A DNA stretch of 64,000 nucleotides from Macrostomum lignano (taxonomy: Eukaryota). The stretch spans positions 1,665 to 65,664 of the forward strand of contig NIVC01002911.1 in the NCBI GenBank assembly GCA_002269645.1, given 5' to 3'. Both the position numbers and the translations under genes were made by a program. Position 1 is the first letter of the stretch. The number at the start of each line of letters is the position of its first letter. This document shows, one piece after another, positions 1-64,000 of the stretch. The notes under the pieces were generated by a model. That model was not told where the DNA came from. It searched no databases and saw only the letters and a program-made list of their open reading frames with translations.

Positions 1-1543
1 GAAAACCACTCGGACAGGCTTTTTGGGTCTTGGCGGAAAGAAACCGACTACAATAAAATTGAGCAGTGCAAAGTCAGAGAGCCAGCACAGGAGCACAAGA
101 AATGAACGTAATCAAGAGTCTCACAGTTCTAGCGACTCTGAGTTCACTCAGACCACCGTGGAGGCTCAGGGAGGAACTCCGGAGATCGCAGAAGCCCTCG
201 TTGACTTTTACACTCCGGCATTCAAGGAGCTGTACCACAGGTGGATCGCCTCCATCAATGACTATGTGAAGCCGTTCGAGTTCAAGCTGAAGCCCATCGA
301 TCAGCTGTTCGACATGAACATGGGCGACCTGTTTCCGGCTGGAAACCGCGACTTTGGCTGTATTGGAAGTGCGGGAAGCAAAGTGAATATTTTGACGGAG
401 CCCAAAACTCGTCGTCGCTATACTACCTCGATGAGGAGACTTACTTTGCTAACAATAAGACAAAAAGTAAACTGGTTAAAATTTACTGCAAATACAAGAA
501 CCAAGAAGACTTTAAGAACGCTCTAAAGAGACGAAGACTCTCACTGGAGAAAGCCGTAGCTGCGTACATGACGGAAGGTCCTTTCCCAACCTCCTCCCAC
601 GAGTTGAAAGCAGGGCAACCCGGTTGTGAGAGCTCTACACTGGCCAAGATCGACGTGTTTAACTCAAATAACAACACACTGACGTTTCTGCAGCTTAAGA
701 AAGCCCCGTTTTTAATTTCCTTTGATCTGCCCCAGGATATTCCGAACTTGTTGAAATCGCAAGCCAAGTATGTGATGACGTATCTAAAAGACAGGTGGTT
801 TGCGACCGAGCCAGGGCACCATCATGCACACTTGTACGAAGGCTGTCAGCTCGAAGGCTTCAAGCCAGCTGAGACTAAGATCTGTATCTGGAGCATCATC
901 CTCACATTTGAGGAGGAGACAGGCTTCTTCCATATCGATCCGCTGGACTTTATTGCATCAAAGCGCCGCAACCCAAACCTTCCAGACTGGATAGAGGGTA
1001 CCACGGTTGCTAGGGCTTCTTGGATAGAAGGGCAAAAAGGCGCAAACTCCACTGCTGCGGCGTCAATTCCATGCAACGTTCGGTGGTTGAACTCTCATAG
1101 GCTGGACCCTGATAGGGAAGAAAACTGCCTTTACTTTACGGCTGCGACTGCTGGAGACATCTTTGTTATATTCGCGTCCATACCAAGAGACCACACAAAT
1201 GGTACTACCTGCAGATCAATATGGATGGAGTGATATTCTACAAAGCAATGAAGCCGCAAAAGAGAGACTATCAAAAGGGAATGGGGACACTTGGAGACAA
1301 GAACTTATACCAGTCCTACTTCTTGTGTGTGAACCAGGCTAATGGATCAGTTCTAATGCAGTTCGGTAAGGCGGGCTCGAACAGCGAGATCGGCACTGTC
1401 TACTCTGGGTACAAGTTCCGACCGGACAGCCAGTACAGCCGCCTGTCTTTCTACACGTTCGGAGCGGGCTCGAAGTCTGTGTCGCTGATGGACATTCACC
1501 TCACCAAGGAGATGCCGCAGGTGGAGTGTTTGAACAATAATTA

Positions 1544-2888
1544 CGAGGTGTATTCAAAAAGTTCTTTTCGGTGCCCTACAAAACTGAACACAAAACAACT
1601 GGAACTATGAAAACACTGTTAGATTGCTTAACATGATTCGGTCACTCAACATATTCACCGCCAATGTCTTTGCACTTCTGCCAGCGATTTACCAGGCCTC
1701 TGATTCCGGAACTCACACCACTCGCGTCCGTTTGGCGAACAGCTTGATTGCATGCAGCCTCAATGTGCTCGACGCTGTCGAATCGAATGCCCGAAGGTGC
1801 TTCTTCACAGATGGAAATAAGAAGAAGTCGCACGGCGACAAATCAGGCGAATAGGCTGGATGTTGGAGCACTTCCCATCCCCATTTGCTCAGGAGTTCCA
1901 CGACGTTGTGCTTGCGATGTGCTGGCGCATTGTCGTGCAGCAGGATCACGGCAGATTCCAGCAGATCAGGGCGCTTCTTTCGTATTGCTGGGCGCAGCTT
2001 CTCCTGCAGAATCCACTTGTAGTAGTCCCCATTGACGGTGGTTCCTTGTGGGACTGCCCAGTTCAGCAGGATTCCTTGGGAATCAAAAAACATGACGTGC
2101 ATGATCTTCATCGCGCCCTGCTTCCTGATGGCCTTCTGAGGTCTTGGAGAATGTGCTGGAAGCCATTCGGCAGACTGGGCCTTTGTCTCAGGATCCCAGC
2201 TGTAAACCCACGTCTCGTCTCCAGCTACAATTCTTGATAGAAAATCCTCCCCTTCTCGATGGAACCGACGCAGGTGGCTGCTTGAAGCCACAGTTCGCTG
2301 CATCTTTTGCTCACCTGTCAGCAGGTGTGGCACCCACTTGCAAAACTTTTTCTGCAGGTGAAGACGCTCCGTCAGAATGGTGTGGACGCTTCCTACTGAC
2401 ACACCAACGTCTTCTGCCAATTCTTCGCAAGTCCGTCGCCGATCATCATCCAGGAGCTCTTGCACTTTCTTCACAACAGTCTCGTTGGTTGCAGTCATCG
2501 GCCTTCCAGAGCGATCATTGTCCTCAACGCTCTCTCTTCCCTCAGCGAACAGCCGGTACCATTTTCGAACTGTCTGCTCAGTTGGTGCACATTTGCCAAG
2601 CACTTGCTGAAGCTCCCTAAACATATCCGGTGGCTTTTTTCCTTGCAGAAACTGAAACTTCATCAAGCTTCGAACGTCTTGCTTTGAAAATGATTCAGCC
2701 ATGGCCAAGAAATTGAGTGGTAGCTGATAGAAATGTTCGCTGCTCTAACATAGTTGCAAACTGAGACTTAAAACCCTAGGAACGTTTAGGCCATAGACAT
2801 AACTTGGTGAAATCGCTAAAATTCTGTTTACAAGGCTTTTTAAAAATAAATGCCAAAGGACCGAAAAGAACTTTTTGAATACACCTCG
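1544..2888 (-). mobile_element. Full-length mariner (Tc1/mariner DD34D) transposon, 1345 bp
   Basis: 29-bp perfect TIRs (CGAGGTGTATTCAAAAAGTTCTTTTCGGT, 1544-1572 and 2860-2888) with TA TSD at 1542-1543 and 2889-2890. Confidence 0.97.
1642..2702 (-). pseudogene. Mariner transposase with one frameshift near the C-terminus
   Basis: Motifs WVPHLL, GDETW, HDNA and YSPDLSPCD, with 34 residues between the 2nd and 3rd D. The frame shifts at ~1790 (CTTCGGGCATT, one G short of LRGIRF); the tail continues in ORF 1642-1833 to GGEYVE*. Confidence 0.93.
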
Positions 2889-5254
2889 TACAAGTTGGTT
2901 GATGGTCACTGCTTGCTGGATTGTCACAAAGAGTGCATCGACTGCAATCTAGCAAAAGATGACACCAGCTGCTTCCAGTGTCGCAATGTGCGCGTTGAAT
3001 TAAAGCATTCTATTGGTGGCAGGAGAGTCAGCAAAGTGCAGTGCTTACCAGAGTGTCCAGTTGGCTACCAACTGAGTGACAGCAAGGAAAAGCTGTGCGT
3101 GCCCTGCCAACCAGGAACTTTCAAGAACACAACGGGAAATCACCACTGCTTGTCATGCGCTCCTGGAACTTTTTCTGCATCACAAGCGACTGTGAATTGC
3201 ATGCTCTGCAGTCCAGGAAATTTCGCTTCCAAGCCAGGATCGGTACAGTGCCAGCAGTGCCATGTTGGAACAGCAAGCAGGTTTAACGGATCTGCTTCGT
3301 GTGCGGCCTGCAGTGCCGGCTTGTTCGCAGCTCAGCGAGGTCAAACGGAGTGCACTCCATGTCCAGTCGGACAGTTCAATAAAGCAGAGAGACAGGCGCA
3401 GTGCCAGTTGTGCTCTGCGGGGTCCTTCGCCGACAAGCCAGGACAGAAATCTTGCACTGCTTGCCCTGCTGGAACGTCGAGTGAGGAGGGCTCAGTGAGC
3501 TGCGCCAATAACTGCAAGAGGGGCGAGTTCAGTCCAGCCGAGGGCATCCCGTGCGCCAAGTGCCCTGCAGGCTCGTTCACTCCTAGCTCGGGATCGGTAA
3601 ATTGCACTTTGTGCTCAGCTGGCACTTTCTCCTTCAACCCAGGTAGCAGCGAGTGCTCCAAATGTCCCGCTGGCACCTACGCCAGCGAATCCGGTTCCTC
3701 AAAATGCCATGACTGCGATTTGAACTTCGCCCTAAAACGCCGAATTGGAATGGCGCACTGTGACCTATGCCCCGACTCTGGGTCTACCTTTGGCACGGAG
3801 AAATGTCACCGTAAGTAGTTGCACTTCCAATACTCTATTTACTACCTTTATATAGCTTTTATTTATTCTAAAATTTTTCAGGCAAGCTGCGCATGAGTTG
3901 CGAGGGATACCGGTACTATGATTTTTTATTAAAGGGATGTAAAAAATCTATTGATAACGATTTGAAAACGTACGGTGTACTGACATATGGCGAAGGTATA
4001 AGTAGTAAAGGCGAAGGCGGTGGTTCGCTATTTTCTCGCTATTACTACAAGTACACACTCGACCAAATTGCGTCTGTGAAAGGACTTATCAGCTGGCAAG
4101 GCGACCCAGTTGATTCTACGTCACTGGAAATCATACTAAAAGATTCTAATAAAAATCATATTAAAAATTGTAAAACTAAAGTCGATATTCTTAATCCGTA
4201 CTCAGTGCACGTGAGTGCTCTGCTTTTGACGTAAAATTCTTGGCGATTGCTATTTTCGGTGACACCTGGAAGTCGGCGGCGATCTATATCGCCGAGATTG
4301 CTCTGTATGCCGAGTAGTTCAACATTTGTCGTAAAAGCGGATATTATTCTGCAAATATAACAAACACAAGCTACTGGTTACCATTCGAAAAGTATAGTTC
4401 ATTCCTTTGTTATTATTAACAGTACAGTTTTACAGTGAAGCTTTTTGTACTGTAAGAGCCGATATAGTTTAAGACTGCAAGGGTTTTCCTGTGTTTTGGA
4501 AACCGTGAAGACCAAGGCCTGTACTGAATACCTTAATTGATTACTGCTAAAAGCACCATTGAACTGACGACTGCAAAATAGTTTTGATAAAGCTAGCGAA
4601 TCGCATACGAATAATTAGTCCAAATGACAACAGCTGTGTAGTCTTTGAGTAGAAATTGAAATTGTTCTGGCAATGTAGAAAAAAATTCGGCAGAAAGCCC
4701 ATATACTAAATTATATCGAAAAATGAAATTAAACTGCAGTAGCTAGGACAAGACCCAATAAAATGATATTAGTAAAACATTTCCTGGCATGGGACAAGAA
4801 GATTTAAAATTTGAGCTTAATTGCAGAGTTATCATCAATTAGTAATTAAACTATGCAAATTCCTTCTGGCTATACAATGAGCAGTTAGCTAATGTTTGAA
4901 CTATTTTGTATGGTATCGCTCTTTGTTTGATCAATGATCATTTAGCCAAATAAGGTTATTGGTGATCATTGTAGCGGTTGTATTGAAATTGACCAGTATA
5001 CGGTTGACAAGTATTCTTAGTTGGCAAATGGGGTTGGCTATGTACATATTGTATGTGAAACTATTGTCACAATGCCGTTGACGGTAAATATGTTCTGGAC
5101 ATTATTGGTGGTCCAAATGGGTGTCAGTTCCTCTCTTATTGGGGGCAGGCAGGTGACATTATTTATAATGCGGTTAAACATTAAAATTCTGCAATGTATG
5201 GAGAATATATTCATGGTAGTGTTTGCAGAAGTTGCGTAATCGTTTGTAAAGAGA

Positions 5255-5720
5255 AGCGGAGATTTAGTTGCTTCAGGATCAAAGAGCAGGATCCATGTTT
5301 CCTCACCGGACATGATCATCAGTCAGCTTGCTAAAGTCATCCCACCCACCTTGCTTCTGAATGAGCTCGATGTTTTACTTCGCAATATACTCACTCGCTG
5401 TGCCTTGAGCTCCGGTGTGAGGAGGCTAGGGACCCAGTGGGCTGAAGTACATGTATAGTGGAGCGAATATGAGAGATCCAGATCAGCTAGTGATGACGAT
5501 TTACTAGACTGTTGACTTGAAAATGTCTAATCGATTGTGCCGTATCTGTACTTCTAAACCATGGAGGCTCTCTGTCCTCGTATTTCTTCGATCGGTAGCC
5601 TTTTCTAGTGCTGCCACCAGTCCCTCAAGGTCTCAGTCTTCGGTGAGGTGATCGAGCGCCCTTCAGAACGATCGAAACAAGTCGAGAAAACTCAGCACTT
5701 CGTGCAGATTTACGATTTAG
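5255..5720 (-). mobile_element. Degenerate mariner transposase relic
   Basis: Minus-strand translation SAHWVPSLLTPELKAQRV...*LMIMSGEETWILLFDPEATK matches the WVPxxLT and GDETW..DPE motifs, with an in-frame stop. No TIRs recognised. Confidence 0.7.
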
Positions 5721-6964
5721 ACGGATGGTCAGTTAGTTCCTGCCGGGCTCAGTGGGTGGTTGGGAGGGCGATGTTAGCCCCAGGCAGACTCGGGAGTCTG
5801 CATGTGATTAGCTGAGCCTTCAGTTGAGACAATGCTAGATTGCAGATTCAGGCACTCGCGGGACAAAGAGAAATCGAGAGGAAAACAATTGAAAATCTTG
5901 GTGGAAATAATTGGTTCAGGGGGGTCCATACTTATATGGTGGCAAGAATCGCATTGTAGCATTGCACGCAAGACCTCCATCGCACCAGAGCACGCAAGAT
6001 TGCGTGACACAGCTAGTAGCTGTTTTTAGAAACTGACGTCAACTTTTGCCTCGGAGAAGATTAGGGTCCCCAGACATGTGATTCTGCCATACGCATGGAC
6101 CGAACATAATGTAAAGTAAAGGTGTTTACTGTACTTTGGACTGCGAGAAAGCAGAGCCTGTCACGTGACTGGCTCACATGACAAGGGAAATAGTAGCGAA
6201 ACCACCAGTGACCACTGGACGTAGAGCGAACCAAGAGCAAGCCAAGAGCAAGGCCAAGAGCTTGTAAACCGATTTCTTTTGTTTCTTCTGGCGTTCGGCA
6301 AAGCTTGGAACTATAGCCAAACTAATTAAATTTAAATCCGGCTGGCCGGATCTAGATCAGCATATGACTGCTTCAGAAATTGAGCTTGTTCTAAAAAACA
6401 AATACAATGCATTACAAAGGCATAATTTAAGCAAAACAGCCCACAAAATTACGAGTAGTGGGCACTACAAGATATGCGATAGTGAAATTCACGATACCAA
6501 ATGTATTACTTCTACTAATCCTCGCGTAGACTTCTGTAGGATCGAACCGCGGCACACAAATACATGTAGATCTATGCGGAAAGCTTTTCCCAGCGCGTTT
6601 TTGGCAGAAAAACTCCCAACAGGTGAATCTGAATAACCCTACTGACCAAAGATTAATTGATGAAGCACAACGCGTTCGTAAAATTTTGCTGCGTGAAGGC
6701 AGGGAGGCAGAAATGTTCAGAAGTTATTAGCGATATAGCAGAGCTATATGCTGTTCCACTACTGGCCGTTATCTTTAATGCGCACGAGAAAACGGCCTGC
6801 CACTCTACAGGTGTATAAGAGACAGGAAATCCTCGCAAAAATGCCAGCTAAAGAATCATGGAGTTCTATTGCCTATAATGATCAGGAGAGGGAAACCTTA
6901 TAAGTCGAATATCATCGGTATGGATTCTGGATTTTATGTCTATAGTATCCTGCAGAATCCAGAT

Positions 6965-7850
6965 TTTATAGCTGAATCGAACTCCATGTCACTCTCTCAG
7001 AATCCAGGATAGCTAAATGGAACTCCATGTCACTCCCTCAGAATCCAACCCAGATTTGATAGCTAAATCGAACTCCATGTCACTCTCTCAGAATCCAGAT
7101 TTGATAGCTAAATGGAACTCCATGTCACTCCCTCAGAATCCAGATTTGATAGCTAAATCCAACTCCATGTCACTCTCAGAATCCAGATTTGATAGCTAAA
7201 TGGAACTCCATGTCACTCCCTCAGAATCCAGATTTGATAGCTAAATCCAACTCCATGTCACTCTCAGAATCCAGATTTGATAGCTAAATGGAACTCCATG
7301 TCACTCCCTCAGAATCCAGATTTGATAGCTAAATAGAACTCCATGTCACTCTCAGAATCCAGATTTGATAGCTAAATGGAACTCCATGTCACTCTCTCAG
7401 AATCCAGATTTGATAGCTAAATGGAACTCCATGTCACTCTCTCAGAATCCAGATTTGATAGCTAAATGGAACTCCATGTCACTCTCAGAATCCAGATTTG
7501 ATAGCTAAATGGAACTCCATGTCACTCTCTCAGAATCCAGATTTGATAGCTAAATGGAACTCCATGTCACTCTCAGAATCCAGATTTGATAGCTAAATGG
7601 AACTCCATGTCACTCTCTCAGAATCCAGATTTGATAGCTAAATGGAACTCCATGTCACTCTCTCAGAATCCAGATTTGATAGCTAAATGGAACTCCATGT
7701 CACTCTCTCAGAATCCAGATTTGATAGCTAAATGGAACTCCATGTCACTCTCAGAATCCAGATTTGATAGCTAAATAGAACTCCATGTCACTCTCTCAGA
7801 ATCCAGATTTGATAGCTAAATGGAACTCCATGTCACTCTCAGAATCCAGA
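6965..7850. repeat. Minisatellite, 43-45-bp unit (GATTTGATAGCTAAATGGAACTCCATGTCACTCTCTCAGAATCCA), ~20 copies
   Basis: Direct tandem repeat. Confidence 0.95.
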
Positions 7851-8283
7851 CCGGAATTGCAATATGCAATTCTTTAAACAGTTCAAGCTAGTCTCATGGA
7901 TTTTAGCAGCAATCCAGATTTTACGTATCATCTGTACTTCTTGCCGCGTCCAGATTATTGCAGATCTAATCATACATTGGGATGTGATAACTAAGGGAAA
8001 AGGGTTAATTTCGTGGCCCTCTCCCAGACCGCCAGCCAGCTATCTCTGAAGTTTATTTGTCCCACACTGCGGTGCGGGCGTTCCTGACCTTTTTGGTTTT
8101 CTCTAATCAAAAAATTATAGCGCCTGCCTTTTATACATGTAAGTAAACTTATACATGCGCATAGCCAATCAATCAAGTATGGAGCTAAATAAGGTTAGCG
8201 CTTTCGAGGCAAACAGAACTGATAGTTAAGCAACGTTTGTTTCGGTTAGTACCAATTCGCGCAACTGAACTTCAGTAATCCCT

Positions 8284-8475
8284 CATGAGCCCTTGGAATC
8301 TGAGCCATTTGTCATATCAGTAATTCCCCATGAGCCCTTGGCATCTGAGCCATTTGTCATATCAGTAATTCCCCATGAGCCCTTGGCATCTGAGCCATTT
8401 GTCATATCAGTAATTCCCCATGAGCCCTTGGCATCTGAGCCATATTACCTCTCAGTAAGTCCCCATGAGCCGTAG
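8284..8475. repeat. Short minisatellite, 45-bp unit, ~4 copies
   Basis: CATGAGCCCTTGGCATCTGAGCCATTTGTCATATCAGTAATTCCC repeated. Confidence 0.9.
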
Positions 8476-9265
8476 CATGAGAGTTATTTGACATCTCAGA
8501 AATTCCCTACGACACACTCTGCCCTCTGGAAGGGGGGTTGGCCCTCATTGGAGAAAGATGCAATCGCCTCGAGTGCAGGTGCGCTAAGAGTACTGCAAGC
8601 TACACCAGCCGCTGGCGATAGTCAAGCAGCAAACGAATTCTTGACGGCAAACAAAGCTGTCCACCATGGCATTCGCGCCGAACAAAAAAACACGCAGCAG
8701 ATGGCTGTCGCTGCAGCTTCGAGAACTCGAATTTGAAATGATTATTTAATAGCCAGGCGGTGGGGGCCACCCATTAATGGCTGGAGGACCAGACGGCTCC
8801 CCGGAGACTATCGCGGAGATCAAATTGAGCGTCTGCGGCTCTGGTCGAGGCCATCGCCCGAGAAATATTATAACTCGCATGAATAATTGATGCAAACACA
8901 CCGATGCCTATGGATATAAAAGAAACGGATGTCTCCCGATCGGATTTAGTCTGCTAGAAAATATTAATTTGACGATCAATCAAATCCTTGGATGAAATCT
9001 ATTTTTTGGGCAATTTTTTTAACATTCAGAGACTCCCAACAGTGATGAGGCCATTAAAAGAAGGACCCTTATAATCTAAGCTAATTCGCGATATGCAAGC
9101 GAAAGAAACACGGACTAATAAGGTCATTGCGAAATCGTCAATGCTAAACAAATTTCAATTGGTTGCTGCTGTGAAATTAAGAACCCTTTTGAATACGAAT
9201 CCAGGACAACCAAAGCAACTTATATACAGGACGCGACAATCACGTTTCATGAAAAAAGTTTTGGA

Positions 9266-9719
9266 GGCCACTTTTCGCCTAAAAGTACACTACGGATATA
9301 GGAAGTTTTCTTTTTTTCAACACAAAAATTGTTATTGCTTTCGATAGGAAGCAGACCCAATGTTCATCTTTTGATACATGTATGTTGTGCCTTTCTCATA
9401 GCTCTATTGATATATTTATAAAGCTTCTCGTTCAGAAAGTTAGAATTTCATGTTAATTTTTGATTCTACGTACATTTGCAGTACCCAAAAATCATAAAAA
9501 TGCATGGCACAGCTCCAATCTTTGGTTTTATGAATCTCTTTTATCCTAATTTTCTGAACGAAAAGCTTTATGAATATCAATAGAGCTATAAGAATAAAGG
9601 CACAACATATAAAAAAAGATGGACATTGGGTCTGCCTCCTATCGAAAGAAATAACAATTTTTGTGCTGAAAAATGAAAACTTCCGATCTCCGTAGTGTAT
9701 TTTTCAGCGAAAAGTGGCC
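9266..9719. mobile_element. Foldback/MITE-like element with long imperfect TIRs (~180 bp)
   Basis: GGCCACTTTTCGC...ACACTACGGA...GGAAGTTTT at the left end is mirrored by AAAACTTCC...TCCGTAGTGT...GCGAAAAGTGGCC at the right end. TTAA follows the right end; the left flank reads TGGA. Confidence 0.75.
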
Positions 9720-10539
9720 TTAAAAACATTTCCAAAGATTTCGAGTGTTGCGTCCTTCTCGAACTTTCTGTTGCTCTGTTCTGCTATTTTGTCTGCCATT
9801 GTTAATACTTTTCTCTGCCGCCTCAGAAGGCATCCCACACGATATCAAAGCCTCTGACAGATGCTATAGCCATGCATCAACGGTTAGGGATTCACAATCG
9901 AACGCGGATTCACAATGGCTCGGGTTTTACCTACAGACAGGTACCCGCATCTGAAGTGCAAGTACTGGACAACCGAAATCGTACCAGTACAGGGGATATC
10001 GTATCACGGATACTGAATTAGTATACTTTGTAGTCACAGACAGCATTTGAACTTGTCTTACAGTAACCATGATGTATCATCAAGGATCTGCAAATTTTTG
10101 TTTTAGTTTCGTCACCTCTGTCTTGCAAAAATGCAACCAAGAATCACTATAAATACTGGTCAATTTGCAAAACACTTCTAATACATTATAGAATTTATCT
10201 GAAGGCCCAGGGTTACATAAAAACGCCTTAAGAAACAGTTAAATCTGTCGAATCCGAAAGGTACACATTGTGAATTACTGCAAGAGCAAAAAGTTCGATA
10301 AGTGTGTCCCAATCGGTGCACGAACACTCGGCCATGGACAAAGAAAGGATTAAAGATTTTCCAGCAGGCGGCTCATAGGCTGAAACTAGCCAGGAACCAA
10401 TCGTAGCTGAATGTTACACTCATTTGGTTCTCTTGGCTAAGGAATAAATATCTGGCTAGATAAGTCTTCATGCCAGCATTCTATCCAGGGAAGCTTGGCA
10501 TCTCAACTGTTGCAATATCCTGCTCTACAAAGCCGCGCA

Positions 10540-11853
10540 ATGCTACAAGGCCAGTGCTCGGGTGCTAACGAGAGCCTCTACTTTACTCAAACTCAGTCGC
10601 CTGTGAAGGACGCCCTGACTCTGATTGCGTCCTCATCTGGTCTGCTACTGAACATCCTGTCCCTCTCCGTGTTCCTTCGGGTGCTGCGGAAGCCGAACAA
10701 TCGAAATAGTTTCCACATTTTTCTGGTGTTCCTATCCGCCTGCGAGGTGGCCTTCTGCCTGTCCAGCGGAGTCACCTACGCCAACATACTCAACTCGCGA
10801 ACGGTTAGAAACCTGTCTTGGACCGGCCTGGATGGCGACGAGATGGCGACGACGTATTTTCGATTTTCAATCTACCTGCCAACAGAGAGTAGGACGCTGG
10901 TGACTCTGTACTATCGTATGGTAGTGCTGTCTGCCTACCTGTCCATTGTGTCTCAGTTTATTAGGAATGCCTGGGTTGCTATGACGGCCCTGCTGCGCTG
11001 GTATGTGGCCACCAGGCGTACCAACGTGAATGTCAGCCAGCTCTACAGCACACGCCGAGTGAGTCTCCTATTCGTAGCTTTGCTATCAGTCGTGATCACG
11101 CTCAGCCTCATTCGCAGCTGCATCAACCACGCTGGCAATATTTTCAATTGGGAATTTCACGTGTGCAACATTAGCGACTGGAATAATCCCGGCACTTTGA
11201 TTGTTCACGTGACTAAGGATCAGGAAGCTAATAGGCGAACGGTGAACATGGTTTGGACAACGCTGAGCCAGATCATACCTTGGAGCTGCATTGTCACCTC
11301 GTCCATTCTGCTAGTCTATTCGCTTCGCAGCAACAGTCTGATTGACAGCTCAGAGAGAAACAAGCGCATAACTAGAATGGTGTTCATCTTCTCGTTGGCT
11401 TTTACTTTGCTAGAGTCGCCAAGAGCGTTCGTGTTTTTGTTTAACAAGCTGTTGAAATCGGTATCCCCGGCTCGTCTTCTGGACATCTATCAGGTGACGC
11501 TGATCCTCTCCCTAGCCGACTCAACCGTCAATGTGTTTATCTACTTTTTCAACGATCAGCACTTTAAGAAGGCTCTGTGCGGCTGCAACAATTGCAATTT
11601 ATTCGAATGCCGATGCAAAAAGTCCAACGACGCCGGCAACAATATGAATAATAGGAACAAGCGATCGGACACCGGAGGTGATCATTGTAAGCCAAAGAGT
11701 TCGCCAACCCAGACAACCGGTGCCAGCAACCGGAACGGGCCGGAACCCGTGGGCAATGACAGAGACGAAGCCGCCCAGCCGTTGGCTATCGGAGAAGTCG
11801 AGCGCTCCTCCAACGATGCGGTTGGCGCGTTCCAAACCGAGACTACCGTTTGA
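10540..11853 (+). CDS. Single-exon rhodopsin-family (class A) GPCR, peptide-receptor-like (FMRFamide/sex-peptide receptor-like orphan)
   Basis: Seven hydrophobic segments; TM1 'GLLLNILSLSVF', TM2 'FLVFLSACE', TM3 end 'TALLRW', TM7 'STVNVFIYFFNDQHFKKAL'; N-glycosylation site NES. First ATG at 10540 (the ORF track starts at TTG 10495). Confidence 0.85.
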   Translation: MLQGQCSGANESLYFTQTQSPVKDALTLIASSSGLLLNILSLSVFLRVLRKPNNRNSFHIFLVFLSACEVAFCLSSGVTYANILNSRTVRNLSWTGLDGDEMATTYFRFSIYLPTESRTLVTLYYRMVVLSAYLSIVSQFIRNAWVAMTALLRWYVATRRTNVNVSQLYSTRRVSLLFVALLSVVITLSLIRSCINHAGNIFNWEFHVCNISDWNNPGTLIVHVTKDQEANRRTVNMVWTTLSQIIPWSCIVTSSILLVYSLRSNSLIDSSERNKRITRMVFIFSLAFTLLESPRAFVFLFNKLLKSVSPARLLDIYQVTLILSLADSTVNVFIYFFNDQHFKKALCGCNNCNLFECRCKKSNDAGNNMNNRNKRSDTGGDHCKPKSSPTQTTGASNRNGPEPVGNDRDEAAQPLAIGEVERSSNDAVGAFQTETTV

Positions 11854-12029
11854 GAGATTAAAATGGCGCTTGAGAAGCATGCAGACTCTATAGGCGCAAT
11901 GAAGGCAAATGACAATAACTGACTTGAATACTTTTTGTTGGAGGATTCAAAATGTTGGCAATAAGCTCTTTTGCACTGCTTTTTCAGACATACTCGGCAA
12001 TGTCTATCTGTGACATCCTCTATCTAATA

Positions 12030-12660
12030 TGACAACCCATTCTCTGATCTGACATCCGGTATCTCATCTGACACCCGATTCTCTGATCTGACATCTGCTA
12101 TCTCATCTGACACACGATTCTCTGACCTGACATCCGGTATGTCATCTGACACCCGATTCTCTGATCTGACATCTGCTATCTCATCTGACACACGATTCTC
12201 TGACCTGACATCCGGTATGTCATCTGACACCCGATTCTCTGATCTGACATCTGCTATCTCATCTGACACCCGATTCTCTGATCTGACATCTGCTATCTCA
12301 TCTGACACACGATTCTCTGACCTGACATCTGCTATCTCATCTGACACCCGATTCTCTGATCTGACATCTGCTATCTCATCTGACACCCGATTCTCTGATC
12401 TGACATCTGCTATCTCATCTGACACCCGATGCTCTGATCTGACATCCGCTATCTCATCTGACACCCGATTCTCTGATCTGACATCTGCTATCTCATCTGA
12501 CACACGATTCTCTGACCTGACATCTGCTATCTCATCTGACACACGATTCTCTGATCTGACATCTGCTATCTCATCTGACACACGATTCTCTGACCTGACA
12601 TCCGGTATGTCATCTGACACCCGATTCTCTAATCTGACATCCGCTATCCATTCTGACGAC
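12030..12660. repeat. Minisatellite, 39-bp unit, ~16 copies
   Basis: TCTCATCTGACACCCGATTCTCTGATCTGACATCTGCTA tandem. Confidence 0.95.
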
Positions 12661-13319
12661 CGATTCTCTACGCTCGTAAATCTGATACTCGATTATCTAC
12701 TCTGACACCCCACTATATAATCTGCTATCGGACTATCTAACAAAACAGCGCTGGTGTAATCACTCTTGCTACATGTAATCTAGAGAATTCGAACCAACTG
12801 TGACACCCGTTCCCATGTATGGACCCTTTATTATATGCATCGATTCTCTCTGTAGAATATCCGCATATTCAAGCTAATGACTTTAGCGGCCACTAGTAGT
12901 TGCTATGTTTTAATTGTATCTATAGCTTAAACAATTTATTTAACTATTTAACTATATATTCTCATATAGTTAAAAAAAGACAAAATATTGTAATAAATTA
13001 ATACTGTAATTAATACTATAATAACTGAACCGTAAACTATTATGATTAGTATAATGTAGTAATAATTGAAGAGAATGCTTTTTGTTATAACGATTTTGTT
13101 TAAACGCTTACGCGCAGTCACCACTAATATGTGCAAGAAAAACAATTTGAAGGTCTATCGAATTTTCTAAAAATATAACGCTTTCGTGTAAAATTCGTGC
13201 TTAAATAAATATTAACCACCTAGGAACTGATGTCTATATACGAGATATTTACATGCACGTGAACTTTTTCGATACTTAACTGTCTTTGACAAGCGCAAGT
13301 TGCCCTTCGACTTTTGCCA

Positions 13320-13675
13320 GTGAGATTTGACTGTCTGCAGTGACATTTGGTTGCCTGCAGTGATATTTGGTTGCCTGTTTAGTGACATTGGGTTGCCTGC
13401 AGTAACATTTGACTGCCTGCTGACATTTGGCTGCCTGCAGTGACATTTGACTGCCTGCAGTGACATTTGACTGCCTGCAGTGACATTTGGTTGCCTGCAG
13501 TGACATTTGGTTGCCTGCAGTGACATTTGGTTGCCTGCAGTGACATTTGGTTGCCTGCAGTGACATTTGGTTGCCTGCAGTGACATTTGGTTGCCTGCAG
13601 TGACATTTGGTTACCTGCAGTGACATTTGGTTGCCTGCAGTGACATTTGGTTGCCTGCAGTGACATTTGACTGTC
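13320..13675. repeat. Minisatellite, 20-bp unit (TGACATTTGGTTGCCTGCAG)
   Basis: Direct tandem repeat. Confidence 0.95.
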
Positions 13676-15409
13676 TGGCAATCAAAGTTGAGAAAAAGAG
13701 ACTACAGCAATATTTCAGTAAGAAAGTATACGGGTCCTAGTAACGACTTTTGATGCCATCGGTAAACGAAGCTTCGAATGATTTTTTATATTTTTTTTAG
13801 TCAACTAACTACAATTGGGTCTGACCTACCTGTCAGGTCTTCGAGGCATTACGAGCTATGAAGACTTATAAAGCATTCTCTTTGATATTTATCATTTTCT
13901 GTTCTTAATCTGGTAGGGCTACAGTGGTTCGCATGACATAAGAAGACACCAGTATGCTTGAGCATGCTGAGCAAAATGAGCATTCATCCTGATTTCCTGA
14001 GCGTGGCTATCAATGTGCGCTTAACAAGGGCCCATTTCATAAATTTCATAAAGCACTTGTCGGACAGATTACAGGTGACAATTCTGCAAAATGATGCGTT
14101 TCATTAAAGAGAAGAAAAGGGAGAGAAGAGACACAAACCTTGAGCGGGCCGGATAAAGAGGCTTCGCGGGCCGGAGTACACATGTACCTCCAGATTTTTA
14201 TCGACTACAAAGCCGTCTTAATGACAGCAAAAATCCTTCACTTCCTTTAAAAGTAACCTAAACTAATGGGCTTAAATATATATTTTAAACATAGCTACGT
14301 AGCTTTATGCCGATCAAAATATTAGAAATCAATAGCTGACTGAACTCAGGCACAAGCATACTAGAGTTTCCGCAGTTTGTGTTTAACCACGACTGCTCAG
14401 CGCTAATTGCAATCATAAATACGAGTGCGGTTCTGAGAATAGTGTTCGTTAAATTCAAAGTTTGCACTAGAAGAGACATTATAGTAATTGCTGGAGAGAA
14501 TTATTGAACACGCCAAAGAAAAAGAGAGCTTAAAGGAGAAGGGACAGAGGAAAGAAATAGTGATCCAGTTCCGACTACGGTACACTTCAGGTGAAAGTGA
14601 AAGAGAGCTTCAATGAGTTGTTCGCAATTTCTTTACTACTTAGCTCTTTCCCTAAGTTCCCTATACATGTATATTCCCAAATCATGCGTACCCCTCTACC
14701 TGTACCGAACTACGAGTACATTACGTTGTTGTTCGGCTGCCCAACTGATTAAAATATTTTTTTAACAGTAGAACATTCAAGACCTAAGAGCTTGCATTTC
14801 TCCCTGTCAAATATGTCGGTTGCAAGATCTAATTGTGCCATGCAATGCAGACTCGTAATAAGCTTTAGTTCTGCAATTAGGCTAAACTATAAGCTGTCAA
14901 AATTGACAGGTTGTCTGTCTACGTATATTCTAACGCTGCAGAATATTTAGCTAATTAGGTTAAGGGAAATGGATTTAGCAGATGGACCTAATAATGGGTA
15001 AAACAATGAGGACTAAAAAGCTAGAAGCTAGAAGTAGAACCCGTACGAGTACATGCTCTGTGTACCTCAAAGCAACAAAGCCAAGAGCAAGCTAGCATTA
15101 AAACGAAAATATATTCAATATAGCTTCTGCTTTGCTTTGATTTCATTCCGCCAAACAATTCTCTTATAAGGACAATGCAGAAATATTTATAACTCATATA
15201 CGAGTACAAAGGGCTTTGAGTTTCCAACAAATACAAAAGATTGAATTTCACTATGAGCTTCACTCTAAAGTGGAAGACTGGAAGTCCATTTTTTGTGAAT
15301 GTCCAAAAATACACGTAGAGGCTTAGAGATAGCGAGCAACTAGCTCCTATAGACTCTTTGTTAGACTGTTTGTTGAAAACTTTTTAAACTTTGAAAAGTT
15401 ACTTACCCA

Positions 15410-15802
15410 CTCCCACTTCCTCTTCTTCTCCTTCTTCTTCTCCTCCTCCTTCTTCTTCTCCTCCTTCTCCTCCTCCTCCTCCTTCTTCTTCTTCTCCTTC
15501 TCCTCCTCCTCCTCCTTCTTCTTCTCCTCCTTCTCCTCCTCCTCCTCCTTCTTCTTCTCCTCCTTCTCCTCCTCCTCCTCCTTCTTCTTCTTCTCCTTCT
15601 CCTCCTCCTCCTCCTTCTTCTTCTCCTCCTTCTCCTCCTCCTCCTCCTTCTTCTTCTCCTCCTTCTCCTCCTCCTCCTCCTTCTTCTTCTCCTCCTTCTC
15701 CTCCTCCTCCTCCTTCTTCTTCTTCTCCTTCTCCTCCTCCTCCTCCTTCTTCTTTTTCTCCTTCTCCTCCTCCTTCTTCTCCTCCTCTCTCTCTCTCTCT
15801 CT
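15410..15802. repeat. (TCC/TTC)n compound microsatellite; 3' tail or target of the outer LINE
   Basis: Abuts the LINE stop codon at 15803 directly. Confidence 0.95.
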
Positions 15803-18518
15803 TCACTCCGACCTACGGCCGCCCGCGGGTGGCCGGGCCGGGGCCGCTCTGCCACCTGGATCGTCGATAGGTGGTTCCTGGCGGCTCACCCTGCGCAGAT
15901 AATCACAGAGGAGGCTGCCCTCGCCCCCCAGCACGGTATTCCAGTCGACGCTGATGCCACCCCAGGTGCGGATGCGGGCCTGGTGGTAGCCTGAACAGGT
16001 AAGAAGCAGATGCTCGACCGAGTCCGGCTCTCCACAAGTGATGCACCGGTCGTCAGTAGTCAGGCCGAAACGGTAGAGCGTATCGCGCGTGAGCGGAGAC
16101 TTGCGCGTCCTTAGCTGGCAGAGAGTGACCTGTCCCCATCTCGGGAGGTCGTCGTGGCCAGGCGTCGGGCTCGGATGCGGGTGCATGTTATCTCGCATTC
16201 TCCGCCAACCTCGGAGGACGTGGTGGATGGCGGTCCTAGCGGCGATAGGGGCGACGGTGTTCGGTTGTTGCTGGGCTTCGGTAGCTCTTCCGGCCAGCTC
16301 ATCAGCCGCTTCGTTCCCGGGGATGTTAGCGTGTCCCGGGACCCATTGGAGATGGACTCTGCAGCCACTCGGTAGGGCAGCAATGTTGGCCCAGACACGC
16401 CGGGTGACGTCATCCGCCGCGACGGTCGGGCCACGCAGAATCGTTTGGAGGCCGGCCCGGGAGTCCGTGCACAGCCTGACAGTGATGGCCGGATTGCCGC
16501 CAGCACGGAGGGACTCGGCCAGGCGGGCCAGGGCCGCCTCGATCGCAACGAGTTCCGCACTAGTGCTACTTTGCCAGCGGCCAGCCGGCACGCAGATATC
16601 TTCATATATATTCAGGAGGTCCGAGGTAATAATAGCTCCTCCTCCAGACGCGGTGCCGTCCGGTCGGGTGGATCCATCTGTCCAGATGATCACGTCAGCC
16701 GGATGGAGGAGGCCCAGCGTCCTCTCAGCAGCCGCACGGCGGAAGTCCGGGGGGTCTGTACGGCGCGTGGCGGCGACCAGGTCGACCGCAATGGTCACCT
16801 GCTTATCCAGCCAGTGCCAAGGCGGGAGCGCAGGCTCGACAGGGCGCCTGAGGTCCTCCAGGTGGAACCCAGAGAGGTTGCATAGCCACTGTCTGACACG
16901 GCGGAAACAAGGTTTGGCGCTCAAAATGATGTCTTCGTCCCATTTCAGAATATCAACAGGTAGCCCGGGACCGACCTCGCGCTTCCAGGCTTCATGGGCC
17001 CTGCTGCGAAGGCGTGGCGGTGGCGCGGTCGACAGCAGCTGGCGCGCTGGGTCATCGTTGGGCAGGCTCATAATACGGATAAACTCATTTCCGAGGAGCT
17101 GTTTGGCGCGGAGGTGCAGTGCCGGCAGGTCCGCTTCGGCGAGCAGGGAGCGGCAGTTCGTGACACCAAGGCATCCGGTGATGATGCGCGCGCACTTGTG
17201 TTGTTCAGCTTCCAGCTTGTCCCTAAGGGTGGGCGCGGCATGGTTGAAGTAGATGGAGGCTCCGTAGTCGAACACCGACCTGATGTAGGCCGTGTAGGCG
17301 GTGCGCAGCGTAGTCCGGTGCGCGCCATAGACCTTGCCAGCGAGAGTTTGCAGGCAGCGCCGCCTAGAAGCCATCTTTTGGCGTACCGCTTCAACATGGT
17401 TAGCAAAGGTCAATTGATCGTCCAGGCGGAGGCCGAGGAACGTGGGTGCTGGATCGTACTTCAGCTCCTGGCCCTCAATGTGCAAAGTTGGGAGGACCTT
17501 TCCGCCGCATTCACTAGGATTAAGCGTGAAGGTGGTGAAAACGCATTTAGAGTGACTCATCGTCACCTTCCATTTGTTAGCCCACGCGACGACACGGTCC
17601 AATGCGGGTTGGATCTTCTCGGCGCAGGCATGTATAGATCGGCCCGTCGCCAGCAGCGCCGTGTCATCGGCGAAGAGTGACCGGTGGACACTCTCGTCGA
17701 TGTCTTGGTCGATGTCATGGACATAGATAAGCCAGAGTAGCGGCGCTATGACCGACCCCTGGGGCAGACTATCGGAAAAGACTCTCCAGTTGGAGGTCGC
17801 GTCTCCCCAGCGCACGCGAGCGCGACGATCGGATAGGAGGTTTTTGATGAAATGGATGACATGCTTGGGGACGCCAAGCCGAGCCATTTTTGCGTAGAGG
17901 GCCGGGCGCCACACTCGGTCGTAGGCCTTGGCAAAGTCCAGCAGGATAAGAATGGCGCGCTCCGGCTTTTTCTGTTCGAAAGCATCGAAAATCGCTTGGG
18001 TAATCCGCGTCAGTTGGTCCATGGTGGAGTGTCCTTTACGGAAACCTGCCTGATTGCGGTTAAGCAGGCTACGGGACTCCAGCCAAAAATACAGTCGGTT
18101 TGAAACCATACGCTCCATCAATTTCCCGACGCAGCTAAGCAGAGAGATGGGCCTGTAGGAGCTGGTAGTGCTCGCATCCTTCTCTTTTTTGAGAATAGCA
18201 ATAATCTCAGCCCGTCGCCACGCGGCAGGGACCTCGCCGGTGGCCCAACTGCGGTTGAAGAGTTCGAGGAGGGTACCTCGGCCTTGATCGCTCAGCTGTT
18301 TCAGCAGTTCGTTGTTGATGCCGTCGACCCCGGGCGATTTTCCGTTTTTGATCTGACGGATTGCCAAGTTGAGTTCAGTAGTGGTGAAGGGTGCACAGAT
18401 GTCCGATCTGAGGCCCCCGCAGGAGCAATCGCGGGTGTTAGTCGCGACATGGGCTTCAGTGATGATTTGTCTGTCGACCTCCTTATTCTTTTTGAGCCTA
18501 GAGACAGTCGCGTAATCG
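15803..18518 (-). CDS. 3' part of the element A ORF: reverse transcriptase + RNase H + Zn knuckle
   Basis: ORF 15803-18574. Its first residues (MPWALARARPKKKKK) derive from the 3' UTR/tail of element B. Confidence 0.92.
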
Positions 18519-18531
18519 GCGCAGAAAAGCT

Positions 18532-21500
18532 TCTTCTTCTTCTTCGGGCGTGCTCGAGCCAGGGCCCATGGCACCGGGCGTCAGATGGCGCCCGCCTTCC
18601 CGAGGAAGTTCAACACCGCGACGCAGTTCTCGAAAACTGCCGCGGGCTCCGGGCTTGGCCCCCAGAGGCGGCAGCGGTGTGATGTCAGGGCGGGGCAGGA
18701 GATCAGCAGATGGGCCGCCGTCTCCTCTCCATCGCCACAGAAGCGGCAGGTGGGGGCCACGTCAACGCCGATGGCGGCCTGGAAGCCCCGCAGGGCCGGG
18801 CAGCGGTCGGCGCGCAGCTGGCAGATCAGCCGCTCCTGCCGCCGCGTGAGGTCGCTTGTCGGCTGAGGCGGCAGGCGGCCCACCGTGCAGGCAAGGTGCC
18901 AGGCAAGCGAGCTCGTGCTTGCCGCCTCGGTGGCCGCCGCGTTGTAGATCTGGTGCCAGCGGGCGAGGCAGTAGCGGCGGACGGCAGCCTGCGCGGCAGC
19001 TAGCGGTACGGGCGCGGTGCCTTGCGCCAGCGTGGTGCCTTGCTTGGCGATCTCGTCCACGGCCTCGTTGCCTGGGATTCCCGCGTGGCCAGGCACCCAC
19101 TGCAGGTGGACCGAGGTTCCCCGGGCCGCGAGGTCGGCGAGGCTGCCCCAGACGGCGTCGATCATGGTGGCGCCCGTCGACCCGGGGCCGGACGCGAGCG
19201 CGCTAAGCGCGCTCAGGGAGTCGGAGCAGATGCGGACCGGCGACAGCTCTGCCGGGTCCGGGGCCGCGAGCACCCACCGAAGGGCCTCAGCGATGGCCAC
19301 TAACTCGGCGTGGAAGCTGGACGTCACATGGCCAGCAGCGACGCACAGCGTCGTGTTGGGCTCGACCAGGACGCCACTGCCGCCGTCCAGGATGCCGTCC
19401 TTCGCCGCTCCGTCGGTCCAGATCACGGTGCTGGCGGGCGGCAGGGCGGCAAGTGTCTGCTGCGCCGCGGCTCTCCGGGCCTCCGGCAGGTCCCCCCGCG
19501 AGGTTGGGGAGGCCAACTGCAGCCCGAGGGTGACAGAGTCCAGAACAGCCCAGGGAGGTGTCGTCGGGATAGCGTGGACGGGCTCTCGCGGGAAGCCGCT
19601 CAGGCCCGCAGCGCTGCATACACTGGCCGCCGTCTCGCGCCAGCCGCGGGCGCTTTGGAGGCGGCGGCGCGGGCCGACGCTGGCCGCGCAGGCGCGCAGC
19701 GGGTTGTCATGCGGCAGCCGGAGGGCGCGCTCGTGGAGGAGGCCAGCGTGCATCTCCGCGCGGACTGCCATCGGCGGCAATCCAGCCTCGCGCTCCAGCA
19801 CCTCCGACCTGGTGTTCCGTGGACACCCGGTGATGATGCGCGCGCCCAGGCGCTGGGCCCGGTCCAGGTGGTCGATAGCTGTCCTGCAGGCCGTCGGCAT
19901 CCAGGCGCCGGCAGCGTACTCCAGCACCGGCCGCACATAGGCCGTGTAGAGCTGGCGCACGTCGCTCTGCTTGGCGCCCCAGTTGCTGCCAGACAGCGCC
20001 GCCAGAACGCCGCAGCGGGCGCGGGCGCGGCCGGCGACGTTGGCGGCGTGCGCCGTGAAGCTGAGCAGCCGGTCCAGGATGACGCCGAGGAAGCGCGGCT
20101 GGCGGTCCGTCGAGAGCGGGGCGTCGTTCAGCCGCAGACGCAGCTCACGGCTGGCCTCTCCGGCGGTGGTGGTGAACAGGGAAGCGGCGCACTTGTTCGG
20201 CGCCAGCTCCATCCGCCACTCGTTCGCCCAGTCGGAGACCGCGTCGATCGCAGCCTGCGCCTTCGTCTCGGCCTCTTCCACGGTCAGGCCTTGCACTGCG
20301 ATGGCCAGGTCGTCGGCGTAGAGGAACGGCGTGCAGTCGGACGGCAGGTGGTCAGGCAGGTCGTTGATGTACAGCGCAAAGAGCAGAGGGGCAAGGACAC
20401 TCCCCTGTGGCAGGCCCTCGCGGAAGAGCCGCCAGCTGCTCAGCGCGCCGTCCACCCTGACGGCAGCGCGGCGATCGGCCAGGAAGCTGCTGACCCAGCG
20501 GACCCCGGCCGCTGGGATGCCGGCGTATTGCAGCTTGTGCAGCAGGCCCTGCTTCCAGACGGTGTCGTACGCCCGCCGGAAGTCGAACAGGACGACGACC
20601 GTCCGCCTGGCGGGGGCCGCCTGGTGGCCGTCGCTGATGAGCTGGGTGAGCCGGGCAATCTGGTCCTCGGTGCTGCGCCGCTTGCGGAAGCCGGCTTGGG
20701 CGGGGTGCAGCAGGTGCCGGGACTCGGCCCACCAGTAGAGCCGCGCTTGAACCAGACGCTCGGCCAGCTTGGCCAGAGTGGAGGTAAGGGCAATCGGCCG
20801 GTATGAGCCGATCTCGTCGGCCGGCTTGCCCTTCTTGAGGATCGGCACGATGTGGGCACGGCGCCACGCCGCGGGGACCTCCCCCTGGGTCCAGGACGCG
20901 TTGATCAGCTGCAGGACCGCCCGGCGGCCAGCGGCACCGAGGTGCTGCAGATGTTCAGCGCAGATCTCATCGGGTCCTGGGGCCTTCCTGGCCGGGAGGG
21001 AGTGGAGAGCCCTGTCCAGCTCGCGATGCGAGAACGGCTTTCCAAAGTCTCTGCTCCCATGGCTGTCGGCGCCGGCTCGCGAAACGCTGCTGCGGAAGTT
21101 CTCGCGGCGGAGGTCTCGCGTCCTGCGGTCTTGCGGGAGGCGGCTGACGGAGGCATACTCACGGGCGTAGGCCTCGGCGATGTCCTTCGACTGGACGAGC
21201 GTCTTTTGGCCCACCCGGAGCGCTGCGTCCCGCTGCAGGTTGCTGTTTCTGCCGTCGAGGGAGCGGACAATTCTCCAGATCTTGGAGTGGTCGCTGTCAG
21301 CTGCCACCTCGCCGGCGAAGGTCCTCCAGCTCTCGCGTTTGGCGTCGGCGATCGTCTTCTTGGCGTCGGCACAGGCTCGATTCCAGGCAGGCCGCACGCT
21401 CGGGTCGGCGGCGGCGGCGGCCCACGCGGCGCGGCGAGCCTTCACGGCGTCGTCGACCTCTGGCGTCCACCAGGCCTTGGCGGAGGGCCGCGCCCCGCGA

Positions 21501-21876
21501 GGGACAGACGCCTTGTCGGCTTCCTGGATGGCCGTGGTCAGCTGCTGGTTGGCCTCGCTGACCGACTCGGGCGGGCAGGCCTCCCAGCCAGCCAGGGCTT
21601 CCTCGGTCCGGGCGCGGAAACTGGCCCAGTCCGCCTTCGCCCAGGACCGCCGGGCGGCGCCCCCGCGCTTGGCCGCGCCTCGGCTGTGGATGGTGATGCA
21701 GATCGGCAGGTGGTCCGAGCCGACGTCTCCCCGGACCTGCCACTCGGCCCGGTTGGCGAGCGACTTGTGGCACAGGCTGATGTCAGGCGCCGTCTGCCGG
21801 GTGTTGGCGCGCCTCTGGAGGACCGAAAGGCCCACGAAATGCAGGTCAGCAACGGGCCTTTCCCGAGGCCCACACC
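18532..21876 (-). mobile_element. 5'-truncated Ingi/I-group-like LINE (element B, 3345 bp) nested in element A
   Basis: 13-bp TSD GCG(C/T)AGAAAAGCT at 18519-18531 and 21877-21889, (GAA)5 tail, ~35-nt 3' UTR. The ORF starts in the C-terminal end of an APE domain (PDISL...GSDHLPI). Confidence 0.92.
18581..21835 (-). CDS. Element B ORF: partial endonuclease, RT, RNase H, Zn knuckle
   Basis: Uninterrupted 1084 aa with PQGSVLAP, YADD, WTDGA, HAELVAI, SDS, WVPGH..GNEAVD and CRFC...HLLISC. Confidence 0.93.
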   Translation of the reverse strand: MGLSVLQRRANTRQTAPDISLCHKSLANRAEWQVRGDVGSDHLPICITIHSRGAAKRGGAARRSWAKADWASFRARTEEALAGWEACPPESVSEANQQLTTAIQEADKASVPRGARPSAKAWWTPEVDDAVKARRAAWAAAAADPSVRPAWNRACADAKKTIADAKRESWRTFAGEVAADSDHSKIWRIVRSLDGRNSNLQRDAALRVGQKTLVQSKDIAEAYAREYASVSRLPQDRRTRDLRRENFRSSVSRAGADSHGSRDFGKPFSHRELDRALHSLPARKAPGPDEICAEHLQHLGAAGRRAVLQLINASWTQGEVPAAWRRAHIVPILKKGKPADEIGSYRPIALTSTLAKLAERLVQARLYWWAESRHLLHPAQAGFRKRRSTEDQIARLTQLISDGHQAAPARRTVVVLFDFRRAYDTVWKQGLLHKLQYAGIPAAGVRWVSSFLADRRAAVRVDGALSSWRLFREGLPQGSVLAPLLFALYINDLPDHLPSDCTPFLYADDLAIAVQGLTVEEAETKAQAAIDAVSDWANEWRMELAPNKCAASLFTTTAGEASRELRLRLNDAPLSTDRQPRFLGVILDRLLSFTAHAANVAGRARARCGVLAALSGSNWGAKQSDVRQLYTAYVRPVLEYAAGAWMPTACRTAIDHLDRAQRLGARIITGCPRNTRSEVLEREAGLPPMAVRAEMHAGLLHERALRLPHDNPLRACAASVGPRRRLQSARGWRETAASVCSAAGLSGFPREPVHAIPTTPPWAVLDSVTLGLQLASPTSRGDLPEARRAAAQQTLAALPPASTVIWTDGAAKDGILDGGSGVLVEPNTTLCVAAGHVTSSFHAELVAIAEALRWVLAAPDPAELSPVRICSDSLSALSALASGPGSTGATMIDAVWGSLADLAARGTSVHLQWVPGHAGIPGNEAVDEIAKQGTTLAQGTAPVPLAAAQAAVRRYCLARWHQIYNAAATEAASTSSLAWHLACTVGRLPPQPTSDLTRRQERLICQLRADRCPALRGFQAAIGVDVAPTCRFCGDGEETAAHLLISCPALTSHRCRLWGPSPEPAAVFENCVAVLNFLGKAGAI

Positions 21877-23629
21877 GCGTAGAAAAGCTCGGCTTTTTGG
21901 CGGTTGGTAACAGCCTTTTTGGCCGCAGATAGCTCGGTAGCCGGCTTAGAGAAAATGGCCGCCGGGCGGGCAGATTCTAGGCGACCATCATATTGCTTGA
22001 TAAGTCTCCACAGCGAATCCTCCGGTCCAAGCGAGGCGACTGAGTCATGGAATTGTTGGCGTCTTTCCTCTCTAATGATGGTGGCAGCGGCGGCCTTAGC
22101 ATCGGCAAGGGCCGCGACAGCATCGGCGTCTTCGGGGTCGCCATGGCAACCAGCCGGGCCGCTTCTCTACTGTCGGCCGCCTCCTGGCAACGCTCGTTCC
22201 AGAAAGGGGGCCTGATGCGCTTACCGTTTCCAAAGGGGATAGAGGCTCTAGCGGCCCGGGTGATCAGATCGGTGAGGTTAGAGTTCGCCTTGTCGATGGA
22301 GAGCTGGTCACTCGCCGGGAGCCCAGCCAGAGACTTGTCAATGTGGCGGCGATAGGAGCCCCAGTCAGCTTTCTTAAAATTGTACCGGCTCTTCCCCGCT
22401 TTTTGGAAAGGAGTGGCTCTCTGCAGTAACGTGATCCAGATGGGCAGATGATCGGACCCAATGCTCGGGCCCGTGGACCAGGTCACCTTGCGGGAGAGAT
22501 CACTCGTAGCGAAAGTAATATCGGGGAAGGATTTTCCTCCGGTGGCCGGGTTAATGCGGGTACAGCTGCCGTCATTGAGGATGTCAAGGTTCAGGCGGGT
22601 GCACCATTCTTCGAGTTTGCGTCCCAGCGAGTCTTCGCGTTGGAAGGGATCCCATGCGTTGCTGTGGGCGTTGAAATCTCCGGCAACCATCGTGTGTCTA
22701 CCGACGCTAACTGCCTCTGGATTGAAGGCCGATTCCGCACTCCCGTCGCGGAGGGCGCGGGTAGCCGGTGGGACGTAGACATTAACGAGCGTAATCGGTT
22801 GACTGTTCTCCGGGAAGATGGTAATAGCGCTGCAGAAGGTCAGGTCGTCCCCCTGTTTTTGATAGGGAGATGGGAGCACTTGGAACGGGATATCATCCCG
22901 GATGAGCGTAAGAATCCCGCCTTGGTTCGGTTGGCCGGTCACTCTTCCGTCGCTCCGAAAATCAATGCGGCCGGCGAAATTGTAGTTAGTAAAACGCGGA
23001 GGGCGGGAGTCCTGGCGGAGGAAGGTTTCTTGTAGCAGGGCTGCGTGGGGTTTCTCCCGGTCCAGGACAACGGCCAGCTCAGTGGTTCTAGCTCCGATAC
23101 CGTTACAGTTAAGTTGGAGAACGACGATTCCCTTAAGGGCTGGCTGGAGGGCTTCGGATTTCGGTTTGTCTTGTGGTTTGGTGGTGGCGGTCAATTCAGT
23201 AACTCGTTTTCGCCGGTCCGTCTGCGTCAGGTTAGTCGCTGGTGGCTGCTTGGTAGCGTCATTCGGGCAGTTGCGGTTAGCTGAAGTTTCATCTTTTGGC
23301 GTTTTGTCAGCAGTCGCCGGGGCCGCAGGCTTCGTACAGGCCACACAGACCCAGCCGCCGTTCTGCTTGGCAAGTTGGTAGATCTGGTTCTTAGAGAGAC
23401 GAGCACAATTGCCGTGGGTCCAGACGAGGCAGCTGCGGCACTGCACCGCAGAGAAACTGCCCACGTTGCGTCCGCAGGAGCCACACGGCCAGGACGGGCC
23501 TGGATTTGTTTCGACGTCCCCCGCTCGCAGGATAAGGCGATCGGAGGCCAGGCAAAGAAAAGCGCAAATAAGAAACACCGTGCTGATGGGCGAGGACAGC
23601 CCCCCGAGACGGCCGGTAGAGCGGGCCAT
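21877..23629 (-). CDS. 5' part of the element A ORF: hydrophobic leader-2A, PHD finger, APE endonuclease, linker
   Basis: ATG at 23629; GDVETNPGP; C4HC3 finger CGSC...CRSC..THGNC...CVAC; APE motifs QLNCNG, LQET, NVYVP, GDFNAH, SDHLPI. After the ~22140 frameshift it continues as DPEDADAVAAL...KAELFYA. Confidence 0.88.
23495..23518 (-). other. 2A-like ribosomal skipping (StopGo) motif DVETNPG|P
   Basis: Exact D(V/I)ExNPGP consensus preceded by LILRAG, in frame between the leader peptide and the PHD finger. Confidence 0.85.
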
Positions 23630-23664
23630 GGGTGACTGTCTTTTGCTACTCGGGTGGGTGTGGC

Positions 23665-23732
23665 CGGAACAATTGGCCCGAGGGTTTACCTCGGGACACA
23701 GCCCCCGCGTGAAGGGTGTTCCGTTGGCATGC
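23665..23732 (-). ncRNA. HDV/CPEB3-like self-cleaving ribozyme fold at the 5' end of element A
   Basis: Manual fold: P1 GCAUGCC/GGC-UGU (G1.U wobble, one bulge), J1/2 AA, P2 CGGAACA/UGUUCCG, P3 CCC/GGG, L3 UUCACGC, J1.1/4 GU, P4 CCCGAGG-UAAAC-CCUCGGG, J4/2 CCAAU. G1 sits exactly at the microsatellite/element boundary. Confidence 0.8.
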
Positions 23733-23792
23733 TTCTCCTCCTCCTTCTCCTCCTCCTCCTTCTTCTTCTCCTCCTTCTCCTCCTCCTTCTTC
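23733..23792. repeat. (TCC/TTC)n microsatellite flanking the 5' end of element A
   Basis: Same repeat type as at the 3' end (15410-15802). Confidence 0.9.
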
Positions 23793-25441
23793 ATGTACCC
23801 AATTCTTCTTTACAAATTAATTTTTCACTTACAGAAACACATCCAACTAAATTTATGACTACACGACACTAGGGGAGCTTGTCGGGAAATGCTCCCCGGT
23901 GAATTGGATCGGGACCGTGGGGAGGGAAAATATTTTAAAAAAGCAGTCGTAACATAATTTTTGCCATTTAAATCAGAAAATGATCATTCACAGAAAGCTG
24001 ATTGAAACTCTGTTTGAAATAATGCAGTTAATGCAGTAAAACAGCATAAGCACAGGTTAGATAATTTTTTCAATAGGAGTCTTCAAATTTACTGCGCACT
24101 CTCAAAGGTGGCGACTTCTTAATGTTGATGAGTATACATGTATTTTGATGAGGAGCAAACATAGATGTTGTCATCATAAAACACAGCTGCGAAGTCGAAC
24201 TTATAACGTAGTTATAAGTATGCAGTTCAGCTTCATTGTGCATTGAGAGACTGATTGTTAGCGAGATCGATCATAGGGGCTAGATAAAACTCGGAATCAG
24301 CTTGGATCTTCGAATAGCGTAGATCTGCACTACCAGAGCACCGCCGTCTCTGCGCTGCATATTGCTAGCTTAGAGGAAATTTCTTGCAGCATTCGAATCG
24401 AATTTATCGAGGAGACAAGGCAAAGCGCGCATCAATATTTCTCCATCAAAATGAGACAGCTCTCTGTAATCCCGCCCAGCCCCCGTCTACCACAAGTGCC
24501 ACAAAACAGTCTGAGTTAGCGCTGAATCTGCATATTACGCGCGAAATATTCGCATTTAATTACGAGTAAGGCTATAGCATGATGTAAACACTGTACTTTT
24601 AACAAGTGCATGGCTCTACACAGTAGTGCAATCGGATTACCGACTATACAACTTGTCCGGTGCCTCTTTGAAAACCTCTTTTGACGATTTATAATACGAA
24701 CTAAAGGGAGTCAAATAACAATAGCATTAGCAATCGGGCCTGCTCGAGGTTTGTGTCTCTTCTCTCTAATCTCTCCTCCCTCCCATCTCCTTTCAACTCT
24801 CTTCTCTATTCCCTCTCGTCTAGACCGCAGTCATGCGCTAAGGTTCTCTACAGATTCTACAGTATATCTGGTCTTTAGGTTGAAAAGGCTAGCTAGCATG
24901 GTTCCATCGCATCCGCTATCCTATAGAACTGTTTAGCCATACAAGCAGGACTGAAGCCGCGTACAAGCGAACAGAGAAATGAACAAATAAATGCAGCTGG
25001 GCAAACCAGCAGGAAGTAGGGAGAGGGGATTAGTAGTAGAAGGGAAAGACAAGTTAGAAACTACAAGTTCCCTGCTTCATCTCTGCAGCAGAGAGACGAC
25101 AAGGCTATAGAAGTGGAAACAAAGGGAACTATGCAGACTGATAGAATTATCTGCTACAACTTGGATACACAAGACAGAGTTTTTCGTAGAGGCTCATATA
25201 GCACTTAAACAATAAGCCTTTTGAGGCAAGTCGAGCGGAGCGGGAGAAACAGACGGCGGGCTAATTCCCTTCGCCCACTGTTTGTCAATGACACGTTAAC
25301 TGAGCAAACTCAAGCGGCGAAAGTGGAGAGCCTAATAGACGTCGGTGAGAGAAAATTGCCTCAATCAGTCCGTCGAGCTAAAATTACCCACTCGACTCAT
25401 AGTCTTGGCAATTATGAATATAGCTCGTACTAATACTAAGG

Positions 25442-25612
25442 CAGGGGTGAACCAAGAAGATTTTTGAGAGGGGGCAAGCTATACGAAGCAACTACAACCC
25501 AATATTAGAAAATCGACATGCAAAGTTACAGGCAAAAGGTATGGCTGAAATGATTTTGGCCACGGCAAAGGGGGGAGGCATGGCCCGTTTGGGCCCCCTA
25601 GGTCCGCCACTG
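25442..25612. mobile_element. Small degenerate MITE, hAT-like
   Basis: Termini CAGGGGTGAACCAAG...CTAGGTCCGCCACTG; the 8-bp flanks TACTAAGG and TACCAATT match only 5/8. Confidence 0.4.
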
Positions 25613-25739
25613 TACCAATTCTACACACAAATATAGTCTAGACAACAGAAAAGCCGTTATTGTTAATTATTAATATCAATAAGGGATCTGAAAGGCAAGC
25701 CCAGCAAATGAGTATCTGGAAGACGGGCGGGCCTATCAA

Positions 25740-26200
25740 CTGCGGATCTGGGAGGCTGGCCCAGCAACTGAGGATCTGGGAGGCTGGCCCAGCAACTGAG
25801 GATCTGAGAGGCTGGCCCAGCAACTGACACTCTGGGAGGCTGGCCCAGCAACTGACACTCTGGAGGCTGGCCCAGCAACTGACACTCTGGGAGGCTGGCC
25901 CAGCAACTGACACTCTGGGAGGCTGGCCCAGCAACTGACACTCTGGGAGGCTGGCCCAGCAACTGACACTCTGGGAGGCTGGCCCAGCAACTGAGTATCT
26001 GGAAGGCTGGCCCAGCAACTGAGGATCTGAGAGGCTGGTCCAGCAACTGACACTCTGGAAGGCTGGCCCAGCAACTGAGTATCTGAGAGGCTGGCCCAGC
26101 AACTGAGTATCTGAGAGGCTGGCCCAGCAACTGAGTATCTGAGAGGCTGGTCCAGCAACTGAGGATCTGGGAGGCTGGCCCAGCAAATGAGTATCTGAGA
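25740..26200. repeat. 28-bp minisatellite (GGCTGGCCCAGCAACTGACACTCTGGGA family)
   Basis: Tandem; same family as 38365-38850 and 56935-58175. Confidence 0.95.
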
Positions 26201-26674
26201 GGGTGGCGGTAGTGTTGGCTGATTTGGAATGAGCAGCTCACAAATATAAGAAGGGATCTGCAACACCGACACCTGCCATACCTGTGTGTTGTCACTATTT
26301 TAATATTCAATGTCGCGAGTTCCTAATGCAGCTGGAACTCTTTAGCAAAAGCGACTGGGATGTTCGCGCTATATTTAGATTATTTTTATTAATTTTTGCA
26401 ACAGCCAAAGCAGACAAACTACATTAAATACCAGTATAAAGGAGCTGAACAAGAACAAAATATGGCAAAAAGAACGTGATGTACATATTTTACCTTATTG
26501 TGATTATAACGTTGACATTATTAGCTAACCAAACCGGTTTTATAGACAAATGTTTGCCACTACTTTAATATTACACAATAGTTATTCATAGGTCTTGCAT
26601 CTATCCAACATTGAAAAGTATGAGTCAATGAGAATAACAACGCTTTAGCCAACATGTCTCGACGCATAGCAACG

Positions 26675-26880
26675 CCCTAGCAACGCTATAAGCTAGGCGC
26701 ATAGCAACACCCTAGCAACAGTATAAGCTAGGCGCATAGCAACGTCCTAGCAGCGTTATAAGCTAGGCGCATAGCAACTCCTTAGCAACAGTATAAGCTA
26801 GACGCATAGCAACTCCCTAGCAACAGTATAAGATAGATTCATAGCAACTCCCTAGCAACAACGTATTCAGGCGCATAGAA
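26675..26880. repeat. ~35-bp tandem repeat (AGCTAGGCGCATAGCAAC...) downstream of the symplekin stop
   Basis: About 5-6 degenerate copies. Confidence 0.85.
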
Positions 26881-26955
26881 CACATAGTTAATCCATAAAA
26901 TGCAAGCGTTGCTCGAATGTCTTGAATCGCCAGTGCGTGGGAAGACTGGCGCACA

Positions 26956-29900
26956 CTAATTGGCCTTCAGCCGTTCGCGATCGGCGGCCAGTTTGTCCGA
27001 ACTCGACGGCGCCGCCGATCCGGCCACCTCAATGTGAGCCAGCTGCTGCTGCGGCGCCAATAGCGCCAAGACAGCTGGCGCCAAAGTGGCTCGCTGTTGC
27101 GGCGCCAAATTAGCGGCATGACGCGACAACGCCTGGCGCAGCTCTGGCAAAATTCGAAACGCATCGGCCAGCCGATCAGCTGGCAGACAGGTGAGCAGAA
27201 CTCCGTAGCCGGCCGGTTTTAAACGGGCGCAACAGCGAACGAAGCCTTCCCAGAGAGCCGGAGAGTCCCGCAGCACGGACGGATGGCTGGCCAGGCTGGG
27301 CAGCAGAGACAGCACCAGCTGTGCCAGCCGGGGGTACATGGAGTGCGCCTGCATCATGCTCCGGAATAGCAGAGTTGGCAGCCGGCTATTGGACGGGTTG
27401 GCGAGCCGTTTCAGCGCCGAGGCCAGCGACTCCAGGGTGAGCGCCGGCGAGGTCGAAGCGAAGATCTGCTGACTGGCCTGGAGGCACTGGCGAAGCTGCA
27501 CTGGTGGCGAGAACTCGGCCTCGTGCACGGCAACTAGAAGATCTTCGGGCGGCAGCGGGCCATCGGCTAGGAGGCGTTGAAGTCCCAGGCGGGCCAGCTT
27601 GTCTGGGGCGGCCAGTACCCGAGGCAGGGCGGCCAGGATCTCGTCGTTGGTCATGCCTGCATGATAGGGGGATTTTACTAGCTAATTATGAGCGCTTTAT
27701 GACTGCTTTATGACTAGAATATGACTACTGACTGGAATGCTACTGCTTTATGAATAGAATGACTGTTATATGACCAGAAAATGACTGCTATATGACTAGA
27801 ATACGACAGCTAAATGAGGACTAGAAAACGACCGCTTTATGACTAGAATATGACCGCCCTGACTATAAAATGACCGCCTTATGACCAGAATATGATGGCT
27901 TTATGACTAGAATATGACTGCTATATGACTATAATACTATAATGACCTACTCATGACTAGAATAGGAGTGCCTTATGACTAGAATGACTTATTCATGACT
28001 AGAATAGGAGTGCCTTATGACTAGAATGACTTATTCATGACTAGAATAGGAGTGCCTTATGACTAGAATGACTTACTCATGACTAGAATACGAGTGCCTT
28101 ATGACTAGAATGACTTATTCATGACTAGAATAGGAGTGCCTTATGACTAGAATGACTTACTCATGACTAGAATACGAGTGCCTTATGACTAGAATGACTT
28201 ACTCATGACTAGAATACGAGTGCCTTATGACTAGAATATGACTGATTAAAAAGGAATCCACGAGTAAAATACGATATTGAATGCTGATTTTAAGCAACAC
28301 ATAAAAGACCCATCCGACTAAAAACCTCTTTATGAAAAAGCACAACGGAATAAATAAACGAAAACTTTCGGCTCAATCTTGATAAGCTGAACTAAAAAAA
28401 GTAAAACTTTTCTAAGCCAAGTGTAGTTTCTCAACTTCGATTTTTTGTGTTCTCTGAAATCTTGAGCTCGCTTAGAGCTTTGGCACACACAAGTTAATTT
28501 GCTACATGTACTAGAGAAGTAAGTAGAAAAGAATACAATTGGCTTTTGGATTAGTCTTTGAAAATAAGATTTACACTGAACTTGAAACGACACGGGGGTT
28601 CATCCCATATTTTCCAGTCTAATTAGCTAATCAGGTTTTGAATCTTTTAAGGTAAGAATACTGAGCCTCAGAAGGAAGCAGACTAAAAGCCACGATTCGT
28701 TGATCATTAAATATGCAAATAGGTTAGCCTCCGAAGATGGTTAGGATATAGATGGTTCCTAAGGCTATTTTTAGTATAGTTTATTACAGGGTAATTCTTG
28801 ATAGTTGCTAGTGCTATTTACAAAACGGTTGCTAGGGCTATTTTTAGCATGGTTGCTAAGGATATTTAAAGGATGGTTGCTAAGGTGATTTTTAGTGGTT
28901 GCTAGGGCAATTTTTAAGATGGTTGCTAAGGTGATTTTTAGGATGGTTGCTAGGGCGATTTTCAAGATGTTCGCTAGAGCGATTTTAAAGATGGTTGCTA
29001 AGGTGACTTTTTGGATGGTTGCTAAACTGATTTTAAGATGGTTGCCAAGGAGATTTTAAGGGTGGTTGCTAAGGCTATTTCAGGATGGTTTTAGGGCGAT
29101 TTTTAGGATGCTTGCTAGGGCGATTTTCAAGATGGTTGCTAAGGCGATTCTAAAAAGGATTCTAAGGTGATTTTTAGAATTGTTGCTAAGGCGATTCTCA
29201 AGACGTTCGTTGGTAAGGCGATTTTAAAGGTGGTTGCTAAGGTGATGTGGTTGCTATTGTACGCTCGTAATAATTAAATAAACTAGCAAATAATCCTGAC
29301 TGCTCACCTGGCAGCACGGCAACCAGCAGGCGGGCGTCGCCACCGCCTCGACTACGCGACTGCCTGACGGCGTCGACCAGGCCGGGGTCGGGCCGGCCGC
29401 TCGAAGCCAGCAGCTGCACCAGGCGGACCAGCATCGGCTCGGCACCGTCGGGACAGTCGCCGCGCACCAGCCTGAGCAGCTCCGGCGACGCCTGGCCAAC
29501 GCTGGCCGCCGGGCCTTCCAACAGGCGCAGCAGCAGGCGCTTCGATTGCGGCTCTTTTAGTCGAGCGAAGGCTGAGGCCAGCTGGCGGAGCAGGCTGTGC
29601 TCCAGCGGCAGCAGGCCCACGGCCAGGTGCAGGCAGCTGGCTCGGGCGTCGTCTGTCCATACGACCGAGGGAGCCTGCATATCAAGTCGGGGTGGAACAT
29701 TTCCTTGAGATTTAGTATATGGAATTATTAAATAATGAGAAAAACAAATATTATATATTTCACTTTAACTCGGCATTCTTGGTTAGAAAGTGGCACATCT
29801 GGGATTAGGAAGTGGCACATTAGGATTAGGAAGCGGCACATTGGGATTAGGAAGTCGTACATTAGGATTAGGAACTGGCCCATTAGGATTAGGAACTGGC

Positions 29901-32900
29901 CCATTAGGATTGAGAAGCGGCACATCAGAATTAGGAAGCGGCACATTGGAATTAGGAAGCGGCACATTGGAATTAGGAAGCGGCACATTGGAATTAGGAA
30001 GCGGCACATTGCAATTAGGAAGCGGCACAATTGGAATTAGGAAGCGGCACATTGGAATTAGGAAGCGGCACAATTGGAATTAGGAAGTGGCACATTGGAA
30101 TTAGGAAGCGGCACATTGGAATTAGGAAGCGGCACAATTGGAATTAGGAAGCGGCACAATTGGAATTAGGAAGCGGCACATAGGGATTAGGAAGTGGTAC
30201 ATTGGAATTAGGAAGCGGCACATTGGAATTAGGAAGCGGCACATTGCAATTAGGAAGCGGCACAATTGGAATTAGGAAGCGGCACATTGGAATTAGGAAG
30301 CGGCACAATTGGAATTAGGAAGTGGCACATTGGAATTAGGAAGCGGCACATTGGAATTAGGAAGCGGCACAATTGGAATTAGGAAGCGGCACAATTGGAA
30401 TTAGGAAGCGGCACATAGGGATTTGGAAGTGGTACAAACGATTTTTAAACGGCCTGTCAAATTCTAAGAATCAATCAATCAGCCAGACCTGTCCGGGCAA
30501 ACAAAACAGCTCGGCAGGCGGTGGCACCGTGGCCGCTGCCTCCTCAGCTGCAGCATCCTTGCCGCCGACATCGTCGACTCCATCGACGCTTCCAGCGCCA
30601 GCGGAGCCGCCGAACGCCGTCACCAGCAGTTCCAAGCGTTGCAAAGCGAAGTCTCGTATCTCATCGTGCCTATCGTCGATGTACAGCTCCTTGACGATGT
30701 CGAGAGCCGGCGCGCGAAGGTCGGGCCGCTCGCCGCAGGCGGCAAACTGAAGCAGAGCGATGAGGAACCTGGGCTGCGGACGGCTTAGAGCCAGATCGCG
30801 CAACAGCTTCAAGCCCTGATCCGGCTGCCGCATGCAGTGAGTTCGCAGCTGTTCGAACGCCGAGTCGGTTACTAGGGGCGCTTCGGCCAGCAGCTTGGCA
30901 AAGTATAGCTCTTTGCTAGTTGGCAGCAATTGCAGACTGTTGCACAGGCTGCTCATTAATCTATCGTAGGACTCGTACGAGCCGAGCTTTACAGCGCTGC
31001 TACCGTCTGACGGCTGGGCAACCGTGTAGCCAAGGTACCTGCGACAGGTGGGAATTAGCGTACCGTTAGTTGCTATGGAGCTGTATGATTTATGATGGCC
31101 AGCTAAAATCCGACATATCGACTAACGGAGAGTTTTGATATCTCTGATACACGAGACTCACAGTACAGATGTCAGCTGACAGTCTCACCTGAAACACGGG
31201 ACTGTCAGTACAGATGTCAGCTGACAGTCTCACCTGAAACACGGGACTGTCAGTACAGATGTCAGCTGACAGTCTCACCTGAAACACGGGACTGTCAGTA
31301 CAGATGTCAGCTGACAGTCTCACCTGAAACACGGGACTGTCAGTACAGATGTCAGCTGACAGTCTTACCTGAAACACGGGACTGTCAGTACAGATGTCAG
31401 CTGACAGTCTCACCTGAAACACGGGACTGTCAGTACAGGTGTCAGCTGACAGTCTCACCTGAAACACGGGACTGTCAGTACAGATGTCAGCTGACAGTCT
31501 CACCTGAAACACGGGACTGTCAGTACAGGTGTCAGCTGACAGTCTCACCTGAAACACGGGACTGTCAGTACATATGTCAGCTGACAGTCTCACCTGAAAC
31601 ACGGGACTGTCATTACAGGTGTCAGCTGACAGTCTCACCTGAAACACGGGACTGTCAGTACAGATGTCAGCTGACAGTCTCACCTGAAACACGGGACTGT
31701 CAGTACAGATGTCAGCTGACAGTCCTATCTGACACACTGAGACTGATGGAGCCAAGGCACATAGAATACCACGACAAGCTCAAAAGATTTAAGCAAAGCT
31801 ACACAGCTCAGATAACAATAAACATCTTAAGATCCAAACACAATGGTAAGTTGACTACTGATGTCCAGGACAGACAATCGGGGAAAATAAATGCCACGAC
31901 TAGAGAGGATTAACCACGCGGATTATATTCCCGGGACTCAAAGGGGTTTCTTAAAGCATCAGAATCCCCTGCTGAGCCTCTGACCAGCTTGAGATGAGCT
32001 GTTTTTAGACATACCGTTACTACAGGTACCCTTAGTGTATTTGCCTTGATTTGGCTAACAAATTTCGTACAATCACACACCTGCCTGGCCTTAGGTTGTA
32101 ACAGGTAGCGCGTGATCATTAATAATGTATATACTTGTAGGATAGAACAGCACCTTTTTATTTCACGCAGATGGCACAAGTTCAGGAAGGCATGTAATTA
32201 GTCAGTAGTGATGATGCTAAGTCATAATTAGCGATGAGATATGTAGATAAACACGAAGACTACATTGCCTACATTTTTGCATCCATTCTTTTGCTTAACG
32301 CAAAAGTTTTCAAGTTAAAGAAAATGCTCGGCTAAATGGGAGCAGTTTTAATAACCCCACACCCATTAGGCTGAGAGCGAGCTTTAAAATGACACATGAA
32401 GAGCTGACTTAATGAACCATGAGGTCTGGCCTATGACCTCTGAGAGCTAGCTTAACGAGTTAATGACCCATGGCAAGCTTAATGACCCATAGAGAGCTTT
32501 TACGACCCATAGAGAGCTTTTATGACCCATGGCAAGCTTAATGACCCATAGAGAGCTTTTATGACCCATGGCAAGCTTAATGACCCATGGAGAGCTTTTA
32601 TGACCCATGGCAAGCTTAATGACCCATGGAGAGCTCAATGACACTTAAAGAGCTTGTATGACCCATGGAGAGCTTAATGACCCATAGAGAGCTTAATGAC
32701 CCATGGAGAGCTAATGACCTATGAAGAGACTATAATGACCCATGGAGCTCAATGACCATGGAAAGCTAGTATGACCCATGGCAAGCTTAATGACCCATGG
32801 AGAGCTTGCATGACCCATGGCAAGCTTAATGACCCATGGAGAGCTTGCATGACCATGGCAAGCTTAATGACCCATAGAGAGCTTTTATGACCCATGGCAA

Positions 32901-35900
32901 GCTTAATGACCCATGGAGAGCTTTTATGACCCATGGCAAGCTTAATGACCCATGGAGAGCTCAATGACACTTAAAGAGCTTGTATGACCCATGGAGAGCT
33001 CAATGACCCATGGAGAGCTTGCATGACCCATGGAGAGCTTGCATGACCCATGGAGAGCTTGCATGACCCATGGAGAGCTCAATGACCCATGGAAGTCTTA
33101 ATGCCCCTTGCAGAGCTTAACGACAGACGAGAAGCTTAATAATGGAAAACGATGCCGCCGCTAAAACTCACCTTGTATACTCGTGATAAAGCAGCATGAC
33201 TAGCAGCTCCCAGCGCCTTCGAACATCCTCTACAACATAGTCGAACAACAGCTGGTACAGGTCGCCGCCAAACTGCGCAGTCAGACCAGACAACAGACGC
33301 TGCCTAACAATGGACAGGCCCGGATGCGAGGTCACGTGACCAGCCGGATATAACAATCGTTCGAAAGCCATTCTAGCTAACTGAGCTTGAGTCTCTTTAG
33401 TTAGCGGAGTAACAGCCTTGTGCAAGCTGAATTGCTGTCTGGGACGCGAGGGTGCTTGTTGGACCGGAATGGACATGGCGGTGTCCGGCCTTGGTAGGTT
33501 GGGAAAGGCCGGCTTCTGCTGCTGCAGAGCTGCCGAGGCCGTCGCCGTTTCAGCCGTGGTAGCAGAAGATCCAGCGGCAGTTGAAGCAGCGGCAGCAGCT
33601 GCTGTATTGGCGCGTTTAGCTGGCAACTTCGAGCCGTCTGGAGCGAGGCCGGCTGCTAATAGCTGTGCAGCTAACAGTCTGGACAGGTGACCGATCTACG
33701 TGGGATTATAGGCCGAGTAAGTGGGAGATTAGCGATCTGAGGACTTAGGATTATGAGTCGAATTTGTGGATTTAGGATTATGAGTCGAATCTGAGGATTT
33801 AGGATTATGAGATGAATCTGAGGATTTAGGATTATGGGTTGAAACTGGGGATTTAGGATTATGAGTTGAATCTGAGGATTGAGAATTGAGTCGAATCTGA
33901 GAATTTAGGATTATGAGTTGAAACTGGGGAATGTGGGGATTTAGGATTATGAGTCGAATCTGAGGATTTAGGATTATGATTCGAATCTGAGGATTTAAGA
34001 TTTTGAGTCAGCTGGATTAAGATTTAAGATTTTGACAGTGGATTTAAGATTTTGAGTCGAATCTGGGGATTTATTAATCCGAGTCGAATCTTTGGATTTA
34101 GGATTATGAACTCGAATCTGAGGATTTAAGATTTTGAGTCGAATCTGGGGGATTTAAGATTTTGAGTCGAATCTGGGGGATTTAAGATTTTGAGTCGAAT
34201 CTGGGGGATTTAAGATTTTGAGTCGAATCTGGGGATTTAAGAATCCGAGTCGAATCTTGGCATTTAGGATTATGAACTCGAATCTGAGGATTTAGGATTG
34301 AGTCGAATTCGAAGATTATGAATCAAATTTGAGGATTTAGGATTATTACTCAAATTTAAGATTTCAAGAATGTTAAGACTCAAACGTGATGCTTTGCGAT
34401 AGTCAAAAAGCTTATTATAGACAATTTCGCAAATATCCCAAGGACTCCAACCTGAGCGGGGGTGCCGGCAGCAGCAATAGGCGTGTAGGTGCTCTGAAAG
34501 GCTGGCGGTATTGAGTCCGGCAGCATCACCATGCTGAGCAGCACCAGGTCGGACACGTTGGCCGGTGTCAGCTTTCCGACCAGTTTCTCGGCCGCTTTGT
34601 CCAGCTCGGACGCTTCGCCAGCCTCGTCGTCTTCAAAGTCGTCCGCGGCGGCTGCGGCGGCTGCGGCGGCAGCTGAAGAAGCCGGCGCTCCGCCAACAGC
34701 AGCAGCGGAGGTCGCTGACGCGCCGGCGCCAGAACCGACCGCATCGTCGTCAAGGCGAGGCCGCTTGCTGACGCCGCTTTCGCCGCCTGAGGCAGACGCA
34801 GCCGCTGCGGCGGCCGCCTGTTGAAGCCGTTCAGCGGCCTCCTGTTGGCGACGCTTCCGGGTCGCTTCGTCGACTCTGGGCATCGCTTTGACCACCTCGG
34901 CTTGGGTGGCGCCGAGGTCTGTCAGCAGCGTGGCAACCTGCTGCTGGTGATCCAAACTGCTGGGATGGCGCAGTATTGACAGCAGGCATTGCTTCAGGCA
35001 CTTGCGGACTGAGGTTACCTGGCGAGAAGTAGGGGGGGGGGACTTCTTGAACTTTTACCAAATACTTGCCTACAGCCTTTAAGTCACGTGACAAGAAGAA
35101 AGTTGTGTACCCGGCCCTTGGGTCATCTGAAACTTCACAATATAGCTCAAGGTTTGTGTCTCATCTCACTTCTCTCATCTACTCTCTCATCCCATATCCT
35201 CTTTCCTTTTCTCTATTCTCTCTCTTCTTACCTCTCATCTGGCCTGCGGCTATGAACTTGATTGTTTATCTGGACCTTGAAGTAAAAAAGTCTACCGACC
35301 CCTGGTTAATGCCCATTCAGACAATATAAAGTCACGTGACTGCCTGTTCAGATGCAATATAAAGTCACGTGACTACCCGTTAAGACACAATATAGTCACG
35401 TGACTGCCTGTTCAGATGCAATATAAAGTCACGTGACTACCCGTTAAGACACAATATAAAGTCACGTGACTGCCTGTTCAGATGCAATATAAAGTCACGT
35501 GACTGCCTGTTCAGATGCAATATAAAGTCACGTGACTGCCTGTTCAGATGCAATATAAAGCCACGTGACTACCCGTTCAGACAATATGAAGTTACGTACG
35601 TGACTACCCGTTCAGACACAATATAAAGTCACGTGACTGCCCGTTCAGACACATTATTATGTCACGTGACTGCCTGTTCAGATGCAATATAAAGTCACGT
35701 GACTACCCGTCAAGACACAATATAGTCACGTGACTGCCTGTTCAGATGCAATATAAAGTCACGTGACTGCCCGTTCAGATGCAAATTAAAATCACGTGAC
35801 TGCCCGTTCAGGCGCAATTATAAAGTCACGTGACTGCCCGTTTAGATACAAGATTAAAAGTCACGCGACTTGTCTATTATTGCAGTTGAAACCGTAGCAA

Positions 35901-38194
35901 CTTAAGGAGACGACAAGGCTGTGGACAGAAAGAGAAGTCTTTTTGACAATAAGCGGCACAAATTCTTAATCGATTTTGACAGAGTAGTTCTGACAGGATT
36001 CTGTCATTTTCTAAGCGTTCCTCATGCAAGTAGGCAGACTCGCTACCTCAAGAAGACACTCGAAAACAACATTGATAAAGCGAACGAGATGCCAAATTTG
36101 ATCTTGTGAACTCAAGTAATGCAGTCGAATTCTTTACGAAGGTAAACGACTTCGTTAACTGAGTCCACGGCTTCTCGAGACAGGTATCCAAAGAGAAAAA
36201 CCAAGTTCAATGGTTTTTTTACAAAAGCCAGATTGTAGAGCTTCCATCGATTTTTTTCTGTAATATCCAATTGGTTTAGTTGGCAAGAAGACTTGGCGCT
36301 CACAGAGCTGTGTATGCAGCTGGCACAGCCGTGCTGACACTACCGAGTGTCTGCAACTCCCAATCCCACAGCCTGTATTCCCACCGCAGTTTACTTTCAA
36401 ATAATATTAGTCGCAGGGAAGACTGTGAGCACCTGGTGCAACGCTTTTGGCAACATCGTTCCGCAGCCACAAACAACAACGCTGAGATTCCTGAGCAGGA
36501 AGGCACGCACTCATACACAGCGCTCACACAGGGTGTACAGGGTCCTGACTTACTAATTCCTAATTATGGATATCTAATTATGGATGTCATAATTCAGGTA
36601 ATCCCATAATCCTAATTGGAGATTTCATCATATAGTTAAAAATCCCTAATTAGAGATTTTTCATCCATGGTAGATACTCAGAATTAATCCCTAATTAAAG
36701 ATCCCATAATCCAGGTAATAAATCCCTAATTTAATGATCCCATAATCCAGGTAATAAATCCCTTATTTAATGATCCCATAATCCAGGTAGTAAATCCCTA
36801 ATTAGAGATTCTATCATCCAGGTAATAATTCCTTAATTAGAGATCCCATCCTTCAGGTAATGAATCCCTAATTATAGATCCCATCCTTCAGGTAATAAGT
36901 CCCTAATTAGAGATCTCATCATGCAGGTAATAAGTCCCTAATTAGAGATCCCATCATGCAGGTAATAAATCCCTAATTATAGATCCCATCCTTCAGGTAA
37001 TAAGTCCCTAATTAGAGATCTCATCATGCAGGTAATAAGTCCCTAATTAGAGATCCCATCATGCAGGTAATAAATCCCTAATTATAGATCCCATCCTTCA
37101 GGTAATAAGTCCCTAATTAGAGATCTCATCATGCAGGTAATAAGTCCCTAATTAGAGATCCCATCATGCAGGTAATAAGTCCCTAATTAGAGATCTCATC
37201 ATGCAGGTAATAAATCCTTAATTAGACATCCCATAATCCAGAGAAATAAATCTCTAATTAAAGATCCCATTATTCAGGCAATAAATCCCTAATTATAGAT
37301 CGCATCATCCAGGCAACAAATCATTAATTAGAGACAGCATCAGGTCCCATCATCATGCATTAAAAAAGAATGAAAGAATACAAATCATACCTGGGACGTG
37401 GCCAGCTGTGGCGGCAGATTAACGTGCAAAGTCTCTAAGCTAGCAACAGCCCTAGCCATAAACTGAGGCCTCTGTAGGGCAATATTAACCAGCGAATTCA
37501 TGCCCACCTGTAGGCAGATACTGCTAGAGTCGCTGTGAGCCAAAGTTAGCAGCTCGTCAAAGCACCGTTTGCCTTCGTCTTCCAATCGTTTAATATTCAA
37601 AGTCCGATGATCCAATGGTATTTGATCCAGCGACACGTCTTTCTCTTGAGCTTTGGGAATTTCAGAGTCCGGCCGTCGGCGCGACTGGGTGAGCACAACC
37701 GCTTCGAGAAACTTGATAACAAATGCTCGAATACCTTCATTATCGCTGGCCAGTAGGGCTAAAATTCGTTCTTTAATTTTGCAAGCGATGCCAAATGTGT
37801 CAACTATGACTTTGTTAGCGCCTTTACTCCTAGCCAGCCACGATAGGCAGAGCTTGTACACTACAGTGTGCGCTCCGATCACTCGTTTGATAACGTTCAG
37901 CTTCTCCTTGTCATTCTGTATGATGTGATACAGCCGTTCGACACCTTTGCGCAGATGATCGTTGTCGTACTTGCAGGCTAATTCAATGAATTCTACAACA
38001 GCCCGGCGCACTTCGGCGTGCTTGTCGTGCTGGAAGTCCATGAATTCGTCTAAGAAATTGTCTAGCAGAGATGGCTCGCGGTGAAAGATCAGCTCGCGAA
38101 CCTGGGATAAACAGTCGAGTTTCTCCTTGGCAACGAAGCTAGTCTGAGCGTCGCCTAGCAACTGTACAACTCGTTGAAACGTATTTGACGGCAT
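26956..38194 (-). CDS. SYMPK: Symplekin (cleavage/polyadenylation scaffold), 6 exons, ~1170 aa
   Basis: Exons 38194-37391, 35018-34452, 33695-33172, 31038-30489, 29674-29308, 27656-26956. All introns are GT-AG and phases are consistent (3513 nt). Conserved blocks: LLDNFLDE, FLEAVVLTQS, IALQRPQFM, LPPQLATSQ|VTSVRKCLK, YTPIAAAGTPAQ|IGHLSRLLA, LPTLLFRSMMQAHSMYPRL, LWEGFVRC. Confidence 0.95.
27695..28240. repeat. ATGACTAGA-based minisatellite (~42-bp dimer), symplekin intron 5
   Basis: Tandem ATGACTAGAATAGGAGTGCCTTATGACTAGAATGACTTATTC. Confidence 0.9.
28790..29245. repeat. Degenerate ~22-bp repeat (GGTTGCTAAGGTGATTTT), symplekin intron 5
   Basis: Tandem degenerate copies. Confidence 0.85.
29790..30430. 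repeat. 21-bp minisatellite (TTGGAATTAGGAAGCGGCACA), symplekin intron 4
   Basis: About 30 copies. Confidence 0.95.
31150..31730. repeat. 45-bp minisatellite with TGTCAGCTGACA palindrome, symplekin intron 3
   Basis: About 13 near-identical copies. Confidence 0.95.
32415..33110. repeat. 19-20-bp minisatellite (ATGACCCATGG...AGCTT), symplekin intron 3
   Basis: Tandem repeat with an internal larger duplication. Confidence 0.92.
33740..34360. repeat. Degenerate ~27-bp repeat (GGATTTAGGATTATGAGTCGAATCTGA), symplekin intron 2
   Basis: Tandem degenerate copies. Confidence 0.9.
35315..35870. repeat. ~33-bp minisatellite carrying the GTCACGTGAC palindrome, symplekin intron 1
   Basis: 13 perfect GTCACGTGAC copies plus ~4 variants, counted by eye. 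Confidence 0.95.
36600..37340. repeat. 35-bp minisatellite (CAGGTAATAAGTCCCTAATTAGAGATCTCATCATG), symplekin intron 1
   Basis: About 20 copies. Confidence 0.93.
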
Positions 38195-38364
38195 GTTAAA
38201 TGGCGGCTGAAGTGAGAAGGATTTATAAACATAGAGATGATGTACTGATATTGAATACTAAATATACTTAGATAGTAAATTGGAATTTAAGATGGACGAT
38301 TGCACCGTTAACTACGAGCTTAGAAGCTTGATAAACTGGAAAGTCTGTTGGCGGCTTGGCAGTT

Positions 38365-38850
38365 GGCAGCTGAGGATCTGGGAGGCTGGCCCAGCAACTC
38401 TGGGGATCTGGAAGGCTGGCCCAGCAACTCTGGGGATCTGGAAGGCTGGCCCAGCAACTCTGGGGATTTGGAAGGCTGGCCCAGCAACTCTGGGGATCTG
38501 GAAGGCTGGCCCAGCAACTCTGGGGATCTGGAAGGCTGGCCCAGCAACTCTGGGGATCTGGAAGGCTGGCCCAGCAACTCTGGGGATCTGGAAGGCTGGC
38601 CCAGCAACTCTGGGGATCTGGGAGGCTGGTGGCTCAGCAACTGAGGATCTGGGAGGCTAGTGACTCAGAGAATGAGGATCTGGGAGGCTGGCCCAGCAAC
38701 TGAGAGGATCTGGGAGGCTAGTGACTCAGAGAATGAGGATCTGGGAGGCTAGTGACTCAGAGAATGAGGATCTGGGAGGCTAGTGGCTCAGAGATTGAGG
38801 ATCTGGGAGGCTGGCCCAGCAACTGAGAGGATCTGGGAGGCTCAGAGGCT
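38365..38850. repeat. 28-30-bp minisatellite (GGCTGGCCCAGCAACT family) just upstream of the symplekin ATG
   Basis: Tandem repeat. Confidence 0.95.
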
Positions 38851-40523
38851 GGCAGTCCAACCTAGAAGCGAAAATTCAAAGCGACTTCGTCAACGAGATG
38901 CAGGCAGCCAAAACAACGAGTTCAAGAGCGGGGAGCTTGAAGAGGCCTGAAGAATATTTCATTCGAAAATTGACTTGATTTGTTATAAAGCGGCTTCGGT
39001 TTTTTCTAACCAAAGAGCCCGCATAACCATTGATAGCTCAAAAGCAAAGAATACTCAAAGAAGGCGGAAGAGCCGCAGATTAAAAGACAAGTAGGGAAAA
39101 AGAAAAATCTCCAAAAAAAGGCTGCAGATGGCAGAGCTTAATCAAAGGTAAACGAGAGTTATTCCTTTATCATTGAGAAAGGGTTTTTGCCGCTCAAGAG
39201 CAAGTGCCCCTATACAACTGGGACGTGAGCATCTGCCAGATTTGCTACTGAAAATCTCTTGATCAGTATATTTTTCATCCTTTCTCCAAAAAACCTGTTG
39301 AGCTGCATGAAAGAATAAACAAGTCGCAGGTTTCGCTTGGCAGCTGATTAAACAAATCGTGCTCCTCTGTTGAGAGAGGCATAGGCATTGTCACTGGGCA
39401 CGGCTCATTCGGTAGCTCTTAGAAGCAGAAAGAAAAATAACTAGACAGAAACGGGGGAAAACTAAAAGATTATAAAATTTGAGATTTTGCAACTAATAAA
39501 GAAACACACGTACGATAGAATTTAGATAGCCCATTTTTATCTAATCAAGAAAAAAACGAGACTGATTTAAACAGCTGAGGCTGGTCAAGCGTTTTCTCAG
39601 TGGCACAAAGACCTTCCATTCGATGCTCTTCCTTTAGGGTAGAAAAAATCCACAGTAGACACTCGAAATGTACTTTGAAAAAAAGCGAATGTGATATGCT
39701 ACTCACAAAAGTATGATAAGTAGCATGCAATGAAAATTGAACAATTTCTAGTTTTTTTTATGAAAGACAAACAAAAGAACTTTAAGAACAATACTTTTTG
39801 ATGCAACTACTACACAAATCCTATTGCAGAGGATTGCCTTGGAATTCAAATAGCTTTATGTGAATATTTAAGCAAAATAATCTAAGGGCATAGGGTAATG
39901 GAGTTGGCTATGACTATTGCTTTTTGAATCACTGGGGGAAAACTCAATGATACTATGAGATTTGGGTATCCAGATCTTCAATCAAATTATCAAATTTTAT
40001 TATTATATTCCAAGATAGACATCTATCTTTAATGATATATTTTATTCATCAAGCTAGAACTTTGATATATCAATTTCTATCAACTGAATGACTAAACAAT
40101 AATGACATATATTATTGTTTAGTAATTTAATAGTACTATATATACTTTACTATATATTTACTATACTATATATACTATATATACTTTTATAATACTATAA
40201 TAATACTGTATTATTGTTTAATAATTTAGTAATGTATTAAAAGTCACTGAGAAAACACAAATTGAAGCTTTTCTATTTGTTCATAATTGCACATCATTTT
40301 AGAGCATTCTGGCATTAGAGGAGAACAATATTGATATCACTTGGAGCCACAAACAACAGAGAGAATTAGAATGCACAAAATCTATAGTCCATCTAGCTAG
40401 AACAAGAACTGCCACCATTTATCTCTTCCTTACTGACCCAGTCAATAAGATGAAATGAAAAATAAAACTTGAACATAATTTGTGACACCTATGATACCTA
40501 TACCAATGGTTTGGCATAGTGAC

Positions 40524-40916
40524 TAGAGGTCGGATGGGATCCCGATCCCGATCCCGAAATCTCGGGATCCCGAGGAAAATTGAATTCCCGCGGGACCAGA
40601 ATCCCGACCCTAAAAAAGTCGAGATTCGGGAACAGGTCTTTCGATTAATAATTTATAGAATTAGTGATTACTTAAAGGTATTTTGCTTCAACTTGTACTC
40701 GTTATATTATTTACTTTGTTGGTTACAAAACTTCATATCAATTTCGTTGTGTTTTACTTCTTGATCTTGACAATCTTTTCTCAATTTTGTTTAACTTTAC
40801 ATGGACAATACACTAAAAGACCTGATCCTGATTCCCGAATCCCGATCCCGATCCCGAGAAAAAAATTATTCCCGATCCCGATCCCGCCCGAAGATTTCAA
40901 TCCCGTCTGACCTCTA
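40524..40916. mobile_element. Non-autonomous hAT-type MITE, 393 bp
   Basis: TIR TAGAGGTCGGATGGGAT / ATCCCGTCTGACCTCTA (2 mismatches), perfect 8-bp TSD ATAGTGAC (40516-40523 and 40917-40924), subterminal GATCCC repeats. Confidence 0.9.
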
Positions 40917-42270
40917 ATAGTGACAGGTGTGATACAGCTGACACCACATCTGACAATAGTCACTGCTGTGACAATGAGGCTAAAGACACCCAACACTGAC
41001 AACAATATTGCCCTTGACACTTAGATCAACAGATTGCATCTTGAAATAATAAAAACATTTGACAAAATCTAGCTAACAAAAGCATTGATTCTGAATCACC
41101 ATGTGGAGTGTTGTTGCTAACAATGCTAAGTGCTTACTAAAGCTGCAATGCCATTTGCCAAATCAGGCAACTGAAGCAGCTGGTGCTACAGTATGTCTTG
41201 CCTCTTCTAGAAGGCCTTGCTAGTTCACTTGATATAAAATGTCCCAGCTATATATATTATAATCTTTTAATAATAATGCTTTTAAAAATTGAACTATTAG
41301 AGAGAAAATTATTGTAGGGCATAATATTTTCAATATCTATTAGCCATGTTATTCATGAGAAAACCTAGGTCTATATTTACTACTTTGAGTAGGCTTAATA
41401 GATTTGCTATTTCTATTTTAGTTTGCCTCAATATAGAATCATACTAAAATTGCTTAATAATATATATTAACATGGTTACAACTGGGCAATCTTTTAGTTT
41501 TGCACATTTAAAATTATTTTTTTTAAAAATAATGACCTCTTTAGTTATTGCAACTAAATATTAAAACTCCTAAGAGTATAAGACATGGCAATGTGTCAAT
41601 TCTATATCTAGGTCACTAGTTTGAGATGGCTAAAGGCTATGTCTATAGCAAAAACCTGCAATTGCTCCTTGTTTTTTTAAAGGGACTGAGGTAGAAAGGA
41701 CTAGGACTGGGATTCTGAGAGATTTCTTGCTTTGATTGCTTTCTTAAGCAATCTTGATTGTCAATCTTAAGTAATCCTCCTTCCTATATACTAAAAATGA
41801 GTTGTCTGTATCTATCTATCTATCTATCTAGCTATGCGATAGTTTTCAGAAAAATTGGCTCAACCGATTTTCTTCAAACTTGCACCATTTGATCAGAAAT
41901 TTTCCTGGCACAGTACATGCATCTTGGCTAAGAAATTGCTCAATGTTAAAGGTATTAAATATTCGAAAAACATGCTTTTTTGCAAAGGTCAAGCAAAATT
42001 TTCGACTTGAAATGCATTGTAAGAATGCTAGAGAAAAAGCTGACTGACTGAATTCCGATTGTGATAAAGATTGCATCACAACAAGATAAAAACAGTGTCG
42101 AAAAAATGCACACACGACTTGATTAAAATTGCGTAACCATATTGCTAACTTAAATTGAAACTGATACTGGCTGACTGAGAAATTGATTATGTCATAACTT
42201 TTTACTCCAATTGACTTGCTGTAAGAATTGAATTATAAGGGCCACAATTCATGTTCTCCAATTGAAAAGA

Positions 42271-42335
42271 GATAGCCCAGATGCGAACAGACTGAAATGC
42301 TAATGTAGCGACCTGGGTTCGAATCTTAGCAATGC
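42271..42335 (+). other. tRNA-derived (SINE-head-like) fragment
   Basis: A-box-like TAGCCCAG, anticodon-loop-like CTGAAAT and B-box GGTTCGAATC; no complete cloverleaf. Confidence 0.35.
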
Positions 42336-42389
42336 AAAATAATTTTTTTATTAAAACACTTTAAAAAACACAACATGCTAAACATAAAA

Positions 42390-44230
42390 AAGCGCAATGT
42401 CAAACATAAAAGTGGCACCATGTTGAACATTAAATTAAGAGCCACAATGTTGAACATTAAAGAGCCACCATGTTTAACATTAAAGAGCCACCATGTCAAA
42501 AATAAAAGAGCCACCATGTCACACATAAAAGAGCCACCATGTCGAACATCAAAGAGCCACCATACAAAATATAAAAGAGTCACCATGCCAAACATAAAAG
42601 AGCCACTATTTCAAACATTAAAGAGCCACAATATGAGACATAAAAGAGCAACCATGTCAAATATAAAAGAGCTACCATGTCAAACATTAAAGAGCCACCA
42701 TGTAGAACATTAAAGAGCGACCACCATGTCAAACGTAAAAAAAGCCACTATGTCAAACATAAAAGCGCCACCATGTAAAACATATACGTGACTCCATGTC
42801 AAACATAAAAGAGCCACCATGAAGAACATTAAAGAGCAACTATGTCAAACAATAAAGAGCCACCTTGTCAAATATTTTAAAAGCACCATGTCAAACAATA
42901 AAGAGCCACCATGTCGAACATTAAAGAGCCACCATGTCCAACATTATAGAGCCACCATGTTGAACATTAACGAGTCACCATGTCAAGTATATTCGTGACT
43001 CCATGTCGAACATTAGAGAGCCACCATGTCGAACATTAAAGAGGCATCATGTCTAACATTAAAGAGCCACCATGTCTAACATTAAAGAGCCACCATTTCG
43101 AACATTAAAGAGCCACCATGTCTAACATTAAAGAGCCACCATGTCTAACATTAAAGAGCCACCATGTCTAACATTAAAGAGCCACCAAGTAAAAAATTAA
43201 TGAGCCACCATGTCTAACATTAAAGAGCCACCATATCTAACATTATAGAGCCACCATGCCGAACATTAAAGAGCCACCATTTCAAACATTAAAGAGTCAT
43301 CATTACATTAAGGTGCCACCAGGTCAAACATTAAAGAGCCACCATGTCTAACATTAAAGAGCCACCATGTCAAACATAAAAGAGCCACCATGTCAAACAT
43401 AAAAGAGCCACCATGTCAAACATAAAAGAGCCACCATGTCAAACATTAAAGAGCCACCATGTCAAACATTAAAGAGCCACCATGTCAAACATTAAAGAGC
43501 CACCATGTCAAACTTAAAACAGCCACCATGTCAAACATAAAAGAGCCACCATGTCAAACATATATGTGACTCCATGTCAAACAGTAAAGAGCCACCATGT
43601 CAAGCACAAAAGAGCCACCATGTCTAACATAAAAGAACCACCATGTCAACATAAAAGAGCCACCATGTCAAACATTAAAGAGCCGCAATGTCAAACATTA
43701 AAGAGCCATCATGTCTAACATTAAAGAGCCACCATGTCTAACATTAAAGAGCCACCATGTCTAACATAAAAGAGCCACCATGTCAAACATAAAAGAGCCA
43801 CCATGTCGAACATAAAAGAACCACCATGTCGAACATAAAAGAGCCACCATGTCAAACATAAAAGAGCCACCATGTCAAACATTAAAGAGCCACCATGTCG
43901 AACATTAAAGAGCCACCATGTCAAACATAAAAGAGCCACCATGTCAAACATATATGTGACTCTATGTCAAACAGTAAAGAGCCACCATGTCAAGCATAAA
44001 AGAGCCACCATGTCGAATATAAAAGAACCACCATGTCGAAAATTAAAGAGCCACCATGTCAAACATTAAAGAGCCATAATGTCAAACATTAAAGAGCCAC
44101 CATGTCGAACATTAAAGGGCCACCATGTCAAACATAAAAGTTCCCCTATGTCAAACAATAAAGAGACACCATGTCAGACATTAAAAAAACCCCGAATCAA
44201 ACATAAGAGAGCCACCATGTAGAATATAAA
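42390..44230. repeat. 23-bp minisatellite (AAAGAGCCACCATGTCAAACATT), ~80 copies
   Basis: Direct tandem repeat. Confidence 0.95.
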
Positions 44231-44881
44231 ATTTTACACAATTTCAAATGTAAAAGTAAGCGTCATGCCAATTTTAAAGGAGCCACTATAGAGCTAAGGA
44301 AATTGTCGCACTAGCTACTTATTGTATGGTGGATGCTTACTATTTGGGGATGCTTGCTATCTGGGGGATGCTTGCAATCTGGGGATGCTTGCTATCTGGG
44401 GGATGCTTGCTGTCTTGGGATGATTTCTTTTTGCATTACACTTTATTTAAGCAGTTTGTCTGTCGTCTTTGTGAAGGCTTTATTTGGCTGTCTTTTTGTT
44501 ACTTGTAGAGAACAGAGATTCTATACAGATGTCCCCTAACGGGGGGCAAAGATTGCTAGTAACAACTCTTCTTGATCATGGCTAGATGCCCTGTTATACC
44601 TACTAGCATAAGCCCAGTTCAGGGGCCATGCATGGTACATCTAAGGCCTTGTTTGATGACAATACCTACCTAAATAAATTTCTATGGCACTGTTGCCACC
44701 TAGGTAACATTTTCAGCAACATACTTTAACTCTTCTAGGTGGCCCACTACTACAATGTCTATAATGCAACCAAACGTGACAAAACAAACTCTAACTATTG
44801 TTTAATTTTGTTAAAACTTTGTTCAAAATTCTTTAAATTCAAAAAAATAATTAAACATGCAAAACTAGAGGATTGCCTAAT

Positions 44882-45379
44882 ATGTGTGGGTTCCCCGACA
44901 GATATTCACCTGACAGATATTTTTTTCTTTGGGCAGATAATTCAAACAAAAAATGAATTTATCAAGAAATGAAAAGTTTTGGTTTATCTTGGTTGAAGAT
45001 CGTTGATCAACAAAAACTTTGATTTATTGCTGCGTCTCAATGCTTCAATCATTTGCTCTGAAACTTTTATCACTTCTTGACGCATGTCTCAGCTTTGCAA
45101 TGCCATCTTAGACACATGATTCCCTTTTGTATTTCCCGAGATATTTGCTTCCAAAATGTGTTTGTTAGGGGTGCCAATGAATTCGTCTTTTGACACACTT
45201 TGCATTCATGCCAATTTTTTATTCTTTGGGTCAGAAAAATTCTGCTTACAAATTTTTAAAGCTGAATATGGCGTCAGAGTAAGAAATGTATCCTGAAACA
45301 TAAATTCATTTTTTGTTTGATTTATCTGCCCGAAGAAAAAATATCTGTTGTGTGAATATCTGTCGGGGAACCCACACAT
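44882..45379. mobile_element. MITE with ~80-bp imperfect TIRs
   Basis: ATGTGTGGGTTCCCCGACAGATATTCAC at the left end is mirrored by GTGAATATCTGTCGGGGAACCCACACAT. TSD ambiguous. Confidence 0.8.
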
Positions 45380-45592
45380 CTTATATTACTATATATAGCT
45401 AGGCCTATATATATTCAAAATTATAGTTTTTGAGTCCTTTATTTTGCATTTTATTTCAAGTTAGTGAATTCCATGTAGTTTATTTATTCTGCAATTTATC
45501 ATTTTTCTACAGATTCAACATTTTATTGTGCTATTCTATTCCAATTCTGCTGCAGCTTCTACATTTTACTGCGTGCCAAAATTATCAAATTA

Positions 45593-46187
45593 CAGGTTAC
45601 TTCAGTGACAAAAATAGTATGGAGCATGGAGCATTTGTTTAAAGTTTTTGCTTCTATTGTTAAAGGTTACTATTGAATAATTAACTATTATTTTTATTAT
45701 TGTTTGTCACTTTTAAAAAAAAACTTCCTCATCATAATAATTTTGCAATTTTGTTGTAATTCAATGTTGCTAAGCAACTAATTGCAAAATGTATGCTTTA
45801 GAAACTAATATAGCCTATTTTATGGTAGTGTAAAATATGATAGTGGTTTTTTCATTGTCAATGTATGCTTGTATGAAATTCAAGAACATTTTTATGTATG
45901 TAGGCAAACTGCAAAAAGGTTTTATTGCGATGCTAAATTTTGTAAAATCTGTCCAAGAGAGAACACAAAAAAGAATGAATTGAAAACAAATAAAAAAAAG
46001 AATAAAACTGAATATGTCACAATTGAGTTCAAAATTATTATTATCACGAAGTTTTATCTCAAAAAAGTGACAAACAATAATAATAACAATAATAATTAAA
46101 TATTCAATACTAACCTTTAAAAACGGAAGCAAAAACTTTAAACAAATGCTCCATGCTCCATACTATTTTTGTTACCTAAGTAACCTG
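45593..46187. mobile_element. Foldback MITE with ~170-bp TIRs, Tc1/mariner-like ends
   Basis: TA|CAGGTTACT...AAAAATAGTATGGAGCATGGAGCATTTGTTTAAAG is mirrored at 46130-46187; the right flank is TC rather than TA. Confidence 0.75.
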
Positions 46188-47180
46188 TCACCAAAATAGA
46201 TGACACCGAAATGCCTGTCACCGAAGTAACCAGTTACCAAATGATCACAGATCACTTATTACATAAATTACCAAATGGATTAAAAATGGAATAGAAAAAG
46301 CATTAGCAGGGGCCTAGGCTTACTGCTTAGGGTCAGGCCTAGGGCATAGGGCCTACAAAAAATAACTTTTAAGTCTGTCTGAACTGGAGTCAGAACAGAA
46401 GTTAGAAGACTGACCTCAGACATACATCTGAATAGGCCTATCTAAGTCTATATAGAATTGTCTTAGGCCTAGACTTAGGTTTGGATTGGTTGGTTGGTTT
46501 GTCTTACAAAAATATTTTTCTGGCGTCTGCGATTAAATTTGCATAGGCTAGGCTCTTAAGTTTAAGTAGGATTGATAAGTGATTGTGGCTTCTAAAAACG
46601 CAAGAAAAATATGCAACGCTCGTTCTCATGTAAACATAGGGCATACTTATTGTTTTTGTATTGTATATGATGATGAATTGATAGACTTGTAACGACGAGC
46701 GAGTGTACGCGTGTGTGTGTGTAACGAGTTAACGGTGACCATAGAGAAACAAAAAACGACTTAAACTTACTGAAAATTAACAAAATTTTTATTGTATAAT
46801 AACTTATATACTTCTTACTATGATTAGACACTAACTTCGTTTGATTACACTTGAGCTGATTCATTACTTTCCAAGAAATTACAGTTGATTTACTAATTTC
46901 GAATAATTTTATTCGAGTTGTGTGTAGCTATAATTTTGTAGGCTTATAAATTGCTATCTTGCATGTAAAAATTGATATTTTAAGCAAAGTCGGCCTAGGC
47001 ATTACAGTTATTGTTTGTTTTCTTTAGCTCAGTGGCTAGATTTAAATTTTACTTAGCATAAATTAGGCCCGGCTTAGTTAGAGGTTAGAGCGAGTCCTAG
47101 GCCTAGCACAAAGGCAAAGCATTTTATTTTTTACAACAGTCAAAATATTTAGATTGATTAGGCAGGCCTAAAAGTTAGGT

Positions 47181-50100
47181 ATGCCTATCGAGTCGCAAAG
47201 CAGTCATACAACTGCAGAATCCGAACCGCCTTTGATTCGGAAACTTAAAAAAGTTTTAGACACTCGCCTTGAAAATGATCTTGTAAGTGATATAGGCCTA
47301 TTCGTGGTCAAGTGGTGTTAACTGTTGTGTTGTTCATGTAGACCATAGTTCGGAAGGCGACATGTATGTCGGGATTTCCTGGCATACAACAAGGATCTTA
47401 CCATTTTTAGTGTGTATATGAGGTTATTTCCCAGCATACATGACAGCAGATATACTGTGTCAAATGATAGTTTCTGTATTGGTGCACAAACCTGGCATAC
47501 AACTGAGCTGAGGTCTCATCATTTTTTGGCATTTTTGGAGTTATGGAATACAGGCCATGCCACCATAGGCCCTAGTCAAAAAGTTGGCACAGTTATAGTG
47601 ATTTTGAATTGAAGTAATTTTAATTTTGAATTTTTAAAACTATTCATCAAAAATCATTTTTGAAATGTTGATTATGTTTTAACAATTACCCATTCATGAC
47701 CATGTTACACAAGAATGCACACTGAATTATTGTCTATTTGACCTATATAAAACAGGAACTGGTAGAAAGCCTCAAAGCTGTATCAGAATTTTTCACCGAG
47801 AACAACATTCGTTCTAGACGAAGTCTTCGATCAGATATGGAAAGTCGTTATGTTGTCATCTATGAAGAATTTCTGCACTCATTTAAATCTGTCAAGGATG
47901 TAAGGCATTGACTGATTTATTGGTATTTATGCAGACTTTAGAGAAGCTTTTAGACTCTGGTGTAGTAATGGCCCATGGGTTAAAATCATAGACCTCACCT
48001 GACCCTGGGATTTGACTCATTGACCTACTTACCTGACCCTGAGATTTGACTCATTGACCTACTTACCTGACCCTGGGATTTGACTCATTGACCTACTTAC
48101 CTGACCCAGAGATTTGACTCACTGACCTACTTACCTGACCCTGGGATTTGACTCATTCACCTACTTACCTGACCCAGAGATTGATTCATTGACCTACTTA
48201 CCTGACCCTTGGATTTGACTCATTGCCCTACTTACCTGACCCAGAGATTTGACTGATTGAACTACTTACCCGACCCTGGGATTTGACTGATTGACCTACT
48301 TACTTACCTGACCCTTGGATTTGACTTATTAACCTACTTACCTGACTCTGGGATTTGACTCGTTGACCTACTTACGAGGGGCACTATTAAAGTTCTGAGC
48401 CTTAATATGAAAGAGAGGAGATATGGGCAAAGTGAGATCAGCTTTTCTCAACATAGTCTCCCCCAACCAAGATGCACTTATGGCATCTTGATCGCAGCGC
48501 CTCAATGCCACTCTGGAAGAATTGCACCGAGCAGCCCTCAAACCAAGCAGTTGCAGCATCCTTCAGCGCATCATCAGTGTCAAATCGCTGTCCACGGAGC
48601 GCCCGCTTGAGATGTGGAAACAGGTGGAAGTCGCTCGGGGCCAGGTCTGGTGAATAGGCTGGGTGCGGCAGCTCTCGAAACCCTGCGACACTGACAGCAG
48701 CCTTGGCAATCCTGCTAGTGTGGGCCGGTGCATTGTCGTGCAGCAGCACAACACCTCGGCTCAGCATCCCTCGCCTATTTTCCTTGATTGCTTCGCGCAG
48801 ACGGGCGATCAGGTCAGCGTAGTAGGCGCCTGTGACTGTCTGCTTGTGCGGTAGAAAGTCCAGCAGCAGCGGGCCCTTGGCATCCCAGAAGACGGTGAGC
48901 ATAATCTTGCCCGCACTGCATGCAGTCCGTGCCTTCAGTGGTGCAGGTGAACCAACTGGCAGCCACTGCTTGGACTCCTGCTTGGACTCGGGATCGTGGT
49001 GATGGATCCACGTCTCATCCCCGGTCACGCAGCAGGACAGAAAGTTGGCAGGGTCCGGATCGTAGGAGTCCAGGACAAGCTTTGAGTACTGCACCCGTGC
49101 GGTCTTTTGGTCCCTTGTCAAGATTCGTGGGATCCATCTGGCAGAAACCTTGGACAGATGAAGATGCTGGTGCAGGATCTCAATGACTTGCGGGTCAGAG
49201 AGTCCAGTGTCTGCCGCAAGTTCCCTGACTTTCACCCGCTGGTCACTGTCAACCAGAGCCTGGATGCGCTGGATGTTGTCGGCAGTGACAGCAGTCCGGG
49301 GTCGTCCACATCGGGGGTCATCTTCGAGCGAGTCGCGGCCACGCTTGAACTCGGCTGCCCAGCGCTTTATGGTGGCGTATGAGGGGGCAGCGTCAGCGTA
49401 CACACTAGCCATGCGGCTTTGAATTTCAGCAGGCTTTGAGCCCTCCAGAGTCAGAAATTTAATCACTGCCCTGTGCTCAAGCTTCAATTCTTGAGAAAAT
49501 GCCATGGGGTGCTGGAAATAAAATGGTGCAGTGGGACTTAGGGAATGCAGAAAATTCTGAAAAGTTGACAATAGACTATTAACATGTGGCGCTTTTAGAG
49601 CCTAAAGTTTCAACACTTTGCCACTATAAGATCTTGGTCAGGCTCAGAACTTTAATAGTGCCCCTCGTACTTGACCCTAGGATTCGACTCGCTTACCTAC
49701 CTTCCTGACCCTTGGATTTGACTCATTGACCTACTTACCTGACCCTGAAATTTGACTCATTGACCTACTTACCTGACCCTGAAATTTGACTCATTGACCT
49801 ACTTACCTGACCCTGGGATTTGACTCATTGACCTACTTACCTGACCCTGGGATTTGACTCATTGACCTACTTACCTGACCCGGAGATTTGACTCATTGAC
49901 CTACTTACCTGACCCTGGGATTTGACTCATTGACCTACTTACCTGACCCTGGGATTTGACTCATTGACCTACTTACCTGACCCGGAGATTTGACTCATTG
50001 ACCTACTTACCTGACACTGGGATTTGACTCATTGACCTACTTACCTGACCCAGAGATTTGACTCATTGACCTACTTACCCGACCCTGGGATTTGACTCAT

Positions 50101-53100
50101 TGACCTACTTACTTACCTGACCCTTGGATTTGACTGATTGACCTACTTACTTACCTGACCCTTGGATTTGACTCATTAACCTACTTACCTGACTCTGGGA
50201 TTTGACTCATTGACCTACTTACTTACCTGACCCTTGGATTTGACTGATTGACCTACTTACTTACCTGACCCTTGGATTTGACTCATTAACCTACTTACCT
50301 GACTCTGGGATTTGACTCGTTGACCTACTTACTTGACCCTAGGATTCGACTCGTTTACCTACCTTCCTGACCCTTGGATTTGACTCATTGACCTACTTAC
50401 CTGACCCTGAAATTTGACTCATTGACCTACTTACCTGACCCTGGGATTTGACTCATTGACCTACTTACCTGACACTGGGATTTGACTCATTGCCTTACTT
50501 ATCCAGACTAGGTTGGACTCTGAGCTTCGAACTCAGAAATTTGACCTCTTGACCTACTAACTCTATATATCCTGCTTGTTGACCCACTAACTCAAGGGTT
50601 AGAATTATTGACCCATTGGGATTTCATGGGATTGGCGCGTGAAATTCACACAACCAAACCCAATGTGCTCAGGACCTGGAGGAGCTGTACGATGCAGTGT
50701 CGGCAATGAACTCCAGCTGCAAAGACATGAGCGTCCGCCTTCAAGAAGCGAAATCTCAAACTGAGCACCTGCTAAGAGAAACGAGTCGAATTCAACGAGA
50801 AAGCGAAGAATATGAGATTAGATCAAGAGTAGCCGAAGTTGTATTAGAATTGTTTCAGCTCACTCCGGAACAGGTAATTTTTTACGCGTTTTTATTTTAG
50901 ACTACTGTTAGTAGGTTAAAAGCGGTTCTCCTTTATTTTATTGATTGAAAAAATCATTTAGGAGCAGCAACTGACGGACAAGGCGTCTCCTGTAACTGAA
51001 GATTTCTTCAAAGCTTTAGAACGCTCCAAACAGATTCACTCAGATTGCAAACTGCTACTCATGGCGCAGAATCAGAGAGCCGGGTTAGAAGTGATGGAGC
51101 AGATGTCTGTATTGATGGAGTGCGGCTGCGAAAAGCTCTATCGTTGGATACAGAACGAATGCCGAATGCAGGCGGGCGAAAGCGCCGAGGTCACCGCTCT
51201 GATGACTCAAGCCTTTCAGGTATTAGAGGATTAAAGTGGAAGGGATTAGAGAGGGAGAGGATTAAAGTGGAAGGGGATTAGAGCGGGAGAGGATTAAAGT
51301 GGAAGGGATTAGAAAGGGAGAGGATTAAAGTGGAAGGGGATTAGAGGAGAGGATTAAATATGAAGGGGGATTAGAGGAGACGATTAAATATGAAGGAGGA
51401 TTAGACACGGAGAGGATTAAAGAGGAAGGGGATTCAGAGAAGTAAAGGATTAAAGAGGAAGGGGATTAAAGAGGGAGGGGATTAAACTTGAGGGGAATTA
51501 GAGGAGGAGAGGATTAGAGAGATGGGGTGAGGTGACATCAGGGAGATTAAAGATCATTAGTTGGGGAGACAGTTTCTATAATACAAGCTATATGGTGTAA
51601 AATAGAAGCCGAATGCCAGTAAAAATCCCCATATTAACTACCACGGCCCGATTATTTACCTATCAGGTACTGCAAGATCGCCCAGTGCTATTCAAATACG
51701 CCCTGGACGAGTACGCCAATGCCAGGCGGGCCGCTCTCGTCAAAGCTTTCATTGAGGCGCTCACGCGTGGTGGCAGCGGCGGCGGGGGACCCCGACCGAT
51801 GGAGCTGCATTCGCACGATCCGCAGCGCTACGTTGGCGACATGCTGGCCTGGCTGCATCAGGCCACGGCCTCGGAGACTGAGAGTCTGGACTCGCTGCTC
51901 AAACTGTGCGATGACGATGCCGAGGCTGATGGGAACGAGGCTGCCGTTGCTATTGGAAACGAGGCTAAGGAGGAGGACGGCGAAGCAGAGGCTGGAGCTG
52001 CTAATGGCACTGACAAGTGAGCTTTGTGTGGAGAGCAGACAGACACACAGACAGGCAGGCAGATACTAAGGCAGACAGACACACAGACAGGCAGGCAGAT
52101 ACTAAGGCAGACAGACACACAGACAGGCAGGCAGATACTAAGGCAGACAGACACACAGACAGGCAGGCAGATACTAAGGCAGACAGACACACAGACAGGC
52201 AGGCAGATACTAAGGCAGACAGACACACAGACAGGCAGGCAGATACTAAGGCAGACAGACACACAGACAGGCAGGCAGATACTAAGGCAGACAGACACAC
52301 AGACAGGCAGGCAGATACTAAGGCAGACAGACACACAGACAGGCAGGCAGATACTAAGGCAGACAGACACACAGACAGGCAGGCAGATACTAAGGCAGAC
52401 AGACACACAGACAGGCAGGCAGATACTAAGGCAGACAGACACACAGACAGGCAGGCAGATACTAAGGCAGACAGACACACAGACAGGCAGGCAGATACTA
52501 AGGCAGACAGACACACAGACAGGCAGGCAGATACTAAGGCAGACAGACACACAGACAGGCAGGCAGATACTAAGGCAGACAGACACACAGACAGGCAGGC
52601 AGATACTAAGGCAGACAGACACACAGACAGGCAGGCAGATACTAAGGCAGACAGACACACAGACAGGCAGGCAGATACTAAGGCAGACAGACACACAGAC
52701 AGGCAGGCAGATACTAAGGCAGACAGACACACAGACAGGCAGGCAGATACTAAGGCAGACAGACACACAGACAGGCAGGCAGACAGGCAGACAGACACAC
52801 AGACAGGCAGGCAGATACTAAGGCAGACACACAGACAGGCAGACAGGCAGGCAGACACACAGACAGGCAGACAGGCAGGCAGACACAGACAGACAGAAGC
52901 TAAGGCACAGTACACTTAGACAGCCAGGCAGACAGACACACAGACAGGCAGGCAGATACTAAGGCAGACAGACACACAGACAGGCAGACAGACAGACAGA
53001 CAAACAGAGACACAGGCAGATGACAGACAGACAGACACACAGGCAGACACAGACACACAGAAGCTAAGGCACAGTACACTTAAACAGCCAGGCAGACAGA

Positions 53101-55608
53101 CAGACAGGAGACTGATAGACAAACAAAGAATTTAGCAATTAGCAATTATGCATCAACGCCCACCAACCGCAGCTCAACCGATATCGCCAGTAGTCGTTCA
53201 AGTCGGCGTCAGTTGCGAGCCGCCTGCCTCTGCAGTCTGAGCGAAGGCGTCTGTCGGCCGTTACGACTGCGCGTTGAACAAGTGAGCGTATGCAAGGGAC
53301 ATACTTGTATATAATATTCTCTTAGTTCTTTTACCCATTTGTCAATAATATCTGCGCCTATCCACCATCCCGCACACCTGCCCAGGCTCTAGTTGGAGTC
53401 CAGGACGCAAGCGTGCTCTACCGGCTACACAATTTGCTGAGATTTCATCAGGGCACACTAGACCGAGTGCTTGGCTCCGACAGCTCTCTGGCTACTACAG
53501 TTGGCGATCTGGGCCAACTATGCTGGCGCCTATTCTTTGGCGCGCTAACCAATGGCGCTCAACGGGCGCTAGAAACAGTGGAACCATTGGCTGCTTATGC
53601 TAGCGGAACTGCGGCTGGAGCTGGCGCCGGTATCGACGACTGGGACAGGCTGCGCGCTCCGCCGGCCGTGGCCGAGACCCTGCGACTGCTGCAGCAGGTT
53701 GGCATATATTTTGATGAGGGACTGGATATTGTTGGAGGGATGGGATCCTTTTAGGAGGGATGGGATCCTTTTAAGAGGGATGGGATATTTTTAGGAGGGA
53801 TGGGATCTTTTTAGGAGGGATGGGATCCTTTTAGGAGGGATGGGATCCTTTTATGAGGGATGGGATCCTTTTAGGAGGGATGGAATCCTTTTAAGAGGGA
53901 TGGGATCTTTTTAGGAGGGATGGGATCTTTTTAGGAGGGATGGGATCTCTTTAGGAGGGATGGGATCCTTTTAAGAGGGATGGGATCTTTTTAGGAGGGA
54001 TAAGATCTTTTTAACAGAGATTGCATCTTCTTAGGAAAGATGGATCGTCTAAGGAGAGATAGGATCTTCTTAAGGGAGATGGGATCTTCTTAGGAGATAT
54101 GGGAGCTTTTAGGATATTGTTGGGGAGAAATGGGATATTGTTGGGGAGAGATGGGATATTGTTGGGGAGAAATGGGATATTGTTAGGGAGAGATGGGATA
54201 TTGTTGGGGAGAGAGAGATGGGATATTGTTGGGGAGAAATAGTCATTTTAGCGAGATGGGGTTTTGTGGAGAGATAGGATCTTTTAGGAAAAATGGGATC
54301 TTTTTTGGATATAAGGGATCTTTCTAGGAGAGATGGATCTCTTTAGGAATTGGGATCTCTAGGAGAAATAAGATCTTTTTATGAGAGATTCTTCTGAATA
54401 GATAAGATCATTAAAGAAGGTACAGGTATCTAAATGAAAAGATAGAATGAGCCAAGATAACTGATTTCACCCCTCCTGTACTCATCAAGGTTCTGACAGC
54501 CCAGGACTCCGGCATGGCGCCTCTGTCGCAGCGTCGTGACGATCTCCGTCAAGTACTGGACACCTGCATCGACCCGTTGCTGAAGCTGTGCACAGTGACA
54601 GCCACCCGTCTGAGCCCGTTGGAGCTGGCCATCTTCATGGCAAACTCCCTGCACAGCCTGCAGACTGGCTTAGCCGCCTACGAATTCACTGAGACTCATA
54701 TTGAACGCCTGCAGGCTCAGCTGGAGCCTCAGCTGGACGCTCTGGTTGCTGAGCAGTTGTCTCATATTTTGGTTAGCCTGCGCATGCTGGAACTTTATCA
54801 GACTGTGAGTTTGGCTTTCAGGAAGCTTTGGGGAAGAGCGGAGAGTAGGTTCAAGAATATTGCAAGGCAGATTCAAGGATCAGAGAGGCAGATTCAAGGA
54901 TCAGAGAGGCAGATTCAAGGATCAGAGAGGCAGATTCAAGGATCAGAGAGGCAGATTCAAGGATCAGAGAGGCAGATTCAAGGATCAGAGAGCCAGATTC
55001 AAGGATCAGAGAGCCAGATTCAAGGATCAGAGAGGCAGATTCAAGGATCAGAGAGCCAGATTCAAGGATCAGAGAGGTAGATTCAAGGATCAGAGAGGCA
55101 GATTCAAGGATCAGAGGCAGATTCAAGGATCAGAGAGGCAGATTCAAGGATCAGAGAGGCAGATTCAGAGATCCGAGAGGCAGATTCAAGGATCAGAGAG
55201 GCAAATTCAAGGACACTAAAAGCAGATTCAGATTCAGTGCTCAAGCCAGCATACCTGTGAGCAATAATAACACTACAACACCCACAGGTGGAGCAGCACC
55301 AGCAGCAGCAGCCGCAGCAGCCCCTATCCTACCTGGAAGCGCCCTGTCTCAGCCTGTCGGCAGTGAAAGCAGCCGCTGCCCGATTCAATTCCTATTTGGC
55401 GAATCCCGACAGTCTGGCGCTGCCTCAGCTGCAGGCGCTGCAGAGCTCCAAGCTCAGGCAGCTGGTTACTAGGCGAGTAGCGGACCAAATCCATTCGGTT
55501 TACACTGCTATATACGACGCCATTGTTAAACCCGAGAATCTGTTTGGCAAAGAGTTTGCCACCGTGCTAGTGCGGAATCCCGATCAGGTGGCCAAGCTGA
55601 TTCTGTGA
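47181..55608 (+). CDS. COG6: Conserved oligomeric Golgi complex subunit 6, 9 exons, ~703 aa
   Basis: Exons 47181-47282, 47756-47899, 50673-50873, 50962-51219, 51667-52016, 53173-53281, 53386-53697, 54490-54804, 55288-55608. All introns are GT-AG with consistent phases. Motifs: [84 protein letters not shown]. Confidence 0.95.
48375..49667 (-). mobile_element. Intact full-length mariner (DD34D), 1293 bp
   Basis: 28-bp perfect TIRs (CGAGGGGCACTATTAAAGTTCTGAGCCT) and TA TSD at 48373-48374 and 49668-49669. Confidence 0.97.
48438..49505 (-). CDS. Mariner transposase, uninterrupted, ~355 aa
   Basis: HTH region, WIPRILT, GDETW, HDNA and YSPDLAPSD with D34D spacing. First ATG at 49505. Confidence 0.95.
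   Translation of the reverse strand: MAFSQELKLEHRAVIKFLTLEGSKPAEIQSRMASVYADAAPSYATIKRWAAEFKRGRDSLEDDPRCGRPRTAVTADNIQRIQALVDSDQRVKVRELAADTGLSDPQVIEILHQHLHLSKVSARWIPRILTRDQKTARVQYSKLVLDSYDPDPANFLSCCVTGDETWIHHHDPESKQESKQWLPVGSPAPLKARTACSAGKIMLTVFWDAKGPLLLDFLPHKQTVTGAYYADLIARLREAIKENRRGMLSRGVVLLHDNAPAHTSRIAKAAVSVAGFRELPHPAYSPDLAPSDFHLFPHLKRALRGQRFDTDDALKDAATAWFEGCSVQFFQSGIEALRSRCHKCILVGGDYVEKS
51222..51530. repeat. GA-rich ~28-bp repeat, COG6 intron 4
   Basis: GAGGATTAAAGTGGAAGGGATTAGA variants. Confidence 0.85.
52030..53110. repeat. 36-bp minisatellite, COG6 intron 5
   Basis: GGCAGGCAGATACTAAGGCAGACAGACACACAGACA, ~20 identical copies, then degenerate. Confidence 0.96.
53720..54410. repeat. 20-bp minisatellite (GGATGGGATCCTTTTAGGAG), COG6 intron 7
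   Basis: Tandem repeat decaying toward the 3' end. Confidence 0.9.
54865..55210. repeat. 21-bp minisatellite (CAGATTCAAGGATCAGAGAGG), COG6 intron 8
   Basis: About 16 copies. Confidence 0.95.
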
Positions 55609-55724
55609 CGCTCGTGTGTTCAGAATTGGTTTTTTGCTGCTTTTGGAGTCTTTTTATTTGTTTTGTTTGATATTAAAACTGACTTGACCAGTTTGTTTTT
55701 CTTCCCTTCTTCCTTCCGCTTCCC

Positions 55725-56490
55725 CTGCTGCCTCCCAGTCTCCTCTTCTCCCTCTGCCCCCTTCCCTCCCTCTGCCCCCTTCCCTCCCTTTCTCCCCTTC
55801 TCCCTCTGCCCCCTTCCCTCCCTCTCTCCCCTTCTCCCTCTGCCCCCTTCCCTCCCTCTCTCCCTTCTCCCTCTCTCCCTTCTCCCTCTCTCCCCTTCGC
55901 CCTCCCTCCCCTTCTCCCTCCCTCCCCTTCTCCCTCTCTCCCCTTCTCCCTCTCTCCCCTTCTCCCTCTCTCCCCTTCTCACTCTCCCCTCTCCCCCCTT
56001 CTCCCTCTCTCCCCTTCTCCCTCTCCCCCCTTCTCCCTCTCTCCCTTCTCCCTCTCTCCCCTTCTCCCTCTCTCCCCTTCTCCCTCTCCCTCTCCCCCTT
56101 CTCCCTCTCTCCCTTCTCCCTCTCTCCCCTTCTCCCTCTCTCCCTTCTCCCTCTCTCCCCTTCTCCCTCTCTCCCCTTCTCCCTCTCTCCTCATCTCCCT
56201 CTCTCCCCTTCTCCCTCATTCCCTCTTCTCCCTCTCTCCCCTTCTCCCTCTCTCCCCTTCTCCCTCTCTCCCCTTCTCCCTCTCTCCCCTTCTCCCTCTC
56301 TCCCCTTCTCCCTCTCTCCCCTTCTCGCTCTCTCCCCTTCTCCCTCTCTCCCTTCTCCCTCTCTCCCCTTCTCCCTCTCTCCTCATCTCCCTCTCTCCCC
56401 TTCTCCCTCTCTTCTCATCTCCCTCTCTCCCCTTCTCCCTCTCTCCCCTTCTCCCTCTCTCCTCATCTCCCTCTCTCCCCTTCTCCCTCA
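55725..56490. repeat. Polypyrimidine (CT-rich) low-complexity tract 3' of COG6
   Basis: TTCTCCCTCTCTCCCC variants. Confidence 0.95.
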
Positions 56491-56934
56491 TTCTGCCCTC
56501 TTTATCTCTATTTACTTACTTACTTGGTTAAATTCATATAGTTAATAGTGATAATAATAATATTGTCCTATAGTTATAATAAAATTTCCAACCGCATTCA
56601 AGGTTTTATACTGCTTGTTTTGTTTGTTATTCTGGCTAATCGGTCTACAGATTGACTATAATTTACTTGGGATCGGCTCGTCCTATATGGTGTTTGTTAG
56701 TTTTGTAAAATAATTGTACTATCAGTCATAAAATTTGCTAATATTGCAAGCTGTCAATGAGTACCGTGATTTCTGTCTGACTGTTTAATCTGTTAAAGTT
56801 CTCTGCTCAGCACAAGTGCCACTTGACACATTTTTTCAAATAAATGTTCTTGAAGTCTTTTGAACCTGTCTTTTGTTTTGAACCCTAATTTCCATTTTTT
56901 GAAGATAAATAGCTAAGTTTTTTGGCAGACACCC

Positions 56935-58175
56935 TCCTAGTTCCTCAACTGCTGGGCCAGCCTCCCAGAGTGTCAGTTGCTGGGCCAGGGCCAGCCTCCC
57001 AGAGTGTCAGTTGCTGGGCCAGCCTCCCAGAGTGTCAGTTGCTGGGCCAGCCTCCCAGAGTGTCAGTTGCTGGGCCAGGGCCAGCCTCCCAGAGTGTCAG
57101 TTGCTGGGCCAGCCTCCCAGAGTGTCAGTTGCTGGGCCAGCCTCCCAGAGTGTCAGTTGCTGGGCCAGGGCCAGCCTCCCAGAGTGTCAGTTGCTGGGCC
57201 AGGGCCAGCCTCCCAGAGTGTCAGTTGCTGGGCCAGGGCCAGCCTCCCAGAGTGTCAGTTGCTGGGCCAGCCTCCCAGAGTGTCAGTTGCTGGGCCAGCC
57301 TCCCAGAGTGTCAGTTGCTGGGCCAGCCTCCCAGAGTGTCAGTTGCTGGGCCAGCCTCCCAGAGTGTCAGTTGCTGGGCCAGCCTCCCAGAGAGTCAGTT
57401 GCTGGGCCAGCCTCCCAGAGTGTCAGTTGCTGGGCCAGCCTCCCAGAGTGTCAGTTGCTGGGCCAGCCTCCCAGAGTGTCAGTTGCTGGGCCAGCCTCCC
57501 AGAGTGTCAGTTGCTGGGCCAGCCTCCCAGAGTGTCAGTTGCTGGGCCAGCCTCCCAGAGTGTCAGTTGCTGGGCCAGCCTCCCAGAGTGTCAGTTGCTG
57601 GGCCAGCCTCCCAGAGTGTCAGTTGCTGGGCCAGCCTCCCAGATCCTCAGTTGCTAGGCCAGCCTCCCAGAACATCAGTTGCTGGGCCAGCCTCCCAGAA
57701 CATCAGTTGCTAGGCCAGCCTCCCAGATCCTCAGTTGCTGGGCCAGCCTCCCAGATCCTCAGTTGCTGGGCTAGCCTCCCAGATCCTCAGTTGCTGGGCC
57801 AGCCTCCCAGATCCTCAGTTGCTGGGCCAGCCTCCCAGATCCTCAGTTGCTGGGCCAGCCTCCCAGATCATCAGTTGCTGGGCCAGTCTCCCAGAGTGTC
57901 AGTTGCTGGGCCAGCCTCCCAGATCCTCAGTTGCTGGGCCAGCCTCCCAGACTGTCAGTTACTGGGCCAGCCTCCCAGAGTGTCAGTTGCTGGGCCAGCC
58001 TCCCAGATCCTCAGTTGCTGGGCCAGTCTCCCAGATCTTCAGTTGCTGGGCCAGCCTCCCAGAGTGTCAGTTGTAGGGCCAGCCTCCCAGATCCTCAGTT
58101 GCTAGGCCAGCCTCCCAGAACATCAGTTGCTGGGCCAGCCTCCCAGAACATCAGTTGCTGGGCCATCCTCCCAGA
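56935..58175. repeat. 28-bp minisatellite (GGGCCAGCCTCCCAGAGTGTCAGTTGCT) upstream of MOB4
   Basis: About 44 copies; reverse complement of the 25740 and 38365 family. Confidence 0.96.
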
Positions 58176-58273
58176 TCCCCAGTCACTTCCCACCCGAATC
58201 GTCATCAACCCATTCACTCATAGCTGCAATCGCCAAATTCACACCAACCCGCTGCCAACAGTCGTAGGCAGCG

Positions 58274-59056
58274 ATGGCATCGGCCGCTTTAGCCTCATCC
58301 CCACCAGATGGCTCAGCCGCAGATCCCCAGAAGATCATCCGCAGAAATCTGCCCGGCACCAGCCGAGCAAAATGGAGCAATTGGCCAGACCAGAGCTTCG
58401 ACGAGATGGACTCCACCCTGACTGTGCAGCAGTACATTCAACAGCTGACTAAAGCCGATCCGTCTAATGTTGATCTGATTCTGAACCCTCCCGAAGGTCA
58501 GGACATCAACGTGTGGAAATACGAACACCTCAGACAGTTCTGTATGGAGTTGAACGGCCTGGCTGTCCGGCTGCAAGCCGAATGCCGACCGGACGTGTGC
58601 AGTCAGATGACGGCCACTGAGCAGTGGATCTTCCTGTGCGCCGCCCATCGCACGCCGATGGAGTGCTCGGCCATAGACTATACCAGACACACCCTTGACG
58701 GGGCGGCCTGCCTACTCAATAGTAGTAAATATTTCCCTAGCCGGGTCAGCATTAAGGAGGCCAGTATTGGCAAACTGGCCAGCATCTGTCGCAGGGTCTA
58801 TCGTGTGTTTTCGCACGCCTATTTTCATCACCGAGGCGTATTTGACGCATTCGAAGAGGAGACCTACTTGTGCAGACGATTTACCGTGTTTGTGATGAAA
58901 TACCAGCTGATGACTAAGGAGATTCTTATTGTACCGGTGTTAGAGGAATTGGGCCTTGGCAACGAATCCACTGTTGGCGATTCAACTGTCAGCGCCTCTA
59001 GCGGGTCTCCAGCTAGCAAAGGCGAATCAAGTTCTGCTAGTGAAACGGAAGCTTAA
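58274..59056 (+). CDS. MOB4: MOB family member 4 / phocein (STRIPAK component), intronless, 260 aa
   Basis: [99 protein letters not shown]. Confidence 0.97.
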
Positions 59057-59294
59057 TCCGTTATAATCGTTGTTTTTTATATAACTTACTTTTTGATACT
59101 TGTAGTAAAGTCAGTAGCTGATTAGGTCAATGTTTAATGACGTCAAATTTTTTATTTATTTATTTAATAAGCATCAATTTTGTCAGTTCAAGTTATAAAA
59201 AGTGACTGTCTTAGTCTGTGTTAAACATCGCCTACAATTAGAGATTTTAGTTGGTTTTTTCCGAGGTATTTCCGGAGTTGAGGAAGAAACAGAA

Positions 59295-59337
<43 letters not shown>

Positions 59338-59600
59338 GGAGTAGGAGATTAAGAAGAAAAATGGAGTGGAACGGAGTGGAACGGAGTGGAACGGAGTGGA
59401 ACGGAGTGGAGAACAGGGAGAGATAAAGAGTGGGTAAAGAGGGAGGGGGGAAGGAGGGAGAAAGGGAGAGGAGGGAAGGGAAGAGTGAAGGAGGGTTAGG
59501 GTTAGAGAATGAAAGGAAACTCGTAGTAGAGGGAGCGGAAGTGAAACAGTGTCGAGAGTGACAGGGAGATAGGATGAGGGACAGGGATAAGAAGATAAAG
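59295..59600. repeat. (GA)n microsatellite, (GGAACGGAGT)n and GA-rich low complexity
   Basis: Seen directly. Confidence 0.85.
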
Positions 59601-60164
59601 AGTGAGAGGGACTGCAGTCTCAGCAAAGATTCTATGTACTTTAAAGTACTTTGAAGACTCGTCATTCACTTCAGGCCTGCAAGGAGGTTGCAAAAATGCT
59701 GAAAAATTTTGTTCTACTACGTAAAATGAACTGCGAAAACTTGAATTGTACAATGAGAAACTATGATTATTATATTATGTGTGTTAATACTTTACTAATT
59801 AGATAAAAATGCAAACATTTAATCCATTATATTGTTGTACTTTGTCTAATTAATCTCTTCTGCGTTAGAAACAAATTTATAAGCTTGTGTGTTTTTTTAT
59901 TATATTTATGTCTAATTTTGTGTTTTTTCTCTATTTACTCGATTTTTGGCATGCCATTAATTGCTTAATCAACTGTTTATTGTTAGCTGCCTGCCTAATC
60001 TTGAGCTGGTAAGGAGCTGGCTAGTTAGCCAGTTGTTAGTTAATCATTTTAGTAAACTTATTGGTATCGATTTCTTATTTATAATGAACATTTTCCTGTG
60101 TCTGCACTTTAAGTATTGACATCTGAATTACATGTGAAATTTATTTGTGATCTAAGCATAAGAA

Positions 60165-63100
60165 GAGTATGGGTAGATATATCTAAGCATAGATAGCGAT
60201 ATCTAAGCATGGATAGAGAGATCTAAGCATCGGTAGAGATATCTAAGCATCGGTAGAGATATCTAAGTATCGGTAGAGATATCTAAGCATCGGTAGAGAT
60301 ATCTAAGCATCGGTAGAGATATCTAAGCATCGGTAGAGAGATCTAAGTATCGGTAGAGATATCTAAGCATCGATAGAGATATCTAAGCATCGGTAGAGAT
60401 ATCTAAGCATGGATAGAGAGATCTAAGCATCGGTAGAGATATCTAAGTATGGATAGAGAGATCTAAGCATCTTTAGAGATATCTAAGCATAGATAGCGAT
60501 ATCTAAGCATGGATAGAGAGATCTAAGCATCGATAGAGATATCTAAGCATAGATAGCGATATCTAAGCATGGATAGAGAGATCTAAGCATCGGTAGAGAG
60601 ATCTAAGCATCGGTAGAGAGATCTAAGCATCGGTAGAGATATATAAGCATCGGTAGAGATATCTAAGCATCGGTAAAGATATCTAAGCATCGGTAGAGAT
60701 ATCTAAGCATGGGTAGAGATATCTAAGTATCGGTAGAGATATCTAAGCATCGGTAGAGATATCTAAGCACAGATAGCGATATCTAAGCATGGATAGAGAG
60801 ATCTAAGCATCGGTAGAGAGATCTAAGCATCGATAGAGATATCTAAGCATAGATAGAGATATCTAAGCATAGATAGCGATATCTAAGCATGGATAGAGAG
60901 ATCTAAGCATCGGTAGAGATATCTAAGCATAGATAGAGATATCTAAGCATAGATAGAGATATCTAAGCATAGATAGCGATATCTAAGCATGGATAGAGAG
61001 ATCTAAGCATCGGTAGAGATATCTAAGCATCGGTAGAGATATCTAAGTATCGGTAGAGATATCTAAGCATCGGTAGAGATATCTAAGCATCGATAGAGAT
61101 ATCTAAGCATCGGTAGAGAGATCTAAGTATCGGAAGAGATATCTAAGCATCAATAGAGATATCTAAGCATCGGTAGAGATATCTAAGCATGGATAGAGAG
61201 ATCTAAGCATCGGTAGAGATATCTAAGTATGGATAGAGAGATCTAAGCATCTTTAGAGATATCTAAGCATAGATAGCGATATCTAAGCATGGATAGAGAG
61301 ATCTAAGCATCGATAGAGATATCTAAGCATAGATAGCGATATCTAAGCATGGATAGAGAGATCTAAGCATCGGTAGAGATATCTAAGCATGGATAGAGAG
61401 ATCTAAGCATCGGTAGAGATATCTAAGCATAGATAGCGATATCTAAGCATCGGTAGAGAGATCTAAGCATCGGTAGAGATATCTAAGCATCGATAGAGAT
61501 ATCTAAGCATAGATAGAGATATCTAAGCATCGATAGAGAGATCTAAGCATCGGTAGAGATATCTAAGCATAGATAGCGATATCTAAGCATCGGTAGAGAG
61601 ATCTAAGCATCGGTAGAGATATCTAAGCATCGATAGAGATATCTAAGCATAGATAGAGATATCTAAGCATCGATAGAGAGATCTAAGCATCGGTAGAGAT
61701 ATCTAAGCATCGTAGAGAGATCTAAGTATCGGTAGAGATATCTAAGCATCGGTAGAGATATCCAAGCATGGATAGAGAGATCTAAGCATCGGTAGGGATA
61801 TCTAAGCATAGATAGAGATATCTAAGCATAGATAGAGATATCTAAGCATAGATAGCGATATCTAAGCATCGGTAGAGAGATCTAAGCATCGGTAGAGATA
61901 TCTAAGCATCGATAGAGATATCTAAGCATAGATAGAGATATCTAAGCATCGATATAGAGATCTAAGCATCGGTAGAGATATCTAAGCATCGGTAGAGAGA
62001 TCTAAGTATCGTAGAGATATCTAAGCATCGATAGAGATATCTAAGCATAGATAGAGATATCTAAGCATCGATAGAGAGATCTAAGCATCGGTAGAGATAT
62101 CTAAGCATCGGTAGAGAGATCTAAGTATCGGTAGAGATATCTAAGCATGGATAGAGAGATCTAAGCATCGATAGAGATATCTAAGCATCGGTAGAGAGAT
62201 CTAAGTATCGGAAGAGATATCTAAGCATCAATAGAGATATCTAAGCATCGGTAGAGATATCTAAGCATGGATAGAGAGATCTAAGCATCGGTAGAGATAT
62301 CTAAGTATGGATAGAGAGATCTAAGCATCTTTAGAGATATCTAAGCATAGATAGCGATATCTAAGCATGGATAGAGAGATCTAAGCATCGATAGAGATAT
62401 CTAAGCATAGATAGCGATATCTAAGCATGGATAGAGAGATCTAAGCATCGGTAGAGATATCTAAGCATGGATAGAGAGATCTAAGCATCGGTAGAGATAT
62501 CTAAGCATAGATAGCGATATCTAAGCATCGGTAGAGAGATCTAAGCATCGGTAGAGATATCTAAGCATCGATAGAGATATCTAAGCATAGATAGAGATAT
62601 CTAAGCATCGATAGAGAGATCTAAGCATCGGTAGAGATATCTAAGCATAGATAGCGATATCTAAGCATCGGTAGAGAGATCTAAGCATCGTAGAGATATC
62701 TAAGCATCGATAGAGATATCTAAGCATAGATAGAGATATCTAAGCATCGATAGAGAGATCTAAGCATCGGTAGAGATATCTAAGCATCGGTAGAGAGATC
62801 TAAGTATCGGTAGAGATATCTAAGCATCGGTAGAGATATCCAAGCATGGATAGAGAGATCTAAGCATCGGTAGGGATATCTAAGCATAGATAGAGATATC
62901 TAAGCATAGATAGAGATATCTAAGCATAGATAGCGATATCTAAGCATCGGTAGAGAGATCTAAGCATCGGTAGAGATATCTAAGCATCGATAGAGATATC
63001 TAAGCATAGATAGAGATATCTAAGCATCGATAGAGAGATCTAAGCATCGGTAGAGATATCTAAGCATCGGTAGAGAGATCTAAGTATCGGTAGAGATATC

Positions 63101-64000
63101 TAAGCATCGGTAGAGATATCCAAGCATGGATAGAGAGATCTAAGCATCGGTAGGGATATCTAAGCATAGATAGAGATATCTAAGCATAGATAGAGATATC
63201 TAAGCATAGATAGCGATATCTAAGCATGGATAGAGAGATCTAAGCATCGGTAGAGATATCTAAGCATAGATAGCGATATCTAAGCATGGATAGAGAGATC
63301 TAAGCATCGATAGAGATATCTAAGCATAGATAGCGATATCTAAGCATGGATAGAGAGATCTAAGCATCGGTAGAGATATCTAAGCATCGATAGAGATATC
63401 TAAGCATAGATAGAGATATCTAAGCATCGATAGAGAGATCTAAGCATCGGTAGAGATATCTAAGCATAGATAGAGATATCTAAGCATAGATAGAGATGTC
63501 TAAGCATAGATAGAGATATCTAAGCATAGATAGAGATATCTAAGCATAGATAGCGATATCTAAGCATGGATAGAGAGATCTAAGCATCGGTAGAGATATC
63601 TAAGCATCGGTAGAGATATCTAAGCATCGATAGAGATATCTAAGCATAGATAGCGATATCTAAGCATCGATAGAGAGATCTAAGCATCGGTAGAGAGATC
63701 TAAGCATAGATAGAGATATCTAAGCATAGATAGAGATGTCTAAGCATAGATAGAGATATCTAAGCATAGATAGAGATATCTAAGCATAGATAGAGATATC
63801 TAAGCATAGATAGCGATATCTAAGCATGGATAGAGAGATCTAAGCATCGGTAGAGATATCTAAGCATCGGTAGAGATATCTAAGCATCGATAGAGATATC
63901 TAAGCATAGATAGAGATTTTTAAGCATCGATAGAGAGATCTAAGCATCGGTAGAGAGATCTAAGCATAGATAGAGATATTCTAAGCATAGATAGAGATAT
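60165..64000. repeat. 20-bp satellite (ATCTAAGCATCGGTAGAGAT), ~190 copies, runs off the window
   Basis: Direct tandem repeat with recurring variant units. Confidence 0.98.

Follow-up and report, generated by a model that had tools for sequence, protein, structure and literature searches.

HDV-like ribozymes are defined by a nested double pseudoknot and by the position of a catalytic cytosine in J4/2 (PMC10879173). The presence of such ribozymes at the 5' ends of LINEs is established for a number of elements (viz. R2, R4, Dong, baggins, and L1Tc), as a preliminary description of the present locus had stated for L1Tc/ingi, R2, and several other LINEs, and the corresponding reports describe them as cutting the junction at which the element begins (PMC3774820, PMC3185411, PMC6765202). 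A further group of LINEs is characterized by a 2A-PHD-APE layout, in which a 2A sequence is located 40-80 aa from the N-terminus and is followed by a PHD finger and an APE domain, with no ORF1 (PMC3708506). In the present work, we have analysed a stretch of DNA of 64,000 nucleotides (hereafter, the window), in which positions 23732-23665 of the minus strand are quite likely to constitute the 5'-terminal HDV-like ribozyme of a single-ORF LINE of ~4.6 kb, for which self-cleavage is predicted. Since HDV-like ribozymes at the 5' ends of LINEs are already established, the novelty of this locus lies in a new family and not in a new principle.

The minus strand from 23732 to 23665 reads in every segment as the preliminary description had written it, and the strand order P1-P2-P3-L3-P3'-P1'-(P1.1)-P4-J4/2-P2' is followed both in the window and in six relatives that are described below (Table 1). 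Direct reading likewise confirms that P2 (CGGAACA/UGUUCCG) and P4 (CCCGAGG/CCUCGGG) are both perfect 7-bp helices, and the J4/2 sequence CCAAU agrees with the C-N-A-A type that had been claimed for it. The P1 helix of the window comprises six pairs (G.U, C-G, A-U, G-C, C-G, and C-G), the first of which is the G23732.U wobble pair that had been noticed at the predicted cut site, and these six pairs form only if U23729 is bulged out. A G in J1/4 pairs with the third base of L3 (C3) and this pairing forms P1.1. The (GAG/GAA)n microsatellite stops at A23733 and the element sequence starts at the next base, G23732, so that the microsatellite ends exactly at the predicted cut site, as had been proposed; the first in-frame ATG (23629-23627) lies 103 nt downstream, in good agreement with the distance of about 100 nt given earlier.

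Table 1. Positions in the window of the predicted ribozyme and of the LINE that carries it, including the LINE nested within it
Feature	Positions	Strand	Remarks
(GAG/GAA)n microsatellite, host-side flank ending at the predicted cleavage site	23733..23794	-	TRF 23735-23792
P1 5' strand, GCAUGCC	23726..23732	-	Predicted cut 5' of G23732; U23729 extra, bulged
J1/2, AA	23725-23724	-	
P2 5' strand, CGGAACA	23717..23723	-	
P3, CCC/GGG around L3 UUCACGC	23704..23716	-	
P1 3' strand, GGCUGU, and J1/4, GU	23696..23703	-	GGCUGU 23703-23698; GU 23697-23696
P4 hairpin, CCCGAGG-UAAAC-CCUCGGG	23677..23695	-	
J4/2, CCAAU	23672..23676	-	C23676, candidate catalytic cytosine
P2 3' strand, UGUUCCG	23665..23671	-	
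ATG, short leader, and predicted 2A/StopGo motif	23495..23629	-	ATG 23629-23627; motif ASDRLILRAGDVETNPGP at 23548-23495
PHD-type zinc finger	23336..23485	-	PF00628, E = 1.3e-4, just under cut-off; conserved Cys/His columns
APE endonuclease domain of the ribozyme-bearing LINE	22439..23119	-	Pfam
Post-APE linker with frameshift (~22154-22079)	21877..22154	-	Ends in target-site duplication copy 1, AGCTTTTCTACGC, 21889-21877
Nested 5'-truncated LINE B of a different family	18530..21876	-	APE tail, RT, RNase H, zinc finger; (GAA)5 end
Ribozyme-bearing LINE, second part (C)	15803..18531	-	Target-site duplication copy 2 at 18531-18519
Domains of C: RT; RNase H; zinc knuckle; stop codon	18187-17474; 16696-16280; 16108-15992; 15805-15803	-	
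3' tail or flank, (GA)n then (GAG/GAA)n	15416..15802	-	Directly after the stop codon

Downstream of the ribozyme, three long ORFs are present on the minus strand (A, 23629-21977; B, 21835-18581; and C, 18574-15803), and comparison with Pfam identifies PHD and APE domains in A and the combination of RT, RNase H, and zinc finger in both B and C. When these ORFs are placed on three related guide proteins, A corresponds to residues 1 to ~410 and C to the residues from ~409 on, and the identity to the guides is 56-60% for C and 37-39% for B. A 13-nt repeat, AGCTTTTCT(A/G)CGC, is found on both sides of B (21889-21877 and 18531-18519), and the removal of B with one copy of this repeat joins A and C in frame (...KAELFYADYATVSRLKKNK...) in a manner that matches the guides. 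Because A and C abut on the guides and join in frame, they represent one LINE of ~4.6 kb, into which B, with a GC content of 0.69, is inserted. A single contiguous LINE extending from 23732 to 18581 was also considered and is ruled out by the identities of A with B (34% over their APE tails) and of B with C (36%), as well as by the in-frame joining of A and C. The preliminary description had spoken of an RNase H-bearing LINE, which is correct in that the ribozyme-bearing element has an RNase H of its own (16696-16280), but this LINE is not contiguous and the RNase H nearest to the ribozyme belongs to the intruder B. What seems to be a single LINE in the window is a nested pair, and this is of relevance for its annotation. 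The order of features in the reconstructed ORF is leader, 2A, PHD, APE, RT, RNase H, and zinc knuckle, followed by the (GAR)n tail, and the element is placed inside a (GAR)n microsatellite within AT-rich host DNA; tails of the (GAA)n type, viz. (GAA)5-8, are also present in the relatives L002, L083, L084, and L085. A second instance of LINE-in-LINE nesting was observed in a metagenome sample at the locus L088 (5300-5720), where a 5'-truncated L085-like LINE that lacks a ribozyme abuts the APE end of a different LINE.

Protein searches of ENA and JGI metagenome assemblies, including Tara samples, have identified related LINEs that are 40-47% identical in APE. The same fold is present 190-390 nt upstream of the 2A NPGP in six of these related LINEs (viz. 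L001, L002, L083, L085, L086, and L087), which come from marine metagenomes (three ENA samples and one JGI sample). Their P1 and P2 helices, respectively, are GCCACC/GGUGGC and CGGAGCA/UGCUCCG in L001, GCCUUC/GAAGGC and GGGAGC/GCUCCC in L002, GGCGUC/GACGCU and UGGAGC/GCUCCA in L083, GC-ACC/GGUGGC and CGACGA/UCGUCG in L085, GGUUGUC/GACAACC and GGUGC/GCACC in L086, and GGUUGUG/GACAACC and GGUGC/GCACC in L087. The P1 of L085 is one base short, and in L087 the uppermost position of P1 is a G.G and the conserved C is preceded by a U. In L083, L3 is UGCACGU and J1/4 is GC; in L086 and L087, P3 consists of GCC/GGC instead of CCC/GGG; and P4 is a different stable hairpin in each copy. No ribozyme was found in L088 and L089, which are 5'-truncated or decayed, and L090 was left out of the comparison because its contig upstream of the 2A is too short to reach the ribozyme region. 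None of 80 distant loci from the metagenome scan has this exact fold; several of them have a 2A and possibly a divergent ribozyme.

The covariation among family copies that the preliminary description had suggested looking for is present in these sequences. The test was carried out on an alignment (A5) of seven sequences, in which P1, P1.1, P2, and P3 were written as a pseudoknot; L086 and L087 are close relatives, and the columns of P2 and P3 derive from a structure-fitted alignment. In this alignment, 86.6% of the paired cells are observed to pair, compared with 71% after shuffling and 36-56% when the partners are slid, and 10 of the 17 pairs show compensatory changes on both sides; the observed values were reached by none of 500 shuffles. 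Four of the six pairs of P1 are compensatory, though P1 was left unpaired in the model that built the alignment. P2 shows double changes in four of its six pairs with 88% of its cells paired, whereas in P3 one of the three pairs switches from C-G to G-C and all cells (100%) are paired. The P1.1 pairing of L3 C3 with the J1/4 G is in register in five of the seven sequences and is offset by 1 nt in L086 and L087 as a result of their 7-bp P1; in L083, a G at the second position of L3 and a C at the second position of J1/4 are able to pair, which constitutes a compensatory change. The L3 positions U1, C3, C5, and G6 are invariant in the seven sequences and the J1/4 G is conserved. The column at the start of J4/2, which corresponds to C23676 in the window, is a C in all seven sequences (one base separates it from P4 in L086 and L087), and since this invariant C occupies the site of the catalytic cytosine in HDV-like ribozymes, it is a candidate for the catalytic base (PMC10879173).

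Two covariance models were constructed from these sequences, model R1 from the first six sequences and a leave-one-out model, model R2, from the six relatives without the window. When the 64 kb were searched with the leave-one-out model with filters off, the only significant match was located at 23736-23660 (-), with a score of 42.1 bits and an E-value of about 1e-7. L087, which was fetched after model R1 had been built, was scored by this model at 52.8 bits (E = 5e-13). The HDV-type double pseudoknot that had been proposed for this locus is thus upheld both by covariation in seven family members and by a model that recovers the site without having been built from it. Across 410 kb of loci, model R1 gave no further significant match (all others had E > 0.2), and no further copies of the ribozyme were found in the window by exact or 3-mismatch search or by model R1 with filters off. 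The Rfam covariance models, which the preliminary description had recommended as a check, did not detect the fold: no HDV or CPEB3 match was obtained in the 64-kb window at the gathering score, and none at E <= 10 in 23500-23900 or in L001, L086, and L087. As the Rfam models also miss intact relatives, their silence reflects the narrowness of the models and not a missing fold, and this result excludes membership of the curated HDV/CPEB3 families but not an HDV-like fold. An exact look-up of the window ORF in public assemblies found no record.

The position of the ribozyme at the 5' boundary of the element is indicated most directly by L002, in which the element is flanked by a 14-nt target-site duplication, AGATCGGGGGTGGC, with one copy that precedes P1 and extends 2 nt into this helix and the other immediately behind the (GAA)n tail. 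A target-site duplication was not found for L083 and L085. The upstream flanks of the seven copies show similarity at the level of shuffled sequences in nearly all pairs, and for the pair L086/L087 the similarity score is 47 from P1 onward compared with 6 upstream. The target-site duplication of L002 and the unrelated upstream flanks place the ribozyme at the exact 5' end of the LINE, as had been proposed, and no 5' ends extending well upstream of it were seen among the metagenome relatives. The upstream flank of L002 (1690-1740) also contains a local tandem duplication (cggcggagatcgggggtga...) that includes the sequence of the target-site duplication.

The predicted 2A of the window has the C-terminal motif GDVETNPGP at 23521-23495, and its position is kept in the relatives. 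A 2A/StopGo motif of the form D[VI]ExNPGP is present near the N-terminus in 22 loci of this LINE group, including the window, the six ribozyme-bearing relatives, and 11 further loci, and a PHD finger follows the 2A in the window, L001, L083, L085, and L086. In five of the seven copies, no stop codon interrupts the reading frame between the predicted cleavage site and the 2A, and L001 (129-320), L002 (1740-1960), and L086 (60-350) lack an in-frame AUG in this interval. These observations provide hints, at the level of sequence, of an AUG-independent initiation of translation, in which the leader would be removed by the 2A.

Two other observations concern the region upstream of the 2A. The first is an in-frame box, [GC]G[GT]GTTTTY (peptide G/V-F), which is found in the window at ~23578-23571 (-) and in 18 of the 22 loci bearing a 2A, at a fixed distance of 72-78 nt (or, in one lineage, 123-129 nt) upstream of the NPGP Asn codon; this box may represent the start of the part of the 2A that interacts with the tunnel, or else an RNA signal. 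The second concerns another lineage of 2A-bearing LINEs (L004, ~460-560; L007, ~30-190; and L010, ~3395-3520), in which a CAGGATC sequence, directly adjoined by an (AAC)n microsatellite in L004 and L010, is followed at 40-75 nt by its complement (GATCCTG or GGTCCTG). This complement is preceded in L004 by a CCC-TTATCGC-GGG hairpin, and the region of this lineage also contains an ACGAAT motif and the conserved sequence ACAATTGGGGA(A/T)GCTCTGCAC. This region of the second lineage is probably a divergent HDV-like ribozyme in which P2 and P3 are separated by an insert.

The conservation of this region could have causes other than self-cleavage. It is conceivable, but unlikely, that the region is a structured 5' leader whose main role is a different one (viz. 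as a Pr77-like internal promoter, an IRES-like element, or a protein-binding site) and which does not cleave itself. Promoter, IRES, or protein-binding roles have been reported in L1Tc and R2 (PMC3383444, PMC6765202), the open frame in five of the seven copies and the three relatives that are AUG-less before the 2A point to a role in translation, and the silence of the Rfam HDV-like models would also be in keeping with such a leader. However, in the known cases these roles are additional to cleavage and do not replace it, and all features of the HDV-type catalytic core (viz. P1 at element base 1, the P1.1 G-C, L3 U1/C3/C5/G6, and the C at the start of J4/2) are present and conserved. The covariation of P1 and its start exactly at the boundary of the element are, moreover, hard to explain unless the RNA is cut there.

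It is very improbable that the conservation arises from coding constraint on an N-terminal peptide translated through the region rather than from RNA structure. Most copies have no stop codon in frame across the ribozyme, and in five of the seven a similar peptide, P-(F/S)-(T/S)-R-G, is specified by the L3/P3 core; however, outside the L3/P3 core the peptides are unrelated, the pairing in P1, P2, and P4 is maintained by double substitutions, and the frame that runs through the region is a different one in L086 and L087.

With regard to chance, a loose descriptor that lacks P4 finds matches in 12% of 300 dinucleotide-shuffled windows. The full descriptor (L3 motif, P3, P1 of 6-7 bp or with one bulge, P2 of at least 6 bp, and a P4 hairpin in place) is matched in 9 of 1000 shuffles (0.9%), and in the real window it is matched only by the site at 23732-23665. 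The fold of minimum free energy of the ribozyme region is unremarkable (z = -1.1), this being a nested-only fold for which pseudoknots are outside the model. Because the fold of the window copy alone is only moderately above chance, the deciding evidence is its conservation in the relatives. The view that complementary segments of a GC-rich LINE came to be so arranged by chance, for which the matches of the loose descriptor, the bulge required by P1, and the unremarkable z-score could be cited, is barely credible, as it is already contradicted by the rarity of the full descriptor in shuffles, the recurrence of the fold, with compensatory changes, at the equivalent position of six relatives, the score of L087, and the leave-one-out model, which matches only this site. 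An HDV-like ribozyme at the 5' end of the LINE is thus the reading that we prefer.

The copy in the window departs from its family in P1, where the single bulge claimed in the preliminary description is indeed found, but its origin is better explained in a different way. Perfect P1 helices of 6-7 bp, which covary, are present in L001, L002, L083, and L086, and in four intact relatives a six-base P1 3' strand is followed by G(U/G/C). The earlier suggestion that an A is missing from the P1 3' strand was rejected, as GGCUGU followed by GU in the window has the standard length of the family. It is the 5' strand that has seven bases, and an extra U23729 in that strand is therefore more parsimonious. 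The P1 duplex energy of the window is -5.0 kcal/mol as found, -8.8 kcal/mol without U23729, and -9.9 kcal/mol with the A that had been suggested, compared with -7.3 to -10.2 kcal/mol in the five relatives that have an uninterrupted P1; the extra U23729 weakens the P1 of the window by about 4 kcal/mol. According to one study, mismatches in P1 are uncommon in HDV-like ribozymes and are tied to the loss of activity in vitro (PMC3774820). Cleavage by the ribozyme of the window copy itself is probably impaired, and on the basis of its weakened P1, the nested LINE, and the frameshift, we read this copy as a dead, decayed relic.

Upstream of the LINE and on the same strand, the window contains symplekin exons (38194-26956) with the N- and C-terminal domains of this protein (38194-37385 and 27654-26956, -), and the ORF of the C-terminal domain ends ~3.2 kb before the microsatellite. 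The best protein matches of the symplekin fragment are 41% and 35% identical to it, and the host is a eukaryote with few close sequences in the protein database. The symplekin gene is a possible source of read-through transcription. The other coding content of the window consists of an Ephrin-receptor-like cysteine-rich repeat protein, a COG6 C-terminal fragment, and a Mob1/phocein protein (2850-3818, 54514-55080, and 58274-59056, respectively; all +) and two mariner/Mos1-type transposases (1713-2708 and 48438-49571; both -). Minisatellite arrays with periods of 16-45 bp are unusually dense in the window (e.g. 60174-64000, 42397-44220, 52035-53046, 56950-58175, and 6953-7850), examples being an array of 191 copies of a 20-mer, which continues past the end of the window, and one of 79 copies of a 23-mer.

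By analogy with the established LINE ribozyme systems (viz. R2, Dong, baggins, and L1Tc), the following mechanism may be proposed for this family. The element, which may be independent of a promoter, would be transcribed within a longer read-through RNA, the symplekin gene being upstream on the same strand in the window. The double pseudoknot would then fold, with C23676, the first base of J4/2, catalysing scission 5' of G23732, and the 5' end of the resulting RNA, a 5'-OH, would coincide with element base 1. Once folded, the ribozyme may additionally aid cap-independent translation, as proposed for R2 and L1Tc (PMC6765202), a step with which the open frame in five of the seven copies and the lack of an AUG in L001, L002, and L086 are consistent. 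The 2A would separate the PHD-APE-RT-RNase H protein from any leader peptide translated ahead of it, and the (GAA)n-type tail would prime reverse transcription at GAR-rich targets.

A broader and more tentative possibility is that the 5' HDV-like ribozyme and the N-terminal 2A make up one conserved expression cassette, independent of both cap and AUG, in RNase H LINEs well beyond L1Tc/ingi. If this is true, the ribozyme of single-ORF RNase H LINEs would both set RNA base 1 and attract ribosomes, initiation would take place independently of an AUG, and the variable leader would be removed by means of the 2A. A derivation of the mammalian CPEB3 ribozyme from the 5' end of a LINE would, if true, also be compatible with a CPEB3-like core in these LINEs. 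Independently of this possibility, the present work adds a well-supported and uncatalogued family of HDV-like ribozymes, which is missed by the Rfam models and is tied to 2A-PHD-APE-RT-RNase H LINEs in this genome and in marine metagenomes. It brings together predicted 5' self-cleavage and 2A StopGo, which were previously described together only for the trypanosomatid L1Tc/ingi elements, and the intact relatives, AUG-less copies included, provide material for testing the ribozyme and the 2A as a unit. The ribozyme also serves as a precise marker of full-length 5' ends for these LINEs.

The host element of this ribozyme is, like the hosts of the described LINE ribozymes, a non-LTR retrotransposon, with an APE and an RT of its own (Pfam) and with A and C contiguous across the nested insert. 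The likeness to R2 comprises a 5' HDV-like fold that cleaves the co-transcript, a P1 of 6-7 bp, a P2 of at least 5 bp, a variable P4, and few invariant core bases, and an IRES-like role and AUG-less ORFs are also reported there (PMC3774820, PMC6765202). In contrast to the present element, which is of the APE type, R2 has a REL-type endonuclease and inserts into 28S rDNA; R2 often cuts upstream in 28S, whereas the cut predicted here is at the first base of the element itself, and the J1/2 of R2 is often huge, whereas the present J1/2 consists of 2 nt. Dong, of the R4 clade, resembles the present element in being a LINE in a microsatellite with a 5' HDV-like ribozyme that cuts the junction between microsatellite and element (PMC3774820). 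It differs in its LINE clade and type of endonuclease and in its microsatellite, (TAA)n in Dong and (GAR)n here, and no 2A is reported for Dong.

The mammalian CPEB3 ribozyme has the L3 sequence UUCACGU, a J1/4 of GU, a 6-bp core P1, a 7-bp P4, and a J4/2 of the C-N-A-A type. The present family appears to be similar to it, with L3 UUCACGY, J1/4 G(U/G/C), and J4/2 C(C/A)A(A/G); however, CPEB3 is a single-copy intronic element in mammals and not the start of a LINE, and the Rfam CPEB3 model gives no match here. The 2A-PHD-APE single-ORF LINEs of the Crack, CR1, Rex1, L2, and Ingi clades (Odon et al., 2013) share the layout of the present element, although their description makes no mention of ribozymes (PMC3708506). 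In L1Tc/ingi, as in the present element, a ribozyme lies within the 5'-terminal ~70-80 nt of a LINE that has a single APE-RT-RNase H ORF and an N-terminal 2A, and a release of the element from longer transcripts has been proposed for L1TcRz as it is here (PMC3185411, PMC3383444, PMC4035085, PMC3708506). This likeness concerns the described traits (viz. 2A, single ORF, and RNase H), and the present LINE differs from L1Tc in having a PHD finger between the 2A and the APE, a (GAA)n tail, and a microsatellite setting. The present host, moreover, looks non-trypanosomatid, as indicated by its symplekin, Mob1, and COG6 genes and by the marine metagenome relatives of the element.
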